The notes: generated by a model not told the origin, from the sequence alone. A stretch of 64,000 bases of DNA from an uncultured Lachnospiraceae bacterium (GCA_902789735.1 CADAOZ010000007.1:43250-107249), one strand, 5' to 3'; shown: positions 1 to 64,000, numbered from the stretch's first letter. Numbers and translations: made by a program.

Positions 1-1707
1 CTTTAACAGGGAAGAAAGCGTCAGGCCCCTGGATTTACAGTGCTGGGCCAGCAGGTCCTTGCCCTTGATGATATTGTCTTCCTTGAGCTCCTTACGGAAC
101 CACTGGTTGATCTTGTTCCTGGTGGAGGCGGAGGCCACGATGCCCAGCCAGTCCAGGCTGGGTCCCTTGGAGTTGGGGGAGGTAATGACCTCGACCCGGT
201 CGCCGTTCTTGATCTTATAGTCGATCTTGACCTGCTTGCCGTTGACCTTGGCCCCGACCATGCGGTTGCCGACAGCGGAATGGATGGCATAGGCAAAGTC
301 AATGGGGGTGGAGCCGGCCTTGAGGTTCTTGACCTCGCCTCTGGGCGTGAAGCAGTATACACTGTCCGAGAACAGGTCCAGGTCGCTCTTGAGCAGGTTC
401 ATGAATTCCTTGTTGTCGGACATGTCCTGCTGCCATTCCAGGATCTGGCGCAGCCAGACCAGCTTCTCTTCTTCCTGGGTATCCTGTTTTTTGCCGTCGG
501 AGGCTTCCTTATATTTCCAGTGGGCGGCGATACCGTATTCCGCCGCTCTGTGCATTTCAAAGGTCCGGATCTGGATCTCGAAGGGCTCTCCGCCGGGTCC
601 GATCAGGGTGGTATGCAGGGACTGATACATATTGGCCTTGGGCATGGCGATATAGTCCTTGAACCTGCCGGGGACCGGCACATAGAGCTCGTGGATAATG
701 CCCAGGGCCGCGTAGCAGTCCCGGATCGAATTCACGATGATCCGTACCGCGAACAGATCGTAGATCTGGTCCAGGGTCTTGCCCTGATTGACCATCTTTT
801 TATAGATACTGAAGAAATGCTTGACCCTGCCGTCGACCTTGCCTTCTATGCCGGCGCCAGCGATATGCTTTCTGACCTGGGCCGCGATCTCCTGGACGTA
901 TCTCTCCCGTTCGTCCTTGCGCCTGGCCACCTTCTCAGCCAGGTCATAGTATACTTCCGGATGCAGATATTTAAGAGCCAGGTCGTCCAGTTCGACCTTG
1001 ATCCTGGAAATACCCAGCCTGGAAGCAATGGGGCTGTAAATATCCAGGGTCTCCTGGGAAATCCGCAGCTGCTTATCCGGCCGCATATGCCCCAGGGTAC
1101 GCATGTTATGGAGGCGGTCTGCCAGTTTGATCATGATGATCCGGATATCCTTGGCCATGGCGAGGAACATCTTGCGCAGGTTCCTGGCCTGTTCCTCCTG
1201 GGCTTCCATGCCCTTATCCTTGTATTCCTGGTAGTCGCTCGAATATTTGAGTTTCTGCAGCTTGGTGACTCCGTCGACCAGCAGGGCGACGTCGGGTCCG
1301 AATTCCCGTTCCAGCTGCTCTTTGGTAAAAAAGGTATCCTCGACCACATCATGGAGAAGTCCGCCGGCTATGGTCTCCTTGTCCATTTCCAGATCGGCCA
1401 GGATGATGGCCACCTGCAGGGGATGGATAATATAAGGCTGGCCGGATTTACGCTTCTGCCCTTCATGTGCCTTCTCCGCGACCGCATAGGCCTTCTCGAT
1501 CAGGGAGATATCATCGGAAGGGTGGTATCTGCGCACACGCTCGATCAGATCCTGGTACAGTTCCTCGGGACCGACGTATTCTCCGACATTTTCAATTTTA
1601 CCGTAGTCAAATTCGCATCGTTCCTCAGGAGAGGAAAGAGGCGCCGTCTGGGCGGTCTGTTTTCTCTCCGGATCCATCTGCTCTTTACCCGTTTTGATAT
1701 CAGACAT
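1..1707 (-). CDS. relA: Bifunctional (p)ppGpp synthetase/hydrolase of the RelA/SpoT family. Partial: the C-terminal end runs past the window start.
   Basis: Own translation of the minus strand from ATG at 1707: MSDIKTGKEQMDPERKQ... It carries the HD-hydrolase motif HDVVEDT, the synthetase motifs YQSLHTT and RTFEMHRAAEYGIAAHW, and a TGS-like segment. There is no in-window stop, so it is missing from the ORF track. The 602-aa 40..1848(+) ORF is its antisense shadow. Confidence 0.9.
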   Translation of the reverse strand, partial: MSDIKTGKEQMDPERKQTAQTAPLSSPEERCEFDYGKIENVGEYVGPEELYQDLIERVRRYHPSDDISLIEKAYAVAEKAHEGQKRKSGQPYIIHPLQVAIILADLEMDKETIAGGLLHDVVEDTFFTKEQLEREFGPDVALLVDGVTKLQKLKYSSDYQEYKDKGMEAQEEQARNLRKMFLAMAKDIRIIMIKLADRLHNMRTLGHMRPDKQLRISQETLDIYSPIASRLGISRIKVELDDLALKYLHPEVYYDLAEKVARRKDERERYVQEIAAQVRKHIAGAGIEGKVDGRVKHFFSIYKKMVNQGKTLDQIYDLFAVRIIVNSIRDCYAALGIIHELYVPVPGRFKDYIAMPKANMYQSLHTTLIGPGGEPFEIQIRTFEMHRAAEYGIAAHWKYKEASDGKKQDTQEEEKLVWLRQILEWQQDMSDNKEFMNLLKSDLDLFSDSVYCFTPRGEVKNLKAGSTPIDFAYAIHSAVGNRMVGAKVNGKQVKIDYKIKNGDRVEVITSPNSKGPSLDWLGIVASASTRNKINQWFRKELKEDNIIKGKDLLAQHCKSRGLTLSSLLK

Positions 1708-1929
1708 GATCAACCTCAAATAACAAATAATCTGACATTTAAATATGAAAAATTATATGCTTATTTGCCGGATTCGTCAATATTTACAGGATCCATCCGT
1801 CAGAATCCGGAAACAGAATCCGCAGGCGGAAAGCAGACCTGCCTGTAAGAAAAAAACCTTCCGCAGGAGGGTTTCCCCCGCGGAAGGTTCCGGAATTCAT
1901 TATGAATTTGTCTGCTGCAGGATTGCAGA

Positions 1930-3564
<1,635 letters not shown>

Positions 3565-3589
3565 TTATGAAAATCAGTCTGTGATGAGA

Positions 3590-3877
3590 TCAGTCCTCAA
3601 TGACCGCGAGAATATCGCTCTGCTTGACAATGATATACTTCTCGGTATCAAGCTTGACTTCGGTTCCCGCGTATTTGGAATAAATGACCTTGTCGCCGGC
3701 TTTGACCTGCATGACAACTTCCTTGCCGTCTACAACACCGCCGGGACCGGCCGCAATGACTTCCGCCTGCTGGGGCTTTTCCTTGTCCTGGCCTGGAAGA
3801 ACGATACCGGATTTGGTGGTGGTCTCCGCCTCAAGCTGCTTTAAAACAACTCTGTCACTTAAAGGTACTAACTTCAT
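3590..3877 (-). CDS. groS: Co-chaperonin GroES (Hsp10)
   Basis: 95 aa: MKLVPLSDRVVLKQLEAETTTKSGIVLPG...GDKVIYSKYAGTEVK. Lies immediately upstream of groL on the same strand. Confidence 0.97.
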   Translation of the reverse strand: MKLVPLSDRVVLKQLEAETTTKSGIVLPGQDKEKPQQAEVIAAGPGGVVDGKEVVMQVKAGDKVIYSKYAGTEVKLDTEKYIIVKQSDILAVIED

Positions 3878-3951
3878 TTTTCTGCCTCCTTATGAGAAGA
3901 TGATGCGTCCACAGGGTATACGGGACGCAGCTTGCTTATTTTTTGAGGTTG

Positions 3952-3978
3952 TTAGCACTCAACATGATTGAGTGCTAA
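3952..3978 (-). promoter_or_regulatory. CIRCE operator (HrcA binding site) upstream of groES
   Basis: Perfect consensus TTAGCACTC-N9-GAGTGCTAA read directly at 3952-3978. It sits 75 bp upstream of the groES start, with TATAAT-like sequence nearby. Confidence 0.92.
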
Positions 3979-4254
3979 CTCTATGAGGTATAATAGTTTT
4001 CAGGCTGTACAGTTGCAAATCGGTTCATGTACAGTTTTTCTCTTATTTTCTCTATAATTCTCACTATATCTCTTTATTTCTCTCTTTTTCTTATTCCAGA
4101 TATTTTTATCCTGGCGCCGGAAGATATAAACACTGCCAAAAAAACCGGCCGCGGCAGAAGCGCGGCCGGATCCCATAGCAGTCCGGTATTTCCGGGGATT
4201 ATTTCCATATTATTGAGGCTCCGTCATTGCCGGGGCCTCCGGTCCGCTGCCGGA

Positions 4255-6438
4255 TCAGGTATCCAGCCGCTGGCGGCTGACCAGGTCCGCAAAGAAGCCG
4301 TTCTTCTCGATCAGCTCCTCATAGGTGCCGTCCTCAATGATCCTGCCCTGGTCCAGGACCAGGATCCTGTCACAGTGGCGGATGGTCGAAAGACGGTGGG
4401 CGATGACGATCCTCGTGCATTTAAGGGCGTCCAGGGCCTCCGTGACCTTCTTCTGGGTATGGTTGTCCAGCGCGGAGGTCGCTTCATCGAACATGAGGAT
4501 CCTGGGCTTGCCCGCGACGGCTCTGGCGATCATGATCCTCTGCTTCTGGCCGCCGGAGATACCGCCCTGCCCTTCTCCGATGATGGTCATCATGCCCATG
4601 GGCATTTCCCGGATATCATCGGCCAGACCGGCCATTTCGGCCGCGTCCCAGGCCCCCTGCATGGTCAGTGACGGGGCCGAGATGGAAATATTTTCATAGA
4701 TACTGCCCATGAAGAGCTTGCCGTTCTGCATGACGGTGCCGATCTTCTGGCGCAGGGACTTGAGGTCCAGTCTGGCTATGTCCTTCCCGTCATAATAGAC
4801 CGCGCCTTTGGAAGGGGTCTCGAAACCCAGCAGGAGCCGCATCAGGGTGGATTTGCCGCAGCCGGTCCTGCCGACGATGGCCACATACTGGCCGGGCCGG
4901 ATCTTCAGGTTCATGCTGTCAATGACAAGGGGCATGCTGTCATTATAGCGGAAGGAGACATTGCTCATCTCAATGCCGCCGCTCAGTCTGGAGATGACCT
5001 GTTTGCCTTCTGCCGTTTCCGGCACTGCCTTGAAGAAGGGCTCCACCATCTCCAGGACGGGGCGGATCTCCGCGACTGTAGTCGCAATGCCCGACAGGCT
5101 GGAAAAAGCGCCGAAGACCATGCCGTAAGAAGCGGTAAAAGCGTAGTAGTCCGCCGTGGTAATATTACTCTGGATAGCCAGATAGTAAAAGATTACCGTG
5201 CTGATCAGGCCCAGGGCCGTGGTGATGGTGCCGTTGATCCGCAGGAACAGAGGCAGGTTATAGGTCAGGGAAGCGGATTTTGAAAAGGTATCCGCCCATT
5301 TGGCGAATGCCCTCTTTTCCGCGCCGGCCAGACGGATCTTCTGCACGCCGGAAATCAGGGAATAGCTCAGGCCGTTCTCTTTGGCAGACAGCTCCATCTG
5401 CTGCTTGCTGATCCGCATCTGGACCAGGGTCGTTACCATACTGAAGCACACCGTGATCACGATGATGATCAGGGCCGGTACGGCCATGGAAGGCGCGAAA
5501 GAACGGATCTGCGCGATGTAAAGGAGCGATGTGACGGAAGTCAGTCCGGTCGAGAAAATGATCATGGACAGGGTATTGCAGAGGGTGCTCACATACTGGG
5601 TCCTGGTCTGCAGATCACCGGAACTGTATTGTTTAAAGAAACTGGCCGGCAGGGACAGGACCCGCATCATGACCGCGGATTCGACCTGCATGCTCATCTG
5701 GGATTCAATTCTGGAATTGACCATCTGCTTGGCGATGGACAGGAGGTTCTCCGAAATCCTGACGCAGATCATAAAGACCGCAATGGCAATCAGGATCCGG
5801 ACGCTTTTGCTGTCCACCACATCACTGAACAGGAACTGCTGCAGCCTGGGGGAGATCATACCTACCAGGGTACAGATCAGGGTAACAATGATCATCAGGA
5901 CGACGTCGGATTTGGTCACAGTCCCCAGGATATAGCTGAACATATCCTTGATGGTCAGCTCCCGCAGGGGAAAGGGCTTGTAAAAACACAGGCCTTCCTC
6001 TTCAAAAAGCTGTTCCGTGCTGCTGTCGACCTTACGGCGTTCTCCGGTCTCCGGGTCCAGGAAAGTATATCCCATGATATTGCCGGGGATCAGGGCCGTA
6101 ACCATGCCTGTGTCTTTACGGACGGCCAGCATGGGACCGCAGGCATCCTTATACCAGCCCTTCTCCAGCTTGACGGTCCGGTGCATCAGGCCGTGGGGAC
6201 GCATCAGGTAATCCAGCTGATCCGTCCACTCCCGGATATTGTCCGGCACATCCTGCAGCTTGTAGTGATAATACTTCAGGATCTCATCAATGGCGTTCTT
6301 GGCACGTGCACGCTCATCCTTGAGGGCGGATTCCGCTTTGGCGCCCATGACCGCGCCGGCCATACGGATAAAAGAATCCTGGAACTGCTCGTCGTCGCTG
6401 ATCTTTCGTTGTTTTATCTGTTCATCAAACCAACCCAT
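4255..6438 (-). CDS. Bacteriocin/peptide-export ABC transporter (permease plus ATPase) without a peptidase domain, of the NHLM/NHLP-type second ABC subunit family
   Basis: 727 aa. The ~160-aa N-terminal domain lacks the C39 Cys/His residues. A six-helix transmembrane domain follows. Walker A is GRTGCGKST, the ABC signature is LSGGQKQR, and Walker B is ILMFDEATSALD. RBS GGAGG precedes the ATG at 6438. Confidence 0.85.
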   Translation of the reverse strand: MGWFDEQIKQRKISDDEQFQDSFIRMAGAVMGAKAESALKDERARAKNAIDEILKYYHYKLQDVPDNIREWTDQLDYLMRPHGLMHRTVKLEKGWYKDACGPMLAVRKDTGMVTALIPGNIMGYTFLDPETGERRKVDSSTEQLFEEEGLCFYKPFPLRELTIKDMFSYILGTVTKSDVVLMIIVTLICTLVGMISPRLQQFLFSDVVDSKSVRILIAIAVFMICVRISENLLSIAKQMVNSRIESQMSMQVESAVMMRVLSLPASFFKQYSSGDLQTRTQYVSTLCNTLSMIIFSTGLTSVTSLLYIAQIRSFAPSMAVPALIIIVITVCFSMVTTLVQMRISKQQMELSAKENGLSYSLISGVQKIRLAGAEKRAFAKWADTFSKSASLTYNLPLFLRINGTITTALGLISTVIFYYLAIQSNITTADYYAFTASYGMVFGAFSSLSGIATTVAEIRPVLEMVEPFFKAVPETAEGKQVISRLSGGIEMSNVSFRYNDSMPLVIDSMNLKIRPGQYVAIVGRTGCGKSTLMRLLLGFETPSKGAVYYDGKDIARLDLKSLRQKIGTVMQNGKLFMGSIYENISISAPSLTMQGAWDAAEMAGLADDIREMPMGMMTIIGEGQGGISGGQKQRIMIARAVAGKPRILMFDEATSALDNHTQKKVTEALDALKCTRIVIAHRLSTIRHCDRILVLDQGRIIEDGTYEELIEKNGFFADLVSRQRLDT

Positions 6439-6485
6439 GGTATTCCTCCCGGGCTTCCGAAACAGGTGCTGAAAGCAAATCGTGT

Positions 6486-8672
6486 TTATTCATTGGTAAC
6501 AAGAGCCGCGTAGGCGCCGCCCTTCGCATAAAGTTCATCGTGGGTGCCCCGTTCCACGACCTTGCCGTGATCGAGTACGATGATCTCGTCGGAATCACGG
6601 ATGGTGGAAAGGCGGTGGGCGACCACAATGCAGGTGATGCCCCTGTCACGGATGGCCTTGACGACCTCATACTCGGTCTTGGCGTCCAGGGCCGAGGTGG
6701 CCTCATCCAGAATGATGATGGTCGGATCCTGGGCCAGAACACGGGCGATCTCCATCCGCTGGCGCTGGCCGCCGGAAAAGTCCCGTCCGCCTTCTGTGAT
6801 CCGGTATTCATAACCGCCGTCACGCTGCATGATATCATCATGGATCTGGGCGTCTCTGGCGGCCAGGATGACCTCAAAGTCCTCGATGCTGTTGTCCCAC
6901 ATACGTATATTGTTGGCAATGGTATCTTCGAACAGGATGATATCCTGATCGACGACCGCCAGGGAGCCCGTAAAGACGCCTCTGTCGATCTCCGTGCATT
7001 TCTTTCCGTCAAACAGGATCTCGCCGCTCCAGGGATGGTAGAGGCCCGAGATCAGTTTGGAAATGGTGGATTTGCCGCAGCCGGAGGAACCGACCAGAGC
7101 GATCCTGCTGCCGGGCTTCATGGTCAGGTTGAAATCCTCGATCAGAGGTTTGGCCAGCCTGGAATAGCCGAAGGTCACATGTTTGAGCTCAACCGTACCG
7201 GACAGCTTGTCATATTCCAGTTTTTCATCGTAATCATCATTGGCCAGGACCGGGTCATCCGGATACTGCATGACGTCTTCGATCCGTTCCATGGAGGTCC
7301 GCATCTCCTGCAGGGTCTGGCCGGCGGAGGTCAGCCTGGTGGCAGGCGACATAAAGCTGGACAGATAGCCCTGGAACTGGGTGATCAGACCGATGGTGAA
7401 CTGGCCCTGCATGGTCAGGTAGACGCCCATGATGACGACCAGTACGTTGGTGATCATGGACACCAGGGAAGGGATCATGCCCAGATACTGATTGATCAGG
7501 TTATATTTGACGTCCTGGGTGTTGACACTGGCCTGATAGCCGGCCCATCTCTCAAAGTAACCTTCTTCCGCGCCCGTGGATTTGATGGATTCGATCATCT
7601 CGATACCGGCCACGGTAGCACCGGCCAGCTTGCCGCTGTCACGCATCTGGACACGGGTGATGTTGATCCTCCGGGCGGATATGATCCTGGACATGAAGAT
7701 ATTGATGACCATGGAAGTCAGGCCCAGAATGGTCAGTACCGCGCTGATCCGCAGCATGACGGCCAGATAAAAGACCATCATGACAGAATCCAGGAACAGA
7801 GGCGCGAAGGTATTGATCAGGTTGCCGGCTATGACCGCGTTGGTGCCCTTACGCTGCTGGATATCCCCGGCCATCCGCTGGGAATAGAATTCCATGGGCA
7901 GGCGGAGCACCTTCCACATATAGGTGGAATTGCCCACAATGGACATTTTGCCGTTGATCCGCAGGCTGTAGATCTCCCGCATGCCCGCGATCAGGATCTC
8001 CAGGGCCGTAAAAGCGGCCAGGGCGATGATAAAGGGCATGGCCCAGTCCGGATTCCTGCCCACCAGCAGCCGGTCGAAGAATACCCTCGAGAAGCCCGGA
8101 TTGATCAGGTTGAGGAGCGAGGAGATCACTGAGGACATAACAATAAAAGCGGCCGCTGAACCGGCCCCTTTCATCCTTGCTTTGGCGAAATCAAGCACAC
8201 TCTTCTGTTTGCCGCTGGGTTCAAAGTTCTCTCCCGGCCAGAACATCAGGCAGATTCCCGTAAAGGCTTTGTCAAATTCCTCCATGGTAATCTTTACCTC
8301 GCCTCTGGCAGGGTCATTGATCACAGCGTAGTTTCCCCTGAAACCATCCAGCACCACAAAATGGTTGAAATTCCAGTGGATGATACAGGGAAATTCTCCG
8401 TTCTCCTTAAGGATCTCCGGCTCGAACCGGTACCCTTTGGCTTCCAGACCGTAATTTCTCGCCGCGATCAGTATATTTTTCGCGTTGGATCCGTCCCTGG
8501 AAACGCCGCAGTCCGTCCGGACCTGCTCCAGGGGTATCCATTTCTCATAATATGCCAGGACCATGGCCAGGCAGGCCGCCCCGCATTCCAGGGCTTCCAG
8601 CTGCATGACGACCGGAACCTTTGCCACGCCTTTGCTGACCGGGTCCTTGACTTTTACCTTGCTGCTGCTCAT
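6486..8672 (-). CDS. Peptidase C39 (double-glycine leader) ABC transporter, ATP-binding/permease protein
   Basis: 728 aa. The N-terminal C39 domain carries the catalytic Cys (QLEALECGAACLAMVL) and His (HWNFNHFVVL). A transmembrane domain follows. Walker A is GSSGCGKST, the signature is FSGGQRQR, and Walker B is IIILDEATSALD. Confidence 0.9.
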   Translation of the reverse strand: MSSSKVKVKDPVSKGVAKVPVVMQLEALECGAACLAMVLAYYEKWIPLEQVRTDCGVSRDGSNAKNILIAARNYGLEAKGYRFEPEILKENGEFPCIIHWNFNHFVVLDGFRGNYAVINDPARGEVKITMEEFDKAFTGICLMFWPGENFEPSGKQKSVLDFAKARMKGAGSAAAFIVMSSVISSLLNLINPGFSRVFFDRLLVGRNPDWAMPFIIALAAFTALEILIAGMREIYSLRINGKMSIVGNSTYMWKVLRLPMEFYSQRMAGDIQQRKGTNAVIAGNLINTFAPLFLDSVMMVFYLAVMLRISAVLTILGLTSMVINIFMSRIISARRINITRVQMRDSGKLAGATVAGIEMIESIKSTGAEEGYFERWAGYQASVNTQDVKYNLINQYLGMIPSLVSMITNVLVVIMGVYLTMQGQFTIGLITQFQGYLSSFMSPATRLTSAGQTLQEMRTSMERIEDVMQYPDDPVLANDDYDEKLEYDKLSGTVELKHVTFGYSRLAKPLIEDFNLTMKPGSRIALVGSSGCGKSTISKLISGLYHPWSGEILFDGKKCTEIDRGVFTGSLAVVDQDIILFEDTIANNIRMWDNSIEDFEVILAARDAQIHDDIMQRDGGYEYRITEGGRDFSGGQRQRMEIARVLAQDPTIIILDEATSALDAKTEYEVVKAIRDRGITCIVVAHRLSTIRDSDEIIVLDHGKVVERGTHDELYAKGGAYAALVTNE

Positions 8673-8688
8673 CCTTTTCTCCTGCCTG

Positions 8689-9174
8689 TCAACGTGAAGA
8701 TATGATAAAGGAAATAGGCCTGATCTTTTCGATCACCAGCACCCCGTTATAGGTGCCGTCGTCCAGACTGAGCTGCGTTGTGACCGGATACAGGACTTCC
8801 GCCCCCGTCAGCCCTTCCAGGGACAGGGCTTCTTCCGTTAAAACACTGGCCGCAATGACAGACTGGCTGGTATCCACCTCCACCGGAACGGAGTCATCCC
8901 CTACTTCCAGCCTGGTGTCTTCATTGATATCCTCACTGACAACAGCCGTTACGTAGCAGGTGCCTTTTCCTTTTTCCACACTGACCTGCAGATCCGTCTT
9001 TGTGACCAGATGGCCAAAGACCCCCCAGAGGATGATTCCCACCAGCAGGATGATGGCCGCTGCAAGAAAGATCCATATCCCGGGACTTGTGACTCTGATA
9101 TAATCATTGAGCTGCTCCGGCGATTCGATCCGGTCCAGGCTCTTCTTTCTGAAAATACTGTTCTTTTCACTCAT
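8689..9174 (-). CDS. HlyD-family bacteriocin secretion accessory protein, unusually short (161 aa)
   Basis: The N-terminus FRKKSLDRIESPEQLNDYIRVTSPGIWIFLAAAIILLVGIILWGVF matches the conserved start of LcnD/HlyD-like peptide secretion proteins (cytoplasmic tail, signal-anchor helix). Only ~110 aa of periplasmic domain follow and there is no long coiled coil. Confidence 0.7.
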   Translation of the reverse strand: MSEKNSIFRKKSLDRIESPEQLNDYIRVTSPGIWIFLAAAIILLVGIILWGVFGHLVTKTDLQVSVEKGKGTCYVTAVVSEDINEDTRLEVGDDSVPVEVDTSQSVIAASVLTEEALSLEGLTGAEVLYPVTTQLSLDDGTYNGVLVIEKIRPISFIISSR

Positions 9175-9207
9175 AGCTTTTGTCCGTTCTCTGCTCTCCT
9201 GGCGGGA

Positions 9208-9615
9208 TCATGCGTTTTTGGTCATGGTCAGGATGTTCTCACCGCCGGTACGGCTGTATTCCAGCTTATCCATGTTCTTTTTGACCATAAAAATGCCCAG
9301 TCCCCCTATAGGCCTGTCTTCCGCGCCCAGCGTGATGTCCGGATCTGATTTGCCAAGAGGATCATATGGAATCCCCCTGTCCCTGAATACAATGATAAAG
9401 CGTCTGTCCGCGCTGCTGCCGCTGATCTGGATGTCCGCGTGACCGATCCTTCCGGGATAGGCGTATTGGGCAATGTTGACGAAGATTTCTTCTACAGATA
9501 TATCGATCTGCATCTGCGCCTTCATAGGGCAGCCGGCTTCCTCCAGATATGAATCGATGAACATAAGGACCTGCGGCAGATTGTCGACTTTCGCTTCAAT
9601 ATTTAAATTTTTCAT
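9208..9615 (-). CDS. Anti-sigma regulatory factor (GHKL Ser/Thr kinase of the RsbW/SpoIIAB type)
   Basis: 135 aa. N-box-like EEIFVNIAQYA, G1 DRGIPYD, G2 GGLGIFMVKK. The size and motifs are those of partner-switching kinases. Confidence 0.8.
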   Translation of the reverse strand: MKNLNIEAKVDNLPQVLMFIDSYLEEAGCPMKAQMQIDISVEEIFVNIAQYAYPGRIGHADIQISGSSADRRFIIVFRDRGIPYDPLGKSDPDITLGAEDRPIGGLGIFMVKKNMDKLEYSRTGGENILTMTKNA

Positions 9616-9664
9616 GCTCTTATACCCTGTTTAAATACCGGCGATGCTGCGTCCTTCCTGCTCT

Positions 9665-9961
9665 TTACTCGATCGTGAGAATATCACTGAAGCCGGTGAC
9701 TTCGAAAACCTCCATAACAGGGTCACAGACATGGATCAGCTTCATGCTGCCCTGCTTATTCATGACTTTCTGGGCAGAGAGCAGAACTCGAAGGCCTGCG
9801 GAAGAAATATACTCCAGATTCGTAAAGTCCAGGGTCAGATCCGTGATCCCGTTCAGAGAACGGCGGAGTTCTGTCTCGAGAGCCGGCGCTGTCATGGTAT
9901 CCAGCCTGCCTTCTACCTTGATTGTTAATTCTGTTCCGTTCAATGCTTTCCTGATTTCCAT
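9665..9961 (-). CDS. STAS-domain anti-sigma factor antagonist (SpoIIAA/RsbV-like)
   Basis: Trimmed to the ATG at 9961 (MEIRKALNGTELTIKVEGRLDT...), which has a GGAGG RBS 7 nt upstream. The conserved phosphorylatable region is DLTLDFTNLEYISSAGLRVLL. The ORF-track N-terminal extension lacks an RBS. Confidence 0.8.
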   Translation of the reverse strand: MEIRKALNGTELTIKVEGRLDTMTAPALETELRRSLNGITDLTLDFTNLEYISSAGLRVLLSAQKVMNKQGSMKLIHVCDPVMEVFEVTGFSDILTIE

Positions 9962-10289
9962 TTCTATCCTCCAAAAATATTTATGAACATAGTTGAGATA
10001 TCCTGAGATTTTATTATAAACCATACATGCCGTAGTAGCAAACAGGAGCCGGTAAAAAATAAAAGCCTTCCGCCTTCCTGTACGCGTTCTGTTATGTGCC
10101 GTTATCAGATATGCAAAAACCTTTTATCAGATTTAGAACATCCTGAAATCGTTTTTCCGCAACTTTCTGAAGGGTTTTAAAAATTACTGTTGCATCCGGC
10201 AGAATCCGGTGCTATAGTAAATGTAGTTTTGATAACTACATCTTAGCGTTTTCATTATTTTTAACGGCCTGGCACGCCGGAAAGGATGC

Positions 10290-10556
10290 ATGAACATGAC
10301 TGTAAAAGATTTAAAGAAATTCTTCAAAGAGCACCTGGTCCCCGCCAATGTGTACAGCTTTAAAGGCGGCAACCATAAGAACAGGATCTGCATGGGACGT
10401 ACCAAAAAAGGCTGGGAGATCTATTTCAGCGACAAAAAGAAGAAGATCGGCCTGATGCAGTTCGCCAGCGAAAGTGAAGCCTGCATGCGCATGAAGGAGG
10501 AGGTCCTCAAACTCATGGAGCAGGTCTACGGACTGAGCTGGAGAAATTTTGCCTGA
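10290..10556 (+). CDS. Small hypothetical protein (86-88 aa), Lys-rich with 3 Cys. Possible double-glycine-type leader (…VPANVYSFKGG).
   Basis: AAAGGA RBS at 10281-10286 favours the second ATG (10296, MTVKDL). Codon usage is genome-typical. It is followed by a strong terminator. I recognise no family. Confidence 0.5.
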   Translation: MNMTVKDLKKFFKEHLVPANVYSFKGGNHKNRICMGRTKKGWEIYFSDKKKKIGLMQFASESEACMRMKEEVLKLMEQVYGLSWRNFA

Positions 10557-10624
10557 TCCGGCAGGAACGCTCTTTTGTTTACTTCCTATAATTATTATTT
10601 ACTATCCTTCTATTCATCTCTCAG

Positions 10625-10655
10625 AAAACCGCCGCAGGCCCTGCGGCGGTTTTTG
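10625..10655 (+). terminator. Rho-independent terminator after the small ORF
   Basis: AAAACCGCCGCAGG-CC-CTGCGGCGGTTTTT: a perfect GC stem followed by a T run. Confidence 0.75.
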
Positions 10656-10662
10656 ACGCCGC

Positions 10663-10692
10663 AAAAAAGACCGCCACTCCGAAGAGTGGCGG
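10663..10692 (-). terminator. Rho-independent terminator of ppdK
   Basis: On the minus strand: GCCGCCACTC-TTCG-GAGTGGCGG followed by TCTTTTTT, 50 nt after the ppdK stop. Confidence 0.75.
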
Positions 10693-10739
10693 CCTCGTTT
10701 ACGTCAGATCTTGTCAGATCCCGGGGGATCCGTCGCTTC

Positions 10740-13373
10740 TTATGCTTCGCCGTGGGCGATGGCTGCCTGTGCCGCTGCCAGTCTGGCAATCGGTACACGG
10801 AAAGGTGAGCAGGATACATAATCCAGGCCGATCTTGTCGCAGAACTCGATGGAGGAAGGATCTCCGCCGTGCTCGCCGCAGATACCCGCGTGCAGGCTGG
10901 GACGTACCTTCTTGCCCTTTTCGATGGCGATTTCCATCAGCAGGCCTACGCCGGTCTGGTCCAGCTTGGCGAAGGGATCGCCTTCCAGGATCTTGGCGTC
11001 ATAGTAGGCGCCAAGGAACTTGGAGGAATCGTCACGGGAGAAGCCATAGGTCATCTGGGTCAGGTCGTTGGTACCGAAGCAGAAGAACTCAGCCTCTGTC
11101 GCGATGGCGTCCGCTGTCAGAGCCGCGCGGGGGATCTCGATCATGGTACCGACTTCATACTTGAGGTCGGAGCCTGCCGCCTTGATCTCAGCGTCAGCTG
11201 TAGCAACAACGACGTCCTTGACATACTTCAGTTCCTTGACCTCGCCGATCAGGGGGATCATGATCTCGGGAACCAGATCCCAGTCAGGATGCTCTGCCTT
11301 GACGGCGATCGCCGCGCGGATAATGGCAGTGGTCTGCATCTTGGCGATTTCAGGATAGGTAACTGCCAGACGGCATCCGCGGTGGCCCATCATGGGGTTG
11401 AATTCCTTGAGGCCTTCAATGATTGCCTTGATGGCTTCTACACTCTTATCCTGGGCCTTGGCCAGTTTCTCGATGTCAGCTTCCTCAGTGGGAACGAACT
11501 CATGCAGAGGCGGATCCAGGAAACGGATGGTAACGGGATCACCTTCCATGGCCTCAAAGAGACCCTTGAAGTCGCCTTCCTGCAGAGGCTCGATCTTCTC
11601 CAGAGCCGCTTCTCTTTCTTCGATGGTATCGGAGCAGATCATCTCACGGAATGCAGCGATCCTGTCCTCATCGAAGAACATATGCTCTGTACGTACAAGG
11701 CCGATGCCTTCCGCGCCGAGCTCTCTTGCCTTCTTCGCGTCGCGGGGCGTATCCGCGTTGGTGCGGACTTTCAGTCTGCGATACTTGTCTGCCCATCCCA
11801 TGATGCGGCCGAATGTACCGGAGATCTGGGCGTCGACAGTAGGGATGGTGCCGTCATAGACACAGCCTGTCGTGCCGTCGAAGGAGATGATATCGCCTTC
11901 ATGATATACTTTGCCGGCCAGTGTGAACTGCTTGTTGGCTTCATCCATGATGATGTCGCCGCAGCCGGATACGCAGCAGACGCCCATACCGCGGGCAACA
12001 ACTGCAGCGTGGGAGGTCATGCCGCCGCGGACAGTCAGGATACCCTGGGCTGCCTTCATGCCGGTGATGTCCTCAGGAGAGGTCTCCAGACGTACCAGAA
12101 CGACCTTCTCGCCTCTGGCTGCCCATTCCTCAGCGTCTTCCGCTGTGAAAACGATCTTACCGCAGGCTGCGCCGGGAGCTGCGCCCAGAGCCTTGGCGAT
12201 GGGGGTCGCTGCCTTCAGAGCGTTGGCGTCGAATGTAGGATGAAGCAGTGTATCCAGGTTACGGGGATCGATCATGGCGACCGCTTCCTTCTCGGTCCTC
12301 ATGCCTTCGTCAACGAGGTCACAGGCGATCTGCAGAGCGGCCTGCGCGGTCCTCTTGCCGTTACGTGTCTGCAGCATGTACAGTTTGCCGTGCTCTACGG
12401 TGAACTCCATATCCTGCATGTCTCTGTAGTGGTTCTCGAGGATGCTGCATACTTCCTTGAACTGATTGAAAGCTTCAGGGAACTTCTGCTCCATCTCGGT
12501 GATGTGCATGGGAGTACGGACGCCTGCGACAACGTCTTCACCCTGGGCGTTGGTCAGGAACTCACCGAAGAGGCCCTTGGCGCCTGTAGCGGGGTCACGT
12601 GTGAAAGCAACGCCGGTACCGCAGTCATCACCCATGTTGCCGAATGCCATGGACTGGACGTTAACGGCTGTGCCCCAGCTGTAGGGGATATCATTGTCAC
12701 GTCTGTAAACATTGGCACGGGGGTTGTCCCAGGAACGGAAAACAGCCTTGATGGCGCCCATCAGCTGCTCCTTGGGATCGGACGGGAAATCTTCTCCCAG
12801 TTTCGCCTTATATTCAGCCTTGAACTGGTCTGCCAGCTTGTGCAGATCATCCGCGTCCAGCTCAACGTCAAGCTTGACGCCCTTTTCCTCTTTCATCTGG
12901 TCGATCAGGGCCTCAAAATACTTTTTGCCGACTTCCATAACAACGTCGGAATACATCTGGATGAATCTTCTGTAGCAGTCCCATGCCCAGCGGGGATTGC
13001 CGGACTGCTCCGCGATGGTGTTGACAACTGTCTCATTCAGACCCAGGTTCAGGATGGTATCCATCATACCGGGCATGGATGCTCTCGCGCCGGAACGAAC
13101 GGAAACGAGGAGCGGGTTCTTGGCATCGCCGAACTTCTTGCCTGTAATCTCTTCCATCTTGCCGATATACTCGTTGATCTCAGCCATAATGGAAGGATTG
13201 ATCTCACGGCCGTCCTCATAATACTGGGTGCAGGCTTCGGTTGTGATGGTGAAGCCCTGAGGAACCGGGAGACCGATGTTGGTCATCTCTGCCAGGTTAG
13301 CGCCCTTGCCTCCAAGGAGCTCTCTCATGTCTGCGTTGCCTTCGCTGAAAAGGTAACAATACTTTTTGCTCAT
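10740..13373 (-). CDS. ppdK: Pyruvate, phosphate dikinase
   Basis: 877 aa. MSKKYCYLFSEGNADMRELLGGKGANLAEM, the catalytic His region GGMTSHAAVVARGMG, and the PEP-utilising C-terminal TIM domain. GGAGG RBS. Confidence 0.95.
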   Translation of the reverse strand: MSKKYCYLFSEGNADMRELLGGKGANLAEMTNIGLPVPQGFTITTEACTQYYEDGREINPSIMAEINEYIGKMEEITGKKFGDAKNPLLVSVRSGARASMPGMMDTILNLGLNETVVNTIAEQSGNPRWAWDCYRRFIQMYSDVVMEVGKKYFEALIDQMKEEKGVKLDVELDADDLHKLADQFKAEYKAKLGEDFPSDPKEQLMGAIKAVFRSWDNPRANVYRRDNDIPYSWGTAVNVQSMAFGNMGDDCGTGVAFTRDPATGAKGLFGEFLTNAQGEDVVAGVRTPMHITEMEQKFPEAFNQFKEVCSILENHYRDMQDMEFTVEHGKLYMLQTRNGKRTAQAALQIACDLVDEGMRTEKEAVAMIDPRNLDTLLHPTFDANALKAATPIAKALGAAPGAACGKIVFTAEDAEEWAARGEKVVLVRLETSPEDITGMKAAQGILTVRGGMTSHAAVVARGMGVCCVSGCGDIIMDEANKQFTLAGKVYHEGDIISFDGTTGCVYDGTIPTVDAQISGTFGRIMGWADKYRRLKVRTNADTPRDAKKARELGAEGIGLVRTEHMFFDEDRIAAFREMICSDTIEEREAALEKIEPLQEGDFKGLFEAMEGDPVTIRFLDPPLHEFVPTEEADIEKLAKAQDKSVEAIKAIIEGLKEFNPMMGHRGCRLAVTYPEIAKMQTTAIIRAAIAVKAEHPDWDLVPEIMIPLIGEVKELKYVKDVVVATADAEIKAAGSDLKYEVGTMIEIPRAALTADAIATEAEFFCFGTNDLTQMTYGFSRDDSSKFLGAYYDAKILEGDPFAKLDQTGVGLLMEIAIEKGKKVRPSLHAGICGEHGGDPSSIEFCDKIGLDYVSCSPFRVPIARLAAAQAAIAHGEA

Positions 13374-13408
13374 TCTTTCCTCCTTTTATATACCCCTGAA
13401 ACTTGATA

Positions 13409-14278
13409 TTACAGGTTGTTAACATTGTTCTTCGCCGCCGGCTCAAAGCCGTCAAAAATAAAGGCGTCGTATTGACCCGCCAGAGCCTTCATCTCCTCCT
13501 GACTGTGGACAGTCCAGCAGGCACTGTGTCCCTTGAAATACCTGCGGTAAAAACGAAGGGAAAGATTCCTGTCGAATTTACAGTTAAAGGATATGAAATC
13601 CGGCCTGCAGAGAAAGTTGGTGATCAGGAACTGGATCATCAGCAGCAGGGGCCGGTACTCCATTCTGCGGAACTCAGGCGTTTTGGTAAAACGGTCTGAA
13701 AGCTGTCCCCTGACGACATCACTGCGGTGCTTTCTGAACCAGTAGAGCACGAGGGGATTGAAAGCCTCTATGCAGTAGGGGCCCTTGTATTCCAGCAGCA
13801 TGGCGTTGACCTTCTCACAGATCGTCATGTCCGGGTCTTCTGATTTGATCTCCACCAGAAGGGGAACCCTGCCGTCCACCAGATCCAGGAACTCACGGAA
13901 GGTCGGGATCTTCTCCTCTGTATCCAGCAGGCGGAACCGGCGAAGCTCCTTCAGGGTATAATCCTCCGGAGCGCCCGGCACGCCGCACATCCGCTGCAGG
14001 GTAAAATCATGAAAAACGACAGGGATCTTATCCTTTGTCAGATGAATGTCAAGTTCAATCCCGTAACCGGCTTCCACCGCTTTGCGGAATGCCTTCATGG
14101 AGTTTTCAGGCGTGCCGGTATTATTGTCGAACAGGCCCCTGTGGGCAAAGAGGCTGCCGCGCAGGATACTGTAATCAGGTTTTCCGACCATCCTTGGCAT
14201 GATCGACAGCAGATACAGAAGAAAAAGACAGGGAGGCGCGCCTGCGAACATCACTATTTTTTTCATCAGTACTTTCAT
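13409..14278 (-). CDS. Glycerophosphodiester phosphodiesterase family protein, membrane-anchored
   Basis: 289 aa. An N-terminal hydrophobic anchor precedes the GDPD motifs HRG...ENS and GYGIELDIHLTKDKIPVVFHD. Confidence 0.75.
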   Translation of the reverse strand: MKVLMKKIVMFAGAPPCLFLLYLLSIMPRMVGKPDYSILRGSLFAHRGLFDNNTGTPENSMKAFRKAVEAGYGIELDIHLTKDKIPVVFHDFTLQRMCGVPGAPEDYTLKELRRFRLLDTEEKIPTFREFLDLVDGRVPLLVEIKSEDPDMTICEKVNAMLLEYKGPYCIEAFNPLVLYWFRKHRSDVVRGQLSDRFTKTPEFRRMEYRPLLLMIQFLITNFLCRPDFISFNCKFDRNLSLRFYRRYFKGHSACWTVHSQEEMKALAGQYDAFIFDGFEPAAKNNVNNL

Positions 14279-14631
14279 CTTCCTTTCCGGAAAGCTGTCC
14301 CGCTGCCGCGGTCATGACCGTCCGGTCTGTCCGGGCACTTCATCAAACCGGAAAATCTGATCACTATGTCCTGAACAATAACGGACAGACCCCTTTGGAT
14401 GCATATGATCCGGTCTGCCGGCAACGAGTTAAGATCGCGTGCAGTTTCTCTCGAAAACGGCCGCACCCGATCCGGTCTTGTTAATTAATGCCGCCCGATA
14501 ACAGCGGACTATATTTTAAACAGTTTAACACTTATATCATCAAAAAGCCACATGGGTCATACATTTTTCATAAATCTTTATGGAAATTTACCGAAAAACG
14601 CGCGTGCGGCCATCCGATAAAAGCCGCAGGA

Positions 14632-15249
14632 TTACAGAAGGCGTTTCTTCTGGGCCGCTTCACTTTTCTCCAGGTTCTCGTACCGCTCCTGTGCTTCGGG
14701 ATCGGACAGGAAGAAAGCGTCTTTCAGCGCTTCGGTCAGGACCTCCAGTTCCTTTTCCATGCCCATTTTGCGGGGGACCAGGGATGTCATCATCCAGATG
14801 TCCCGGGTACACTTCAGCTGTCTGTCTTTGTCGTCCGTGGCAATAAAGCCGAAGAATTTTTTGCCGTAACTGCTGCTCCTGCAGGTCATCAGAAAACGCT
14901 CCGCCGTATTGCGGAATTCCCAGTAGAGGGCTGTTTTTCCCTTTTCCCCGTATTTCTCCGCCAGGTCGAAGCCCAGATTGTGCATGGTCCTGTCCATCTG
15001 TTTTTTCGCCAGCTTCTTGAACATGGAATCCTTATAGGCGGGGAGTACCACGATCTCCCAGAGGAAAATATCGACCTCATTGGAAGGATCCTTCGGATCT
15101 GTGTGCCGGAGGTCGAACAGGTCCTTTCGGAGCTGTCCCAGACCGTCATCTTCCACCTGCTCCAGGATCTCCGGAAACATCTGCCGTCTTTTGGAGGGTT
15201 CCAGTTCCGCGTAATAATCATTCCACAAATCACTCTGCATATATTTCAT
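14632..15249 (-). CDS. Hypothetical cytoplasmic protein
   Basis: The ORF is trimmed to MKYMQSDLWNDYY... with an AAAGGA RBS. No family recognised. Codon usage is consistent with the genome. Confidence 0.5.
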   Translation of the reverse strand: MKYMQSDLWNDYYAELEPSKRRQMFPEILEQVEDDGLGQLRKDLFDLRHTDPKDPSNEVDIFLWEIVVLPAYKDSMFKKLAKKQMDRTMHNLGFDLAEKYGEKGKTALYWEFRNTAERFLMTCRSSSYGKKFFGFIATDDKDRQLKCTRDIWMMTSLVPRKMGMEKELEVLTEALKDAFFLSDPEAQERYENLEKSEAAQKKRLL

Positions 15250-15773
15250 CGCAATGAAGTATCCTTTCCGTGCTTTTCTGTATACGGACGGGTCCTGCCG
15301 GCTTCCGTTCCGGCCCGCGTTTTCTTTGCCGCCCCTGACGGGGCATGTATATTGCGGCAGATCTGTCCGCCACATCTATTATGACATATTCCGGCAGGTT
15401 ATGTCAGCAGGAAATCCGTCCGGACCGGACTCGGGGAGCAGGCGGAAAAAAACAGGGAAAAAGCCTGCCGTGGAGAGATGCCCGCCCTGCCTCAAAAAGC
15501 ACATATGCGCAGCTGCCGGGCGGATTCCGTCGGCAAAAGCGGAAAAAGCGCAAAAAAGCGGAATTTCCATACTTGAAGCTTACCCGTAAGTCAGCTATTA
15601 TATATACGTATGTCCTGACGGGGCCGGATTGCCGGCGTGTGGAAAGGGCTGCGGAATACATCCGTATGAAACGGTATGCAAAAGTATTAATAATAAGTAA
15701 GAGTTAAAAAGTAAATTTTAAATAAGTAAGAGTACGACATTCATTTCTCTCTGGCTTTTGTAAAGGAGGCTGC

Positions 15774-17405
15774 ATGATTCAGACAAACGGCGTTACACTG
15801 CGACTGGGTAAGAAGGCGCTTTTTGAAGACGTTTCCATTAAATTTACGGAAGGCAACTGCTACGGTATTATCGGCGCCAACGGCGCGGGCAAATCCACCT
15901 TCCTCAAGATCCTGTCCGGCCAGCTGGATACCACCAACGGTACCGTGACCATGACCCCCGGACAGAGGCTGTCTTTCCTGGAGCAGGACCACAATAAATA
16001 CGACAGTCAGGTCGTACTGGATACGGTCATCCAGGGCAACAGCCGTCTGTATGAGATCATGCAGGAAAAGGACGCCCTCTACGCCAAAGAGGATTTTTCC
16101 GATGAGGACGGCATCCGGGCCAGCGAGCTGGAGACGGAATTTGCCGAAATGAACGGCTGGGAAGCGGAATCCGACGCGGAGTCCCTGCTCAACGGTCTGG
16201 GCATCGAGACCGAGCTTCACTCCTATCTGATGCGCGAACTGACCGGCGCCCAGAAGGTCAAGGTCCTGCTGGCCAGGGCCCTGTTCGGCAACCCCGATAT
16301 CCTGCTGCTGGATGAGCCTACCAACCATCTGGACCTGGACGCCATCGCCTGGCTGGAGGAGTTCCTGATCAACTTCGAAAATACAGTCATCGTTGTCTCC
16401 CATGACCGGTATTTCCTGAACAAGGTATGTACCTATATCGCGGACATCGACTACGGTAAGATCCAGCTCTATGCCGGCAACTATGATTTCTGGTATCAGT
16501 CCAGCCAGCTGATGATCCGGCAGATGAAGGAAGCCAACAAGAAGAAAGAGGAAAAGATCAAGGAACTCAAGGAGTTCATCTCCCGTTTCTCCGCCAACGC
16601 TTCCAAGTCCAAGCAGGCGACCAGCCGTAAACGTGCCCTGGAAAAGATCCAGCTGGAGGAGATCAAGCCTTCCAGCCGTAAATATCCCTATATTGATTTC
16701 CGCCCTGACAGAGAGATCGGCAATGAGGTTCTGACCGTTTCCAATCTTTCCAAGACCATCAACGGCGTCAAGGTCCTTGACAATGTTTCCTTTATTATGG
16801 GGCATGATGACAAGATCGCTTTCGTGGGCAGCCAGGAACTGGCCAAGACCACCCTGTTCGAGATCCTGATGGGCCGCATGGAGCCGGACGAAGGCACCTA
16901 TAAATGGGGCATCACCACCTCCCAGGCTTATTTCCGCAAGGACGCCAGCGATGAGTTCTCCTCGGATTATACGATCACGGAATGGCTGACCGGCTATTCT
17001 CCCATCAAGGACGCCACCTATGTCAGGGGCTTCCTGGGCCGTATGCTCTTTGCCGGCGATGACGGCATCAAGCGCCTGCGGGTCCTGTCCGGCGGCGAAC
17101 GTGTCCGCTGCCAGCTGTCCAAGATGATGATCAGCGGCGCCAACTGCCTGATCTTTGATGAGCCCACCAACCATCTGGATATGGAATCCATCTCCGCCCT
17201 CAATGAAGGCATGATCAAATTCCCCGGCGTGGAACTCTTTGCCTGCCGTGACCATCAGGTGGTACAGACAACTGCCAACCGCATCATCGAGATCCTGCCC
17301 GACGGCAGCATCATCGATAAAGTCACCACCTATGATGACTATCTGGAGAACAACGCGGACGCCAGAAAGCGGACCGTCTATGTCTCTACTGAGGAAGACA
17401 ACTGA
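15774..17405 (+). CDS. ABC-F family ATPase (Uup/YdiF/EttA-like translation factor, two ABC domains, no TMD)
   Basis: 543 aa with two Walker A sites (GANGAGKST and a second degenerate one), LSGGE/LTGAQKVKV signatures and a ~50-aa K/E-rich interdomain linker. AAAGGAGG RBS. Confidence 0.9.
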   Translation: MIQTNGVTLRLGKKALFEDVSIKFTEGNCYGIIGANGAGKSTFLKILSGQLDTTNGTVTMTPGQRLSFLEQDHNKYDSQVVLDTVIQGNSRLYEIMQEKDALYAKEDFSDEDGIRASELETEFAEMNGWEAESDAESLLNGLGIETELHSYLMRELTGAQKVKVLLARALFGNPDILLLDEPTNHLDLDAIAWLEEFLINFENTVIVVSHDRYFLNKVCTYIADIDYGKIQLYAGNYDFWYQSSQLMIRQMKEANKKKEEKIKELKEFISRFSANASKSKQATSRKRALEKIQLEEIKPSSRKYPYIDFRPDREIGNEVLTVSNLSKTINGVKVLDNVSFIMGHDDKIAFVGSQELAKTTLFEILMGRMEPDEGTYKWGITTSQAYFRKDASDEFSSDYTITEWLTGYSPIKDATYVRGFLGRMLFAGDDGIKRLRVLSGGERVRCQLSKMMISGANCLIFDEPTNHLDMESISALNEGMIKFPGVELFACRDHQVVQTTANRIIEILPDGSIIDKVTTYDDYLENNADARKRTVYVSTEEDN

Positions 17406-17570
17406 TCCGGCTTCTCATTTATACGGCAGAAGCTGCTGGGTAATACGATTAGCTCCGACCGGCAGATATGATTACGATTATCCCAAACTCCGTATGCTAC
17501 AGCCTTTCTGCGACCACAGAAGGGCTGTATTTTGTTTATCAGACATTCAATCTCTCTTAAAGGATACGCC

Positions 17571-19313
17571 ATGCCTTCTATTGACCTGCATACACATTCC
17601 ACAAAATCCGACGGAACACTGACGCCGGCACAGCTTGTAGAGATGGCCCGGGAGCTGGGCCTGGCCGCCCTGGCCCTGACCGACCATGATTCGGTCGACG
17701 GAATCGCGGAAGCTGAAGAAGCTGCGGAACGCTTTTTCATGGAGTCTCCGGCAGAGGATTCGGCCGGCTGCTCCCCGGAGCCCGCGTCCGGGTATGGGAC
17801 GGAGCTGGTGCCCGGGGTGGAGGTGTCCACCGAATATAAGGGCCGCAGCGTCCACATCGTGGGCCTGTTCCCGGACTGGCGCAATCCCCGCTTCCGGGAA
17901 TCTCTGCGCCGCTTTTCCGATGCCCGGGAGGAGCGCAATCGCAAAATGTGCGAGCTTCTGCGCGGGAAAGGCGTAGACATTTACTATGAAGATCTGTGCA
18001 GAGCCTTTCCCGGCAACATCATCACCCGGACCCATTTTGCCCGCTATATGCTGCAGAAAGGCTATATATCCAGAACCTGGGAAGCTTTCCAGACTTATAT
18101 CGGGGATGACCGGCCCTGCTTTGTGCCCAGGATCAAGATCTCGTCCACCGACGCAGTCCGGTTTCTTCTGCGCTTCCATGCCTTTCCGGTCCTGGCGCAC
18201 CCGATCCAGTACTACAGCGCCTTTTATGATCTGGAGGAACTGCTGGCCGATCTGAAGGCTGCCGGCCTGCAGGGAATCGAATGCTATTACGGCAGCCATA
18301 CCATGTACGATTTTCAGACCATCAGCCGCTATGCTTCCGAATACGGCCTGCTGCCTTCCGGAGGTTCCGATTTCCATGGAGCCAACAAACCCGGCCTGCG
18401 CATGGGGGTCGGCTACGGACACATGTCCATTCCCGCCAGGGTCCTGACCGATATCAAACACGCCCATTACCATACAGGAGACAGCACCCGGATTTTCTTC
18501 TGCGACTTTGACGGTACCCTGGCCCGCACAGATAAGAGCGTCAGCCCGTACAGCCGGGAGGTTCTGGACCGCTGGACGGCCGCCGGCCATCGCTTCGTCT
18601 TCAGCAGCGGACGGATCATGGCGGATATTAAAGTCCAGATCCGCAGGCTGGGCCTGCATCTGCCGGGCATGCTGCTCAGTGCCTGCAACGGCGCGGAAAT
18701 CTATGACTGTGACAGCGGAGTAACCCTGTATAAAAGGACCCTGAACCGGGACCAGATCCGGAAGATCCAGGCCATTGCCGATTCCATCGGCCTCTTCTGC
18801 CTGACGCATTCGGACAGCCGTTTCTATGTCCCCCGGGAGGGGCCGGAAACCGAATTTTACTTCCGTACGGTCAGAATCCCCTACAATGTCTGTGAGGATC
18901 TGGCGGAGGCTGTCGATGAACTGCCCTGCAAGATCCATACCGTCAGTCTGGAGGATCCGGACAAACTGTTGAAGTTCCGTCGGCTCGTCGGGGAAGCGTT
19001 CGGGGATGAACTGAATATTTACCGGACCCATCCCTGTTATGTGGAAGTCGTCCCCGGCGGGGTCAGCAAAGGCCATGCCCTGCAGTGGCTGTGCCGCCGG
19101 CTGGGCATCCGGCCGGAAAACAGTCTGGCCGCAGGTGATTCCGAGAACGATCTGTCCATGCTGCAGGCGGCGGCCACCGGAATCCTGATGCGCAACGGGG
19201 CCGAAATGAACCCCTATCTGAAGGACGGAGCCGATCTGGTCACAGAATATGACAATGACCAGGACGGACTGGCCAGGACCCTTGCGTCTATCCTGGACCG
19301 GATAGATGCCTGA
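17571..19313 (+). CDS. Fusion protein: N-terminal PHP-family phosphoesterase (TrpH/YciV-like) plus C-terminal Cof-type HAD hydrolase
   Basis: N-terminal MPSIDLHTHSTKSDGTL...LALTDHDSV is the PHP metal-binding signature. C-terminal IFFCDFDGTLA ... GDSENDLSMLQAA gives HAD motifs I and IV. AAAGGA RBS before the ATG at 17571. Confidence 0.8.
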   Translation: MPSIDLHTHSTKSDGTLTPAQLVEMARELGLAALALTDHDSVDGIAEAEEAAERFFMESPAEDSAGCSPEPASGYGTELVPGVEVSTEYKGRSVHIVGLFPDWRNPRFRESLRRFSDAREERNRKMCELLRGKGVDIYYEDLCRAFPGNIITRTHFARYMLQKGYISRTWEAFQTYIGDDRPCFVPRIKISSTDAVRFLLRFHAFPVLAHPIQYYSAFYDLEELLADLKAAGLQGIECYYGSHTMYDFQTISRYASEYGLLPSGGSDFHGANKPGLRMGVGYGHMSIPARVLTDIKHAHYHTGDSTRIFFCDFDGTLARTDKSVSPYSREVLDRWTAAGHRFVFSSGRIMADIKVQIRRLGLHLPGMLLSACNGAEIYDCDSGVTLYKRTLNRDQIRKIQAIADSIGLFCLTHSDSRFYVPREGPETEFYFRTVRIPYNVCEDLAEAVDELPCKIHTVSLEDPDKLLKFRRLVGEAFGDELNIYRTHPCYVEVVPGGVSKGHALQWLCRRLGIRPENSLAAGDSENDLSMLQAAATGILMRNGAEMNPYLKDGADLVTEYDNDQDGLARTLASILDRIDA

Positions 19314-19340
19314 GCGATGGCTTCCATCTGTTTTAGTTAT

Positions 19341-19391
19341 AAAAAGGGAATGTACACACGCCCTGCCGGGCGGATATACATTCCCTTTTTT
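19341..19391. terminator. Bidirectional rho-independent terminator between convergent genes
   Basis: AAAAAGGGAATGTA-(22-nt loop)-TACATTCCCTTTTTT: a 14-bp stem flanked by an A run and a T run. Confidence 0.8.
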
Positions 19392-19515
19392 ATTTTGTCA
19401 TGATTCCGTTTTTCTATCCCTGCGCCGTACGGTCATTTTCGGACGGACATTTTCCATATGATCTTTCCGTCCGGCATTTCCGGAAAGCCCTTGTCCGTCT
19501 TCCCGCCGGAATCCC

Positions 19516-20931
19516 TTACTCTCTGCCGTTCCAGCAATAGGTGCAGAGGCAGTCGGGATTGATGCCGATGGAAGCGATCATATCATCCAGGCGCTGGTAG
19601 CGCAGGGAGGTGAATTTCAGACGTTCACAGATCTTATCCAGCATCTTATGATAGCGGTCGCTGTCAGGATTGGCGTAATCCTCCAGGATCGTGCGCTCGA
19701 CCGCCCCTCCTTCTTCCTCGTTGATGATCCGTCTGGCGATCAGTTCCATTTCGGAAGTGGATCTGGAGAAATTGATATATTTGCAGCCGAACAGGATGGG
19801 CGGGCAGGCCGGACGGACATGGACCTCTCTGGCCCCGCTGTCGAACAGGTACTCTGTGGTCTCCCGCAGCTGGGTGCCGCGGACGATGGAATCATCGATC
19901 AGCAGCAGACTTCTGTCCTGGATCAGTTCCCGGACGGGAATCAGTTTCATCTTGGCGATCAGGTTGCGCTTCTCCTGGATGGTAGGCATAAAGGATCTGG
20001 GCCAGGTAGGGGTATATTTGATGAAGGGCCTGGAGAAAGGCACCCCTGACTGATTGGCGTAACCTACCGCATGGGCCGTACCGGAGTCCGGCACACCGGC
20101 CACTACATCAATATCCACACTGTGATTATCCCGTTCTGCCAGGGCTTTACCGCAGTCATAACGCATCTGCTCCACCGAAACGCCCTCATAACGGGAGGAC
20201 GGATAGCCGTAGTAGACCCAGAGGAAAGTACAGATCCGCATTTTCCTGCCGGGATCGGCCAGGGTGGTGACCCCTTCCGGGGTAATGACCACGATCTCAC
20301 CGGGTCCCAGTTCCTTCAGATCCCGGTAGCCCAGGTTCAGATAGGCAAAGGACTCAAAGGAGGCGCAGCAGCCGTCCTCTTTCTGGCCCAGGATGACAGG
20401 GGTCCGGCCGTAGCGGTCCCTGGCACAGTAGATGCCGTCCGGGGTCATCAGCAGGATGGTCATGGAGCCGTCGATCAGCTCCTGGGCATATTGGATGCCC
20501 TCTACCAGGTTATCCTTCTGGTTGATGATGGCCGCGGTCAGTTCCGTTGCGTTGATGGTGCCGCCGCTCATCTCCAGGAAATGGGTGCGGCTGCCTTTGA
20601 AGACCTGCTCGACCAGCTGGTCCGTATTGTTGATCTTACCGACCGTACTGATGGCGTAAGTGCCATGGTGAGAACGGACGATCAGGGGCTGGGGCTCAAA
20701 ATCCGAAATACAGCCGATGCCCAGCTGGCCTTCCATACGTCCGACTTCCTTGTCAAATTTCGTTCTGAAGGGGGAATTCTCAATATTGTGAATCGCTCTG
20801 TTAAAGCCCAGATTCCTGTCATAGACCGTCATACCGGCACGCCTGGTGCCCAGATGGGAATGATAGTCTGTGCCGAAATAAAGGTCAAACATACAATTCG
20901 TCTTGGAAGCTGCTGCAAAAAATCCACCCAT
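19516..20931 (-). CDS. Amidophosphoribosyltransferase-like protein (PurF family paralog lacking the N-terminal Cys nucleophile)
   Basis: Trimmed to the ATG at 20931 (MGGFFAAASK...), which has an AAGGAG RBS. The type-I PRTase PRPP motif is LLLIDDSIVRGTQL. The glutamine-amidotransferase-like N-terminal half begins MGG rather than MCG. Confidence 0.75.
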   Translation of the reverse strand: MGGFFAAASKTNCMFDLYFGTDYHSHLGTRRAGMTVYDRNLGFNRAIHNIENSPFRTKFDKEVGRMEGQLGIGCISDFEPQPLIVRSHHGTYAISTVGKINNTDQLVEQVFKGSRTHFLEMSGGTINATELTAAIINQKDNLVEGIQYAQELIDGSMTILLMTPDGIYCARDRYGRTPVILGQKEDGCCASFESFAYLNLGYRDLKELGPGEIVVITPEGVTTLADPGRKMRICTFLWVYYGYPSSRYEGVSVEQMRYDCGKALAERDNHSVDIDVVAGVPDSGTAHAVGYANQSGVPFSRPFIKYTPTWPRSFMPTIQEKRNLIAKMKLIPVRELIQDRSLLLIDDSIVRGTQLRETTEYLFDSGAREVHVRPACPPILFGCKYINFSRSTSEMELIARRIINEEEGGAVERTILEDYANPDSDRYHKMLDKICERLKFTSLRYQRLDDMIASIGINPDCLCTYCWNGRE

Positions 20932-21125
20932 AGATGCTCCTTTCTTATGCTTCTGCGTCTGTGGTACTCTTCCCCTTCTAAGATAACTCCCCGGTTCTTC
21001 TGTCAAACGGGCTTATTATAGCACTAAACCGTCCGGCATTTCTATAAAAATAATGGTCCGATTTTCACAGCCTGCGCATTTGTTCCCCTTCTGTCAGGCA
21101 ATGGACCTTTCCCGCGCTTACTCCC

Positions 21126-23327
21126 TTACTCCTGCTCCCGATGCTCCTGTGGGATAAAGGTACGGCTGTCCGCTTCCTTTTGCAGGATCTTTGCCGCCTG
21201 TACCGCCTCCTGGCAGAAGACCTTCTGGGAATCGACCAGTTCCTTCCCGCGGCGGTCGACTCTGTCATAACTGCCGTCTGCCTTCATGATATGGGCCTTG
21301 ACGGTATCTGCCAGCTGCACCTGCAGGATGTGGACCGCCTTCTCCCGGATCTCCGGATCCAGCAGAGGGAAGAGGATCTCTACCCTGCGGTCCAGGTTCC
21401 TGGGCATCCAGTCGGCGCTGGAGCAGTAGATTTCCGGCACGCCGCCGTTTTCAAAGTAATAGATCCGGCCGTGTTCCAGGAAATTGCCGACGATCGAGCG
21501 GACCGTGATATTGTCGCTGATGCCGGGAATGCCGGTCTTGAGGCAGCAGATCCCCCGGACGATCAGACGGATGTTGACGCCGGCCGCGCTGGCGGCATAG
21601 AGGGCCGCAATGATATCCGGATCGCAGAGGGCGTTCATTTTGGCCACGATCTGGGCGGACTCTCCGGCCAGGGCATGGCCGCGTTCCCGTTCGATCATAT
21701 ACAGGAAGCGGTTCTTGAGCCAAAGAGGCGCCAGGGTCAGCCGGTTCCAGTTCCTGGGTTCGGAATAGCCGGACAGCATGTTGAAGACCGCTGTGGCGTC
21801 TTCTCCGATGGCGTCGCTGCAGGTCAGCAGGCCGCAGTCCGTATAGAGCCTGGCTGTGCTGTCATTGTAGTTGCCGGTGCCCAGATGGACATACCGGCGG
21901 ATGCCGTCTTCCTCCCGGCGGACGACCAGGGTGATCTTGCTGTGAGTCTTGAGGCCCACCAGTCCATATATGACATGGCAGCCGGCCCGCTCCAGCATTC
22001 TGGCCCATTCAATATTGTGTTCCTCATCGAACCTGGCCTTCAGTTCGACCAGGACGGTGACCTGCTTGTTATTCTCCGCCGCCCGGGCCAGGGCCGCGAT
22101 GATGGGCGAATTGCCGCTGACACGGTAGAGGGTCTGTTTAATGGCCAGGACATCCGGATCCTCGGCCGCCTGCCAGACGAAATCCACCACAGGGCGGAAG
22201 GTCTGGAAAGGATGGAACATGAAAACATCCCCTTCCCGGATCCGGTCAAAGACATTGCTGCCGGCCGGCAGCTCCGCCACTTCCTGGGGACCGGCATAGC
22301 CATGCTCCCGCAGTTCCTCAAAGCCCTTGATTCCGTAGACCTTCATCAGGAAGGTCAGGTCGATGGGGCCGTCAATGGGATAAACCTTGTTCTGGTCCAC
22401 GGCCAGCTGCTCTTTCAGGAATTCCAGCAGGCGTTCATCGGCGCCCTCTTCGATCTCCAGACGGATGGTCTGTCCGCGCTGCCGCTTGCGCAGCTGCTTT
22501 TCGATCTCCTTGAGCAGGTCCTCCGCCTCATCCTCATCCACGGTCAGGTCCGCGTTGCGCGTGATGCGGTAGGGATAACAGGACAGCACGTTGTAATTGA
22601 GGAAGAGCTTGTCCATATTGGCGCGGATGATCTCCTCCAGCAGGATGACCCTGACGCCCTTTTCCTTCTTGCCGGGCAGACGGACCACACGCGGCAGGAC
22701 GCCGGGCACCTGAACGGTGGCGAATTCCACAGCAGGCTTCTCCGTTTTTTCCGTCTTCCGGGGCTTTTTGGTCCGGCCCAGGATACCGGGGCCGGCCTCT
22801 TCCTTTCTGGACAGGATGGCGCCCAGGTTCAGGCTCTTATTGCGGATCAGCGGAAAAGGCCTGGTATTGTCGACCGCCATCGGCGTCAGGACCGGAAAGA
22901 CCTCCGTATCAAAATAATTGTCGATATAAATCTTTTCCTTTCCGGTCAGATCCTCTGAGGACTGCACCAGGGTAAGGGCGTTCTCCCGGAGCCCGGGAAG
23001 CAGCTGATGGTTGAGGGTCCAGTACTGCTGGCTGATGAACTTATGGGTATCCTCCAGGATGGCTTCCAGCTGTTCGCCGGCGGTCATGCCCGCGATATCC
23101 TTTTTCTTATAGCCGGCGTTGACCTGGTCCTGGATGGAGGCCACACGGACCATGAAGAATTCATCCAGGTTGGAAGCGGTAATGCTCAGGAATTTCAGCC
23201 TCTCAAAGAGCGGGTTCTCTTTATTCCTGGCTTCGCTCAGACATCTCCGGTTGAACTGCAGCCAGCTCAGCTCCCGGTTCGTATAGTATGCGGGATCGTA
23301 ATATTCTTCCCTGCCTGTTAATGCCAT
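21126..23327 (-). CDS. ppk: Polyphosphate kinase 1
   Basis: 733 aa. MALTGREEYYDPAYYTNRELSWLQFNRRCLSEA...LKFLSITASNLDEFFMVR and two PLD-like HKD regions. Confidence 0.95.
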   Translation of the reverse strand: MALTGREEYYDPAYYTNRELSWLQFNRRCLSEARNKENPLFERLKFLSITASNLDEFFMVRVASIQDQVNAGYKKKDIAGMTAGEQLEAILEDTHKFISQQYWTLNHQLLPGLRENALTLVQSSEDLTGKEKIYIDNYFDTEVFPVLTPMAVDNTRPFPLIRNKSLNLGAILSRKEEAGPGILGRTKKPRKTEKTEKPAVEFATVQVPGVLPRVVRLPGKKEKGVRVILLEEIIRANMDKLFLNYNVLSCYPYRITRNADLTVDEDEAEDLLKEIEKQLRKRQRGQTIRLEIEEGADERLLEFLKEQLAVDQNKVYPIDGPIDLTFLMKVYGIKGFEELREHGYAGPQEVAELPAGSNVFDRIREGDVFMFHPFQTFRPVVDFVWQAAEDPDVLAIKQTLYRVSGNSPIIAALARAAENNKQVTVLVELKARFDEEHNIEWARMLERAGCHVIYGLVGLKTHSKITLVVRREEDGIRRYVHLGTGNYNDSTARLYTDCGLLTCSDAIGEDATAVFNMLSGYSEPRNWNRLTLAPLWLKNRFLYMIERERGHALAGESAQIVAKMNALCDPDIIAALYAASAAGVNIRLIVRGICCLKTGIPGISDNITVRSIVGNFLEHGRIYYFENGGVPEIYCSSADWMPRNLDRRVEILFPLLDPEIREKAVHILQVQLADTVKAHIMKADGSYDRVDRRGKELVDSQKVFCQEAVQAAKILQKEADSRTFIPQEHREQE

Positions 23328-23337
23328 GATATCCCCC

Positions 23338-24909
23338 CTACAGTTTCTTCTGTTTAATGACAGGCCTGATGTTGAAGATCTCTTCGAAGAAATCCGCCTT
23401 CTTGTCGAACAGTCCCTTTTCCAGTGTAATGTCCTTCCGGACGTCTACCGTGATGGTCAGCTGATCTCCCTTCATGCGGATCTTGAAATCGCTGAATTTA
23501 TGCTTATGGGAACGGTCCAGACCGTTAGAGGCCCGCAGGATCGCGGTCAGTCTGGCGATCACGGAATAACGTTCCCGGTCGATGGCGGTCTGGGCTTCAA
23601 ACGGGATGAAGCGGCTGTGATTGAAACGGACCACGTTGGCCACGATCTCTTTTTCCCGGCCGGACAGGCCGATGATCTCGGTCGCCATGATGATGTGATA
23701 CGCGCATTCCGAAAAATCGTTCATGCTGATGAATTTACCGCAGTCGTGCAGGATGGCCGCGATCTGCAGCAGGAGCCGTTCCCTGCTGCCCATGCCATGC
23801 ATCCTGCTGGTGCTGTCAAATATCTTGAGGGCGATCTTTTCCAAGGTCTTACTGCGCTCCCGGGAACCGTTATAGCGGCGGCTGATCTCAATGGCGCTGG
23901 AAATGATATCCTTTTCGAAATCATGGGAGGAGACAAAGAATTTCTTTTTCTCCGCGTAATCATAGACGATACCGTCGCAGAGACATACGCCGGGAATCCA
24001 CAGGAGTTCCGCGCCGGTCATCTCCAGGATCTGCCGCAGGATAATGCCTGAAATAAAGAGCAGGGGTACATTTTCCTCCGGGATCTCAAGTCCCCGGGCC
24101 ACCTGCGAATAGCTGATGGTCTTGATCCGTTCATAAAAGGCTTCATAGCTCTCCCGGCTGAGGAAACCATCGCCGGCGGGGAGGGCTTCCTCGGTACTTC
24201 CCGCGCCCCGGAAGAATTCCCGGACATTGACCTTCTGGGCCACTTCCGAAATATAATCGTCCACCAGAATAAGGCTCCTGATCGTACGCTCTTCCAGATA
24301 AAGATGCTTGAAGACCATGAGCCTGGACAGGACCAGCTCTTCGACCAGTCCCTCGAACCTGGAAGCCGAGGCCCGGATCCTGCCGACCTGCTCATGCAGC
24401 CGCAGGATGCCCAGGTTCATGTTCTGAGTGGTGACCATCTTGCCGTTGTCGAACAGGGAGATCTGGATACTGCCGCTGCCGATATCCACGATGGCGGTGG
24501 GCTCCTCGATCAGCTTGTCGAACTGGGAACTTCTGGAGGCAATGGACTTGAAATCCAGGAATCGCTGCTCCGCGTTGCCCAGGGGCTCGATATGGATCCC
24601 TGTCTCCATCTCCAGCCGGTTCAGCACCAGGGCGGAATTCTGCATCTCCCGGATGGCACTGGTCCCATAGGCCCTGTAATCCTCCACGCCGTAGTTCTCC
24701 ATGATCCTGCGGAATTCCAGCAGGACCCTGCGCAGCTCGGAGGCGTGCTTCATGCTGATCTTGCCGGTATTGTAGGTATCGGTGCCCAGGGCGATCCTGT
24801 GAATGATATCGTCGATCTCCCGGATCCCTCTCTTTTTGGAGATCTCATAAATAATGAGCTCCATCTCATAGCTGCCTACGTCAATGGCGCCGAATAAATG
24901 TACCGCCAT
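23338..24909 (-). CDS. ppx: Exopolyphosphatase / guanosine pentaphosphate phosphohydrolase (Ppx/GppA) with C-terminal HD domain
   Basis: 523 aa. An ASKHA N-terminus (IDVGSYEMELIIYE...AYGTSAIREMQN) and an HD motif (AAILHDCGKF). Confidence 0.9.
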   Translation of the reverse strand: MAVHLFGAIDVGSYEMELIIYEISKKRGIREIDDIIHRIALGTDTYNTGKISMKHASELRRVLLEFRRIMENYGVEDYRAYGTSAIREMQNSALVLNRLEMETGIHIEPLGNAEQRFLDFKSIASRSSQFDKLIEEPTAIVDIGSGSIQISLFDNGKMVTTQNMNLGILRLHEQVGRIRASASRFEGLVEELVLSRLMVFKHLYLEERTIRSLILVDDYISEVAQKVNVREFFRGAGSTEEALPAGDGFLSRESYEAFYERIKTISYSQVARGLEIPEENVPLLFISGIILRQILEMTGAELLWIPGVCLCDGIVYDYAEKKKFFVSSHDFEKDIISSAIEISRRYNGSRERSKTLEKIALKIFDSTSRMHGMGSRERLLLQIAAILHDCGKFISMNDFSECAYHIIMATEIIGLSGREKEIVANVVRFNHSRFIPFEAQTAIDRERYSVIARLTAILRASNGLDRSHKHKFSDFKIRMKGDQLTITVDVRKDITLEKGLFDKKADFFEEIFNIRPVIKQKKL

Positions 24910-24991
24910 ATCTGTTCCCCCTTTTCCCCGCGGCCGCGTCCGCTGCCTGCGCGTCTCCGCGTCATGAATACGATATCTATGCTTTTATCTT

Positions 24992-26293
24992 TTATGTCTG
25001 CTGCTGACCCAGCAGCTGATCGATGAACTGCTGGGCCGTTCTGCCGGACAGGCCGCCGTGGCGCATCTGCCAGCGGGTCGCCTCGCTGCGCAGGGCTTCC
25101 CGTTCCATCTCTATGCCGCTGCGCTCTGCCAGAGCGGCAACAATCTCCTGATACTCATCGAACTCGGGCTTTCCAAAATAAATGGACAGGCCGAAACGGG
25201 CCGCCAGGGACAGCTTTTCCTGAACGGTATCGCCGCCGTGCTTGTCAAAACTGTTCTCTCTGTCCTTAAAGCTCTCCCGGACCAGATGCCTGCGGTTGCT
25301 GGTGGCATAAATCAGGACATTCTCAGGCTTTTTCTCCAGACCGCCTTCGATGACAGCCTTGAGATATTTGTATTCCGTCTCGAATTCCTCAAAACTCAGA
25401 TCATCCATATAGATGATGAAGCGGTAATTGCGTCCCTTGACCTGGGAGATCACTTCGTTGAGATTGCGGAACTGGTGGCGGTAGATCTCAATGATCCGCA
25501 GGCCCCTGTCATAATACTGGTTGGCAATGGCCTTAATGCTGGAAGACTTGCCTGTACCGGCGTCCCCGTACAGCAGGCAGTTGTTGGCAGGCCGGCCGCT
25601 GACAAAGGCTTCCGTATTTTCTACCAGCTTCTGCTTGGCGGCTTCATAGCCGATCAGGTCATCCAGATGGACATGGAGGATATTCCGGATGGGCAGGATC
25701 ATGACCTCCCCGTCCTTTTCATGAACACGGAAGGCTTTATGCAGGCCGAAACGGCCTACGCCGTATTCTCCGTAAAAGCGGGTCACCGCGTCCATCATTT
25801 CCTGGGCAGTGGAAGTTTCCGCCAGCTGGCCGGCCAGGGTACAGATCCTGTCCCGGATGCGGCGGTTATAGATCCGGCTCTTTTCGGAACCTGCCGAAAA
25901 GGACAGGACCGACTCGAATTCCAGGACGCCCAGGCGTTGTGCCAGGGGACGGAAGTCATAGTCGAACAGGCCGCGGAAGATCTCAAAATCATGTAGGGCG
26001 GCCACATTGATACTGGAGCTGACCGCCCCCCGTATTTCCCGGGACCTGCTGTAGCTGTTCTCATGGTTGACCAGCAGGTTGGTCAGATAGCAGTGCCAGA
26101 GACTGCCGTAAAAACCGGATTCCTCCGCCAGTTCCACCAGTCCGTGCATGATCCGGTACAGGCGGATCCGGGCCTTGTCCGCTTCCTTCTCCTTCAGCTG
26201 ATCCTGCCTGCCGGCTTTCATCAGCCGTGCGGCGTCCCGGAGAACAGGTTCCTGCTCCAGGCCACGGTATAAAATCAATTCGTCAATTCTCAT
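24992..26293 (-). CDS. AAA+ ATPase, DUF815/COG2607 family
   Basis: Trimmed to MRIDELILYRG, which has an AGGGAG RBS. Walker A is LLYGDAGTGKSS and Walker B is IIYMDDLSF. Confidence 0.75.
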   Translation of the reverse strand: MRIDELILYRGLEQEPVLRDAARLMKAGRQDQLKEKEADKARIRLYRIMHGLVELAEESGFYGSLWHCYLTNLLVNHENSYSRSREIRGAVSSSINVAALHDFEIFRGLFDYDFRPLAQRLGVLEFESVLSFSAGSEKSRIYNRRIRDRICTLAGQLAETSTAQEMMDAVTRFYGEYGVGRFGLHKAFRVHEKDGEVMILPIRNILHVHLDDLIGYEAAKQKLVENTEAFVSGRPANNCLLYGDAGTGKSSSIKAIANQYYDRGLRIIEIYRHQFRNLNEVISQVKGRNYRFIIYMDDLSFEEFETEYKYLKAVIEGGLEKKPENVLIYATSNRRHLVRESFKDRENSFDKHGGDTVQEKLSLAARFGLSIYFGKPEFDEYQEIVAALAERSGIEMEREALRSEATRWQMRHGGLSGRTAQQFIDQLLGQQQT

Positions 26294-26514
26294 TTGCTGC
26301 TCCCTCATGAACACGCGGACCGTCGGACGCATGCCCTGGTCTTTGAAAAACATCGGTCAGTCAGTACAGGGTTCTGTCAATCCCCTGCAAAAACGGCAAT
26401 TGCTGCCGCGGAACATCTGTCCGCGGAAAGGGCTTTCCGGCCCGGTCATATAGTATCATTATAAACGATACAGGCGGTCAGATAACAGCAGTTTGCTCCC
26501 GAATCCGGCATTCT

Positions 26515-27591
26515 TTACACCGCTTCCATCTTCAGCAGCTTGGCTGCCTGATCGGCTGTGGTCAGGGCGTCGATGATCTCGTCCAGATCTCCGTTCAGGA
26601 TCTCATCGATCTTATAAAGCGTCAGATGGATCCGATGATCCGTGACCCTGCCCTGGGGATAATTATAGGTCCTGATCTTCTCTGACCGGTCCCCCGTGCC
26701 GATCTGGCTCCGGCGCAGGTCGGCTTCCTGGTCATGGCGCTTCTGCATCTCCAGGTCATAGAGCTTGGACCGCAGCAGGGCCCAGGCCTTGGCCTTGTTC
26801 TGCAGCTGGGACTTCTCTGTCTGGGAATAGATCACGATGCCTGTCGGATAATGAGTCAGGCGGACGGCCGAATCGGTCGTATTGACACACTGGCCGCCGT
26901 TTCCGGAAGCCCGCATGACATCGATCCGGACATCCTTGTCAGGGATATCGATATTGATATCATCATCCACTTCCGGCATGACAGCGACGGTGATGGTGGA
27001 GGTATGGATCCTGCCGCCGGATTCCGTGGCCGGCACGCGCTGGACCCTGTGGACCCCGCTCTCATATTTAAATCTGGAATAGGCCCCCTGGCCCGAGATC
27101 ATGAAGTTGACATATTTCATGCCGCCGATCCCGATCTCCTCGAAATCCAGAGTCTCCGCTTTCCAGCGTCTGGACTCGGCGTAGTGGATGTACATCCTGT
27201 AGATCTCTGCAGCGAACAGGGCCGCCTCATCGCCGCCAGCTCCGGCCCGGATCTCCACGATGACGTTCTTTTCGTCATTGGGGTCTTTGGGAATCAGCAG
27301 GATCCTCAGCTGTTCCTGCAGATCCTCCAGTTCCTTTTTGGAACTGCTGATCTCCTCCCTGGCCAGTTCGCGCATCTCTTCATCATCTTCCTCCTCCAGG
27401 AGCATTCTGGATTCCTCCAGATTATCCGAGACGCTGCGGAAACGGGTATAGGTCTCCACCAGGGGGGTCAGGTCACTCTGCTCTTTCATCAGCCTGCGGA
27501 AACGGTCCTGATCGGACAGGACGCCGGGGCTGGCCAGTTCTCTGTTGATGTCTTCATATCTTAATACTATTGCATCCAGCTTATCGTACAT
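26515..27591 (-). CDS. prfA: Peptide chain release factor 1
   Basis: 358 aa. GGQ motif [20 protein letters not shown]-type tripeptide region. Confidence 0.95.
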
Positions 27592-27601
27592 AGTTCTTCC
27601 T

Positions 27602-28480
27602 TTACATTATATAGCCGGCGCCCTGCTGGTTCAGGGCCCGTACAGCGGCGGCGACTCTGTCGTTGCCTGCGTAATCCCTGAGGATCCGGATATCATGGTA
27701 GCCGTACTCTTCCATCAGCTGCCGGACCGCCTCTCCCTGATCATAACCAATCTCCAGCATGACGGCGCCGCTGATACACAGGTGCTTCCAGGCCTCCGCC
27801 AGGATCCTCCTGTAAAAATCCAGACCGTCCGGGCCGCCATCCAAGGCCATAAAGGGCTCCCGTTCCTTCACTTCCGGCTCCAGGGTCCCGATCACCTCCG
27901 TGGGAATATAGGGCGGATTACTGATGACCAGATCAAACTTCTCCTCCGGCCGGTCTTTCAGTGCTTCGAACAGATCTCCCTGCAGCCAGGTGACACGGTC
28001 TGCCAGGCCCAGGCGCTTTCCGTTCTCTTCCGCCACTGCCAGCGCTTCCCGTGACAGGTCCGTCCCGACGCCGCTGTTACTGTTGGAATACTGCAGCAGG
28101 CTGAGCAGGATACAGCCGCTGCCGGTACACAGATCCAGGATCCTGCTGCCGTCTGTCAGCTCCCGCATGGCTTCCTCCACCAGATTTTCCGTATCCTGAC
28201 CGGGAATCAGGACATGGGGCGAGACCCGGAAAGGCAGTCCCATAAATTCCTGCTCTCCCACAATATAGGCCAGCGGCTCACGCTGCTGCCTGCGGGAGAT
28301 CAGCTCCAGATATTTTTCATATTCTCCCGGGGATACCGGACGGTCCGGATCAGCCAGCAGGGTCTGGACAGTGGTTCCGCAGACATGCTCCAGCAGGCGC
28401 CGGGCGTCAATACGGGCATCGGGCAGGAAGTCCAGCATCGCGGTCCCTTCCTGATAAACCTCTCTGTATGTATATGCCAT
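27602..28480 (-). CDS. prmC: Release factor glutamine N5-methyltransferase PrmC/HemK
   Basis: Trimmed to [12 protein letters not shown], which has an AGGAGA RBS. The 68-aa R/K-rich N-terminal extension in the ORF track is translated tandem repeat. Motifs [11 protein letters not shown] and NPPY. Confidence 0.9.
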
Positions 28481-28503
28481 ATCTGTTCTCCTGTTCCTTC
28501 TCC

Positions 28504-28612
28504 GGCGGTCCGGATTTCTTGCGGTATTTCTCCTCTTTCCTTCTTCAGGCGGTCCGGATTTCTTGCGGTATTTCTCCTCTTTCCTTCTTTCAGGCGGTCC
28601 GGGCTTCTTCAG
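28504..28612. repeat. 44-45 bp tandem direct repeat, 2.4 copies, between DUF1385 and prmC
   Basis: GGCGGTCCGGATTTCTTGCGGTATTTCTCCTCTTTCCTTCTT(T)CA at 28504-28547 and 28548-28592, with a partial copy at 28593-28612. The unit resembles the prmC SD region (revcomp AGAGGAGAAATACC). Confidence 0.85.
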
Positions 28613-29573
28613 ATGTTTCTGTCTGCGGGCCGAATTCCCTGCGCAGGTAATCCTTCCAGTCAAATACCGCCTCCACAGAGGCAATGCCCACCCGGATCAT
28701 ATCATCATCCGGCTCCCTTGTGGTCAGGTTCTGGAACCAGATCCCGGGTTTTGAGAGCAGGCCGATGACCGGGTTGTCGGAAGAGCCTGCCAGCCGGATC
28801 AGCTCAAAAGAGATGCCCGATATCACCGGAATCAGCAGGATCCGCAGCAGGATCCGCAGCATGGGGCTGCTCACCCGGATAAAGAAAAAGAGGACAATGC
28901 TGACGATCATAACAAAGATGATAAAGCTGGTCCCGCAGCGTTTATGGAATCTGGTGGACCTGCGTACGTTCTCCACGTTCAGGGGCAGTCCGTGTTCCAG
29001 GCAGTTGATACATTTATGTTCTGCCCCATGGTACTGGAAAAGCCTCCTGATATCCTCCATCATGGAGATGGCCAGGATATAGCCCATAAAAATACCGATC
29101 CGGAGCAGGCCCTCGATCACTGCTGTCAGAAAGTGATTCTGAATAAAACGGGAGAGCAGGGCGGAAATCAGATAAGGAAGCACAAAGAAAAGGCCGATGG
29201 CTATTATGAAGGCAATGACTGTCACTACGCTTTCTATGATCTTATCCATCTTTTCCGCCCGGGCCGCCTGTTCGGGGGTCCGTTCCTTCCCTGTCTCCTC
29301 TTCCTCCTCTTCATAAAAAGATGCCGAGTAGGTGGTGATCCGCATCCCCAGGATCAGGGAATCCAGAAACACGAAGACGCCTCTCACAAAGGGCGTCTTT
29401 TTCAGGACAGAACCCTCCAGGATCCCGTGATAGGTTTCCTTACTGACCGTCACCGTCTTATCAGGCTTTCGGATGGCGACCGCATAGTCGTCCCCGCAGC
29501 GCATCATAACGCCTTCCAGAACGGCCTGACCGCCGATGCCGGAGTTATGCTGTTTACATTGTTCTTTTGCCAT
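28590..29573 (-). CDS. DUF1385 family membrane protein (YqhQ-like)
   Basis: 327 aa with multiple TM helices and the conserved FQYHGAEHK motif. It sits between rpmE and prmC, the usual position in Firmicutes. Confidence 0.75.
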   Translation of the reverse strand: MAKEQCKQHNSGIGGQAVLEGVMMRCGDDYAVAIRKPDKTVTVSKETYHGILEGSVLKKTPFVRGVFVFLDSLILGMRITTYSASFYEEEEEETGKERTPEQAARAEKMDKIIESVVTVIAFIIAIGLFFVLPYLISALLSRFIQNHFLTAVIEGLLRIGIFMGYILAISMMEDIRRLFQYHGAEHKCINCLEHGLPLNVENVRRSTRFHKRCGTSFIIFVMIVSIVLFFFIRVSSPMLRILLRILLIPVISGISFELIRLAGSSDNPVIGLLSKPGIWFQNLTTREPDDDMIRVGIASVEAVFDWKDYLRREFGPQTETSEEARTA

Positions 29574-29606
29574 TGATATTTCTGCTCCTGCAAAGATTTT
29601 TTAACA

Positions 29607-29640
29607 CAACGAAACAAGGCCAGGGTATATCCCGGCCTTG
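29607..29640 (-). terminator. Putative terminator/attenuator downstream of rpmE
   Basis: On the minus strand: CAAGGCCGGG-ATATAC-CCTGGCCTTG followed by TTTCGTTGTGTT. Confidence 0.5.
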
Positions 29641-29663
29641 TCAGTTTTGATTTCGTATAGATT

Positions 29664-29873
29664 CTAGTTATTGGAAGAAAAACCGTATTTTCTGTTGAAT
29701 CTGTCGATACGGCCCTTGGCTGCAGCAGTCTTCTGTGTGCCGGTATAGAAGGAATGGCACTTGGAGCATACTTCGACGTGAATCTCTTTCCTGGTGGATC
29801 CGGTCACGAATGTATTGCCACAGTTACATGTTACGGTTGCCTGATAATACTTAGGATGAATTCCCTGCTTCAT
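29664..29873 (-). CDS. rpmE: 50S ribosomal protein L31 (zinc-binding C+ form)
   Basis: 69 aa. [22 protein letters not shown]...[10 protein letters not shown], with two CxxC pairs. Confidence 0.95.
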
Positions 29874-30256
29874 ATTTGCCTCCTTATTGAGCGTTTCATT
29901 ACATCACAAAGTGATTAACAACTGTGACGGGGTCTAAGTCTTGTACGCTCTGAAATATTATATACAATATATAACGTAATAAAGCCGTCTGAACAGACAG
30001 CGGTGCTATTATAGCATGATGTTTCCGGTTATTGCAAGAGATTTTCAGATAATTTTTACCTGTTTTTTCCTAGCCGCAGGGGCTGCAGAATCAGGCCTCC
30101 GGACCCGGCCGGTTTCCTTCTGTTAACAAAACTACAAATATTTATTTTCTTTGTCGATGTTATAGTAATCATGCTATATTACATTAATCATGATATATTA
30201 CATAAGAAACCATCCGGGCCCGGAAAACCGGTCCCACCTATGAACGGAGATTTATC

Positions 30257-30952
30257 ATGTCTGATCAATATGCTGAAAAGCTGCCTTCCATCATCGCGCC
30301 TGCGGACCTGGGCGACTATACCATTGTCCTGCCGGAGCTGATTCCCTTTATTCCTCTGCTGAAGAGATGTTCGCAGCAGGACTTTGAAGCATCCATCAAA
30401 AACAGCAGAGAGTTCCGGACCGAATGGAACGGCAGCTCGCTCCTCATGGATGACGGCATCATCCGGGCCCAGGCCGGCAATATGGCGCTGACGGCCTCCG
30501 GCGGCGTCCTGCAGCTGGAACAGCCCGGCAGCTGTAATAAATACAGCCTGCGGAAGATGCGTATCCTCTTCAGGATCCTGCACGACCGCCAAAAAGCGGT
30601 TCTGGCCAGGAACCTGTATTCCCTGAACTGCTATTTCGCCCTGACCCATACTGTGGATTTCCTGAATATACGTTTCGTATCCCGGGGCGACAGGACCATA
30701 TTGGAATATTATCACAGACCGTCCGCCAACGCGCAGGGCCATTACCAGTGGCTCACCAACGAACTGACGGTATCCAGGGAGCTGGCCTGGGGCTGGGATG
30801 ATATCGACAGGTTCTTCCACGGTGATGTCTGCTCTGTCCTGCAGGAAAACGGGATTCAGCTGAACTGGAACAGCACCCATGCTGTCTTTGAAAGGATGTC
30901 GTTTCAAAAGAACAGCAACCGGATCATAGAACGGTACATCCGGATCTCCTGA
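30257..30952 (+). CDS. Hypothetical protein
   Basis: 231 aa. GGAGA RBS 7 nt upstream. Third-codon GC is like that of known genes, and an AT-rich promoter region lies upstream. I judge the overlapping 272-aa minus-strand ORF to be the shadow. Confidence 0.55.
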   Translation: MSDQYAEKLPSIIAPADLGDYTIVLPELIPFIPLLKRCSQQDFEASIKNSREFRTEWNGSSLLMDDGIIRAQAGNMALTASGGVLQLEQPGSCNKYSLRKMRILFRILHDRQKAVLARNLYSLNCYFALTHTVDFLNIRFVSRGDRTILEYYHRPSANAQGHYQWLTNELTVSRELAWGWDDIDRFFHGDVCSVLQENGIQLNWNSTHAVFERMSFQKNSNRIIERYIRIS

Positions 30953-31063
30953 TCTCATACTGCAGGAGGATATAGTCCGGGACCTGAAGAAGGCTTCGGA
31001 AAACATCCGGAGCCTTCATGGAAGCACTATAAACACAATAATGATTATAATGAATGACTTCAC

Positions 31064-31100
31064 TGAAAAACACCCCGCTGCGGCAGATGCCGCGCGGGGC
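31064..31100 (-). terminator. Rho-independent terminator of the flotillin gene
   Basis: On the minus strand: CCCCGCGCGGCATCTGCCGCAGCGGGG followed by TGTTTTTCAG. Confidence 0.7.
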
Positions 31101-31109
31101 GTTCTCTTT

Positions 31110-31232
31110 ATCATGTGGCGAACCGGAAGTCTGGCTCCGCGGTTCATTTACCATGTGGTGAACCGGAAGTCTGACGCCGCGGTTCATTTTCCGGGTAAAC
31201 CATGAAGTCTGACTCCGTGGTTCATTTCACGG
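31110..31232. repeat. ~40 bp tandem repeat, 3 copies, in the 3' UTR of the flotillin gene
   Basis: (A)CCATGTGG(C/T)GAACCGGAAGTCTG(G/A)C(T/G)CCGCGGTTCATTT at 31110-31149 and 31150-31190, with a degenerate third copy at 31191-31232. Confidence 0.8.
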
Positions 31233-31235
31233 TTT

Positions 31236-32765
31236 TTATGCTTCGACCTCTGTGTACTTGCCATCTTCCACAGGTTTGTCATCGCTGTCTTTTGCGGCAG
31301 GCGCACCGGTCAGATTCCGGAGCATGCCGCCCAGATCAATACCGACAGACTGGCCGAGGCCTTCCGAGACCTGGGTCACATTCTGCATGATATCCCTGGT
31401 CAGATTGGATGTCTCGCCGCCGTACATGTAGATCTTGTCAACATTGGTATAAGCCTTGCCGGCTGCTTCCGCGATGGCGGGCAGTTTGTCAAAGTAGTAT
31501 TTGAGGGCTTCGAGCATCATGTCCTGTTTGGCGGCTTCACCGTACTGCTGCATGGCTTCCGCCTTCTTGAGCAGACCTTCCGCTTCCGCTTCCAGTTTGG
31601 CCTTGATGGCGGCCGCTTCCGCTTCGCCCTTCACGCGGGCTGCTTCCGCTTCCGCAATGCCTTCGGCCTTGGTCGCTTCTGCAAGGACCCGTTTGGCCTC
31701 GGATTCCTTCTCCGCTTCAAACTGCTTCGCTTCCGCTTCCTTCTGCCTCTTGAACAGGTCCGCTTCCGAAGCCTTCTGGATCCGGTACAGGACAGCGTCC
31801 GCTTCCTGCTGGGCCGCGTACTTCTTGGCTTCCGCCGTCTTCTTGACTTCCGCGTCCAGGGCTTTTTCACGGATATCGACTTCCTTGGACTTCAGTTCCA
31901 GTTCCTTCTCCTGGCGGGCCAGGTTGGCGTTGGCGGTCGAAATCTCGATCGTCTTACGCTGCTCTTCCTTCTGGATCTGGTAAGCGGCGTCCGCTTCCGC
32001 CTTCTTGGTATCCTCCGTAATCTTCAGTTCAGATTTGCGGATGGCCAGTACATTCTCTCTCTCCGCGATCTCGGTCTGGGCCTTGACCCTTGCCTCATTG
32101 GCTGCCTTCTCGGCGTTCGCCTGGGCGACCGCGATCTCCATCTCGGCCTGGGCCTTGGAAATGGCCGCGTCCTTGGAAATCTGAACGGTATTCTGGATAC
32201 CCAGATTCTTGATGACGCCGTTGCCGTCCTTGAAGTTCTGGATATTGAATGTCGTCAGCTCAAGACCCATATCCCGCAGGTTGGGCGTCACGTTCTCAAT
32301 GACCTTCTCCGCGATGATCTTCTTATCGCCCTGGATCAGTTCCTTGAGTGTCATCTGGGAGATGATCTCACGGATATTACCTTCCAGAACAGGACGGATG
32401 ATCTCCTGGATCTGCTGGGGGGTTTTTCCAAGGAACTTGGCCGCTGCCTTGGGCATGATGTTGGGATCCGTAGATACCGAGAAGTTGGCGACCGCGTCTA
32501 CAAAGATGTTGATGGCATCTTTAGTGGGAATCTCATCCTTGGATGTAAAATCCGACTGCATGTTCAGCAGGGACAGGGTATCCACCCGCTGCAGACCGGG
32601 AATAACAAAACATCCACCCTTGGTGATCGTTCTGGAACCGCCCAGGCCTGTAACGATCATGGCCGTGTTCGGCGGTGCTTTCCTGTACAGCGTCGAGAGC
32701 AGGATCACAAAGATGACGATCACAACGACAATACCGGCGATTAGAAATACAAAACTGGGAACCAT
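31236..32765 (-). CDS. Flotillin-like protein (SPFH/band-7 domain, FloT/YuaG-type)
   Basis: 509 aa. An N-terminal TM anchor, an SPFH domain, and a long Ala/Glu/Lys-rich coiled coil with EA repeats. Confidence 0.9.
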   Translation of the reverse strand: MVPSFVFLIAGIVVVIVIFVILLSTLYRKAPPNTAMIVTGLGGSRTITKGGCFVIPGLQRVDTLSLLNMQSDFTSKDEIPTKDAINIFVDAVANFSVSTDPNIMPKAAAKFLGKTPQQIQEIIRPVLEGNIREIISQMTLKELIQGDKKIIAEKVIENVTPNLRDMGLELTTFNIQNFKDGNGVIKNLGIQNTVQISKDAAISKAQAEMEIAVAQANAEKAANEARVKAQTEIAERENVLAIRKSELKITEDTKKAEADAAYQIQKEEQRKTIEISTANANLARQEKELELKSKEVDIREKALDAEVKKTAEAKKYAAQQEADAVLYRIQKASEADLFKRQKEAEAKQFEAEKESEAKRVLAEATKAEGIAEAEAARVKGEAEAAAIKAKLEAEAEGLLKKAEAMQQYGEAAKQDMMLEALKYYFDKLPAIAEAAGKAYTNVDKIYMYGGETSNLTRDIMQNVTQVSEGLGQSVGIDLGGMLRNLTGAPAAKDSDDKPVEDGKYTEVEA

Positions 32766-33218
32766 TTAATTGTACCTCCTTTAGATACTTTTATTTATAG
32801 CCTGCTTCAGGACAGGGAATTCAAAAGCCGCTGGCTTTCTTTTCCTGTTCGAGGAGATTCTATCACCGGACGCTGCCGTTTTTTTTTTGCGGCAATCATA
32901 TACGGCTGTCCCCTGCGGAACGCGCTCTGACCCGGTGTTCCTGTCTGCAGACTGTTCCACTGATGACTATAGCAGTATTCCCTTCAAAAAACAATCTAAA
33001 TAATCCCCGTTCCATATATGATCATTGTTAAAAACATGCATAAATGCATCTTTTAAGCATTAAGTTTAATGCATTTTTACGAATATCCCCTTTAGAAACA
33101 TTCTGAATTTTGCTATAATACTGACAGTTTTATAAACTGTTCATTCTTATTGCCGCGATGACATTTTTCCCTTCTGATTCCGGTGAAATGTTTCGCGCAG
33201 ATCCTCAAGGAGGTCATT

Positions 33219-34766
33219 ATGTTCCTGAAATTTCTGCTTGCACTGATTCCGATCATCTGGCTGATCGTAGCCATGAGCGTCATCAAGCTTCCCGGATACA
33301 GAGCATGCTACATCGCCCTGATCATTGCGGCCCTGGAGGCCTGCTTTATCTGGAAGCTGTCTCCTGCCTGCGTTGCGACTGCCGCCCTGCAGGGTATCCT
33401 GAACGCCCTCTGGCCCATCTGTCTGGTCATTGTGGCCGCGCTGTTTACCTACAACCTGACCCTGGAAACGGGGGCCATGGAAGATATCAAGCGCATGCTG
33501 GGCGGCGTCTCCACGGACAGCCGCATCCTGATGCTGATCATTGCCTGGGGCTTCGGTAACTTCATGGAAGGTATGGCCGGCTTCGGCACCGCGGTCGCGA
33601 TTCCCGCCGGCATGCTGGTCGGCATCGGTTTCGACCCGATCCAGTCCGTTGTCGCCTGTCTGGTCATCAACTCCACGCCGACCGTCTTCGGCAGCGTCGG
33701 CGTTCCCGCCACCACCATGGCGTCCATCACCGGACTGGACATCCTGCAGTTTTCTGCCTACGCTTCCCTGATCCAGATCGTACTGACCTTCCTTTCCCCT
33801 TTCCTGGCGGTCATGATCATCGGCGGCGGCGTCAAAGCCCTGCGGGGTCTCTTCCCCTTTACGCTGATCGCGTCCCTTTCCTTCTGTATTCCCCAGGTCG
33901 TCTGCTCTGTCTTCATCGGCGCGGAGCTTCCCAATATCCTGGGTGCTGTCATCAGCATGGGCGTCATGGTCGCGGCAGCCCGACTGATTCCCCACAAGAA
34001 GATACCGGAGTATGAGGTAAAGCAGACTGCTTCGGACACTCCCATGACAGTACAGTCCGGTTTCGTAGCCTGGGCTCCCTTTATCTTTACCTTTGTTTTC
34101 CTGCTGGTGACCTCCAACCTCTGTAAGCCCGTCCATGATCTTCTGGCAGCAGCCAAGACGACCATACAGGTCTATGCCGGGGAAAATCCCGAATCACTGA
34201 CCTTCTACTGGATCAATACGCCCGGCATTATCATCTTCTTCGCCGCTTTCTGCGGCGGCCTGGTCCAGAAGGCGTCACCCGCAAGGATGTTCAAAGTCCT
34301 GAAAAAGACCTTCTTTTCCAACATCAAGGTATTTATCACCGTATGCAGCGTCCTGGCTGTCGCCAAGATCATGGGCTACAGCGGCATGATCAGCGATATC
34401 GCCGTTGTCCTGGTCGCGGTGACCGGTTCCTTCTTCCCGCTCTTCTCGCCTCTGATCGGCGTCATCGGCGGTTTCGTAACAGGATCCGGTACTTCCACCG
34501 CCGTCCTCTTCGGCAAACTGCAGCAGGATACAGCAGCCGCCATCAGTGAAAATCCCAACTTGCCCGCCTGGCTGTGCGCGGCCAATGAGATGGGCGGCGG
34601 CGTCGGCAAGATGATCTGTCCCCAGAGTATCGCCATCGGCTGCGCCGCGGTCGGCCTGACCGGCTCGGAAAGCAAGATCCTGGGCAAAGTATTCATCTAC
34701 GTTCTCCTGTACGCGGTAATCGGAGGCCTGATCTGCTTCTTCGTCCCTGTGCTCGGACTGATCTGA
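33219..34766 (+). CDS. lctP: L-lactate permease (LctP family)
   Basis: Trimmed to MFLKFLLALIPIIW, which has an AAGGAGG RBS. A polytopic membrane protein with typical LctP segments (MEGMAGFGTAVAIPAGMLVGIGF). Confidence 0.88.
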   Translation: MFLKFLLALIPIIWLIVAMSVIKLPGYRACYIALIIAALEACFIWKLSPACVATAALQGILNALWPICLVIVAALFTYNLTLETGAMEDIKRMLGGVSTDSRILMLIIAWGFGNFMEGMAGFGTAVAIPAGMLVGIGFDPIQSVVACLVINSTPTVFGSVGVPATTMASITGLDILQFSAYASLIQIVLTFLSPFLAVMIIGGGVKALRGLFPFTLIASLSFCIPQVVCSVFIGAELPNILGAVISMGVMVAAARLIPHKKIPEYEVKQTASDTPMTVQSGFVAWAPFIFTFVFLLVTSNLCKPVHDLLAAAKTTIQVYAGENPESLTFYWINTPGIIIFFAAFCGGLVQKASPARMFKVLKKTFFSNIKVFITVCSVLAVAKIMGYSGMISDIAVVLVAVTGSFFPLFSPLIGVIGGFVTGSGTSTAVLFGKLQQDTAAAISENPNLPAWLCAANEMGGGVGKMICPQSIAIGCAAVGLTGSESKILGKVFIYVLLYAVIGGLICFFVPVLGLI

Positions 34767-35012
34767 TAAAGAAAGGCAGAACGGAACAGCGCTGACGAAT
34801 CTTTCCATCATAAGAATACGGCGGACCGCAGACGGTCCCGTGCAAAGAACCCTGGCATACCTGCCGGGGTCCTTTTTCGTTCTTATAAGACGCTGTTATG
34901 TTCTAATTTATGGTCTATTCTTATAATTTATTCTTAATAATCTGTATTTATGTTCTGTTTCGGCAATCTATTCCTATACGTCGTTTTTATACTTCTATTT
35001 TATGATCTGTTC

Positions 35013-38000
35013 TTATAAGTCATTCCCTGCTTCCGCTTCCGGAGGATCCAGGCGGACTTCCTCCCCGCCCAGGCCGAAAGCGTACAGAATGATCTCCCGG
35101 ACCGGTCTGTGATAAACGGAAGCGAGCGTCTGCGCGTAATAGACCATCTGTGTCTTGTAGCGGTCAGCCAGCTGCTGTCCGTTCTCCACATGGTCGGTCT
35201 TGTAATCCACCAGGACCAGGCCGTCTTCTTCCGCAAAGAAGGCATCGATGATCCCCTGGATCATGATCGTCTCTCCGGAAGGAAAGTCCTCACGCAGCCG
35301 GCTGGCCGGCAGTCCCAGTACGAAGGGCTGCTCCCGGTGCAGCCTGCCTGCCCGGGCGGCCCTTCCCATACGTCTTCCCAGATTTCCCTGCAGGAAGCGC
35401 AGGAAGGGACGGGGCCGGAGGACCTGCCTGTATTCCGGCGGGATCTTTCCCTGTTTCTCCAGTTCTTCGATCCACTGCATGACCTGCCCGGGCGTCACAC
35501 TGTCGGGATCACGGAAGCGGTCATAATCCATCAGCTCCATGATCCGGTGGACAGCTGTACCATAGGCGGCGCCGGAGAGCCGGGGCTTTTTGCCGGCATC
35601 CCTGCCGCTGCTTTCTGCTGCCTCCGCTGCTGCCTCTGATCCTGCTTCTTCCGCCGCGGCCGCCTGCTCCTGCGCCTGCTGCCTGCGGATAAAACGGGGC
35701 AGGATACTCTCCTCTTCTTCATGGAACAGGGACTGCGCTCCTTCTCCCGCTGCCTCCTGCCCGCTTTCATGCTCCCGCATGGCTGCCATCTTGAGCTCGG
35801 ACACGGAGGTCTTGGTATAGAGGTCCCGCAGATTGCCGTGGGCATACTGCCAGGACAGGCGCAGATCCAGCCATTCGGCCAGCTTGCGGTCCGGCAGGTC
35901 ATCCCGGTCCGCCTGCCACAATCCGGACAGCCGGGCCAGCCGTTCTTCCATGCCTGCCTGTTCTTCCAGCGCATGCAGGGTCATTTCATCGACCGGGACC
36001 CTGGAGACCGCCACGGAAGCGGCCGGATCGTCTGCCAGGAGATCCGCTTCCCCGCCCCGGCGGGCATAAAGGGCTGCCAGGAGCAGGTCCAGATAGGAGC
36101 CTGACTCCATCAGGATCCGGAAGGGCAGATGCGTCTCTTCCCGTACCGGACCGGCCGCTTTTTCCGCCGCTTTGTCCAGCAGATCTTCCACATTTTTATG
36201 ATAGGCTGTCAGAATCAGCTTCTCTTTGGCCCTTGTCATGGCCACATAGAGGACGCGCAGTTCCTCGCCCAAGCTGTCCCTGCGGATCTTATCGGCGATC
36301 ATTTCACGCCGGAAGGTGGTGGCTTTCAGCCTGGCGTCAGGGTCCATATAGTTGACGCCGATGCCCCAGTCCGTATCGCAGATCAGGTCGCCGGAAGCGT
36401 CATTGCTGTTAAAGCTGTATTTCTTATGCAGGCCGCAGACAAAGCAGACCGGAAATTCCAGTCCCTTGCTCTTATGGATGGTCATGATCCGGACCACGTC
36501 CGCGTTCTCATCCAGAATATTGGCCTCCCCGTAATCCACCTCCCGGGAGTGCATCTGGTCTATATAGCGGATGAACTGGAAGAGGCCTGTGTAAGCCGTT
36601 TTTTCAAAGGACAGGGCCTGGCGGCTGAACATCTGCAGGTTGGCGCTCCGCTGCGCACCGCCCGGCAGGGCCGCGACAAAGTCTGTATAGCCGGTATCCT
36701 GAATCAGACTGCCCAGCAGCTCATGGATGGACATCCACTGACTTCTGTCCCGCCAGCTGTCCAGAAAAGCCAGGAAGTCCCGGCATTTGAGGCCGGCCGG
36801 ACTGTCCGGCTCCTCCTCCGCCTGCCGCATGACAGCTTCGTACAGGGACAGATCTCTGCGGCCGGCCCGGACCGATACGATCTCGTCGTCAGAAAAACGG
36901 CCGAACCAGCTGCGCATGGCCCCGTAAAAAGGGATATCCTGCCTGGGATTGTCAATGATCCGCAGCATCTGCATGATGGTCCTGACTTCAAAGGCGGAGA
37001 AATAGCCGGTCCTGGATTCCACATAGGCCGGGATTCCCTCTTTTTCAAATATGTCCCGGAATTCCTCATTCCAGCCCAGACTGGAACGCAGGAGGATCAC
37101 GATATCACCAAAGGAAGCGGGCCGCATTTCACCGGTCCTGTCATCTCTGACCGGAAGATGCCCGACGATCTGACGGATTCTGTAAGCCACAGCCAGGGCC
37201 TCCCGCCGGCGGCTGCTCAGTTCCGCGGCGGAGGGGATCTCATTGTCTGCCGGTCCTTCGTCCGTCTGTCCGCTGTCTGCCGGCCCGCCGGCGTCAGCTG
37301 CGGCGTTGGCGGCAGCCCCGTCTACCAGGAGCAGTTCTGTCCGGTAAGGATCATCTCCGCCGGCCGCCTCCGCCTCCGGATACGACGCGCCCGGTTTCAG
37401 GGAAACGGTATCGTCATATTGGACGCCGCCGATCTCCCGCCGCATGATCCTTTCAAAAACGTCGTTGACACTGTCCAGGACCTGGCTCCGGCTGCGGAAG
37501 TTCTGGTCCAGATCGATCCGCTCGGTGCGGGGATCCAGCGGCCGGTAGGTGTCAAATTTTTCCATAAAAATTTCAGGCCGGGCCAGACGGAATTTATAGA
37601 TGCTCTGTTTGACGTCGCCCACCATAAAGCGGTTGTTGCGTCCTTCATCCTCCGTGGATATGGTACGCAGCAGCAGTTCCTGGACATCGTTGCTGTCCTG
37701 ATACTCATCGATCAGGATCTCGGCAAAGTGCCGGCGGTATTCCATGGCAGCCGGCCGGGGCGTACAGGTTCCGTCTTCATGGAAATCCAGCAGGACCTGC
37801 AGGGCGTAATGCTCCAGATCCGGGAAGTCCAGCAGGTTCTTTTCCCGCTTGGCCTGGCGGTAGCGTTCCGCGTAGGCCAGGGTCAGATCGACCAGCTCCC
37901 GCAGGGGACCGTCCGCCGCCCGCATGGTATGGAAGACCAGATCCGCGGAGCTTTCCGAGTACTTTCCGCAGATGGAAGCGATTTTTGTCTTTATGGCCGC

Positions 38001-38993
38001 GCGTCTGTCTTTGACCCGGTTCTTCTTGCTTTCACTGACGTTGGGATATCGTTTCTTTCCCAGGGTAGGAAGCCTGCCGAAGGAAGCGCCGCCCAGGCCC
38101 GAGATCAGGTCCCAGACTGCCTTTGCCTGTTCCGCGTCCAGACTGCCGGCCATCTGCAGAAGGCTGCCGGAATGTCCCTGCCGGATGGACAGGACCGGTT
38201 CCTGCCGCAGTTTTGCAAACAGGCTGTCCTGTTCCAGGGTCAGCAGGGCGGCATAGCCTTCCGGTCCGTCCGGCTCCCCGCAGATCTCCAGCATGTCAGA
38301 ATACTGCCGGTCCATGTCCTCCAGCTGTTCCAGGGTCTGCAGAATACCGGTCTGCAGCCAGAGGGAGGTAAAGATTTCTTCTTTTGACTCCACATGGTAG
38401 TCTTCCCTGCGCTGCTTCAGCCAGAATTCGGGCTGGGGCCGGCTGGAAGACATGGTATAGAGGTCCGCGATCATCTTCTGCAGGCCCCGGTCGTCACTGC
38501 CCGGACAGAAATAGGCGGCGCATTCCAGAAAGGCCGGATCCGCCTGCTGATAACATTCCTCCAGAAAGCTGTCCAGGACATCCGCGGACATGAGCTCGCT
38601 CTCTGTCTGGTCCATGACCCGGAAATCCGGATCCAGATCGATCTCGCTGAAATTATTCCGCAGCAGATAGCTGCAGAAGCTGTCGATGGTCGTGATCTGG
38701 GCGTTGTGGATCAGCGTCTCCTGCCTGCGCAGATGAGCGTTGGACGGATCCTCCCGCAGGCGGTCCGAGACAGCCCTGGCAATACGCTCCCGCATCTGGG
38801 CGGCCGCCGCCCTGGTAAAAGTAACGACCAGCAGGCGGTCAATGTCCAGAGGACGCTCTCCTTCGCTGATCATGCGGACGATCCGCTCCACCAGAACGGC
38901 CGTCTTGCCGCTGCCGGCTGCCGCGGAGACCAGTATATTATGGTCACGGGCTTCCAGGACCCGTGTCTGTTTTTCAGTAAATTGAATTGCCAT
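35013..38993 (-). CDS. addA: ATP-dependent helicase/nuclease subunit A (AddA)
   Basis: Trimmed to MAIQFTEKQTRVLEA... The ORF-track start is TTG, overlapping the addB stop. UvrD-type Walker A AAAGSGKTAVLVERI and a C-terminal RecB nuclease domain. Confidence 0.93.
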   Translation of the reverse strand: MAIQFTEKQTRVLEARDHNILVSAAAGSGKTAVLVERIVRMISEGERPLDIDRLLVVTFTRAAAAQMRERIARAVSDRLREDPSNAHLRRQETLIHNAQITTIDSFCSYLLRNNFSEIDLDPDFRVMDQTESELMSADVLDSFLEECYQQADPAFLECAAYFCPGSDDRGLQKMIADLYTMSSSRPQPEFWLKQRREDYHVESKEEIFTSLWLQTGILQTLEQLEDMDRQYSDMLEICGEPDGPEGYAALLTLEQDSLFAKLRQEPVLSIRQGHSGSLLQMAGSLDAEQAKAVWDLISGLGGASFGRLPTLGKKRYPNVSESKKNRVKDRRAAIKTKIASICGKYSESSADLVFHTMRAADGPLRELVDLTLAYAERYRQAKREKNLLDFPDLEHYALQVLLDFHEDGTCTPRPAAMEYRRHFAEILIDEYQDSNDVQELLLRTISTEDEGRNNRFMVGDVKQSIYKFRLARPEIFMEKFDTYRPLDPRTERIDLDQNFRSRSQVLDSVNDVFERIMRREIGGVQYDDTVSLKPGASYPEAEAAGGDDPYRTELLLVDGAAANAAADAGGPADSGQTDEGPADNEIPSAAELSSRRREALAVAYRIRQIVGHLPVRDDRTGEMRPASFGDIVILLRSSLGWNEEFRDIFEKEGIPAYVESRTGYFSAFEVRTIMQMLRIIDNPRQDIPFYGAMRSWFGRFSDDEIVSVRAGRRDLSLYEAVMRQAEEEPDSPAGLKCRDFLAFLDSWRDRSQWMSIHELLGSLIQDTGYTDFVAALPGGAQRSANLQMFSRQALSFEKTAYTGLFQFIRYIDQMHSREVDYGEANILDENADVVRIMTIHKSKGLEFPVCFVCGLHKKYSFNSNDASGDLICDTDWGIGVNYMDPDARLKATTFRREMIADKIRRDSLGEELRVLYVAMTRAKEKLILTAYHKNVEDLLDKAAEKAAGPVREETHLPFRILMESGSYLDLLLAALYARRGGEADLLADDPAASVAVSRVPVDEMTLHALEEQAGMEERLARLSGLWQADRDDLPDRKLAEWLDLRLSWQYAHGNLRDLYTKTSVSELKMAAMREHESGQEAAGEGAQSLFHEEEESILPRFIRRQQAQEQAAAAEEAGSEAAAEAAESSGRDAGKKPRLSGAAYGTAVHRIMELMDYDRFRDPDSVTPGQVMQWIEELEKQGKIPPEYRQVLRPRPFLRFLQGNLGRRMGRAARAGRLHREQPFVLGLPASRLREDFPSGETIMIQGIIDAFFAEEDGLVLVDYKTDHVENGQQLADRYKTQMVYYAQTLASVYHRPVREIILYAFGLGGEEVRLDPPEAEAGNDL

Positions 38994-39020
38994 GATTTTT
39001 CTACTCCCCAGAGACAAGGT

Positions 39021-42000
39021 TCAATCCCGGTAATCGTATCCCGGAATCCTGGGATCGAAGCCGCAGACATTTTTGTAAGGACAGAATTCGCAGGCCGTTT
39101 TGTTCCGGGGCAGTTTTGCCGGAACGGCGCTGACATTACCTTTCAGGATTTCCTCCGCGATCTGGCAGATGACTTTTCTGACCTCTTCCGACAGTTCTTC
39201 GAACTCCTGCTGACTGTAAACGGACGATCTGGCATCCGGACTCCCGTCCTGTTTAAACCTCACCGGAATCGCTTCCGAAGTACCGGAACAGCTGTGGTCC
39301 AGACGCTGCAGGCTGGCCGGGTCTCCGGATACCATGCCTGTCGGCCGGAGCTTTTTGCGGATGGCTTTCTGCTCTTCCTGGTGAGCCGCCTCCAGCTCTT
39401 CCGGCGTCCGCTCTTCTTCGAAATCCTGCTCGGATACAGTCCCTTCCACGACAGGGTCCTGCAGGCGGTAATAGAGCATGGCGGAAGGAACGACCGTATC
39501 CCCGGGATGCAGATGCTGCTGCTCCTGCAGGACGGCATTCATATACAGAAGCAGCTGGATCTGCAGGCCCTTCCGCATCTGTTCCGGATCCAGGCTCCTG
39601 CTGCCGGATTTATAATCGATGATCTTGACAAAGCGTCTGCCCTCTTCTTCGCATAAATCCACCCGGTCGATCTGTCCGTTCAGCCGCAGCATGCCATGAT
39701 CCGCAAGTTCAAAGGAAATGGTGTCGCCGCCCCTGCCCCCGAAGCCTTTCTCATAGGCAGCGGGCACAAAGCTGCCCTGCTGCAGCTGGTACTGCAGGGT
39801 CTCCACCGTCCGCTCCAGGATCCGCCGCAGCCGGCCGATCTGGTGTGTGCTCCTGGCGGTATCGTAAAGAATCAGGTCCCTGTACTTACGGGCCGTATCC
39901 TGCAGGGCCTGATCCGCCATCTCCCTGCCCTGGTCCCGGGAGAACCCGGTCCAGGTAAGGCCCCGTTCCTTCAGACGATGGCTGAATGTATTGAGGCTTT
40001 CATGCAGAACCGTGCCTGTGTCTGCGAAATCGATCCGGAATTCTTTCCGTCTGCGCAGGCCCAGGCCATACTGCAGATACTGGCGCAGGTAACACTGGGC
40101 CGCCGTCTCCAGCCGGGTCACACTGCCCTCCACAATCCCGCCATACAAGGCTGCCGCCTGCCGCGGCTGCAGATATTCCGGTTTATAACGGAAGAAGGCA
40201 GTCCGGGTCAGCCGGATCAGGTTCTGTGCCGTTTCCGGGTCCATGCGGCTGCAATAGCCGTACAGGGTAAGGAAGGCGTCCAGCTGCTGCGGATCTTCCT
40301 TTTCCCCGTCTGCATAGCGGCGCAGCTGCTCCGCCAGCAGGGATTCGGCGTCCCCCCGTCCCGTGATCTGCAGGATGGGATCCTGCTCTTCCGGATAACG
40401 GGCCCGCAGCCGGGGGAACATTTCCTGCAGGCTGCTGATCAGGATGGAAGGCCTGATGCTCTGGCCGTCCATGGAAACTCTGGCATAGGACAGACAGAGC
40501 ATGTCCGTAGCTTTGGTCATATTCAGATAGAGGTAGAGCCTCTGTATATACATCTGCTCCCTGGGGGAAGGGGCCAGTTCCAGCCCGCTGGACTCCAGGA
40601 ATTCCCTGTCCAGATCGGAGATCAGGCCGCCCCCGCCGGTAGATCTGGGAATATTGCCGTCGTTGATGCCCACAAAGAAGAGGACCTTTACCTCGCCGAA
40701 ACGGGTCCTTTCCACGTCGCCGCACAGGACCCGGTCCACCTTCTGGGGCAGGGTGCCCAGACGGATCTCATCCAGGCCTGTTTCCAGCAGCTCCAGATAA
40801 TCGGCAGCGGAAATCTTCTCTTCTCCGATCAGCTCATAAATCTCATCCAGCAGTTCTATAATGCCCCGGTAGATCTGGGAATACTCTTTCTCCCTGGCGT
40901 AGTCTCCGGCTTCTTTAAAGCGTTCCGCCCTTTCCTTCATGAGGGTTTCCGTACCGCGCCCGGTCAGGAAGGCATACAGCTGTTCTGTCCGTTCTCCGGC
41001 GGTCAGGACCCGGCGCCTGCCGGCTGCCTCATCCGGAACCTTGTCCTGCTCTGCCGGTTCGGAACCATATTCCCGCTGCAGGGGGCCTGTGACCGGCTCG
41101 ATCTCTTTCAGGAAGCGGACCCGCAGGGGTTCCGTCGCGTCATCAAAGGCCAGGGACCATTTCCTGCGTCCCCGGATGCCTTTTTCCAGACAGTAGTTCT
41201 CCAGAAGATCGACCTCTTCCGCCGTCAGGGAACTGAGGCCGCTGCGCAGATAGCGGAACACAGACTCATAGTCAAATCCCCGCATGGAAATCTGCAGAAC
41301 GCTGCGGATAGCTTCTGTCAGCGGATTGTGATAGATTGCCTTTGTCTTATCTATATAGACCGGGATATCATACCGGACGGCTTCGGCCGCCAGAAGATCC
41401 CCGTACGTCTCCAGGTCCGGGCAGATGACCGCGAAGTCCCGCCAGCAATAGCCCTTCTCCCTGGATAACTCCTTCATCCGGATACAGACCTGGCGGATTT
41501 CTTTGTGCGGATCCGCCGCTTCTGTCAGACTGACGGACTCCGCCCGGTCTCCCTCATAAGGCCGCCTGCCGTATCTGTACAGGTTCTTCTCCAGATGGGC
41601 CAGGGCCGGATTGGTCTCAAACCGCCGGGGCACCGGCCTGTCCATATACAGGTCTCTGCCGTGAGGGATTCCCTTCTCCAGGCCGATCCGGACAATATCC
41701 CTGACCGTCTTGCGGCTCAGATAGAAAAGGGCCTCCCTGCTGCCCGCGCTGCGGCCGTCCATCAGTTCCTCCGGCCGCAGGCCTCCGTCATCCGCCAGTG
41801 TAATACTGAAGATGACTTCCCGGGCACAGGCCATCAGGGCGGCCAGGACCCGGTACTGGATGGGCGTAAAGCCGGTAAAACCGTCAAATACGATGACGCT
41901 GCGCCGGATCAGCTCTGACCGGGGAATGGCCCGGGCAAACAGATCCAGGGTCTCCTCCGAGGTGATCATGCGGTCTTCCCTTGCCTGCTCAAAAGCCTGA

Positions 42001-42506
42001 TACAGGACCTGCAGATCGGCCAGCCTGGCCCGCAGGGCCTTCTGCCCGCCTTTGGCGGCGCAGTCGATCAGACGGCCGATCTCCTCCGTACCGATCCCGT
42101 ACTGCATGAACTCCGACAGGACAGATTTGACCTCGGCGATCATGCCGGTCCGGTGCAGGGATCCGCCCAGGACCTGCATTTCTCCGGCACAGGAAGAAGC
42201 CACCCGCCGCAGCAGCAGGCTCTTGCCAATGTCCGTCAGGACCGTGCGCCGGTCCGGTGCGGTCTCCTCAAAGATCCTGTGGGAAAGCCTGCCCAGACTG
42301 AGCACATCTATATTCATGATGGCATGGTCCGGATGCTCCATGATCATTTCCTTCTGGGTCTGCATGGAATACTGCTCCGGCACAAGGACCAGATACTGGG
42401 TATTGTCCCCCGATTCCATGGACCGCATGGACCTTTGGATGATTTCCTGATGCAGGCAGGTGCTCTTGCCGGAGCCCGAGGCCCCGAAACAGAAGCGGTA
42501 AGTCAT
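39021..42506 (-). CDS. addB: ATP-dependent helicase/deoxyribonuclease subunit B (AddB/RexB)
   Basis: 1161 aa. N-terminal Walker A GASGSGKST and a C-terminal Fe-S nuclease cysteine cluster (CEFCPYKNVCGFD). Confidence 0.93.
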   Translation of the reverse strand: MTYRFCFGASGSGKSTCLHQEIIQRSMRSMESGDNTQYLVLVPEQYSMQTQKEMIMEHPDHAIMNIDVLSLGRLSHRIFEETAPDRRTVLTDIGKSLLLRRVASSCAGEMQVLGGSLHRTGMIAEVKSVLSEFMQYGIGTEEIGRLIDCAAKGGQKALRARLADLQVLYQAFEQAREDRMITSEETLDLFARAIPRSELIRRSVIVFDGFTGFTPIQYRVLAALMACAREVIFSITLADDGGLRPEELMDGRSAGSREALFYLSRKTVRDIVRIGLEKGIPHGRDLYMDRPVPRRFETNPALAHLEKNLYRYGRRPYEGDRAESVSLTEAADPHKEIRQVCIRMKELSREKGYCWRDFAVICPDLETYGDLLAAEAVRYDIPVYIDKTKAIYHNPLTEAIRSVLQISMRGFDYESVFRYLRSGLSSLTAEEVDLLENYCLEKGIRGRRKWSLAFDDATEPLRVRFLKEIEPVTGPLQREYGSEPAEQDKVPDEAAGRRRVLTAGERTEQLYAFLTGRGTETLMKERAERFKEAGDYAREKEYSQIYRGIIELLDEIYELIGEEKISAADYLELLETGLDEIRLGTLPQKVDRVLCGDVERTRFGEVKVLFFVGINDGNIPRSTGGGGLISDLDREFLESSGLELAPSPREQMYIQRLYLYLNMTKATDMLCLSYARVSMDGQSIRPSILISSLQEMFPRLRARYPEEQDPILQITGRGDAESLLAEQLRRYADGEKEDPQQLDAFLTLYGYCSRMDPETAQNLIRLTRTAFFRYKPEYLQPRQAAALYGGIVEGSVTRLETAAQCYLRQYLQYGLGLRRRKEFRIDFADTGTVLHESLNTFSHRLKERGLTWTGFSRDQGREMADQALQDTARKYRDLILYDTARSTHQIGRLRRILERTVETLQYQLQQGSFVPAAYEKGFGGRGGDTISFELADHGMLRLNGQIDRVDLCEEEGRRFVKIIDYKSGSRSLDPEQMRKGLQIQLLLYMNAVLQEQQHLHPGDTVVPSAMLYYRLQDPVVEGTVSEQDFEEERTPEELEAAHQEEQKAIRKKLRPTGMVSGDPASLQRLDHSCSGTSEAIPVRFKQDGSPDARSSVYSQQEFEELSEEVRKVICQIAEEILKGNVSAVPAKLPRNKTACEFCPYKNVCGFDPRIPGYDYRD

Positions 42507-42842
42507 ATGTATGCCCCCTGTAAGTATATATTCTGTGTGTTCTACGTTTGGTTTATGAAGCTTATTCCAGCTTCTGAATTTTTATGATCTAATCTGTCTT
42601 TACCTGTCTTTACCATTATACTATGACAGGGTGTGTAATATCTTTGCCTGGAAGGCAGGATATTTACTATGGTACCCCATACATCGGCAGCCTGCCACCC
42701 CGGCACTTATGGATTTATGAGATAGGCAGACATTTTCATGTTTTACTTATTTTTGTCTGCTGTGGATGGCTGTTCCCGGCAGACGGACAGATGATTCTGC
42801 CCTTCTTGTCTGCCTGCGCGCTTAAAAAGGCAGGGCCCGGTC

Positions 42843-43457
42843 TCAAAAACCGAGGGCCCTGCCTTCTGTATTGGCTATGATATCCGTGATCTTCCAGGTA
42901 TCGCCATCCGGCTCCAGCTGAAAGAGCGTGCAATTTGTAATGGAAGGTTTCCAGAAATTGCGCATCTCTCCCGGCTCCAGATACAGGCGCATGGCATGCA
43001 TCCAGCCGCCGTGGGTGCAAAGGAGGGTGGATTCCGGCAGATCCTGCCCGCGCAGCCATTGCAGGAAACCGCCTGCCCTTTGTACAAGATCCGGAAAGCT
43101 CTCGCCGCCCTCCAGGGGCACATATTTGTCCGGATAACGCATGAAGTTCACCATGACTTCCGTATCTTCCAGGGTGCTGCGCCCGGCCAAAGCTCCGACC
43201 TCTATTTCCCGCAGCCTTCTGTCGATCACAAAGGTGTCCCGGCTTTGACCTGTTACGATCTCACCTGTCCGGACCGCCCTGACAAGGGGACTGGAATAGA
43301 TTTTGTCAAATCGCAGGCCATGACGGACCGTGATTCTTTCATGCGCTTCATGCGCCTGACGGATGCCTTCCGGAGATAAGGGGATGTCCGTGGTGCCCTG
43401 GATCAGGTTCCCGGCATTATAGGCAGTTTCACCATGTCTGAGTATATACAGCTTCAT
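42843..43457 (-). CDS. Histidine phosphatase family protein (phosphoglycerate mutase-like)
   Basis: 204 aa. LRHGET catalytic motif at the N-terminus and a second His in the THGGWM region. Confidence 0.88.
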   Translation of the reverse strand: MKLYILRHGETAYNAGNLIQGTTDIPLSPEGIRQAHEAHERITVRHGLRFDKIYSSPLVRAVRTGEIVTGQSRDTFVIDRRLREIEVGALAGRSTLEDTEVMVNFMRYPDKYVPLEGGESFPDLVQRAGGFLQWLRGQDLPESTLLCTHGGWMHAMRLYLEPGEMRNFWKPSITNCTLFQLEPDGDTWKITDIIANTEGRALGF

Positions 43458-43767
43458 AGATTCTTACAGCAGGTCCTTTCTGAGTCTGGAACTTACAGTT
43501 TTTCACCGGGGCCTGAAGATCATTTTGCGGTTGAACTGTAGGTCAGTGCCCCGATATCAGAAATTCTGTAGGATTACCGGCCGAATGTCAAGGACTCCGG
43601 GGATTTTCCGACACTGGCCACGTTCGTTTCACCGTACCTTGCCGCAAGAAGCTTTCCCACATGCCGGGTCTCGAGAAACATATCTTTTTCCAGAATCACA
43701 ATCATCGCGGCAGCCAGCGTGATCACAACCGTCTCCACGCATTTTATGCGTGTGTCATAAGCGCGCT

Positions 43768-44502
43768 TTACCTGTACATTTCTACTCTGTTTACAGGGGG
43801 CGTTTCGACATGTCCGGCCAGATACAGGCAGTAGCCCACCGCCAGAATGAATACCGCGATATGGATGATCCATTCCAGCAGCGGAGCTTCACCCGATGAG
43901 AAAACAGACGTGACGTCGATCAGGCTGTGGGCCAGAATACAGGGCCAGAGGCTGCCGCCCTTGTAGAAGACCATTGTAAAGACAAAACCGACGGCAACCG
44001 CGAATACCACCTGCACCAGCGTCTCCACAAAATCCTGTCCGTTCAGCAGATTCAGGATATGTCCCAGCCCAAAGGTGACGGATGAGATGATGACCGCCTT
44101 TTTAACGCTGCCGCTCTTCAGAATGGCTTTGAACAGAAAACCGCGGAAGATCAGTTCCTCGGCAAAGCCGACGAAGGCCATCATCACGGCCGCACAGGCC
44201 AGTCCGGGCATCGGATAGTCGGGAGATATCCCGTTCCACAGGTTGATGCTGGCAATGATCCACAGAGGGATGAAGCACAGCATGGCTCTGCTGTTTCCGG
44301 CCCAGCCGGTCAGACCGTAATATTCCATGGTACCAAGGGCACGGACGCACAGGAACATCAGCGCGCAGATAACGATCAGGCTGATCATCAGGACCGGGCT
44401 GTCATCGCCCAGCCTGCGCAGGTTCCCTATACAGACTGTATAGATCACGATCCACAGGATCGCAAAGGTAATCTCGCTCTTTTCATACAGTTTCTTCATC
44501 AT
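43768..44502 (-). CDS. CPBP family intramembrane glutamic endopeptidase (CAAX protease / Abi family)
   Basis: Trimmed to MMKKLYEKS, which has an AGGAGG RBS. Motifs EELIFRGFLF and FGLGH...N, with multiple TM helices. Its start overlaps the TetR gene stop by 4 nt. Confidence 0.85.
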   Translation of the reverse strand: MMKKLYEKSEITFAILWIVIYTVCIGNLRRLGDDSPVLMISLIVICALMFLCVRALGTMEYYGLTGWAGNSRAMLCFIPLWIIASINLWNGISPDYPMPGLACAAVMMAFVGFAEELIFRGFLFKAILKSGSVKKAVIISSVTFGLGHILNLLNGQDFVETLVQVVFAVAVGFVFTMVFYKGGSLWPCILAHSLIDVTSVFSSGEAPLLEWIIHIAVFILAVGYCLYLAGHVETPPVNRVEMYR

Positions 44503-45086
44503 TCCGTATCCTCCTGTCCGGCCGCAAGGACCGCGCCGTTCCACGCGTATTCCAGGTGCTCCGCGATCAGTTCCTCGTCATACGCCAGGCCATTGCTGGC
44601 AATGATGCTGGCATATCCATGGGCGAACATAGCCACCGTCAGGAATACCTGCCTGGTCTTTTCCATGCTTACTCCGGCGCCTTCCCGCATGACCGTAAGC
44701 ACCGGAAGCAGTTCCTGGGAATCCATCATTTCAAGCAGGCTGTTCCCCGCCGCGTATCCGGATTGAAACAGGAATCGGAACAGCCGCGGTTCTTCCACGG
44801 CAAAGCGGATGTAATTAAGACCGATCCCCAGGACCGGATTCTGATCATCCGGGATGTCCATCAGGTATTTAGAGTGCATTTGATCCGCCTGCGCGTAAGC
44901 AGCCTGCTTCAGGCTGTCGACGGTCGTAAAATGATACATGACCGGCTGCGTGGAGCAGCCCAGCTGCCCGGCGACCGTCCTGGCGTTGATGCCTTCAAAT
45001 CCATCCCGTCTTACAATTTCTACGGCCGCGTTTATGATCATGCTCTTCGTAATTTTTGCTTTAGGCGGCATCCCTGTACACTCCAT
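44499..45086 (-). CDS. TetR/AcrR family transcriptional regulator
   Basis: N-terminal HTH INAAVEIVRRDGFEGINARTVAGQLGCSTQPVMYHF. The start is uncertain (ATG at 45086 or 45071). The TTG start in the ORF track lies inside the operator palindrome. Confidence 0.8.
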   Translation of the reverse strand: MECTGMPPKAKITKSMIINAAVEIVRRDGFEGINARTVAGQLGCSTQPVMYHFTTVDSLKQAAYAQADQMHSKYLMDIPDDQNPVLGIGLNYIRFAVEEPRLFRFLFQSGYAAGNSLLEMMDSQELLPVLTVMREGAGVSMEKTRQVFLTVAMFAHGYASIIASNGLAYDEELIAEHLEYAWNGAVLAAGQEDTE

Positions 45087-45101
45087 CCCATTCTTATAAT
45101 T

Positions 45102-45117
45102 ATTGTTATATAACAAT
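45102..45117. promoter_or_regulatory. Perfect 16-bp palindrome ATTGTTATATAACAAT, putative TetR operator overlapping the promoter of the TetR-CPBP operon
   Basis: Read directly, 16-30 bp upstream of the TetR start. TetR family regulators typically autoregulate via such palindromes. Confidence 0.6.
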
Positions 45118-45308
45118 TGTTATGTTACCGGGTTATTTCTGTTTTGTCAATGCGAACCGCTCTGCCTGCGCCGGCCGTCAGGAAGCAGGCCTTATCCTCC
45201 GGTATTATGCCGGCAGACATCCTGATGAAAAAAAAGAGGTCCTGTCACCCGTCGCAATTGCGCTTCGGTGACAGAACCCCGGTTGTTTTAATGAAATTAA
45301 TGTTCAGC

Positions 45309-45929
45309 TTATAATTGATCTTCTTTTGTCAGAACTTTTTTCTGCCAGCTCCAGCAGCCGCACCTGGGGCATTTCATATATCTCGTTCTGCCTATATGCA
45401 TCGCGAGATTTGTCTGCCAGTAGGTCGGCACATGTCTGTCATGGCATTTCTGACATTCATAATATCCGGCCTTCTGTTCTATGCCTACAGCCATGAAGGC
45501 AACTGCCAGAATCATGATAAGCGCAAAAACGATAAGTCCGATTCTCCATCCGGCAGGCATATCAACATAAGAAGCCACAAAGCACAGAAGCAGGCCTGCC
45601 ACAGTCGCCGGGCCGCCGATCAGATACTCCGTCCTTAACAGCAGCCTGTTCTTTTCCTCTACTTCACGTCTCATTTCCAGAAGATTTTCTTCCGCCCGTT
45701 TATCGTAGAATTCTGCCATGATTCTTTCGCCCGACAGGAGTTCGTTGACGTTAATCTGTAACAGACCGCACAGTTCCAGCATGATCCCGGAATCCGGCAT
45801 GGACTTTCCCGTCTCCCACTTCGATACAGCCCGGTCACTGATCCCGAGTTTCTCAGCCAGATTCGCCTGCGTCATGCCCTGTTCTTTCCTGCAGGCCGCG
45901 ATGAACTTTCCGATTTTGTTCTGATCCAT
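45309..45929 (-). CDS. XRE-family HTH regulator with C-terminal transmembrane segments and a Cys4 zinc-ribbon
   Basis: Trimmed to MDQNKIGKFIAA, which has a GGAGG RBS. HTH_3 region QANLAEKLGISDRAVSKWETG. Two hydrophobic helices. C-terminal CQKCHDRH...CPRCGC. Confidence 0.8.
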   Translation of the reverse strand: MDQNKIGKFIAACRKEQGMTQANLAEKLGISDRAVSKWETGKSMPDSGIMLELCGLLQINVNELLSGERIMAEFYDKRAEENLLEMRREVEEKNRLLLRTEYLIGGPATVAGLLLCFVASYVDMPAGWRIGLIVFALIMILAVAFMAVGIEQKAGYYECQKCHDRHVPTYWQTNLAMHIGRTRYMKCPRCGCWSWQKKVLTKEDQL

Positions 45930-46190
45930 ATCGGGCACCTCCTTTCATGGTTTCAGCATATCCGGAAACAGGGGGATTTTACAGGAACCGGCAGTTGATT
46001 TCCGCCCATACAGCCACTCAACTGCTGGTTGAGTTCCTGAAAACCCGGCATTTCAGTCCGTAAATCCTCTGAGTGCCTGTCCGAAGCCGGGATTGCGGTT
46101 GAAATGTTAGTTTTTTCTAACTTTTGCGTGTAGGATATAATGATAAAAACAATTAATATTAAGTTCACACGACAAAGGACAGGTGATTGT

Positions 46191-47306
46191 ATGAACAAGC
46201 TTGTGAATGATTGTATGAAACTGGGATTCGGCCTGATGCGTCTGCCCCGTCTGGAAGACGGCAGCATCGATATAGAGCAGACCTCCCGTATGACAGACGC
46301 TTTTCTGGCGGCCGGCGGCAAATATTTTGATACCGCTTATGTTTACGAAGGCTCCGAAGAAGCCGCCCGTAAGGCACTGGTAGAGCGGCATCCCCGGGAC
46401 AGCTATTATCTGGCCACAAAACTCAATGCCGGAGAAGGCGTCTGCCAGAACGCCGAAGAAGCAAAGGCAGAACTGCGTACCAGTCTGGAACGGACCGGCG
46501 CGGGTTATTTTGATTTCTACCTGCTGCACGCCCTGGGCCAGAAAAATGTGGACAGATACAACAGCTTCGGGCTCTGGGATTTCGTTAAGGAAATCAAGGA
46601 GGAAGGCCTGGTCCGCCATTACGGCTTCTCTTTCCATGATTCACCGGAATTCCTGGACCAGCTGCTGACCGAGCATCCTGATGTGGAATTTGTCCAGCTG
46701 CAGATCAACTACGCCGACTGGGAGGATCCGGTCGTCCAGTCCAGAGCCTGCTATGAAGTTGCCAAAAAGCACGGCAAGCCCGTCGTTGTCATGGAGCCGG
46801 TCAAAGGCGGCACGCTGGCTGATCCGCCCCAGGTCCTCAAAGATATCTTTGAAAAAGAACTGCCGGACGCTTCTCCCGCTTCCTGGGCGATCCGTTTTGT
46901 CGCTTCTCTTGACAATGTCATGATGGTCCTGAGCGGCATGTCCAGCATGGAGCAGATGGAGGATAACCTTTCCTATATGAAGGATTTCGCGCCTCTTTCC
47001 GCGTCCGAAGCAGCCGCTGTCACCGCAGCCAGGGAAGCCCTGGACCGGATCGACAAGATTGCCTGCACCTCCTGTCATTACTGTACCCCCGGCTGCCCTG
47101 TCGGCATCCATATTCCGGAAATCTTCTCCGTTATGAACCTTTACAAGATGTATGGTATGCTGGAAAGGGCCAGAAGGGATTATGGCTGGCGTCCGGGCGG
47201 CCCCCGGGCCTCCGAATGTATCCAGTGCGGCCAGTGTGAGGGCATCTGTCCCCAGCACCTTCCTGTCATCTCCTATCTGCAGGAGGTCGCGGAAACACTG
47301 GAATGA
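46191..47306 (+). CDS. Aldo/keto reductase fused to a C-terminal 4Fe-4S ferredoxin-type domain
   Basis: The AKR fold (GFGLMRLP ... YLLHA) is followed by CTSCHYCTPGCP and CIQCGQCEGICP cysteine clusters. Confidence 0.82.
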   Translation: MNKLVNDCMKLGFGLMRLPRLEDGSIDIEQTSRMTDAFLAAGGKYFDTAYVYEGSEEAARKALVERHPRDSYYLATKLNAGEGVCQNAEEAKAELRTSLERTGAGYFDFYLLHALGQKNVDRYNSFGLWDFVKEIKEEGLVRHYGFSFHDSPEFLDQLLTEHPDVEFVQLQINYADWEDPVVQSRACYEVAKKHGKPVVVMEPVKGGTLADPPQVLKDIFEKELPDASPASWAIRFVASLDNVMMVLSGMSSMEQMEDNLSYMKDFAPLSASEAAAVTAAREALDRIDKIACTSCHYCTPGCPVGIHIPEIFSVMNLYKMYGMLERARRDYGWRPGGPRASECIQCGQCEGICPQHLPVISYLQEVAETLE

Positions 47307-47407
47307 CCGGTATCCTTATTGCGGTCAGCCGGTCATCCTGAGTCCGGATACGCTGAATACCGTTCCATTCAGATTTTTATGATTTTTTTATTATTACTGT
47401 AATGAAA

Positions 47408-47451
47408 CAGCCGCGGAGCTTTCCGGAAAGCTTCGCGGCTGCGCCTTTTTA
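47408..47451. terminator. Bidirectional terminator between convergent genes
   Basis: CAGCCGCGGAGCTTTCC/GGAAAGCTTCGCGGCTG: a 17-bp stem followed by CGCCTTTTTATA. Confidence 0.75.
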
Positions 47452-47476
47452 TACCAATAATATCTTCGCGATCCTG

Positions 47477-48043
47477 TCAGAATGTATAGTAGGAACCGCA
47501 GTAAGGGCACTGTTCGGTCTCTCCCTTAATGCCGGTCAGCGTGGCGCCGCAGGAAGGGCATTTGCAGGAAACCTGCCGCTCCGATTTGATACCGAACAGA
47601 CTCTGAATCTTTTCTATAGGCTCTTCAATGGATTCCACAACAGACGCAAACTCGGCCAGTTTTTCCGCCTCACTTTTGATTTTGACCGGCTCACCGGTGA
47701 CCGCCGCAACGACGTAGGGGATCCACTCATCTATATCGCTTTCCCACTCAAAGCGGAAACTTTCCATGCCGTTTTTGAAATATATATCCAGGGTCCTGTC
47801 CATAAAATCCGCTTTTCCCTTCTGGACCTGGGGCACGCCGTTTACGATCCGGACCTCGCTGAGGGGAAAACGGAGCGTCTCTGTAGTTTTCCCGAAAAAA
47901 TTCTTCTTCAGCAGAATCAGGTTGCGGTTGGTCAGGACCAGGCTGCTTTTATCCATCATGGACGGCATTTTGCTGCCGTAGCCGATCTTATCCTTACGCA
48001 GGATCACTGTTTCATCCGGTTGTAATTGCAATTCGTCTGCCAT
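47477..48043 (-). CDS. Hypothetical protein with bacterial PH-like (GRAM-like) N-terminal region and C-terminal zinc-ribbon
   Basis: 188 aa. Ends with CKCPSCGATL...CPYCGSYY. Confidence 0.55.
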   Translation of the reverse strand: MADELQLQPDETVILRKDKIGYGSKMPSMMDKSSLVLTNRNLILLKKNFFGKTTETLRFPLSEVRIVNGVPQVQKGKADFMDRTLDIYFKNGMESFRFEWESDIDEWIPYVVAAVTGEPVKIKSEAEKLAEFASVVESIEEPIEKIQSLFGIKSERQVSCKCPSCGATLTGIKGETEQCPYCGSYYTF

Positions 48044-48259
48044 ATCTGTCTCCTCTGTATTGCCTGAAGTCCGGGCAGTCCGCGCTTCGCCGCAGACAGC
48101 CCGACTGTATCATCATGTCTGTTCCTATCTTATCACTTCGAATCACTGTTACGCAAACCGGGTGTGTCCGCGACCCCAGAGGTCCCGGCCCGCCAGAAGT
48201 CCCGGCCCGGAGCTGTCATCTGCCCCCGGGGTCCTTATCTGAGAGGCCCCTGTCTGAAG

Positions 48260-48943
48260 TCACAGGCCCAGCCTGCGCATGATCCCGTCAATGTCAACGC
48301 CGGGATGGGTCAGGTACATGCGGCAGATATTTTCCGCCAGGTCATGGTCCAGACGCAGGCGGACCGCGATCTCCGTGACCGATTTGCCTTTTTTGATCAT
48401 ACGGACGGCTTTTTCGATCCTGTTCCGGATATCCGCCGGAATCTCCTTTTCTATTGCGGCACGGTTCCTGTTGTCAGCGGCGGGGATATAATCCGGCAGA
48501 TCGATCCTGTCCGCGGACAGGATCTGCCCGTTCTCAATCCTCAGGATGGCCATGGTAATGTTCTGGCGGAACCTGCGGGGCCCGCAGCTGCCGGGATTGA
48601 GGAACAGGGTGCCGCCGGTCTGCTCCATGGCAAAACGGTGGGAATGGCCGTAGACAATGACATCATAATCCGCGATCCTGCCGGGGATATCTGTCTTTTT
48701 ATGGGTCATGAAGAAGCGGACGCCCTCCAGCGTAAAATCCAGAGTATAGGGAATCTGCTCCGCCCAGTCCCGGTCGTTGTTGCCCCGTACCACATAGAGC
48801 GGTGCTCTTTCCCGTAGCCTGTCCACGATTTCCTGCCGGCAGATATCCCCGCCATGAAGGATAACATCACAGCCGGCCAGCTGTTCCAGGACCGCGGGGC
48901 GCAGCAGGTTATGGGTATCGGAGATGACAGCGGCAGTAATCAT
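48260..48943 (-). CDS. Metallophosphoesterase (YfcE-like MPP) with a C-terminal ~60-aa helix-turn-helix-like extension
   Basis: Trimmed to MITAAVISDTHN. Motifs ILHGGDI, GNND, GHSH. The C-terminal KGKSVTEIAVRLRLDHDLAENICRMYL resembles an HTH. Confidence 0.75.
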   Translation of the reverse strand: MITAAVISDTHNLLRPAVLEQLAGCDVILHGGDICRQEIVDRLRERAPLYVVRGNNDRDWAEQIPYTLDFTLEGVRFFMTHKKTDIPGRIADYDVIVYGHSHRFAMEQTGGTLFLNPGSCGPRRFRQNITMAILRIENGQILSADRIDLPDYIPAADNRNRAAIEKEIPADIRNRIEKAVRMIKKGKSVTEIAVRLRLDHDLAENICRMYLTHPGVDIDGIMRRLGL

Positions 48944-48996
48944 TCGGAAGGCCTCATTTCTATTTACGAATCCATACACTAAAAAGCTATAAAAAC

Positions 48997-49042
48997 TACA
49001 TAACACATAACAACACTACATAACTACATAACACTACATAAC
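48997..49042. repeat. CTACATAAC short tandem/interspersed repeat (4-5 copies)
   Basis: Read directly: AACTACATAACACATAACAACACTACATAACTACATAACACTACATAACAGAGG, between the HK stop and the MPP gene start. Confidence 0.7.
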
Positions 49043-49055
49043 AGAGGTCCCTGAC

Positions 49056-50147
49056 CTATTCCTCCTCTGTCAGGCAGGTCAGTACAAAAGCTTTGGTCAA
49101 ATCCCGGTACGGCTGGACCAGTTCCAGCTTATAACCGTGCATGCGGGCGATCCTGTCGGCTATGGACAGGCCCAGGCCGCTGCCACCTTCCGGGCTTCTG
49201 GCCGGGTCACCGCGGGTAAAGGGCTGAAAAAGCTGTTCCGGATCCCCCTCTATAGGGCTGCCGTTATCCGCGATGATCACTGAGGCGATGCCGGGACGCC
49301 GGCTGACGGAAACACAGATCCCCGTCCCCGGAGGATTATGCCGGACCGCGTTGATCAGCAGGTTGGCAATGACTCTGCCCAGCTGTTTACGGTCCGCTTC
49401 GATCATACAGGCTTCTTCCGGAATATCCGCGTCCACTTCCATGCCTGCCTCCTCGGCCGCCGGATAGAAATCCGCGGTCTCTTCCAGGACCAGCCGGGTC
49501 AGGTCCGTCTTTTCTCTCTGCAGGGCGAATCCCTGGCTGTCCAGCTTGACATAGTCCAGCAGCAGGGTGATCAGTTCCCCCATCTTGCCGGACTTGGAAA
49601 TGATGCCCCTGTAGTACTCCTGTCTGGATTCCGGCGGCACCATATCATCGGCCAGGGCCTGGGCCATGGCGGAAATGGACATGACCGGCGTCCGCAGGTC
49701 GTGGGCCATGGCGGAAATCAGCAGGTTCCGCTGTTTCTCATAACTGTCCCGGTCCGCGTCCCTGGCTTCCTGCAGCTGACGGACATAAATCCCGATCCTG
49801 CGGGAGAAGATCCAGCCGACCGCCAGGACAGGCAGCAGCAGGAGGACCGACATGGCAAGGGCGATCAGGATGGAAAAATTGCTGGTAAAAACAGAGGTCT
49901 CCGCGCCGCCCAGTAAAAGGCTTACGGCCAGCCGGAAGGCCTGGACCAGAAGCTCCGTCAGGCCCACATCGGTAGTCCTTTCACCCAGCATCCGCAGAAG
50001 CGGCGGGATAAAGAGCCGGTTCTCCAGCCAGATCACCGGCAGTTCCAGCAGCACTGTCAGGAGCAGGGAAACAATGAACCACCTGGCTATATAGGCGGCC
50101 GGATCTTCCTGTCTGACCGGTTTTCGCAAGTTCTCATCCTTTTTCAA
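49056..50147 (-). CDS. Sensor histidine kinase (two-component system)
   Basis: 363 aa. Two N-terminal TM helices, an H-box ISAMAHDLRTPV, and HATPase motifs NLLINAVRHN and GGSGLGLSIA. Confidence 0.9.
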   Translation of the reverse strand: MKKDENLRKPVRQEDPAAYIARWFIVSLLLTVLLELPVIWLENRLFIPPLLRMLGERTTDVGLTELLVQAFRLAVSLLLGGAETSVFTSNFSILIALAMSVLLLLPVLAVGWIFSRRIGIYVRQLQEARDADRDSYEKQRNLLISAMAHDLRTPVMSISAMAQALADDMVPPESRQEYYRGIISKSGKMGELITLLLDYVKLDSQGFALQREKTDLTRLVLEETADFYPAAEEAGMEVDADIPEEACMIEADRKQLGRVIANLLINAVRHNPPGTGICVSVSRRPGIASVIIADNGSPIEGDPEQLFQPFTRGDPARSPEGGSGLGLSIADRIARMHGYKLELVQPYRDLTKAFVLTCLTEEE

Positions 50148-50832
50148 GTCTGTACCCCAATCCTCTGACCGTCCTGATATAGGCGGACGGGTCGCTGCTC
50201 AGTTTGGCCCGCAGTTTGCTGATGCAGACCATAATGTTATTATCAGATACCGCGTAGGTATCCTCCCAGCCGCATTCATAGATCTGCTGCTTGGTAAATA
50301 CTTTGCCGGGATGCTCCATGAACAGGCGCATGATCCTGTATTCCACGGAAGTCAGCTCGATCGGGCTGCCGTCCCGGTACAGGCAGCAGGCTTCCGTATC
50401 CAGGGTCAGATCTCTGCAGCGAAGACCGGCGGAAGCGGCGGGCGCTCCGGCCGCTGCCGCCCCCAGGCGGTAATAGCGCCGGATCATGGAGTTGGTCCTT
50501 GCCACTGCCTCCAGAGGGTTGAAGGGTTTGACCATATAGTCGTCGGCTCCCAGATCCAGCCCCAGGATCTTTTCCGGATCCTGGTCTTTGGCAGTGATCA
50601 TGATCACGGGAATGTTGCTGACGGCCCGGATGCCGCGCAGGACCTGATACCCGTCTTTACCCGGCATCATAATATCCAGCAGGCACAGATCCACTTTTTC
50701 ACCGGTAAAAATCTTTTCCGCTTCTACGCCGTCAGCGGCTTCCAGAACTCTATAGCCTGCGTTCTCCAGATACAGGCGGAGAACAGAACGTATCTCTTTT
50801 TCATCATCAGCGATCAGGACTGTATATGCCAT
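50134..50832 (-). CDS. OmpR/PhoB-family response regulator
   Basis: 232 aa. A receiver domain (LIADDE...LLDIMMPGKDG) and a winged-helix C-terminus (TVRGLGYRL). AGGAGA RBS. Overlaps the HK start. Confidence 0.92.
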   Translation of the reverse strand: MAYTVLIADDEKEIRSVLRLYLENAGYRVLEAADGVEAEKIFTGEKVDLCLLDIMMPGKDGYQVLRGIRAVSNIPVIMITAKDQDPEKILGLDLGADDYMVKPFNPLEAVARTNSMIRRYYRLGAAAAGAPAASAGLRCRDLTLDTEACCLYRDGSPIELTSVEYRIMRLFMEHPGKVFTKQQIYECGWEDTYAVSDNNIMVCISKLRAKLSSDPSAYIRTVRGLGYRLEKG

Positions 50833-50908
50833 CTGTGATTTCTCCTAATACCGCGGTCTGCCGTGCTTGACTGCCTTTGCGGGGATGCTTCTTCCTTTGT
50901 GTTTCTTC

Positions 50909-51661
50909 CTAATAATCCGGACTGCCGTAAGCCAGCCGTTCATACAGGGCCGCTTCTGTCATGCTGCGGTAGGGTCTGACATAAAAAACGCCCAGAAGGC
51001 CTGCCGTTACGCCGGAGAGGATTTCCCAGCCCAGGAATGACAGATCCAGCAAAAAGGCTTTCCACTTCTGCCCTTCCATCATCAGGGTACTGCGCCGCAG
51101 GACTTCCTCCGGCATAAGATCCGGATGCTCAGCCAGTATATAAGGGACCATCTTATATTTGTAATAGCGGACCAGTCCCGGAACCAGGAACAGCAGGCCC
51201 CACAAAAAGGTATACAGATCCCGCAGGAACATGGTCGTGACGATATTTTTATATCCGTGGTCAAAAGCGAAAGCCGCCTCTGCCACCCTGGCTTCCCGGT
51301 TGAGATTCATCAGCATAAAACGCTGGGCGCCCACCCGCAGCGGGTTGAGCAGGCAGGCCTTTACGATGATCACAAGCAGAAGAGCCAGCATACCCACCGT
51401 AAGGCCGATCAGACCGGTCAGGAGCCAGAAAACAGGATTCCCCGCCATCTGTTCCCCCGTCACATGACCGCCGTTATAGGAAAAAGGGCCCAGATGAAAA
51501 GAGGCAGTGAAGGTATCTTCCGCCTCTTCTGATCCGGACCCGCCGCGGGAAAACGCGCCGATACCGGTCAGCATGATGAGCATGCTGACCAGTACGGTTT
51601 TCCAGTAATTCGCTTTAAATGCTGTTTTTCCTTTTTCTTTCAGTTCCCTGCGCGTCCACAT
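50909..51661 (-). CDS. DUF975-like polytopic membrane protein (paralog 2)
   Basis: Trimmed to MWTRRELKEKGKTAFKANYW. 4-5 TM helices. 35-40% identical to the upstream paralog in the same architecture. Confidence 0.6.
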   Translation of the reverse strand: MWTRRELKEKGKTAFKANYWKTVLVSMLIMLTGIGAFSRGGSGSEEAEDTFTASFHLGPFSYNGGHVTGEQMAGNPVFWLLTGLIGLTVGMLALLLVIIVKACLLNPLRVGAQRFMLMNLNREARVAEAAFAFDHGYKNIVTTMFLRDLYTFLWGLLFLVPGLVRYYKYKMVPYILAEHPDLMPEEVLRRSTLMMEGQKWKAFLLDLSFLGWEILSGVTAGLLGVFYVRPYRSMTEAALYERLAYGSPDY

Positions 51662-51662
51662 G

Positions 51663-52385
51663 TCAGGCATTCTCCATAATCAGCTTCCGATAAAGGGCTG
51701 CTCTTGTCATATCGTGATAGGGATTGGCGTAAAGCACACCGACGATTCCCATTGTGACCGCACTTAAAATGTACCAGCCGATAAATGAAAGGTCAAGAAT
51801 GAAGGCATTCCACTTGCTGCCCTGCATCAGGCGCCTGCTTTCCGCGAAAGCTTCCTGACGGGTGATCGACGGATCATCGGCCAGCAGGTAGGGGATCATC
51901 AGATATTCATAATATTTGACAATGCCCGGAATCACCAGCAGCATGGTCCATAACAGGGTAAACAGGTCTCTGCAGAAAAGGGTCTTGACTCTTTCCAGAT
52001 AACTGTCGCCGAATCCGCCGCCGATACTGGATACCTCCGCCGGCCGGGTCAGATTGATCAGGAAGAACCTTTTGCATCCCAGATCCAGGGGATTCAGGAT
52101 GAAGGCCCTGACCATCAGGCCAATGATTAAGGCCGCGAAGGCGATGGCAGATACCAGCAGACCGATCAGGAAGGTCTCCGGCGTGGCCTGCTGCCCGTAT
52201 TGACCGGCAGCTTCTCCTGCTTCCTGCATGGCACCGGCACCGGCGCCCGAGGAACCGCCGGCCCCGACGGAGCTGCCGCCCGCGCCGGCGATGACCATGG
52301 CGATCAGGGAGACCAGGACGGTCCTCCAGTAATTTGCCTTAAAAGTGTTTCTGCCTGTTTCTTTCAGTTCCGCTCTTGTCCACAT
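51663..52385 (-). CDS. DUF975-like polytopic membrane protein (paralog 1) with a Gly/Ala/Ser-rich loop
   Basis: Trimmed to MWTRAELKETGRNTFKANYW, which has a GGAGGA RBS. Low-complexity loop GAGGSSVGAGGSSGAGAGA. Confidence 0.6.
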   Translation of the reverse strand: MWTRAELKETGRNTFKANYWRTVLVSLIAMVIAGAGGSSVGAGGSSGAGAGAMQEAGEAAGQYGQQATPETFLIGLLVSAIAFAALIIGLMVRAFILNPLDLGCKRFFLINLTRPAEVSSIGGGFGDSYLERVKTLFCRDLFTLLWTMLLVIPGIVKYYEYLMIPYLLADDPSITRQEAFAESRRLMQGSKWNAFILDLSFIGWYILSAVTMGIVGVLYANPYHDMTRAALYRKLIMENA

Positions 52386-52582
52386 AGTTATATCCTCCAT
52401 GGAATAAATCCTTTTTTCTGATATGTTTTGTTTTTCTGAGTTCCGTTTGTTTTGATGTGACTGATTTACTGCCTTGTTTCTGTTTACATCCTGAGGATAA
52501 CGCGCGGACCTTTCCGGGAAACACCAAAAACCTTAACCTTTCCTTAAACAGAACAAAAAAGAAACAAATCAAAAAAGAAACA

Positions 52583-52636
52583 AATCAAAAAAGCGACCGG
52601 CCCGGGCTGCGGGATTGCCGCGGCCCAGGCCGGTCA
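52583..52636 (-). terminator. Rho-independent terminator of the PTS gene
   Basis: On the minus strand: GACCGGCCTGGGCCGCGGCAATCCCGCAGCCCGGGCCGGTC followed by GCTTTTTTGATTTG. Confidence 0.65.
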
Positions 52637-52698
52637 GGGAGGGGATAATATGTTTTTTATCAGAGGATCCTGCTGTTTCAGGACCGCTCCGTCATCCT

Positions 52699-54975
52699 TT
52701 AAGCGAACAGATCATAAATCTCGTCGACGCTCATCTTCAGGATATCTTCCACTGCTTCTTCCGATTCGCAGGCACCGGCGATCTTGCCCAGGGTCTCCAC
52801 ATGGCTGTCGCCTGCGGACGCGACCGCGATGACCAGTTTGACGGTCTCGCCTTCGCCCCAGTCGATGCCGTCGGGGTAGGTAAAGATGGCCAGTCCGGAG
52901 TTGCGGATCTCACCGATGACACTTTCAATACCGTGCGGGATGGCAAGGGAGTTGCCGATGGCCGTATTGAAAACATCTTCCTTGGCGATCATGCCGTCTA
53001 CATACTTCTCGGTTACATAGCCTGTCTCCACCAGGGCATTGCCGATGGCGCGGATGGCTTCTTCCTTTGTCACGGAAGGCAGGTTGGTGCGGATGTTCTT
53101 CTTGATCAGGACACCGCCGTGATAGTCGTCGCTCTCTCCTGTCAGGATATTGCTGTTGACTCTGGCCTGGAGGAATTCTTCGGTGATCTGCTTATATTCG
53201 GGAGCGTCCATGATGTTATCGATGGCGATGATTCTGGAATCGGGCATGCAGTCCGCGATCTGTACCGCGAATTCCTTGGGACAGACGATGTATCTGCTGT
53301 CGGCAGGGATCTCCACGATCTTGCAGTGGGCGACCCGGATATTGGCCAGGCCGTTGGCTTCCAGCATGTTCTGCAGGACCACAGCGCCCATGGCGGAGGA
53401 ACCCATACCTGCGTCACATACGAACATGATCTTGTCTATGGTCCTGAGGTCTACCATTCTGCCGCCGGCCGTTCTTCTTCTGGCCAGGCTTTCTTCCGGC
53501 TGCTGGGGCTGCGGAGCAGGCGCAGGGGCTGCCTTGCGGTTTCCTGCCAGCTCTACTTTGATCAGGGCTTCTGTCAGCTCGTCATATTCAGGGGCTTTCA
53601 TGTAGTTGCTGATGGAAAGATGCTGCTTGCCGGGCTGGGCCGCTTTGGCGGTACCGGTCAGCTTCTCATGGGTGATGATCAGGTCTACATCATCCGGAAT
53701 TCTGGCAATGGCGTAGTTAGTGACTTCGATGGGCAGGCCTGCTGCCTTGATCTTCTTCTTCAGGGCCTGGGCGCTCATGGCCGAGGAGCCCATGCCGGCG
53801 TCACAGCATACCGCGATCTTTCTTACATTGGTCAGATCCAGACCGGCTACGCCCGCGTCGATATCATTGACGACGTCATTCCTGGCTGCGGAGGAACCCA
53901 TGGCTTCTGCGGGGATGACGGATTCACCCATGGTCATGTCGCCGCCGCGTCTGACCTGGATCCGTACAAAAATACTGTTCAGGGCCAGGGAGACCGCCGC
54001 TGAGAGGACGACTGCCAGCAGGACCGCGATCATGCTGTCCTTGGGCGTCAGGGCGATGACAGAGAAGATACTGCCGGGAGAAGGCGTCGCGACAGTACCC
54101 GCGTCAAACAGGGTCAGGGTGCCTGTACCCACGATGCCGGCGGCGATCATGCCGAGGATGGTCACGGGGTTGGACAGTACGTAGGGGAAATATACTTCGT
54201 GGATGCCGCCGAAGAAGTGGATGATGATCATACCGGGCGCGGCTTCCTTCATTTCACCCTTGCCGAAGAACCAGTAAGCCAGGAGCAGTCCCAGGCCGGG
54301 GCCGGGGTTGGGGACCAGCATGAAGAGGGCGGAATGGCCGAACTGTTTGACCTGGTCATAACCGATGGGTCCGAAAATACCGTGGTCAAGCGCGTTGTTG
54401 AGGAAAAGCACCTTGGCGGGCTCTACGAAAATGTGGGAAAGGGGCAGGATGTTGTGGTCCAGCATCCAGTTGACGCCGCCGGTCAGGGCTGTGGATACAG
54501 CATGCATGAGGGGACCGAACACCAGGTAGGCAAAGCAGCACAGGATGGCGCCGATGATACCCAGGGAGAAGTTGTTGACGATCATCTCAAAACCGCCCGG
54601 CACCTTGCCGTCGATGAATTTATCAAATTTGCTGATGACCAGACCGGAGAAAGGTCCCAGGATCATGGCGGCCAGGAACATGGGGGTTCCTTCCACCGCT
54701 ACGATGGCGCCCAGTGTTACGAAAGCGCCAAGGACAGCGCCGCGCTGGCCGCCGACCATCTTACCGCCGGTATAGGCGATCAGGATGGGCAGCAGGTTGT
54801 TCAGTATGGGTGAGATCAGTTTGGCCAGCTCTTCATTGGGGGTCCAGCCCGTGGAAAGGAAGAAGGCGGTGATCAGGCCAAAGCCGATAAAAGCGCCGAT
54901 ATTGGGGATGACCATACCGGCCAGAAACGCGCCGAATTTCTGCAGTTTCTGCGCAACTGTAGTCTTTTCTTTCAT
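52699..54975 (-). CDS. mtlA: PTS mannitol-family transporter EIIC-B-B-A (MtlA-like with a duplicated EIIB domain)
   Basis: Trimmed to MKEKTTVAQKL, which has a GGAGG RBS. The EIIC closely parallels E. coli MtlA (NIGAFIGFGLITAFF, FVEPAKVLFLNNALDHGIF, IIHFFGGIHEVYFPYVL). There are two EIIB motifs (IAVCCDAGMGSSAMSA and IMFVCDAGMGSSAMGA) and a C-terminal EIIA with AIPHG. Confidence 0.9.
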   Translation of the reverse strand: MKEKTTVAQKLQKFGAFLAGMVIPNIGAFIGFGLITAFFLSTGWTPNEELAKLISPILNNLLPILIAYTGGKMVGGQRGAVLGAFVTLGAIVAVEGTPMFLAAMILGPFSGLVISKFDKFIDGKVPGGFEMIVNNFSLGIIGAILCCFAYLVFGPLMHAVSTALTGGVNWMLDHNILPLSHIFVEPAKVLFLNNALDHGIFGPIGYDQVKQFGHSALFMLVPNPGPGLGLLLAYWFFGKGEMKEAAPGMIIIHFFGGIHEVYFPYVLSNPVTILGMIAAGIVGTGTLTLFDAGTVATPSPGSIFSVIALTPKDSMIAVLLAVVLSAAVSLALNSIFVRIQVRRGGDMTMGESVIPAEAMGSSAARNDVVNDIDAGVAGLDLTNVRKIAVCCDAGMGSSAMSAQALKKKIKAAGLPIEVTNYAIARIPDDVDLIITHEKLTGTAKAAQPGKQHLSISNYMKAPEYDELTEALIKVELAGNRKAAPAPAPQPQQPEESLARRRTAGGRMVDLRTIDKIMFVCDAGMGSSAMGAVVLQNMLEANGLANIRVAHCKIVEIPADSRYIVCPKEFAVQIADCMPDSRIIAIDNIMDAPEYKQITEEFLQARVNSNILTGESDDYHGGVLIKKNIRTNLPSVTKEEAIRAIGNALVETGYVTEKYVDGMIAKEDVFNTAIGNSLAIPHGIESVIGEIRNSGLAIFTYPDGIDWGEGETVKLVIAVASAGDSHVETLGKIAGACESEEAVEDILKMSVDEIYDLFA

Positions 54976-55258
54976 GAATACCTCCATATGATCTGTGTGG
55001 ATCTATATACTCCTATATCTCTCGACAAAACCTATTTCTTAATTTTTCTTAAGTTTTTCAAGGTAAAAACAGGGAGCCCAGGCGGATCATATCCGACGAG
55101 GGCTCCCGTTGTCTCCATCCCGGTACCTCTCAGAATGTATATGCGTTTTTTCCTTTTCCCATACCTGACCGGGATTCCGCTGATGCGGCAAGAAGACTCT
55201 TCTTCATCTGCCGGCCGCAGACACTGCCGCGGCGGCGGGTTTATACCGGGAGCCGGGC

Positions 55259-56305
55259 TCAGCCTTCCACTTTCATTGTGAACTGCTCCCAGGGGATATT
55301 GACTTCGGCGCCTTCATTGATGATCGCGTCCACATGCATGAGGAGCGGATAATCCTTCAGAGAAACGACGCCTCTTTCAGCCAGTCTTCTGACGGCTCTG
55401 GCCGTACGGGTCGCGATGACGATGGATTCCAGTGTCACGCCCTGGAGCTCATCCATGGCCTCCTGGAAAGTCAGGCCTCTGCCCAGCAGGGTGCCGATCT
55501 TGCGGGTACGTCCGCCGAATACAGTGACATAGAGGTCACCGGCGCCGTGAATGATATTCTCGGGGCCGCCGCCGATCAGCGCCAGCAGCTGCATCATTTC
55601 CTTGACCCCCTGGCCGAAAAGGGCCGCCTGGGAGTTGTAATGGACCGCGCCGATCTTACCATCCTTTTTCTCAGCCATACCGACCGCCAGGGAAACGCCC
55701 AGGGCATAGGCATTCTTCATGGCGACGGCGCACTCGACACCGGTCACGTCCGTGGACAGGCTGATGTGATAATAGTCTGTGGCCAGAAGGGATTTGATAT
55801 ATTCCAGCGTCTTCATGTCTTTGCCGCAGAAGGCCACATGGCTGTTGTCATGGTCTGCCAGCTCATAGCTGGTGCAGGGACCGCCGATGGCGTTGAAGTT
55901 GATATTTTTACCTGCGGGCTGACGCTGGGCGAAAATGGTCGGATAGGGGACCAGGGTGCCGTCTTCCAGATCGACCATACCCTTGGTGACAGTCAGAAGC
56001 GGGACAGTCTCCGGAAGGACCGGCAGGATCTCATCACAGAACCAGTCCAGGCCGAAGCTGGATACGCCGCCCAGAATCAGGTCCGCGCCCTGCAGAGCCT
56101 CTTCCAGCTCTTCAATCTGATAATATTTGATGCCGTCATGGAGGGTCCGCTTCAGTGTGATATGAAAGTTGTCCTCTCTGAGATGATCAATGATCTCCCT
56201 GTCCAGAGGCGATCCGACCAGGCGGACTTCATGTCCGTTCTCAAAAGCCGGAAATGTGATTGCTGAGTTCATCTGACCTGCGCATACAAAAGTGATAACT
56301 GCCAT
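55259..56305 (-). CDS. GpsA-family NAD(P)-dependent dehydrogenase-like protein with a degenerate dinucleotide-binding fingerprint, cotranscribed with the PTS
   Basis: Trimmed to MAVITFVCAGQMNSA, which has an AAAGGA RBS. It resembles glycerol-3-P dehydrogenase (NGHEVRLVG; ...GDLYVTVFGGRTRKIGTLLGRGLTFQEAMDEL is similar to the GpsA C-terminus). GxGxxG is replaced by AGQMNS. It is not MtlD-like. Confidence 0.6.
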   Translation of the reverse strand: MAVITFVCAGQMNSAITFPAFENGHEVRLVGSPLDREIIDHLREDNFHITLKRTLHDGIKYYQIEELEEALQGADLILGGVSSFGLDWFCDEILPVLPETVPLLTVTKGMVDLEDGTLVPYPTIFAQRQPAGKNINFNAIGGPCTSYELADHDNSHVAFCGKDMKTLEYIKSLLATDYYHISLSTDVTGVECAVAMKNAYALGVSLAVGMAEKKDGKIGAVHYNSQAALFGQGVKEMMQLLALIGGGPENIIHGAGDLYVTVFGGRTRKIGTLLGRGLTFQEAMDELQGVTLESIVIATRTARAVRRLAERGVVSLKDYPLLMHVDAIINEGAEVNIPWEQFTMKVEG

Positions 56306-56826
56306 TTCATTTTTCCTTTCCGCATCGGACTCTGCCGCTGCTGCCGTCGACTGCAGGGGGCCCCTCCTGTGTCTTCGCTGCTGTGTTTTCTGTTCTTGTC
56401 TTGTACTATTTTTACTATATTTTTTCGTATCTGTCAAATCAGAAAACCGCGTAAATATGCGGTTTTCCGGCATTATTTAATTAATCACAATAATTGATTA
56501 ACACCCTCCGGAATCGGCCGGTAAGCGGGAATCAGCTCCTGTCTTCCGGGGTATTCCGCCGCAAACCGCGGTAAATCAGGATTTCTGCCGCCGGCCCCCG
56601 GATCCGGCTTGCGCAAGTTGTTGATCAATGCTATGATGATTAATAATCAATTAAAATTCTGATTAGTAATCGGTCGTTAATCAAAATAAATCAAAACGGT
56701 CAAAAGGTGAAAACAGGCGGCAGAACAATCCGGAAATCGTTCCGGAAAGTTGCTCCAAAGAAAGGCTGGAAGTCCCGGCAGACGTCCGCAGACAGCGGAA
56801 CCGCCGGGCCGGACAGGAGGAAAAAG

Positions 56827-57906
56827 ATGGGTAAAAGAAATAAGGTCACCACAAGAGATCTGGCGGAATATACGGGTATCTCCCAGTCCGCCGTTTCCAT
56901 GATCCTGAGCGGCAGGCCGGGCGTATCCTTCACGGAAGATACCGTCCGTAAAGTGAAAGAAGCCGCGGCGGAGCTGGGCTATCAGAAGCCCCGCAAAAAA
57001 GAGGCGCCCAAAGAAAAGGTCCTCAGGAACGTGATCGTAGTCCTGGGGCCTTCCCTGTCCAACGGCTATTATTCCATGATGGTCCATTCCATCACCAAAC
57101 ATGCCGCGGAGTATGGTTATCAGGTCCTGACCGCCATTACTTTCCGGTCCGCGGAAGCGGAGGACCGGTATTTCGAGCTCCTGAACCGGGCGGAGCTGGC
57201 CGGGATCATCGCCCTGTATCCTCTCAGCAACACCTCTCCCGCCAACCGCCTGGCCAAAGAAATCCCGGTCATCTCCATTGGTGAGAAACAGGAAGGGATC
57301 CGCTACGATTCTGTGGAACTGGACAGCCGCAAGACCGGCTTTCTGGTGGGGGAATACCTGCTGTCTCTGGGCCACCGGAAAGTCCTCTACCTGTCGCCTC
57401 CGGTCCTGAAAAAGGAAATCAGCCGGATCAACCGCCTGGAGGGGGTCCGGGACGCCTTCCGGGAGCAGGGTCTGGATCCGTCCATGGTCCGCCTGGTAAG
57501 TCCCACCAGCACCGCCTACGCCCTGTATCCGGCGGACGAAGCGGAATACAGGAACGGATATGACCTGACTGTCAAAACCATTCAGGACAAAACGGAGGCA
57601 ACTGCCCTGATCGGCCATAATGATATGTCCGCCCTGGGCATCCTGGCAGCCCTGACCGATCTAAAATGCCGGGTCCCCAGAGACTATTCGGTGGTAGGCT
57701 TTGACAACATCCTGCACGCCTCCATGCCCCAGATCGGCCTGACGACCGTGGAGCATTCCTCTGTCCTGAAAGGACAGGCAGCCGTGGAGATGATCTACCG
57801 CAAGAACCAGCGCAGGGAAAAGCAGACCTCCGGCAAATATACCATGCGGGCGGAATATGAACCTCACCTGATCGTCCGCGGCAGCAGCGGCCCGGCCCCG
57901 GTCTGA
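56827..57906 (+). CDS. LacI-family transcriptional regulator
   Basis: Trimmed to MGKRNKVTTRDLAEYTGISQSAVSMIL, which has a GGAGG RBS. HTH plus a periplasmic-binding-protein-like sugar-binding domain. Confidence 0.9.
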   Translation: MGKRNKVTTRDLAEYTGISQSAVSMILSGRPGVSFTEDTVRKVKEAAAELGYQKPRKKEAPKEKVLRNVIVVLGPSLSNGYYSMMVHSITKHAAEYGYQVLTAITFRSAEAEDRYFELLNRAELAGIIALYPLSNTSPANRLAKEIPVISIGEKQEGIRYDSVELDSRKTGFLVGEYLLSLGHRKVLYLSPPVLKKEISRINRLEGVRDAFREQGLDPSMVRLVSPTSTAYALYPADEAEYRNGYDLTVKTIQDKTEATALIGHNDMSALGILAALTDLKCRVPRDYSVVGFDNILHASMPQIGLTTVEHSSVLKGQAAVEMIYRKNQRREKQTSGKYTMRAEYEPHLIVRGSSGPAPV

Positions 57907-57973
57907 AAAACGGCGGGCATGGACATGGGAAAATACAGGTAATAATTCAAAGAACAGGAAGACACACAAAAAA

Positions 57974-58040
57974 CGCCCTTCCCATACAGGACATCACGCG
58001 TTCATTACTGCGGTTCCTCCTGTATACGGGAAGGGCTGTT
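57974..58040. terminator. Bidirectional terminator between the LacI regulator and uracil permease genes
   Basis: CGCCCTTCCCATACAGG ... CCTGTATACGGGAAGGGC: a long-range stem with an A6 run 5' and TGTTTTCATTT 3'. Confidence 0.65.
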
Positions 58041-58072
58041 TTCATTTGGTCTGTTCTATCTGTCCGGACAGA

Positions 58073-59464
58073 TCATCTGTTTTTGGACATTTCGTCCGCC
58101 AGGGTCTCGCCGTGGATCATCTCGAAGCTGACACCGGTCCGGTTGGGCTCGTCCTCTTCGAACTTGTAATCCTTGCCGGGCAGGATGGCGTTGAGGATGA
58201 TACCTACCAGGGAACCTGTGGCCAGTCCTGAGAAAGTGATGGTAATGCTGCCCATGGGGATCACGATGGCGCCTGCTTCGGAGTAGTTAATACCGATGGA
58301 CAGGACCAGGATCAGAGCGGCGATCAGGACGTTCCGGCTCTTGGAGAAGTCTACATTGGTCTCTACGATATTACGGACACCGACTGCGGAAATCATTCCG
58401 TAGAGGATCAGGGAAATACCGCCGACCGTAGCGCTGGGCATGACCTCGATCACAGCCGCGAACTTGGGGAAGAAGGAAAATACGATCGCCAGGACCGCTG
58501 CCAGGCGGATGACCATGGGATCAAAAACTCTGGTCAGGGTCAGGACGCCGGTATTCTCACCATAGGTCGTATTGGCAGGCGCGCCGAACAGGGAAGCGAT
58601 GGTTGTTGCCAGACCGTCGCCTGTCAGCGTGCGGTGCAGGCCGGGATCCTTGATATAGTTGCGGTTGACCGTAGAGGAGATGGCGGAAATATCTCCGATA
58701 TGCTCCATCATGGTCGCGAAGGCGATGGGGACGATGGTGATCACGGAGGTGATCAGCAGGGATGTATCCAGGTTCCCGCCGGTAAAAATGGAGAATACGG
58801 TATGACGGTACACGATCGGGCTGCCGATGACAGGTGCTGTCAGAACAGGCGTCCAGTCTATGATGCCCAGGATCGCCGCGAACAGGTAGGAACCTATCAC
58901 GCCCAGCAGGATGGGGATGATCTTGATCATGCCCCTGCCCCAGATATTGCAGATAATAACGATGGCAATGGCGACCAGGGCGACCGGCCAGTTGCTGGAG
59001 CAGCTGCTGATGGCCGTTACGGACAGGTTCAGGCCGATGGCAATGATGATCGGTCCGGTCACGACCGGCGGGAAGAACTGCATGACCTTACGGGCACCGA
59101 AGGTCCTGAACAGAAGGGCCAGGATCAGATAGACCAGGCCGGCTACCGCTACGCCGAAGCAGGCATAGGGAAGCAGCTCTTCCTCTCCGTTAGGCGCGAT
59201 GGTGAAATAGCCTGCCAGAAAGGCGAAGGAGGAACCCAGAAATGCCGGTACCTTCCTTTTGGTCAGCAGGTGGAAAAGCAGTGTCCCGAGGCCGGCGAAC
59301 AGCAGGGTCGTAGATACACTCAGTCCGGTCAGCAGAGGAACAAGTACTGTCGCGCCGAACATGGCGAACATATGCTGCAGTCCCAGGACCAGGACGCGTC
59401 CCGCGCCCAGCTGTTTCGCGTCATAGATGCCTCTTTCTCCGATGTTGATTCTTTCGTTTTTCAC
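58073..59464 (-). CDS. pyrP: Uracil permease (NCS2 family, PyrP/UraA-like)
   Basis: 463 aa. ERINIGERGIYDAKQLGAGRVLVLGLQHMFAMFGATVLVPLLTG. GTG start with a GGGAGG RBS. Confidence 0.9.
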   Translation of the reverse strand: MKNERINIGERGIYDAKQLGAGRVLVLGLQHMFAMFGATVLVPLLTGLSVSTTLLFAGLGTLLFHLLTKRKVPAFLGSSFAFLAGYFTIAPNGEEELLPYACFGVAVAGLVYLILALLFRTFGARKVMQFFPPVVTGPIIIAIGLNLSVTAISSCSSNWPVALVAIAIVIICNIWGRGMIKIIPILLGVIGSYLFAAILGIIDWTPVLTAPVIGSPIVYRHTVFSIFTGGNLDTSLLITSVITIVPIAFATMMEHIGDISAISSTVNRNYIKDPGLHRTLTGDGLATTIASLFGAPANTTYGENTGVLTLTRVFDPMVIRLAAVLAIVFSFFPKFAAVIEVMPSATVGGISLILYGMISAVGVRNIVETNVDFSKSRNVLIAALILVLSIGINYSEAGAIVIPMGSITITFSGLATGSLVGIILNAILPGKDYKFEEDEPNRTGVSFEMIHGETLADEMSKNR

Positions 59465-59699
59465 TCTCTACCTCCCATAGAAAAAATAGATTACCGCAGA
59501 ACGCAGGTCAAAAGAAAAGCACGCCTGCGGAAAAAACTATCCCCAAACGTGCTCCTGAAATTTTATGTGTATTTCGAAATTACAAGTAAGCGCATTACCA
59601 TGCTATCCTTTCGAACCTGTTCCTGTCAGTTGTCTAATGAGCATTATAGTCTCTCATTTATGATTCATCAAGGAAAAAATCCACAGAAAATATGGCGGC

Positions 59700-60260
59700 T
59701 TACTCTTCGTCCAGCAGATCCACGACTTCATCAGCCTTTTTCTCGAAGGCTTCCTTTGCGGCGCTGACAGCTTCCGCGGCGTCCGCGGCAGCCTCTTCCG
59801 CTGCTTCTTTCGCCTCAGCGGCAGCCTCTTCCACCGCTTCCTTCGTGTCGGCGGCCTTGTCTTCCGCAGCCTCAGCAGCTTCTTCTGCAGCTGCTTTCGC
59901 GGCCCCGGCAGCATCCTCCGCAGCCTCTTTTACTTCTTCCGCAGCCTCCAGAGCTTCTTCCGCGGTCTCCTCCTCGGGCTCTTCCTCGGGATCGAACTCA
60001 TCTTCTTCGTCCCTGTCCAGGTAATCCATTACCTTTTCCGCGGAATCCGCAATGAAGCTGACGATGGTCGTGTAGGTCCTTGTCGCCTTGTTAATGAAGT
60101 TCTCTTTTTCTTCTGTTTTTGCTTCCGCTTCGGGAGCTTCATCATCTATATCCGCCTCCGGGATCTCGGACGCGGCGCTGCGCTCCATAAAATAATAAGC
60201 GGTCGCTGCCGCGACACCGATTGCCGTACATCCGATAAATAACTTAGTCAGTTTACCCAT
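59700..60260 (-). CDS. Small acidic Ala/Glu-rich protein with an N-terminal membrane anchor
   Basis: 186 aa. An N-terminal hydrophobic helix, then (EEAAxAAE)n low-complexity region, pI about 3-4. Confidence 0.5.
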   Translation of the reverse strand: MGKLTKLFIGCTAIGVAAATAYYFMERSAASEIPEADIDDEAPEAEAKTEEKENFINKATRTYTTIVSFIADSAEKVMDYLDRDEEDEFDPEEEPEEETAEEALEAAEEVKEAAEDAAGAAKAAAEEAAEAAEDKAADTKEAVEEAAAEAKEAAEEAAADAAEAVSAAKEAFEKKADEVVDLLDEE

Positions 60261-60483
60261 TTTTTTCCTCCATTCTTATATACAGTATTGTAACTGCACT
60301 AAAATCCATAATACCTTATTTCTTTGAAAATGAAAAGATGCAGACTGCCTACATTCTCAATCTTTTCCCGGTTTTTGTCATGTTCTTTGACGTATTTTCC
60401 ACCGGAGGACACTCCCTGCGGCCGGGAGCAAATCCTCACGTCTTTTATTGAAAAGTCAGTCGCCGCATGCTATATTGATTGGT

Positions 60484-61083
60484 ATGAATGAGAAATTTTT
60501 TGATCTGAAAAAATCCAAACAGGACCGCATGATCAACGGTTCTCTCAAAATATTTACGGAAAACGGCTACCGCCACGCCAGCACGGACGAGATCGTCAGT
60601 GAGGCCGGCATCAGCAAGGGCCTGCTCTTCCACTATTTCATCAATAAGATCGGCCTCTTCTCTTTTCTGTATGAATATTCCACCCGTTTCGTCCTGCTGG
60701 AACTCCATGAGGAATTCCGGCGTCCGGAAACGGATTATTTTGAGCTGCAGAAAAGGCTGACGGACGCGGAAGCCAGTGTGATCCGTCTCTACCCCCATAT
60801 GCTGCTCTTCCTGGAAAAAGCGGACCGGGAGATCATCCCGGAAGTGGCGGAAGCAGTACGGGCCTGCCCGGCCCATGTCAGCGACCGTTATGAAGCCCTG
60901 TTCGAAGAAGTCAATTATCCGGCTTTCCTGTCCGCCGCGGACGCCCGCCGGATCACCGATATGCTGCAGATGACCCGGTCCGGAATCCTGCAGCGGTCCA
61001 TTCCCGGCGCCCTGCCGGACCCGGACGCCTATCGGGAGGAGGTCAGGGCCTGCCTGAATACCCTCCGCCGTATGACTCTCTGA
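60484..61083 (+). CDS. TetR/AcrR family transcriptional regulator (apparently leaderless mRNA)
   Basis: Trimmed to MNEKFFDLKKSKQDRMINGSLKIFTENGYRHASTDEIVSEAGISKGLLFHYF. TTGAAA-17-TATATT lies 7 nt upstream of the ATG and there is no SD. Confidence 0.8.
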   Translation: MNEKFFDLKKSKQDRMINGSLKIFTENGYRHASTDEIVSEAGISKGLLFHYFINKIGLFSFLYEYSTRFVLLELHEEFRRPETDYFELQKRLTDAEASVIRLYPHMLLFLEKADREIIPEVAEAVRACPAHVSDRYEALFEEVNYPAFLSAADARRITDMLQMTRSGILQRSIPGALPDPDAYREEVRACLNTLRRMTL

Positions 61084-61194
61084 CATCTGCCTGTCCCGGA
61101 GTCTTTCATCCGGGCATCTCATTTGACCGGCACTGCAGGAAACGGTTCTCTTTCGAGAACCGTTTCTTTTTATGCTTTATTTTATTCTGTATTT

Positions 61195-62901
61195 TTATTT
61201 CTTAGGCAGCTTGAAAGAACTCTTGAGGCCTACGATCCTGTTGAAAACAGGGGCGCCTTCTCTGGAATCCTTGTAATCTACGCAGAAATAGCCGTTGCGG
61301 ACGAACTGGAAACGCTCGAAGGGCTTCACGTCCTGCAGAGCCGGCTCTGCCCATGCCCGGCATACCGTCAGGGAATGGGGGTTGAGGTTGAGGCTGCCGT
61401 CCGCGTTGTAAACGCCCTTTTCCTCATCGATGATGTTCTCATACAGACGGGCTTCCACGGGGACTGCCTGCCCGGCATAGACCCAGTGGATGGTACCCTT
61501 GACCTTACGGCCGGTAAAACCGCTGCCGCTCTTCGTTTCAGGATCATATGTGGCATGAACGGCGGTGATATTGCCGTCCTCATCCTTGTCAAAACCGGTG
61601 CACCTGACAAAATAGCCGTACATCAGGCGGACTTCATTGCCGGGGAACAGTCTGTAGTATTTCCGGGGCGGCACTTCCATAAAGTCATTGCGCTCAATCC
61701 AGAGCTCTCTGCCGAAGGGGATCTTACGCTTGCCCAGCTCGGGATTCTCCAGATTGTTGTCGGCATCCAGATACTCGACCTGGTCCTCGGGATAATTGTC
61801 GATGATCAGTTTGATGGGATCCAGAACTGCCAGCATACGCTTGCAGCCGATCTTCAGATCGTCGCGGATGCAGTATTCCAGCATGGCGTAATCCACAGAG
61901 GAGTTGCTCTTGGAGACACCGCACAGGTCGACGAACTTGCGGATGGACTCGGGCGTGAAGCCTCTGCGGCGCAGGCCGGAAATAGAGACCAGCCTGGGAT
62001 CATCCCAGCCGTCCACGATCCCGTCCAGGACCAGCTTCTTGATATAACGCTTGCCGGTAACGACATTGGTCAGGAACATCTTGGCAAATTCGATCTGTCT
62101 GGGGGGATGGGGATACTCCGCCTCCCGGACGACCCAGTCATAAAGAGGCCTGTGATCTTCGAATTCCAGGGTACAGATGGAATGGGTAATGCCTTCGATG
62201 GCGTCCTCGATCGGATGGGCGAAATCGTACATGGGATAGATGCACCACTTGTCGCCCGTATTGTGATGGGTCATATGAGCCACGCGGTAGATGATCGGAT
62301 CACGCATATTGATATTGCCGCTGGACATATCGATCCTGGCCCGCAGGGTGCGCTCACCGTCCGCGAACTCACCGTTCTTCATGCGTTCGAACAGGTCCAG
62401 GTTCTCCTCGACGGGACGGTCCCGGTTGGGATCGTTCCGGCCCGGCTCGGTCAGGGTGCCGCGGTATTCACGCATCTGCTCCGCCGTCAGCTCAGAGACA
62501 TAGGCCTTACCCTTTTTGATCAGTTTGACGGCGACCTCATACATTTCCTGGAAATAGTCGGAGGCGAAAAAGATCCTGTCTTCATAATCCGCGCCCAGCC
62601 ATGTCACATCCTCACGGATGGACTCTACGAATTCCGTATCCTCCTTGGTGGGATTGGTATCATCATAACGCAGATTGAATTTACCGCCGTATTCCTGGGC
62701 CAGTCCGTAGTTGAGCAGTATGCTCTTGGCATGGCCTATATGCAGATAGCCATTGGGTTCGGGAGGGAATCTGGTATGTACCGTGGTGTAAACGCCTTCC
62801 GCCAGGTCCTTATCGATCTCCTGCTCGATAAAGTTCCTGCTTTCTCTGGTCTCTTCTTCAGCGGCCGCGTCCGCGCCGTTCCTGATCTCTTCGTTGCTCA
62901 T
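61195..62901 (-). CDS. glnS: Glutamine--tRNA ligase
   Basis: Trimmed to [11 protein letters not shown], which has an AGGAGA RBS. Class I HIGH motif [11 protein letters not shown], and MSK motif LSKR-type region. Overall GlnRS architecture including the anticodon-binding beta-barrels. Confidence 0.9.
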
Positions 62902-63086
62902 GAAATGCTGTCTCCTTCTACTTATTACTGCCACTGGCCGGTGCGGTCCGGAAAACGGACACCGCAGCGCGGCCGGTCCGGACAGGGCATGCCCGCGGAC
63001 CGGGCGTGGATTATTGTATCATTATTTTCCGCTCCTGTCACCGTCCGGCGGATATTCCGGACCGGACCAGCCGCGCGAAGGGACGC

Positions 63087-63596
63087 TCAGTCCCGGAAGA
63101 TCTTGCGGGGCATATAGGTACGCAGGCTCCGGAAGATCTCCTCCGCGTACTCACCTTCCAGATCCAGCACCAGAATCTTGTCCGGGAAGCAGACACGGTA
63201 ACGGATTCCGGGACGGGCCGGCTCCGTATGGCTGGAATAGTCGGTCACCGGCAGGTTCCTGTTGTTATAACTGTCCAGATGATGGGATTTTTCCGGCGCC
63301 ATGACCTCCATCTCATTCAGATCATAGACTGCCACTTCCTTCCGTTTGGATTTATTGATGATCTTTGCCACCCGCAGTTCCCTGTCCACATAGGCGTATT
63401 CATAGTCGATATTGAGATCCTGGCTCAGATACCAGGCAAGGGCGGCGAACAGGACCGTACCGATCAGGGAAAACGCGCCGAAAACCAGCAGCCCCAGGGC
63501 ACACACCACAGCCAGGGCAGCCGCCACGATCTGCAGGATCTTCTTCAGGGGATTATTCGCTCTTTTCACAACAATTTCAAGACAGCCAGTATCCAT
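63087..63596 (-). CDS. Hypothetical membrane protein
   Basis: Trimmed to MDTGCLEIVVKR, which has an AAGGAGG RBS. Two TM helices. No family recognised. Confidence 0.5.
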   Translation of the reverse strand: MDTGCLEIVVKRANNPLKKILQIVAAALAVVCALGLLVFGAFSLIGTVLFAALAWYLSQDLNIDYEYAYVDRELRVAKIINKSKRKEVAVYDLNEMEVMAPEKSHHLDSYNNRNLPVTDYSSHTEPARPGIRYRVCFPDKILVLDLEGEYAEEIFRSLRTYMPRKIFRD

Positions 63597-63739
63597 AACA
63601 GCAGTCCTCCTTACCATATTCCGGACAGGCGTGCCCGTCCGTTCGTCCTTTTCATTATGTCAGAAACAAAACAAAATGCAAGCGCCGGAGCGCCTGCATT
63701 CAAACAGACTTCTGTCAGACCGCGGCCGCCCGGGACCGG

Positions 63740-64000
63740 TCAGATCTGCGTCAGAACAAAAATATCATAAATAGCACGGATGGCCGTCTCAAAGTCTTCA
63801 TTCTCCACACCGATGATGATATTGAGCTCGCTGGAGCCCTGGTCGATCATCCTGACATTGACATGGGCGTGGGCCAGGGCGGAAAAGATCCGGCCGGCGG
63901 TACCCCGCGTGGACTTCATACCGCGGCCGACCACCGCAATCAGAGCCAGGTCGGACTCGATCTCGACGGAATCCGGACCTGCCAGCCTGTGGATAGCGGA
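63740..64000 (-). CDS. lysC: Aspartate kinase, C-terminal ACT-domain fragment (N-terminus beyond the window end)
   Basis: ...IAVVGRGMKSTRGTAGRIFSALAHAHVNVRMIDQGSSELNIIIGVENEDFETAIRAIYDIF matches the aspartokinase regulatory ACT region. The frame stays open to position 64000. Confidence 0.8.
   Translation of the reverse strand, partial: SAIHRLAGPDSVEIESDLALIAVVGRGMKSTRGTAGRIFSALAHAHVNVRMIDQGSSELNIIIGVENEDFETAIRAIYDIFVLTQI

What the first reader, a model, noticed from the sequence alone, without database searches (positions are those of the whole stretch)
4255..9961. One operon joins a partner-switching module to a double-glycine peptide export machine, with no sigma factor and no canonical precursor nearby
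Five minus-strand genes are packed with gaps of 0-50 nt: STAS antagonist, RsbW/SpoIIAB-type GHKL kinase, short HlyD-like protein, C39-peptidase ABC exporter, and a second peptidase-less ABC exporter. The last three are the NHLM/NHLP-type bacteriocin export triad described by Haft and colleagues. I am not aware that an anti-sigma/anti-anti-sigma pair at the head of such an operon has been described. There is no sigma factor within at least 10 kb on either side. Partner-switching pairs are known to control non-sigma targets, for example type III secretion in Bordetella and biofilm in Vibrio. The pair here may therefore gate peptide export or immunity post-translationally. Alternatively it may titrate a distant ECF/sporulation-type sigma that drives a precursor gene elsewhere.
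Basis: partly seen in the sequence, partly recalled or inferred. Interest (0 to 1): 0.8.

Follow-up and report, generated by a model that had tools for sequence, protein, structure and literature searches.

The report
Phospho-switch pair welded to a peptide exporter
A rumen Lachnospiraceae bacterium carries an intact five-gene operon that joins a STAS/kinase "partner-switching" signalling pair to a double-glycine peptide export pump, a pairing that recurs in many gut and rumen Clostridia species and that I could not find described, so it points to an extra, unstudied control layer on bacterial peptide secretion.

Summary
Window 4255-9961 (minus strand) holds five intact genes with gaps of 16-49 nt. 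They lie between a sigma-70-like promoter and a strong terminator. The genes are:
- a STAS antagonist;
- an RsbW-like GHKL kinase;
- a 161-aa membrane-fusion (HlyD-like) stub;
- a C39-peptidase ABC exporter (TIGR03796, 917 bits);
- a peptidase-less ABC (TIGR03797, 714 bits).

The 64 kb window has no sigma factor among the ORFs tested, and no PP2C phosphatase, Nif11/GG-leader precursor or radical-SAM maturase.

The arrangement is not a one-off. Of 42 related loci with full flanks, 29 carry STAS and 27 carry a GHKL domain next to the same exporter triad. These genes are almost always on the same strand and upstream. Fuller relatives add further parts:
- membrane-sensor PP2C phosphatases;
- MATE::GHKL fusion proteins;
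- an ECF-like sigma factor with its own small partner ORF and promoter;
- arrays of Nif11-leader precursors;
- a radical-SAM maturase.

The window therefore holds a stripped-down version, kept under purifying selection (dN/dS 0.04-0.16 for the four genes compared with its closest relative).

The functional coupling of switch and exporter is well supported. The direction and target of the switch are not resolved. My preferred reading, at about 0.4, is a post-translational gate on the export machine. Control of a sigma factor encoded elsewhere is the main rival. Six literature searches and one paper read found no description of this linkage.

The parts
10013..10041 (-). sigma-70-like promoter candidate (TTGCTA, 17-nt spacer, TATAAT), about 50 nt upstream of the STAS start codon
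   Evidence: 10 of 12 consensus matches, the best site in 3500-11000. This is a consensus match only, not proof of function. The ECF-type motif of the relatives (TAACA-N15-18-CGTAT) is absent here.
9665..9961 (-). STAS-domain anti-sigma-antagonist-like protein (98 aa). The predicted phospho-acceptor is Ser54, in YISSAGLRVLL.
   Evidence: PF01740, and TIGR00377 at 69 bits above its cutoff. SpoIIAA equivalog: 45 bits against a cutoff of 115, so not met; the motif Y-[ILV]-SSAGLRVLL is invariant in 107 family members; nearest solved relatives are 4HYL (E 1e-11) and RsbV 6M36_B (E 1e-9); dN/dS 0.085 against L005.
9208..9615 (-). RsbW/SpoIIAB-like GHKL serine kinase (135 aa, HATPase_c_2)
   Evidence: PF13581, 84 bits. 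RsbW 30 bits against 145 and SpoIIAB 16 bits against 135, so it is neither equivalog; the N-box (E42, E43, N47), G1 (D79, G81) and G2 (G104-G107) are invariant in 23 homologs. RsbW 6M36 at only E 8e-5; dN/dS 0.054.
8689..9174 (-). Short membrane-fusion (HlyD-like) accessory protein (161 aa): a cytoplasmic FRKKSLDR..SPEQLNDY motif, one transmembrane helix, and a small beta-barrel
6486..8672 (-). Peptidase-containing ABC exporter (PCAT; C39 peptidase + transmembrane domain + nucleotide-binding domain), 728 aa
   Evidence: TIGR03796 916.8 bits against a cutoff of 853.3. Cys30, His104 and Asp120, Walker A, ABC signature and Walker B are all present; the C39 domain scores 257 bits against LahT150 (PDB 6MPZ). 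PCAT1 4RY2 scores 310 bits.
4255..6438 (-). Second, peptidase-less ABC exporter subunit, 727 aa
   Evidence: TIGR03797 713.9 bits against a cutoff of 709.4. Walker A, signature and Walker B are intact; the N-terminal 175 aa show no detectable similarity to the C39 domain by BLASTP; dN/dS 0.038.
4145..4169 (-). Intrinsic-terminator-like hairpin (9 GC pairs followed by a T-run) that closes the operon
   Evidence: this is the strongest terminator-like site in 3500-11000. groES follows downstream.

Best explanation
What it is (shown). This is the minimal form of a widespread clostridial cassette. In that cassette a STAS/GHKL partner-switching pair is co-transcribed with a Gram-positive-type Nif11/NHLP-class double-glycine peptide exporter, made of a short membrane-fusion stub, a C39-peptidase ABC and a second ABC.

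How it most likely works (inferred).
- The GHKL kinase phosphorylates the STAS protein on the invariant Ser54.
- A PP2C phosphatase reverses this. It is encoded elsewhere in this genome, and in relatives it is a membrane-sensor protein encoded in cis.
- The phosphorylation state of STAS decides whether STAS or the GHKL protein is free to bind the export machine.
- Peptide processing and export are thereby gated after translation, in response to an envelope or membrane signal.

The substrate would be one or more GG-leader (probably Nif11-type) peptides encoded outside this 64 kb window. In fuller relatives, precursor transcription is handled separately by an ECF-like sigma factor with its own promoter and small partner ORF, and often by a LytTR/AgrC-like two-component system as well. 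On this reading the partner switch is an additional layer that is not transcriptional.
For: **1. Tight, conserved linkage to the exporter**
- In 42 full-flank loci anchored on the short HlyD-like protein, 29 have STAS, 27 a GHKL domain and 23 a PP2C.
- 44 of 46 STAS genes are on the exporter strand (p = 3e-11) and 41 of 46 lie upstream (p = 4e-8).
- STAS or GHKL lies within 200 nt upstream of the short HlyD-like gene in 33 of 80 loci, often with gaps of 3-13 nt or 4-nt overlaps.
- The linkage survives rearrangement. L004 has the triad first and the pair after it. L039 and L047 have the switch genes divergent from the triad.
- The taxonomic spread is wide: Lachnospiraceae, Oscillospiraceae, Ruminococcus, and even the spirochaete Bullifex porci.

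**2. The pair stays with the exporter when everything else is gone**
- The window and L005 keep only these five genes.
- dN/dS is 0.038-0.157 for the four genes compared, and flanks are syntenic.

**3. The ECF-like sigma tracks the exporter and precursors, not the switch**
- Switch by sigma: 14/15/4/9, p = 0.33.
- In GHKL-anchored metagenome loci, sigma is present in 6 of 7 with an exporter and 1 of 10 without (p = 0.004).
- The sigma has its own abutting small ORF (29 of 34 hits).
- Its promoter motif TAACA-N15-18-CGTAT sits before that small ORF/sigma pair and before precursors in 21 of 30 hits. It sits before switch genes in only 3.

**4. GHKL domains of this family are often fused to membrane proteins**
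- 19 MATE::GHKL and 9 sensor-PP2C::GHKL, against 26 free copies.
- A fused phosphatase-kinase acting on a free STAS resembles SypE/SypA, where the output is not a sigma factor (own knowledge).
- A GHKL domain fused to an exporter is a Rosetta-stone hint that free GHKL proteins also dock on exporters.

**5. The parts look active**
- Kinase motifs, the STAS serine, the C39 triad and both ATPase sites are intact.
Against: - No physical interaction was tested. No tool here can model complexes.
- STAS proteins from loci with and without an exporter are barely distinct: 65.5% identity within a context and 60.4% between, with nearest neighbours partly mixed.
- 10 of 17 long GHKL-anchored loci have no exporter. 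The module is therefore generic, and the exporter cannot be its only target.
- An ECF-like sigma sits directly beside switch genes in some relatives: sigma-STAS-MATE::GHKL in L038 and L071, and sigma next to PP2C/GHKL in L075.
- I found no exporter feature specific to loci that carry the switch. The N-terminal extension of ABC2 is present in all 77 copies.
- The resemblance to MlaB is only 20 bits against a cutoff of 90.
- The window has no phosphatase, so the switch cannot be shown to be reversible from this sequence.
Confidence: 0.4

Rival explanations
1. Classical anti-sigma cascade. The GHKL protein sequesters a sigma factor encoded elsewhere in this genome, for example the ECF-like sigma seen in relatives or a group-3 sigma. 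Dephosphorylated STAS releases that sigma, which then transcribes precursor and maturase genes located elsewhere. The exporter is only a co-transcribed passenger of its regulators.
For: - The pair is homologous to RsbV/RsbW and SpoIIAA/SpoIIAB.
- 18 of 42 full-flank relatives carry an ECF-like sigma in the cassette, with TIGR02937 scores of 97-113 bits.
- In L038 and L071 the order is sigma-STAS-MATE::GHKL. In L075 the sigma sits next to PP2C/GHKL.
- That sigma's promoter motif precedes Nif11 precursor genes.
Against: - Sigma presence is independent of switch presence (p = 0.33). It follows the exporter instead: 6 of 7 against 1 of 10.
- The sigma has its own obligate, abutting small partner ORF.
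- To my knowledge, RsbW-type kinases are known to hold group-3 sigma factors, not ECF ones.
- Many GHKL domains here are tethered to 12-TM MATE proteins or to sensor phosphatases.
- No sigma was found among the tested ORFs of the window, and the sigma profile found nothing in 64 kb.
- In L001-L003 the precomputed Pfam lists show no sigma domain near the pair.
Confidence: 0.25
2. Signal-and-receiver co-inheritance. The partner switch, together with sensor PP2C and MATE::GHKL proteins, is the reception pathway for the exported peptide or for the envelope stress it causes. Its output lies elsewhere in the cell, for example immunity, competence-like behaviour or sporulation. The genes sit beside the exporter in the way agrBDCA or comCDE keep signal production and sensing together.
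For: - The PP2C partners carry membrane sensor modules: 5TMR-LYT, HAMP, CHASE2 and dCache.
- The switch co-occurs with LytTR/AgrC-like two-component genes (19/10 against 3/10, p = 0.019).
- The module also exists without exporters.
Against: - The stripped window operon keeps STAS and GHKL but no sensor phosphatase.
- Translational-coupling-like spacing between STAS or GHKL and the short HlyD-like gene suggests stoichiometric co-production with the pump.
Confidence: 0.2
3. Chance juxtaposition, or a decaying remnant. A generic stress or sporulation pair happens to lie upstream of an orphan exporter that is losing function.
For: The window has no precursor, maturase, sigma or phosphatase.
Against: - The same adjacency recurs in dozens of species-level genomes, with strand and order bias at p about 1e-8 to 1e-11.
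- All catalytic motifs are intact.
- dN/dS is 0.04-0.16 against L005 for the four genes compared.
- SpoIIAA, SpoIIAB and RsbW equivalog scores fall far below their cutoffs.
Confidence: 0.05

Closest known systems
NHLM/NHLP-Nif11 bacteriocin export triad (TIGR03794/03796/03797; Haft et al. 2010, PMC2887384)
   Same: The two ABC subunits pass the curated cutoffs of TIGR03796 and TIGR03797. Relatives sit beside arrays of Nif11-leader precursors, as that paper described.
   Different: - The HlyD component is reduced to 161 aa (a transmembrane helix plus a beta-barrel) and fails TIGR03794.
- No precursor lies within 64 kb here.
- A STAS/GHKL pair heads the operon, a feature that paper does not mention.
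LahT of Lachnospiraceae bacterium C6A11 (C39 domain LahT150, PDB 6MPZ; Bobeica et al. 2019, PMC6363468) and PCAT1 (PDB 4RY2)
   Same: The window's C39 domain aligns to LahT150 over 142 residues at 257 bits, about 80% identity. LahT150 removes Nif11-type leaders from LahA1-7 at the GG site. Full-length similarity to PCAT1 is 310 bits.
   Different: LahT is described as encoded with nine LahA precursors, whereas the window has none. I could not retrieve the lah locus, so whether it carries STAS/GHKL is untested. LahT itself was not among the 120 listed homologs.
RsbV-RsbW-RsbU/P and SpoIIAA-SpoIIAB-SpoIIE partner-switching modules
   Same: A STAS protein with a conserved phospho-serine loop, a GHKL kinase with N, G1 and G2 boxes, and SpoIIE-type PP2C phosphatases in the relatives.
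   Different: - Equivalog scores are far below cutoff: RsbW 30 against 145, SpoIIAB 16 against 135, SpoIIAA 45 against 115.
- No sigma gene follows the kinase. The exporter genes occupy that position.
- Homology to solved RsbW is only E 8e-5.
Partner switches with outputs other than a sigma factor: Vibrio SypE/SypA, Bordetella BtrU/V/W (type III secretion), Pseudomonas HsbR/HsbA (own knowledge; Bordetella reviewed in PMC7498569, listed but not read)
   Same: A STAS phospho-switch genetically tied to a secretion or export process rather than to a sigma gene. Relatives carry fused phosphatase-kinase proteins (PP2C::GHKL), as in SypE.
   Different: The exporter is of a different kind (a PCAT ABC pump in Gram-positive bacteria). 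No experimental data exist, and sequence relatedness to those systems was not tested here.
MlaB-MlaF (a STAS protein as accessory subunit of an ABC ATPase; own knowledge)
   Same: It sets a precedent for a small STAS protein binding the nucleotide-binding domain of an ABC transporter.
   Different: The window's STAS scores only 19.9 bits against the MlaB model (cutoff 90). MlaB is not known to me to be controlled by a GHKL kinase.

Membership tests
NHLM/NHLP-Nif11 export triad | Peptidase/permease/ATPase subunit reaches the TIGR03796 cutoff | tested here: met
   916.8 bits against 853.3.
NHLM/NHLP-Nif11 export triad | Peptidase-less permease/ATPase subunit reaches the TIGR03797 cutoff | tested here: met
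   713.9 bits against 709.4, a marginal pass.
NHLM/NHLP-Nif11 export triad | HlyD-type secretion protein reaches the TIGR03794 cutoff | tested here: not met
NHLM/NHLP-Nif11 export triad | Catalytic C39 Cys/His/Asp, plus Walker A, signature and Walker B motifs in both ATPases | tested here: met
   Cys30, His104 and Asp120. GSSGCGKST / FSGGQRQR / ILDEA in the first ABC and GRTGCGKST / ISGGQKQR / MFDEA in the second.
NHLM/NHLP-Nif11 export triad | NHLP or Nif11-leader precursor gene(s) in the neighbourhood | tested here: not met
   None in 64 kb: leader HMM best E about 1, and no GG-leader regular-expression hit in a plausible ORF. This feature is met in 31 of 42 full-flank relatives.
RsbV/RsbW- or SpoIIAA/SpoIIAB-type partner-switching module | STAS protein with a conserved phosphorylatable serine | tested here: met
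   Ser54 in YISSAGL. Both serines are invariant in 107 homologs. The alignment to RsbV Ser56 rests on my own knowledge.
RsbV/RsbW- or SpoIIAA/SpoIIAB-type partner-switching module | GHKL serine kinase with intact ATP-binding boxes | tested here: met
   PF13581 at 84 bits. The N-box, G1 and G2 boxes are invariant.
RsbV/RsbW- or SpoIIAA/SpoIIAB-type partner-switching module | Equivalog-level identity to RsbW, SpoIIAB or SpoIIAA | tested here: not met
   RsbW 30.5 bits against 145, SpoIIAB 16.4 against 135, SpoIIAA 45.4 against 114.75.
RsbV/RsbW- or SpoIIAA/SpoIIAB-type partner-switching module | Cognate sigma factor gene adjacent to the kinase | tested here: not met
   No sigma domain in the ORFs tested and no hit for the sigma profile in the window. 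An ECF-like sigma is present in 18 of 42 relatives, usually after ABC2.
RsbV/RsbW- or SpoIIAA/SpoIIAB-type partner-switching module | PP2C (SpoIIE/RsbU-type) phosphatase partner | tested here: not met
   No PP2C in the window by phmmer or by profile search. Present in 23 of 42 relatives, with membrane sensor domains.
Non-sigma-output partner switch (SypE/SypA, BtrUVW type) | The STAS phospho-state controls a secretion or export process without a sigma intermediary | not testable with these tools
   Only genomic linkage is available. Testing this needs genetics or interaction assays.
MlaB-like STAS accessory subunit of ABC transporters | Reaches the MlaB model cutoff, or binds an ABC nucleotide-binding domain | tested here: not met
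   19.9 bits against 90. Binding is not testable here.

The most novel reading that the evidence does not exclude
Partner-switching modules of this clostridial family are regulators of membrane export machines rather than of sigma factors. The STAS Ser54 phospho-switch, set by free, MATE-fused or phosphatase-fused GHKL domains and by membrane-sensor PP2C phosphatases, would directly open or close the PCAT peptide exporter, and by analogy the MATE transporters.

In the fuller cassettes this could also control the ECF-like sigma indirectly. That would happen if the small leader-like ORF fused to the sigma operon, which ends in ...SELExNAAG|, is an anti-sigma factor or pheromone that the gated exporter removes, giving a FlgM-style checkpoint.
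Probability: 0.35. Interest if true: 0.8.

Novelty: new variant of a known kind. Interest (0 to 1): 0.6.

Why it matters
Both halves are textbook systems: partner switching, and double-glycine peptide export. Their conserved fusion into one cassette across gut and rumen Clostridia does not seem to have been noticed.

If the switch gates export directly, three things would follow.
- It would be the first serine-phosphorylation control of a PCAT-type pump.
- It would extend non-sigma partner switching to Gram-positive peptide secretion.
- It would give a handle for turning on silent RiPP or bacteriocin clusters from gut anaerobes, including the LahT family that is already used as a biotechnological leader protease.

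If the switch instead controls a sigma factor, it would still define a new regulatory input for a large, uncharacterised family of Nif11-leader peptides with radical-SAM maturases. Cultured carriers make it testable: Murimonas intestini DSM 26524, Oscillibacter sp. GMB15532, Bullifex porci and strain D16-36.

Tried and rejected
- **Sporulation or SigB pair.** Rejected. The SpoIIAA, SpoIIAB and RsbW equivalog scores are far below cutoff.
- **Precursor hidden in the flanks.** Small-ORF listing around the operon, a Nif11-leader HMM and two GG-leader regular expressions over all six frames of the 64 kb found nothing credible. The one regular-expression hit lies in a short reading frame on the minus strand inside a plus-strand gene.
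- **STAS or GHKL as the exported substrate.** No GG-leader motif at either N-terminus, read directly from the sequence.
- **The 88-aa divergent ORF at 10290-10556 as precursor or regulator.** It has no family hit, and L005 is the only one of the 164 fetched loci that also has it.
- **ECF promoter in front of the window operon.** Absent. The two loose matches elsewhere in the window are at chance level.
- **Remnant hypothesis.** Rejected by dN/dS and by the intact motifs.
- **Exporter feature specific to switch-carrying loci.** The N-terminal extension of ABC2 is present in all 77 homologs, so it does not discriminate. By BLASTP the ABC2 N-terminus shows no similarity to the C39 domain.
- **Retrieving the LahT locus.** I wanted to see whether it carries the pair. 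LahT was not among the 120 listed homologs, whose best identity to LahT150 is 79%.
- **Rfam scan of 3500-11000.** Only two sub-threshold sRNA matches.
- **Literature.** Six full-text searches found no paper that links partner switching to NHLM/PCAT exporters. This is absence within the searchable open-access library only.
Full report
**1. Observation**

The window carries five consecutive minus-strand ORFs at exactly the coordinates given.
- STAS, 9665-9961, 98 aa. A GGAGG ribosome-binding site precedes the ATG at 9961.
- GHKL, 9208-9615, 135 aa.
- A short HlyD-like protein, 8689-9174, 161 aa.
- A C39-peptidase ABC exporter, 6486-8672, 728 aa.
- A second ABC, 4255-6438, 727 aa.

Gaps between the genes are 49, 33, 16 and 47 nt. 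Family assignments are as follows.
- STAS: PF01740, and TIGR00377 at 69 bits above its cutoff.
- GHKL: PF13581, 84 bits.
- First ABC: TIGR03796, 916.8 bits against 853.3.
- Second ABC: TIGR03797, 713.9 bits against 709.4.
- The 161-aa protein matches only the first 78 of 421 positions of TIGR03794 (35 bits against 156).

A TTGCTA-17-TATAAT site lies about 50 nt upstream of the STAS gene. A 9-bp GC hairpin with a T-run follows ABC2. Nothing comparable separates the genes. A single transcript is thus likely but not shown.

**2. The parts look functional**

- The STAS loop YISSAGLRVLL contains the serine that aligns with RsbV Ser56 (own knowledge). Both serines and the following AGLR are invariant in 107 family members.
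- The kinase N-box (E42, E43, N47), G1 (D79, G81) and G2 (G104-G107) are invariant in 23 homologs.
- The C39 triad (Cys30, His104, Asp120) and both sets of Walker and signature motifs are present.
- Against the closest relative (L005, uncultured rumen Lachnospiraceae RUG578), dN/dS is 0.085 for STAS, 0.054 for GHKL, 0.157 for the short HlyD-like protein and 0.038 for ABC2. The flanks are syntenic over about 19 kb.

The operon is therefore maintained by selection and is not decaying.

**3. What is absent from the window**

- The surroundings are housekeeping genes: RelA/SpoT, GroES/EL, pyruvate phosphate dikinase, GDPD, an ABC-F protein, polyphosphate kinase and Ppx, and RF-1.
- No sigma domain was found in any ORF tested.
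- Profiles built from the relatives' ECF-like sigma, PP2C, MATE and radical-SAM proteins find nothing in the 64 kb.
- A Nif11-leader HMM and GG-leader regular expressions find no credible precursor.

Note that only 4.2 kb of sequence exists on the low-coordinate side.

**4. Comparative genomics, anchored on the exporter**

An alignment of the short HlyD-like family finds relatives in 540 species-level genomes. I fetched 80 loci with flanks of up to 10 kb. The triad of short HlyD-like protein, PCAT and ABC2 accompanies the anchor wherever the fetched contig reaches far enough.

Iterated profile searches of all six-frame ORFs gave these counts for the 42 loci with at least 8 kb upstream and 5 kb downstream:

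| Feature | Loci (of 42) |
|---|---|
| STAS | 29 |
| GHKL domain | 27 |
| SpoIIE-type PP2C | 23 |
| MATE protein | 15 |
| ECF-like sigma | 18 |
| Radical-SAM/SPASM enzyme | 18 |
| Nif11-leader precursors | 31 |

Position and strand are strongly biased.
- 44 of 46 STAS genes are on the exporter strand (p = 3e-11).
- 41 of 46 lie upstream (p = 4e-8).
- In 33 of 80 loci, STAS or a GHKL-containing gene ends within 200 nt of the short HlyD-like gene's start, often 3-13 nt away or overlapping it.

The gene order varies between loci.
- STAS-GHKL-pump.
- STAS-PP2C-GHKL-pump.
- STAS-MATE::GHKL-PP2C::GHKL-pump.
- Pump-STAS-GHKL, as in L004.
- Switch genes divergent from the pump, as in L039 and L047.

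The carriers span Lachnospiraceae, Oscillospiraceae, Ruminococcus, Oscillibacter, Murimonas and the spirochaete Bullifex porci. A linkage that persists through rearrangement and across such distances indicates functional coupling.

**5. What the fuller cassettes contain**

Pfam and NCBIfam scans of representatives and direct reading of the ORFs show the following.
- Membrane-sensor PP2C phosphatases with HAMP or 5TMR-LYT domains. Related modules elsewhere carry CHASE2 or dCache.
- PP2C::GHKL fusions of about 670 aa.
- MATE-family transporters with a C-terminal HATPase_c_2 domain.
- LytTR response regulators and AgrC-like kinases.
- An ECF-like sigma of about 165 aa (TIGR02937, 97-113 bits).
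- Tandem arrays of 1-11 precursors with Nif11-like leaders ending ...ELSDEELDNVAGG, followed by cores of about 30 to 85 aa. TIGR03798 scores 29 bits, just under its cutoff of 32.
- A radical-SAM/SPASM maturase of about 465 aa.

The window's C39 domain aligns at 257 bits to LahT150 (PDB 6MPZ). LahT150 was shown to remove Nif11-type leaders from LahA peptides of a rumen Lachnospiraceae. A Nif11-type substrate encoded elsewhere is therefore the best guess for this window.

**6. Is the kinase the anti-sigma of the ECF-like sigma?**

Several results argue against a simple yes.
- Among exporter loci, sigma presence is independent of switch presence (14/15/4/9, p = 0.33).
- I scanned metagenome contigs with the GHKL alignment and fetched 80 loci. 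Of the 17 with at least 5 kb on both sides, 15 have STAS, 10 PP2C, 8 MATE and 7 the exporter. Sigma is present in 6 of the 7 with an exporter and in 1 of the 10 without (p = 0.004). The sigma therefore belongs to the peptide cluster and not to the switch.
- The sigma gene is preceded by a conserved ORF of about 61-80 aa (LFDFQRF..N.RL...L.DSELE.NAAGE) that abuts its start in 29 of 34 cases. This ORF has no Pfam family.
- A clear ECF-type promoter motif, TAACA-N15-18-CGTAT, lies upstream of this small ORF/sigma pair (13 hits) and of Nif11 precursor genes (8 hits), out of 30 exact hits in 4.04 Mb. Only 3 hits precede switch genes, and about 15 hits are expected by chance overall. The window has no such site near the operon.
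- Of 59 GHKL domains in the exporter loci, 19 are fused to MATE transporters, 9 to sensor phosphatases, and 26 are free short proteins. This is unusual for a protein that sequesters a sigma factor. It is reminiscent of SypE-type enzymes, whose only job is to set the phosphorylation state of a STAS effector (own knowledge).

Some results point the other way. In L038 and L071 the order is sigma-STAS-MATE::GHKL, and in L075 the sigma is followed by PP2C and GHKL hits.

**7. Is the exporter the target?**

The linkage data, the tight spacing and the MATE::GHKL fusions fit a model in which the GHKL and STAS proteins dock on export machines. There are caveats.
- STAS proteins from loci with and without an exporter are barely separable: 65.5% identity within a context and 60.4% between, with nearest neighbours partly mixed.
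- More than half of the long GHKL-anchored loci lack the exporter.
- I found no exporter feature specific to switch-carrying loci.
- The switch co-occurs with LytTR/AgrC-like two-component genes (p = 0.019). That fits either a layered control of production or a peptide-sensing role.

My probabilities are therefore:

| Reading | Probability |
|---|---|
| Post-translational gating of the pump | about 0.4 |
| A sigma factor encoded elsewhere as the target | about 0.25 |
| A signal-reception role | about 0.2 |
| Chance juxtaposition or remnant | about 0.05 |
| Other | the remainder |

**8. Comparison with what is known**

- The two ABCs are members of the Haft NHLM/Nif11 export families. The adaptor is a truncated variant that fails the family cutoff.
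- The pair belongs to the STAS and HATPase_c_2 superfamilies. It is not an RsbV/RsbW or SpoIIAA/SpoIIAB equivalog. Solved RsbW is matched only at E 8e-5.
- Six full-text searches and a reading of Haft et al. 2010 found no description of a partner switch attached to such exporters. That is absence within an open-access library, not proof.

**9. Verdict**

- The association is conserved and appears to be unreported.
- This window holds its minimal form.
- The claim that the absence of a sigma and a precursor is special is weakened by relatives that have both.
- The mechanism is open but directly testable in cultured carriers.

I rate this a new variant of known kinds of system, with interest 0.6.

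Noticed in passing
L020:6158-7909, L071:4802-6523, L002:710-2506 and 18205-19953: MATE-family transporters (12 TM, PF01554) carry a C-terminal HATPase_c_2 (RsbW-like) domain. There are 19 such fusions in the 80 exporter loci. They also flank a STAS-GHKL-PP2C module that has no exporter (L002). I know of no description of this architecture.
   Followed up: partly
e.g. L024:15670-15867, L066:14998-15183, L056:11696-11917 (each upstream of the sigma gene): A conserved ORF of about 61-80 aa (LFDFQRFxxNxRL...LxDSELExNAAGE) abuts or overlaps the start of the ECF-like sigma in 29 of 34 hits. It has no Pfam family. Its C-terminal part resembles the recognition helix of a Nif11 leader, with AG in place of GG, followed by a charged tail of 10-15 aa. 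It could be an anti-sigma factor, or an induction peptide exported by the pump.
   Followed up: partly
e.g. L070 around 14933, L033 around 9883 and 10689, L012 around 14516: An ECF-type promoter motif, TAACA-N15-18-CGTAT(A/C)A, lies upstream of the small-ORF/sigma pair and of the Nif11 precursor genes (21 of 30 exact hits in 4 Mb). This defines the local regulon of the sigma. The motif is absent from the window operon.
   Followed up: yes
L038:3861-4493 and L071:3802-4404: Two ECF-like sigma ORFs carry C-terminal tails that contain ...LPSVTGG| or ...LNSVTGG| followed by 12-27 more residues. This looks like a double-glycine cleavage site on a sigma factor.
   Followed up: no
L052:9887-14468, L055:14969-17456, L061:7598-11044: Arrays of up to 11 tandem Nif11-leader precursors have unusually long cores, about 30 to 85 aa. 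Many share a K(Y/F)xxGDRV-type motif or Cys-rich zinc-ribbon-like patterns. They lie next to one radical-SAM/SPASM enzyme and look like small secreted proteins rather than classical RiPPs.
   Followed up: no
L006:3810-8063: A single-module NRPS-like protein (condensation, AMP-binding, PP-binding and reductase domains; 1417 aa) sits between STAS and the PP2C in two loci (L006 and L058).
   Followed up: no
L074 (Bullifex porci, Spirochaetota): The same cassette, STAS-MATE::GHKL-...-PP2C::GHKL-short HlyD-like-PCAT-ABC2, occurs in a spirochaete. This suggests horizontal transfer from Clostridia.
   Followed up: partly
window 10290-10556 (+): An 88-aa ORF lies divergent from the operon and has coding-like GC3 (0.71). 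It has no family hit. L005 is the only one of the 164 fetched loci that also has it.
   Followed up: partly
window 50909-51670 and 51663-52400 (-): Two tandem DUF975 membrane-protein paralogs lie next to an OmpR-type response regulator (50134-50832). They appear unrelated to the finding.
   Followed up: no

Follow-up and report, generated by a model that had tools for sequence, protein, structure and literature searches.

The closest described counterparts of the locus analysed here are the PTS permeases of the mannitol family, namely E. coli MtlA (EIICBA) and the Firmicute pair of MtlA (EIICB) and MtlF (EIIA). The textbook example of a duplicated EIIB among PTS permeases is E. coli FruA, which has the order IIB'-IIB-IIC. 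On the side of the dehydrogenases, the nearest solved structure is 1txg, the G3P dehydrogenase of Archaeoglobus fulgidus, which is reported to prefer NADP. In the erythritol pathway of Brucella the kinase EryA is followed by EryB, a homologue of G3P dehydrogenases whose substrate is a polyol phosphate, and B. subtilis AraM is a glycerol-1-phosphate dehydrogenase encoded within the arabinose operon.

The present locus comes from a rumen Lachnospiraceae bacterium and lies in a window of 64 kb, by which we mean the whole stretch of DNA that was analysed. It pairs an importer with a dehydrogenase, and this pairing recurs in related species without the usual mannitol enzyme nearby. The best reading, which we hold tentatively and at somewhat less than an even chance, is a mannitol-type PTS that shares its locus with an accessory oxidoreductase for G3P/DHAP. 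The permease, dehydrogenase and regulator described in an earlier, sequence-only reading are intact reading frames that lie where it had placed them:

52699 to 54987, minus strand: PTS permease of the mannitol family, EIIC-EIIB-EIIB-EIIA, 762 aa (ORF, Pfam, NCBIfam)
53956 to 54948, minus strand: EIIC(Mtl) domain, residues 14-344 (extent of TIGR00851), GIHE motif at residues 261-264
53575 to 53820, minus strand: first EIIB, residues 390-471, codon of Cys395 at 53803-53805
53494 to 53526, minus strand: Pro/Ala/Gln linker PAPAPQPQQPE, residues 488-498
53170 to 53439, minus strand: second EIIB, residues ~517-606, codon of Cys524 at 53416-53418
52705 to 53103, minus strand: EIIA (PTS_EIIA_2), residues 629-761, AIPHG at 682-686, codon of His685 at 52933-52935
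55065 to 55107, minus strand: terminator-like hairpin GGGAGCCC...GGGCTCCC, then TGTTTTT, z = -3.5
55259 to 56305, minus strand: GPSL, a GpsA-family NAD(P)-type dehydrogenase, 348 aa, stop codon at 55259-55261
56261 to 56284, minus strand: degenerate dinucleotide fingerprint CAGQMNSA, GPSL residues 8-15
56408 to 56437, minus strand: promoter-like site upstream of GPSL (TTGACA, 18 nt, AAAAAT)
56482 to 56500, no strand: operator-like element TAATCA-N7-TGATTA(ATTAAA), ~45 nt upstream of the -35 hexamer
56637 to 56672, no strand: two palindromes, candidate LacI operators, TGATTAATAATCA (56637-56649) and TGATTAGTAATCG (56660-56672)
56827 to 57906, plus strand: LacI/GalR-family regulator, 359 aa, divergent from GPSL

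Judged by its EIIC, EIIB and EIIA features, the permease is a member of the PTS mannitol family (MtlA, TC 4.A.2). Pfam matches comprise PTS_EIIC, PTS_IIB over two stretches and PTS_EIIA_2, and the protein scores 725 bits against PRK15083 (NF011663), "PTS mannitol transporter IICBA" (cut-off 589), and 428 bits against TIGR00851 mtlA, just below the cut-off of 468, as is also the case for the mtlD-linked MtlA of Anaerostipes. Gene callers often choose an alternative start at 54975, which yields 758 aa. The claimed duplication of EIIB is borne out, since CDAGMGSSAM occurs twice (residues 395-404 and 524-533) in copies that are mutually 38% identical (E = 2e-20), and the active-site Cys of both as well as the EIIA His are kept; Cys395, Cys524 and His685 are also conserved in seven split relatives. 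The fused form belongs to a 90% cluster of 191 members, many of which are 758 or 762 aa long and come from independent contigs, so that the C-B-B-A fusion is not an assembly error, and among the best 150 matches at the 50% cluster level no representative of this length is found. Sister species carry this PTS split into EIICB and a membrane-anchored EIIBA, and the linker stands where the split EIIBA genes have a stop codon, a transmembrane helix and a charged segment. A canonical mtlR-mtlA-mtlD operon encodes an EIICBA whose BA part shares 66% identity with the unit of second EIIB and EIIA. The permease may descend from an EIICB-type MtlA that gained a whole B-A unit from an MtlA of the EIICBA type; sister species encode this unit as a membrane-anchored protein of its own, and here it is fused. 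Phosphate would travel from HPr to His685 of EIIA, then to the Cys of one EIIB as the putative donor, and on to the polyol.

The EIIC is 72-83% identical to that of mtlD-linked Anaerostipes MtlA and differs from it at only nine clade-specific positions, all of them conservative, with GIHE retained, which points to a shared substrate; by EIIC homology the permease most likely transports mannitol. This similarity speaks against the earlier proposal that the substrate is not mannitol, and the consistent lack of mtlD speaks against an ordinary mannitol pathway: as had been claimed, queries with MtlD find no homologue in the 64-kb window, and mtlD is near none of 15 double-EIIB loci, as compared to 13 of 14 loci of single-EIIB relatives, a difference that speaks against the best reading. 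Neither mtlR nor mtlF adjoins the double-EIIB permease.

The dehydrogenase starts at an ATG at 56305, in agreement with the N-termini of its homologues, and the fingerprint reads C-A-G-Q-M-N and not GxGxxG/A, so that one of three canonical glycines is present, as first described. Pfam assigns NAD_Gly3P_dh_N (35 bits) and NAD_Gly3P_dh_C (80 bits), and does not find the Mannitol_dh domains of MtlD (PF01232/PF08125). GPSL genes were found at 515 species loci; among 82 loci the fingerprint is CAGQMNSA in 68, CAGQMASA in 10 and, in deeper members of the family, GAGQMASA in 4, the last being an ordinary GxGxxA variant. K108, K197/N198, D257, T261 and R266/R268 correspond to K120, K204/N205, D260, T264 and R269/R271 of hGPD1 (K125, K210, D263, T267 and R274 in the Leishmania enzyme) and are invariant in the family. 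The retention of all residues contacting G3P or DHAP shows that GPSL is not a pseudo-enzyme, nor an artefact of a wrong start codon or a frameshift. A degenerate or artefactual GPSL, whether through a wrongly placed start, a frameshift or decay into a pseudo-enzyme, possibilities that the sequence-only reading had raised, could account for the missing glycines and the weak N-terminal Pfam score, but is extremely improbable: start and motif agree with those of hundreds of homologues, among which CAGQMNSA is the majority form, a 56-codon upstream extension of the reading frame contains no GxGxxG, mean column identity across 16 diverse members is 77%, and the AF2 model (pLDDT 80.6) has the G3PDH fold and still begins with the beta1-loop-alphaA of a Rossmann domain. 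We have rejected it on the conserved start, motif and catalytic residues and the modelled fold.

Compared by sequence, GPSL belongs to a Lachnospiraceae branch of the GpsA family that is large and highly conserved and has the hallmark [C/G]AGQM[N/A]SA, and its fingerprint is to be regarded as a lineage trait and no defect. All top Foldseek matches of the model are G3P dehydrogenases (TM 0.72-0.81), with 1txg as the closest solved relative (139-168 bits, TM 0.81). The most likely reaction of GPSL is therefore, as far as homology can tell, the NAD(P)(H)-dependent interconversion of sn-glycerol-3-phosphate and DHAP. Two observations weigh against the best reading, namely that GPSL falls far below all NCBIfam GpsA cut-offs (114 bits against 257 for the best model, NF000942), and that the family has invariant motifs of its own, LKRTL, ELADHD and RT in place of RN (Thr267 at the position of hGPD1 N270).

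The regulator matches Peripla_BP_3 (82 bits) and Peripla_BP_1 (64 bits), with a LacI HTH score of 24 bits just below the cut-off of 27, and many NCBIfam LacI-family models match below their equivalog cut-offs. Its orthologue is the constant partner of GPSL, accompanying it in 61 of 82 loci. Candidate operators of the form TGATTA-N-TAATCA, atypical for LacI/GalR in their odd spacing and missing central CG, precede GPSL and not the PTS gene: all six TGATTA half-sites are found in the LacI-GPSL spacer and none in the 271-nt GPSL-PTS spacer, which is structured, includes the terminator-like hairpin and has no Rfam match to it. The motif is kept in 45 of 56 orthologous LacI-GPSL spacers and occurs at 2.5 per kb there vs 0.28 per kb in the remaining non-coding DNA, an enrichment of about nine-fold computed at equal A+T content. 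A LacI-type regulator without MtlR is present at the locus, as had been proposed, and would act on GPSL; its control of the permease is not supported, given the absent half-sites and the hairpin.

The neighbourhood of a GpsA-like gene beside an MtlA-like permease, for which the earlier reading suggested a search, is indeed recurrent. At least six species (L018, L022, L075, L094, L096, L097) have a SorC-type regulator next to IICB-IIBA-GPSL in unrelated surroundings, with GPSL as sole enzyme, and in L011 and L072 a LacI gene takes the place of the SorC-type one. A SorC cassette of this kind is the classic signature of a dehydrogenase for the PTS product and speaks against the best reading. In this alternative the double-EIIB PTS would import mannitol as mannitol-1-phosphate, and GPSL, as a non-homologous replacement for MtlD with perhaps relaxed chain-length specificity, would oxidise it to fructose-6-phosphate; the mtlD counts and an EIIC essentially as in mtlD-linked relatives agree with this, and on stereochemical grounds the end of mannitol-1-P on which MtlD acts as an oxidant, HOCH2-CHOH, should have the C2 configuration of sn-G3P. 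We nevertheless consider it unlikely, because the phosphodianion-gripping site of GPSL (GGRTRK, T261, D257, K108) is whole and would fit a phosphate two carbons from the carbonyl, whereas that of fructose-6-P is four away. Moreover, in Anaerostipes-type loci GPSL lies between equivalog-level GlpK and the GlpTk/NOX/DUF1667 G3P dehydrogenase trio (bioRxiv 10.1101/2024.02.29.582781), and these orthologues, ~90% identical, adjoin a locus with its own mtlD, so that "instead of mtlD", though true of the neighbourhood, is probably too strong as a statement of replacement. The PTS of L085 has no GPSL within 7 kb, and the majority of LacI-GPSL modules have no PTS nearby. PTS-linked and glycerol-linked GPSL are 88-91% identical and interleaved in the tree, so that one function is expected everywhere; paralogues within one genome are 95% identical. 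Deep-branching GPSL genes adjoin AraB and AraM-like genes.

A further alternative, that the double-EIIB PTS was recruited to phosphorylate glycerol or a small polyol with a G3P-like phosphate end, and that GPSL and/or a GlpTk-type flavoenzyme complex oxidises the product, draws on the neighbouring enzymes, all of which are G3P dehydrogenases of two unrelated types or transketolase, as in L011/L072, the SorC cassettes and the arrangement GlpTk-NOX-DUF1667 next to IICB-IIBA-Tkt in L084/L085/L095. Around an identical PTS, LacI-GPSL of L084 is replaced by GlpK-GlpF in L085, a candidate operator/promoter cassette like that of GPSL precedes IICB in L084, L086 and L072, and the G3P site of GPSL is intact. 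It is a doubtful proposal all the same, since the EIIC passes the mannitol IICBA model and lacks any radical clade-specific change with respect to mtlD-linked EIICs, and since, by analogy with mannitol-1-P, such an EIIC would give sn-glycerol-1-P, which is not the enantiomer that a GpsA-type enzyme uses. No PTS for glycerol has been described to our knowledge. Anaerostipes has the same synteny together with mtlD, indicating that the glp adjacency may be inherited and not functional.

According to the preferred reading of a mannitol-type PTS beside an accessory oxidoreductase, the locus would consist of two joined units. The first would be a conserved two-gene module in which the LacI-type repressor controls GPSL by way of TGATTA-N-TAATCA-type sites that it binds in the spacer between the two genes, and the second the permease behind the terminator-like hairpin. 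Both may belong to one recurrent Lachnospiraceae set of polyol and glycerol-phosphate genes, together with the GlpTk-type G3P dehydrogenase and its NOX and DUF1667 subunits, GlpK/GlpF and a split transketolase. GPSL would not act on the PTS product and would link the triose-phosphate and glycerol-phosphate pools, either as part of catabolism or as a valve for NAD(P)H during the use of reduced substrates. The putative control by a repressor, the catabolic contexts and the presence of two copies in some genomes suggest an accessory rather than a housekeeping (phospholipid) role.

Compared with known systems, the permease shares with MtlA and MtlF the GIHE of EIIC, the CDAGMGSSAM of EIIB and an EIIA of the Mtl/Fru type with AIPHG, but has two complete EIIB domains, as C-B-B-A or as CB plus membrane-anchored BA, and lies beside genes of the G3P dehydrogenase type and a regulator of the LacI or SorC type in place of mtlD, mtlR and mtlF. 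Like FruA it has a second EIIB-type domain in one permease, but it belongs to the Mtl and not the Fru family, differs in domain order, keeps the phosphorylatable Cys in both EIIB, and its second copy comes with an EIIA of its own. GPSL has 1txg as its best match in sequence and fold, with identical substrate and catalytic residues and, as in 1txg, a Val at the position of hGPD1 Q295, while CAGQMN stands against GAGAMG in 1txg and RT against the RN of canonical GpsA/GPD1 enzymes. It further differs from all of these in a four-residue insertion ahead of HYNSQ, in its sugar-type repressor as putative control and catabolic contexts, and in scoring under the NCBIfam GpsA cut-offs. EryB sets a precedent in that a member of the G3P dehydrogenase family there oxidises a longer polyol phosphate at a position adjacent to its phosphate group, but it is FAD-dependent and of the GlpD rather than the GpsA type, and the follow-up isomerases of the Brucella pathway are absent at the GPSL locus. 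AraM likewise is a glycerol-phosphate dehydrogenase that resides in a sugar-catabolic operon without being a pathway step, although it has an unrelated fold (Fe-ADH family) and opposite stereochemistry.

The locus (52699-57906) comprises three genes, with a LacI-type regulator divergent from the dehydrogenase, which is termed GPSL here:

52699-54987, minus strand: permease of 762 aa (many gene calls start at 54975, giving 758 aa)
55259-56305, minus strand: GPSL, 348 aa, starting with the ATG at 56305
56827-57906, plus strand: LacI-type regulator, 359 aa

The same three genes are present with 98-100% identity on contig ONRU01000052 of the MAG RUG578, and the source of the window is a rumen Lachnospiraceae species. 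Directly downstream of the PTS gene lie two tandem DUF975 membrane-protein paralogues on the minus strand (50909-51670 and 51663-52400), a pair that also follows the PTS gene in L004, the locus of a relative. Elsewhere in the window, Pfam searches returned no match for a 186-aa protein (59700-60260, minus strand), in which an N-terminal hydrophobic helix precedes a long Ala/Glu-rich acidic low-complexity tail, or for a 664-aa ORF (61123-63117, plus strand) adjoining a TetR-family gene (60448-61083).

Both GpsA-family domains of GPSL are recognized by Pfam, the N-terminal one weakly (35 bits) and the C-terminal one better (80 bits). The closest solved relative is the G3P dehydrogenase of Archaeoglobus fulgidus (1txg; 139 bits, 168 with a family profile), and canonical bacterial and eukaryotic G3P dehydrogenases reach 40-60 bits. 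The top PDB matches of the AF2 model (pLDDT 80.6) are all G3P dehydrogenases (TM 0.72-0.81). Counterparts of hGPD1 K120, K204/N205, D260, T264 and R269/R271, corresponding also to Leishmania K125, K210, D263, T267 and R274, are all present in GPSL and invariant across the family. Thus, GPSL is a GpsA/GPD by fold and active site, but not by its fingerprint nor by any curated GpsA model, since it scores far under the cut-off of each. The non-canonical fingerprint, C-A-G-Q-M-N, had been noticed in the sequence-only reading; it reads CAGQMNSA at 68 of 82 loci, CAGQMASA at 10 and GAGQMASA at four, the last being the form of the deepest branches, which include Bacillaceae MAGs. Judged from these alignments it is a family trait, and the family is strongly conserved (mean column identity of 77% over 16 diverse members). 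Since, in addition, the start at 56305 agrees with the N-termini of all homologues, a normal GxGxxG cannot be recovered through a corrected start or a frameshift, and the same conservation argues against the earlier suggestion of a pseudo-enzyme. That GPSL is an artefact or a pseudo-enzyme, as its odd fingerprint might imply, is therefore very improbable. Database searches gave 7,707 matches at E <= 1e-5 and a GTDB scan 515 species loci, both of which may include canonical GpsA relatives.

GPSL orthologues from all gene contexts share 88-91% identity and are intermixed in a tree that follows the species, so that no sub-functionalized PTS-linked form is seen. Some genomes carry two copies that are 95% identical, and together these features argue for a single GPSL function. 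A search of 1.5 Mb of loci DNA for paralogues or distant relatives returned orthologues only. In the two-copy genomes (L011 and L012, on the same contig CACZFF010000029; L072 and L007, from MAG RUG375) one GPSL is located in a LacI/PTS operon, while the other lacks LacI and follows three small genes, for which an NCBIfam search returned no match.

Over the 82 loci surveyed, the sole constant neighbour of GPSL is the divergent LacI orthologue (61/82). At about 22-24 loci a GlpA-like flavoprotein, a pyridine-nucleotide-disulfide oxidoreductase and a DUF1667 protein are found nearby (the GlpA complex), which is the Thermococcus-type G3P dehydrogenase-NOX-MOX trio already described (bioRxiv 10.1101/2024.02.29.582781). 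A split transketolase (Tkt) is another recurrent neighbour, and in Anaerostipes hadrus-type loci an equivalog-level glycerol kinase lies directly downstream of GPSL. The Anaerostipes loci also carry a classical mannitol operon (EIIA, EIICB, MtlD-like, MtlR-like) on the far side of LacI. L-ribulokinase and an AraM-like gene occur above all beside the deepest branches; in four such loci (L076, L080, L082, L083; ~8000-14500) the GAGQMASA GPSL adjoins an equivalog-level AraB and an AraM-like homologue of glycerol-1-phosphate dehydrogenase. In Dorea-type loci (such as L057, L061, L065 and L069; ~7800-8650) a HAD phosphatase of the beta-phosphoglucomutase/hexitol-phosphatase type lies just past LacI, and together with the dehydrogenase it would turn a ketose phosphate into an unphosphorylated polyol, either glycerol or mannitol.

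The permease contains PTS_EIIC, two stretches of PTS_IIB and PTS_EIIA_2 (Pfam), carries the EIIC(Mtl) motif GIHE and the EIIA motif AIPHG, and scores 725 bits against the NCBIfam mannitol IICBA model (cut-off 589). The duplication of EIIB noted previously was borne out: CDAGMGSSAM is present twice (Cys395, Cys524), the copies are separated by the linker PAPAPQPQQPE, and the two domains are 38% identical (E = 2e-20). An assembly artefact was ruled out, because the 90%-identity cluster holds 191 members, many of them full-length on independent contigs, and because L004 carries the same EIIC-EIIB-EIIB-EIIA (CBBA) fusion. No comparable protein was found among the best 150 representatives at the 50% level, which are mostly of EIICBA size (about 600-645 aa) or EIICB size (about 440-490 aa). 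Sister species encode the system in two genes (IICB-IIBA), an EIICB of about 480 aa and an EIIBA of 328-335 aa, the latter at the following positions in relatives' loci:

L011, 8733-9728: stand-alone EIIBA
L018, 8896-9882: stand-alone EIIBA
L022, 2932-3927: stand-alone EIIBA
L084, 7001-7990: stand-alone EIIBA

These proteins start with a predicted transmembrane helix (MITTVIVILTVIVVGGIIILDHF) followed by a Lys/Glu/Arg-rich segment, and are therefore predicted to be membrane-anchored B-A units, of which we know of no earlier description. In the window protein the genes are fused and the Pro/Ala linker takes the place of the anchor; both Cys residues and the EIIA His are kept in it and throughout the split relatives. 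Given the split sister genes and the 66% identity of the B2-A unit to the B and A domains of an EIICBA from a canonical mtlR-mtlA-mtlD operon, the system looks, on sequence grounds, as if an MtlA of the EIICB type had taken up the cytoplasmic half of one of the EIICBA type. A stand-alone EIIBA is not in itself a rare architecture, since more distant ones (33-53% identical) are paired with EIIC genes lacking a B domain, in systems that are not double-B; only the combination of CB with BA is special. In an mtlR-mtlA-mtlD operon at the locus L093, two gene calls overlap (7234-9179), an EIIC of 271 aa and a IIB-IIA of 392 aa; they probably represent a single EIICBA gene that is frameshifted or was mis-called.

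By sequence the permease is an MtlA, but by its operon it is not. No mtlD, mtlR or second GpsA-like gene is found in the 64-kb window, as had been remarked for mtlD and mtlR, and mtlD is missing from the locus DNA examined at all 15 double-EIIB loci surveyed, while it is present at 13 of the 14 loci of single-EIIB relatives. The pairing of a GpsA-like gene with an MtlA-like permease recurs, for example in L004, L011, L072 and six cassettes with a SorC-type regulator, the latter in unrelated neighbourhoods.

Gene order at double-EIIB loci
Window, L004: LacI / GPSL - hairpin - CBBA
L011, L072: LacI / IICB-IIBA-GPSL-Tkt-GlpA complex
L084: LacI / GPSL-GlpA complex / IICB-IIBA-Tkt
L085: PTS as in L084; GlpK-GlpF replace LacI-GPSL
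L018, L022, L075, L094, L096, L097: SorC-type regulator / IICB-IIBA-GPSL

L084 and L085 (positions 1-5000) have an identical EIIBA protein and share the string of GlpA complex, PTS and transketolase, so that the exchange of LacI-GPSL for GlpK-GlpF upstream looks like a strain-level module swap. Repeated GAAAATATTTTC palindromes upstream of IICB in L022 (1150-1460) and L075 (4200-4500) are probably operators of the SorC-type regulator.

The LacI-GPSL spacer holds palindromes of the TGATTA-N-TAATCA type, which are candidate operators:

56637-56649: candidate LacI operator palindrome
56660-56672: candidate LacI operator palindrome
56482-56500: everted half-site pair

The motif occurs in 45 of 56 orthologous spacers, where its density is 2.5 per kb; non-coding DNA from elsewhere, matched for A+T content, has 0.28 per kb. 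The presence of the divergent LacI-type gene noticed earlier is confirmed, but its control of the permease finds no support in the window, because the 271-nt GPSL-PTS spacer has no candidate operator half-site. This spacer has a stable fold (z = -3.5) and closes with a GC-rich hairpin and a T-run (55065-55107); an Rfam scan at E <= 1 matched no known RNA element, and no cre (CcpA) site was found near either promoter. In L084, L086 and L072 it is IICB that follows the predicted operator/promoter cassette found ahead of GPSL in the window, which places the PTS of these sister species in the predicted LacI regulon.

The lines of evidence on GPSL and on the PTS are in conflict. For GPSL, the intact active site, including the phosphate-gripping GGRTRK, the glycerol operons and the apparent single function suggest a G3P/DHAP enzyme. 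The PTS looks mannitol-type, since the EIIC of the double-EIIB clade differs from that of the mtlD-linked Anaerostipes clade at only nine positions, all conservative, with no specificity-changing substitution seen. Against both count the minimal regulator-PTS-GPSL cassettes and the consistent lack of mtlD, the usual signature of a dehydrogenase acting on the PTS product. In a conversion of mannitol-1-P to fructose-6-P the oxidized carbon would have the same configuration as in sn-G3P, but the phosphate would lie four carbons away instead of two; oxidation beside the phosphate would need the opposite configuration, and glycerol bound like mannitol should give sn-G1P. On account of this conflict and geometry we tentatively place first a mannitol-type PTS and an accessory G3P/DHAP oxidoreductase that are co-located and co-regulated but function independently. 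A replacement of MtlD by GPSL, to which the cassettes point and which the distant phosphate disfavours, is rather unlikely. More doubtful still is that the double-EIIB branch has left mannitol catabolism and, with GPSL and/or GlpTk-NOX-DUF1667, phosphorylates glycerol or a small polyol to a glycerol-phosphate-type product; the near-unchanged EIIC would speak against this, and the degenerate CAGQMN could be part of such an adaptation. The artefact or pseudo-enzyme ranks last of the four, and the remaining probability falls to other polyols.

Literature searches on Anaerostipes glycerol genes, a double-EIIB MtlA and the association of a mannitol PTS with a GpsA-like enzyme gave nothing relevant, and no paper was found on the double-EIIB PTS or GPSL lineage. 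Categorical novelty would arise only from the replacement of MtlD or from the glycerol-phosphate-type product, the latter making this the first PTS to feed glycerol-phosphate metabolism directly. In gut and rumen Lachnospiraceae, the widespread annotations "PTS mannitol transporter" and "glycerol-3-phosphate dehydrogenase" hide two uncharacterized lineages, a mannitol-family PTS with two EIIB domains that appear functional from their motifs and no mtlD at the loci surveyed, and a highly abundant paralogue of GpsA whose cofactor fingerprint departs from the canonical one and which is predicted to be controlled by a sugar-type repressor. Sugar alcohols and glycerol are major rumen and gut substrates, and the metabolic reconstructions of hundreds of species would be corrected by knowing whether the locus is a new mannitol route, a PTS route to glycerol phosphate or a redox valve. 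The locus would also offer a natural test case for the role of a second EIIB domain and for the flexibility of the GxGxxG rule. Among known systems, the AraB and AraM-like neighbours of the deep GPSL branches recall the ara operon of B. subtilis with its unexplained araM gene, and the second EIIB has no more than a loose precedent in E. coli FruA, which has the organization IIB'BC.
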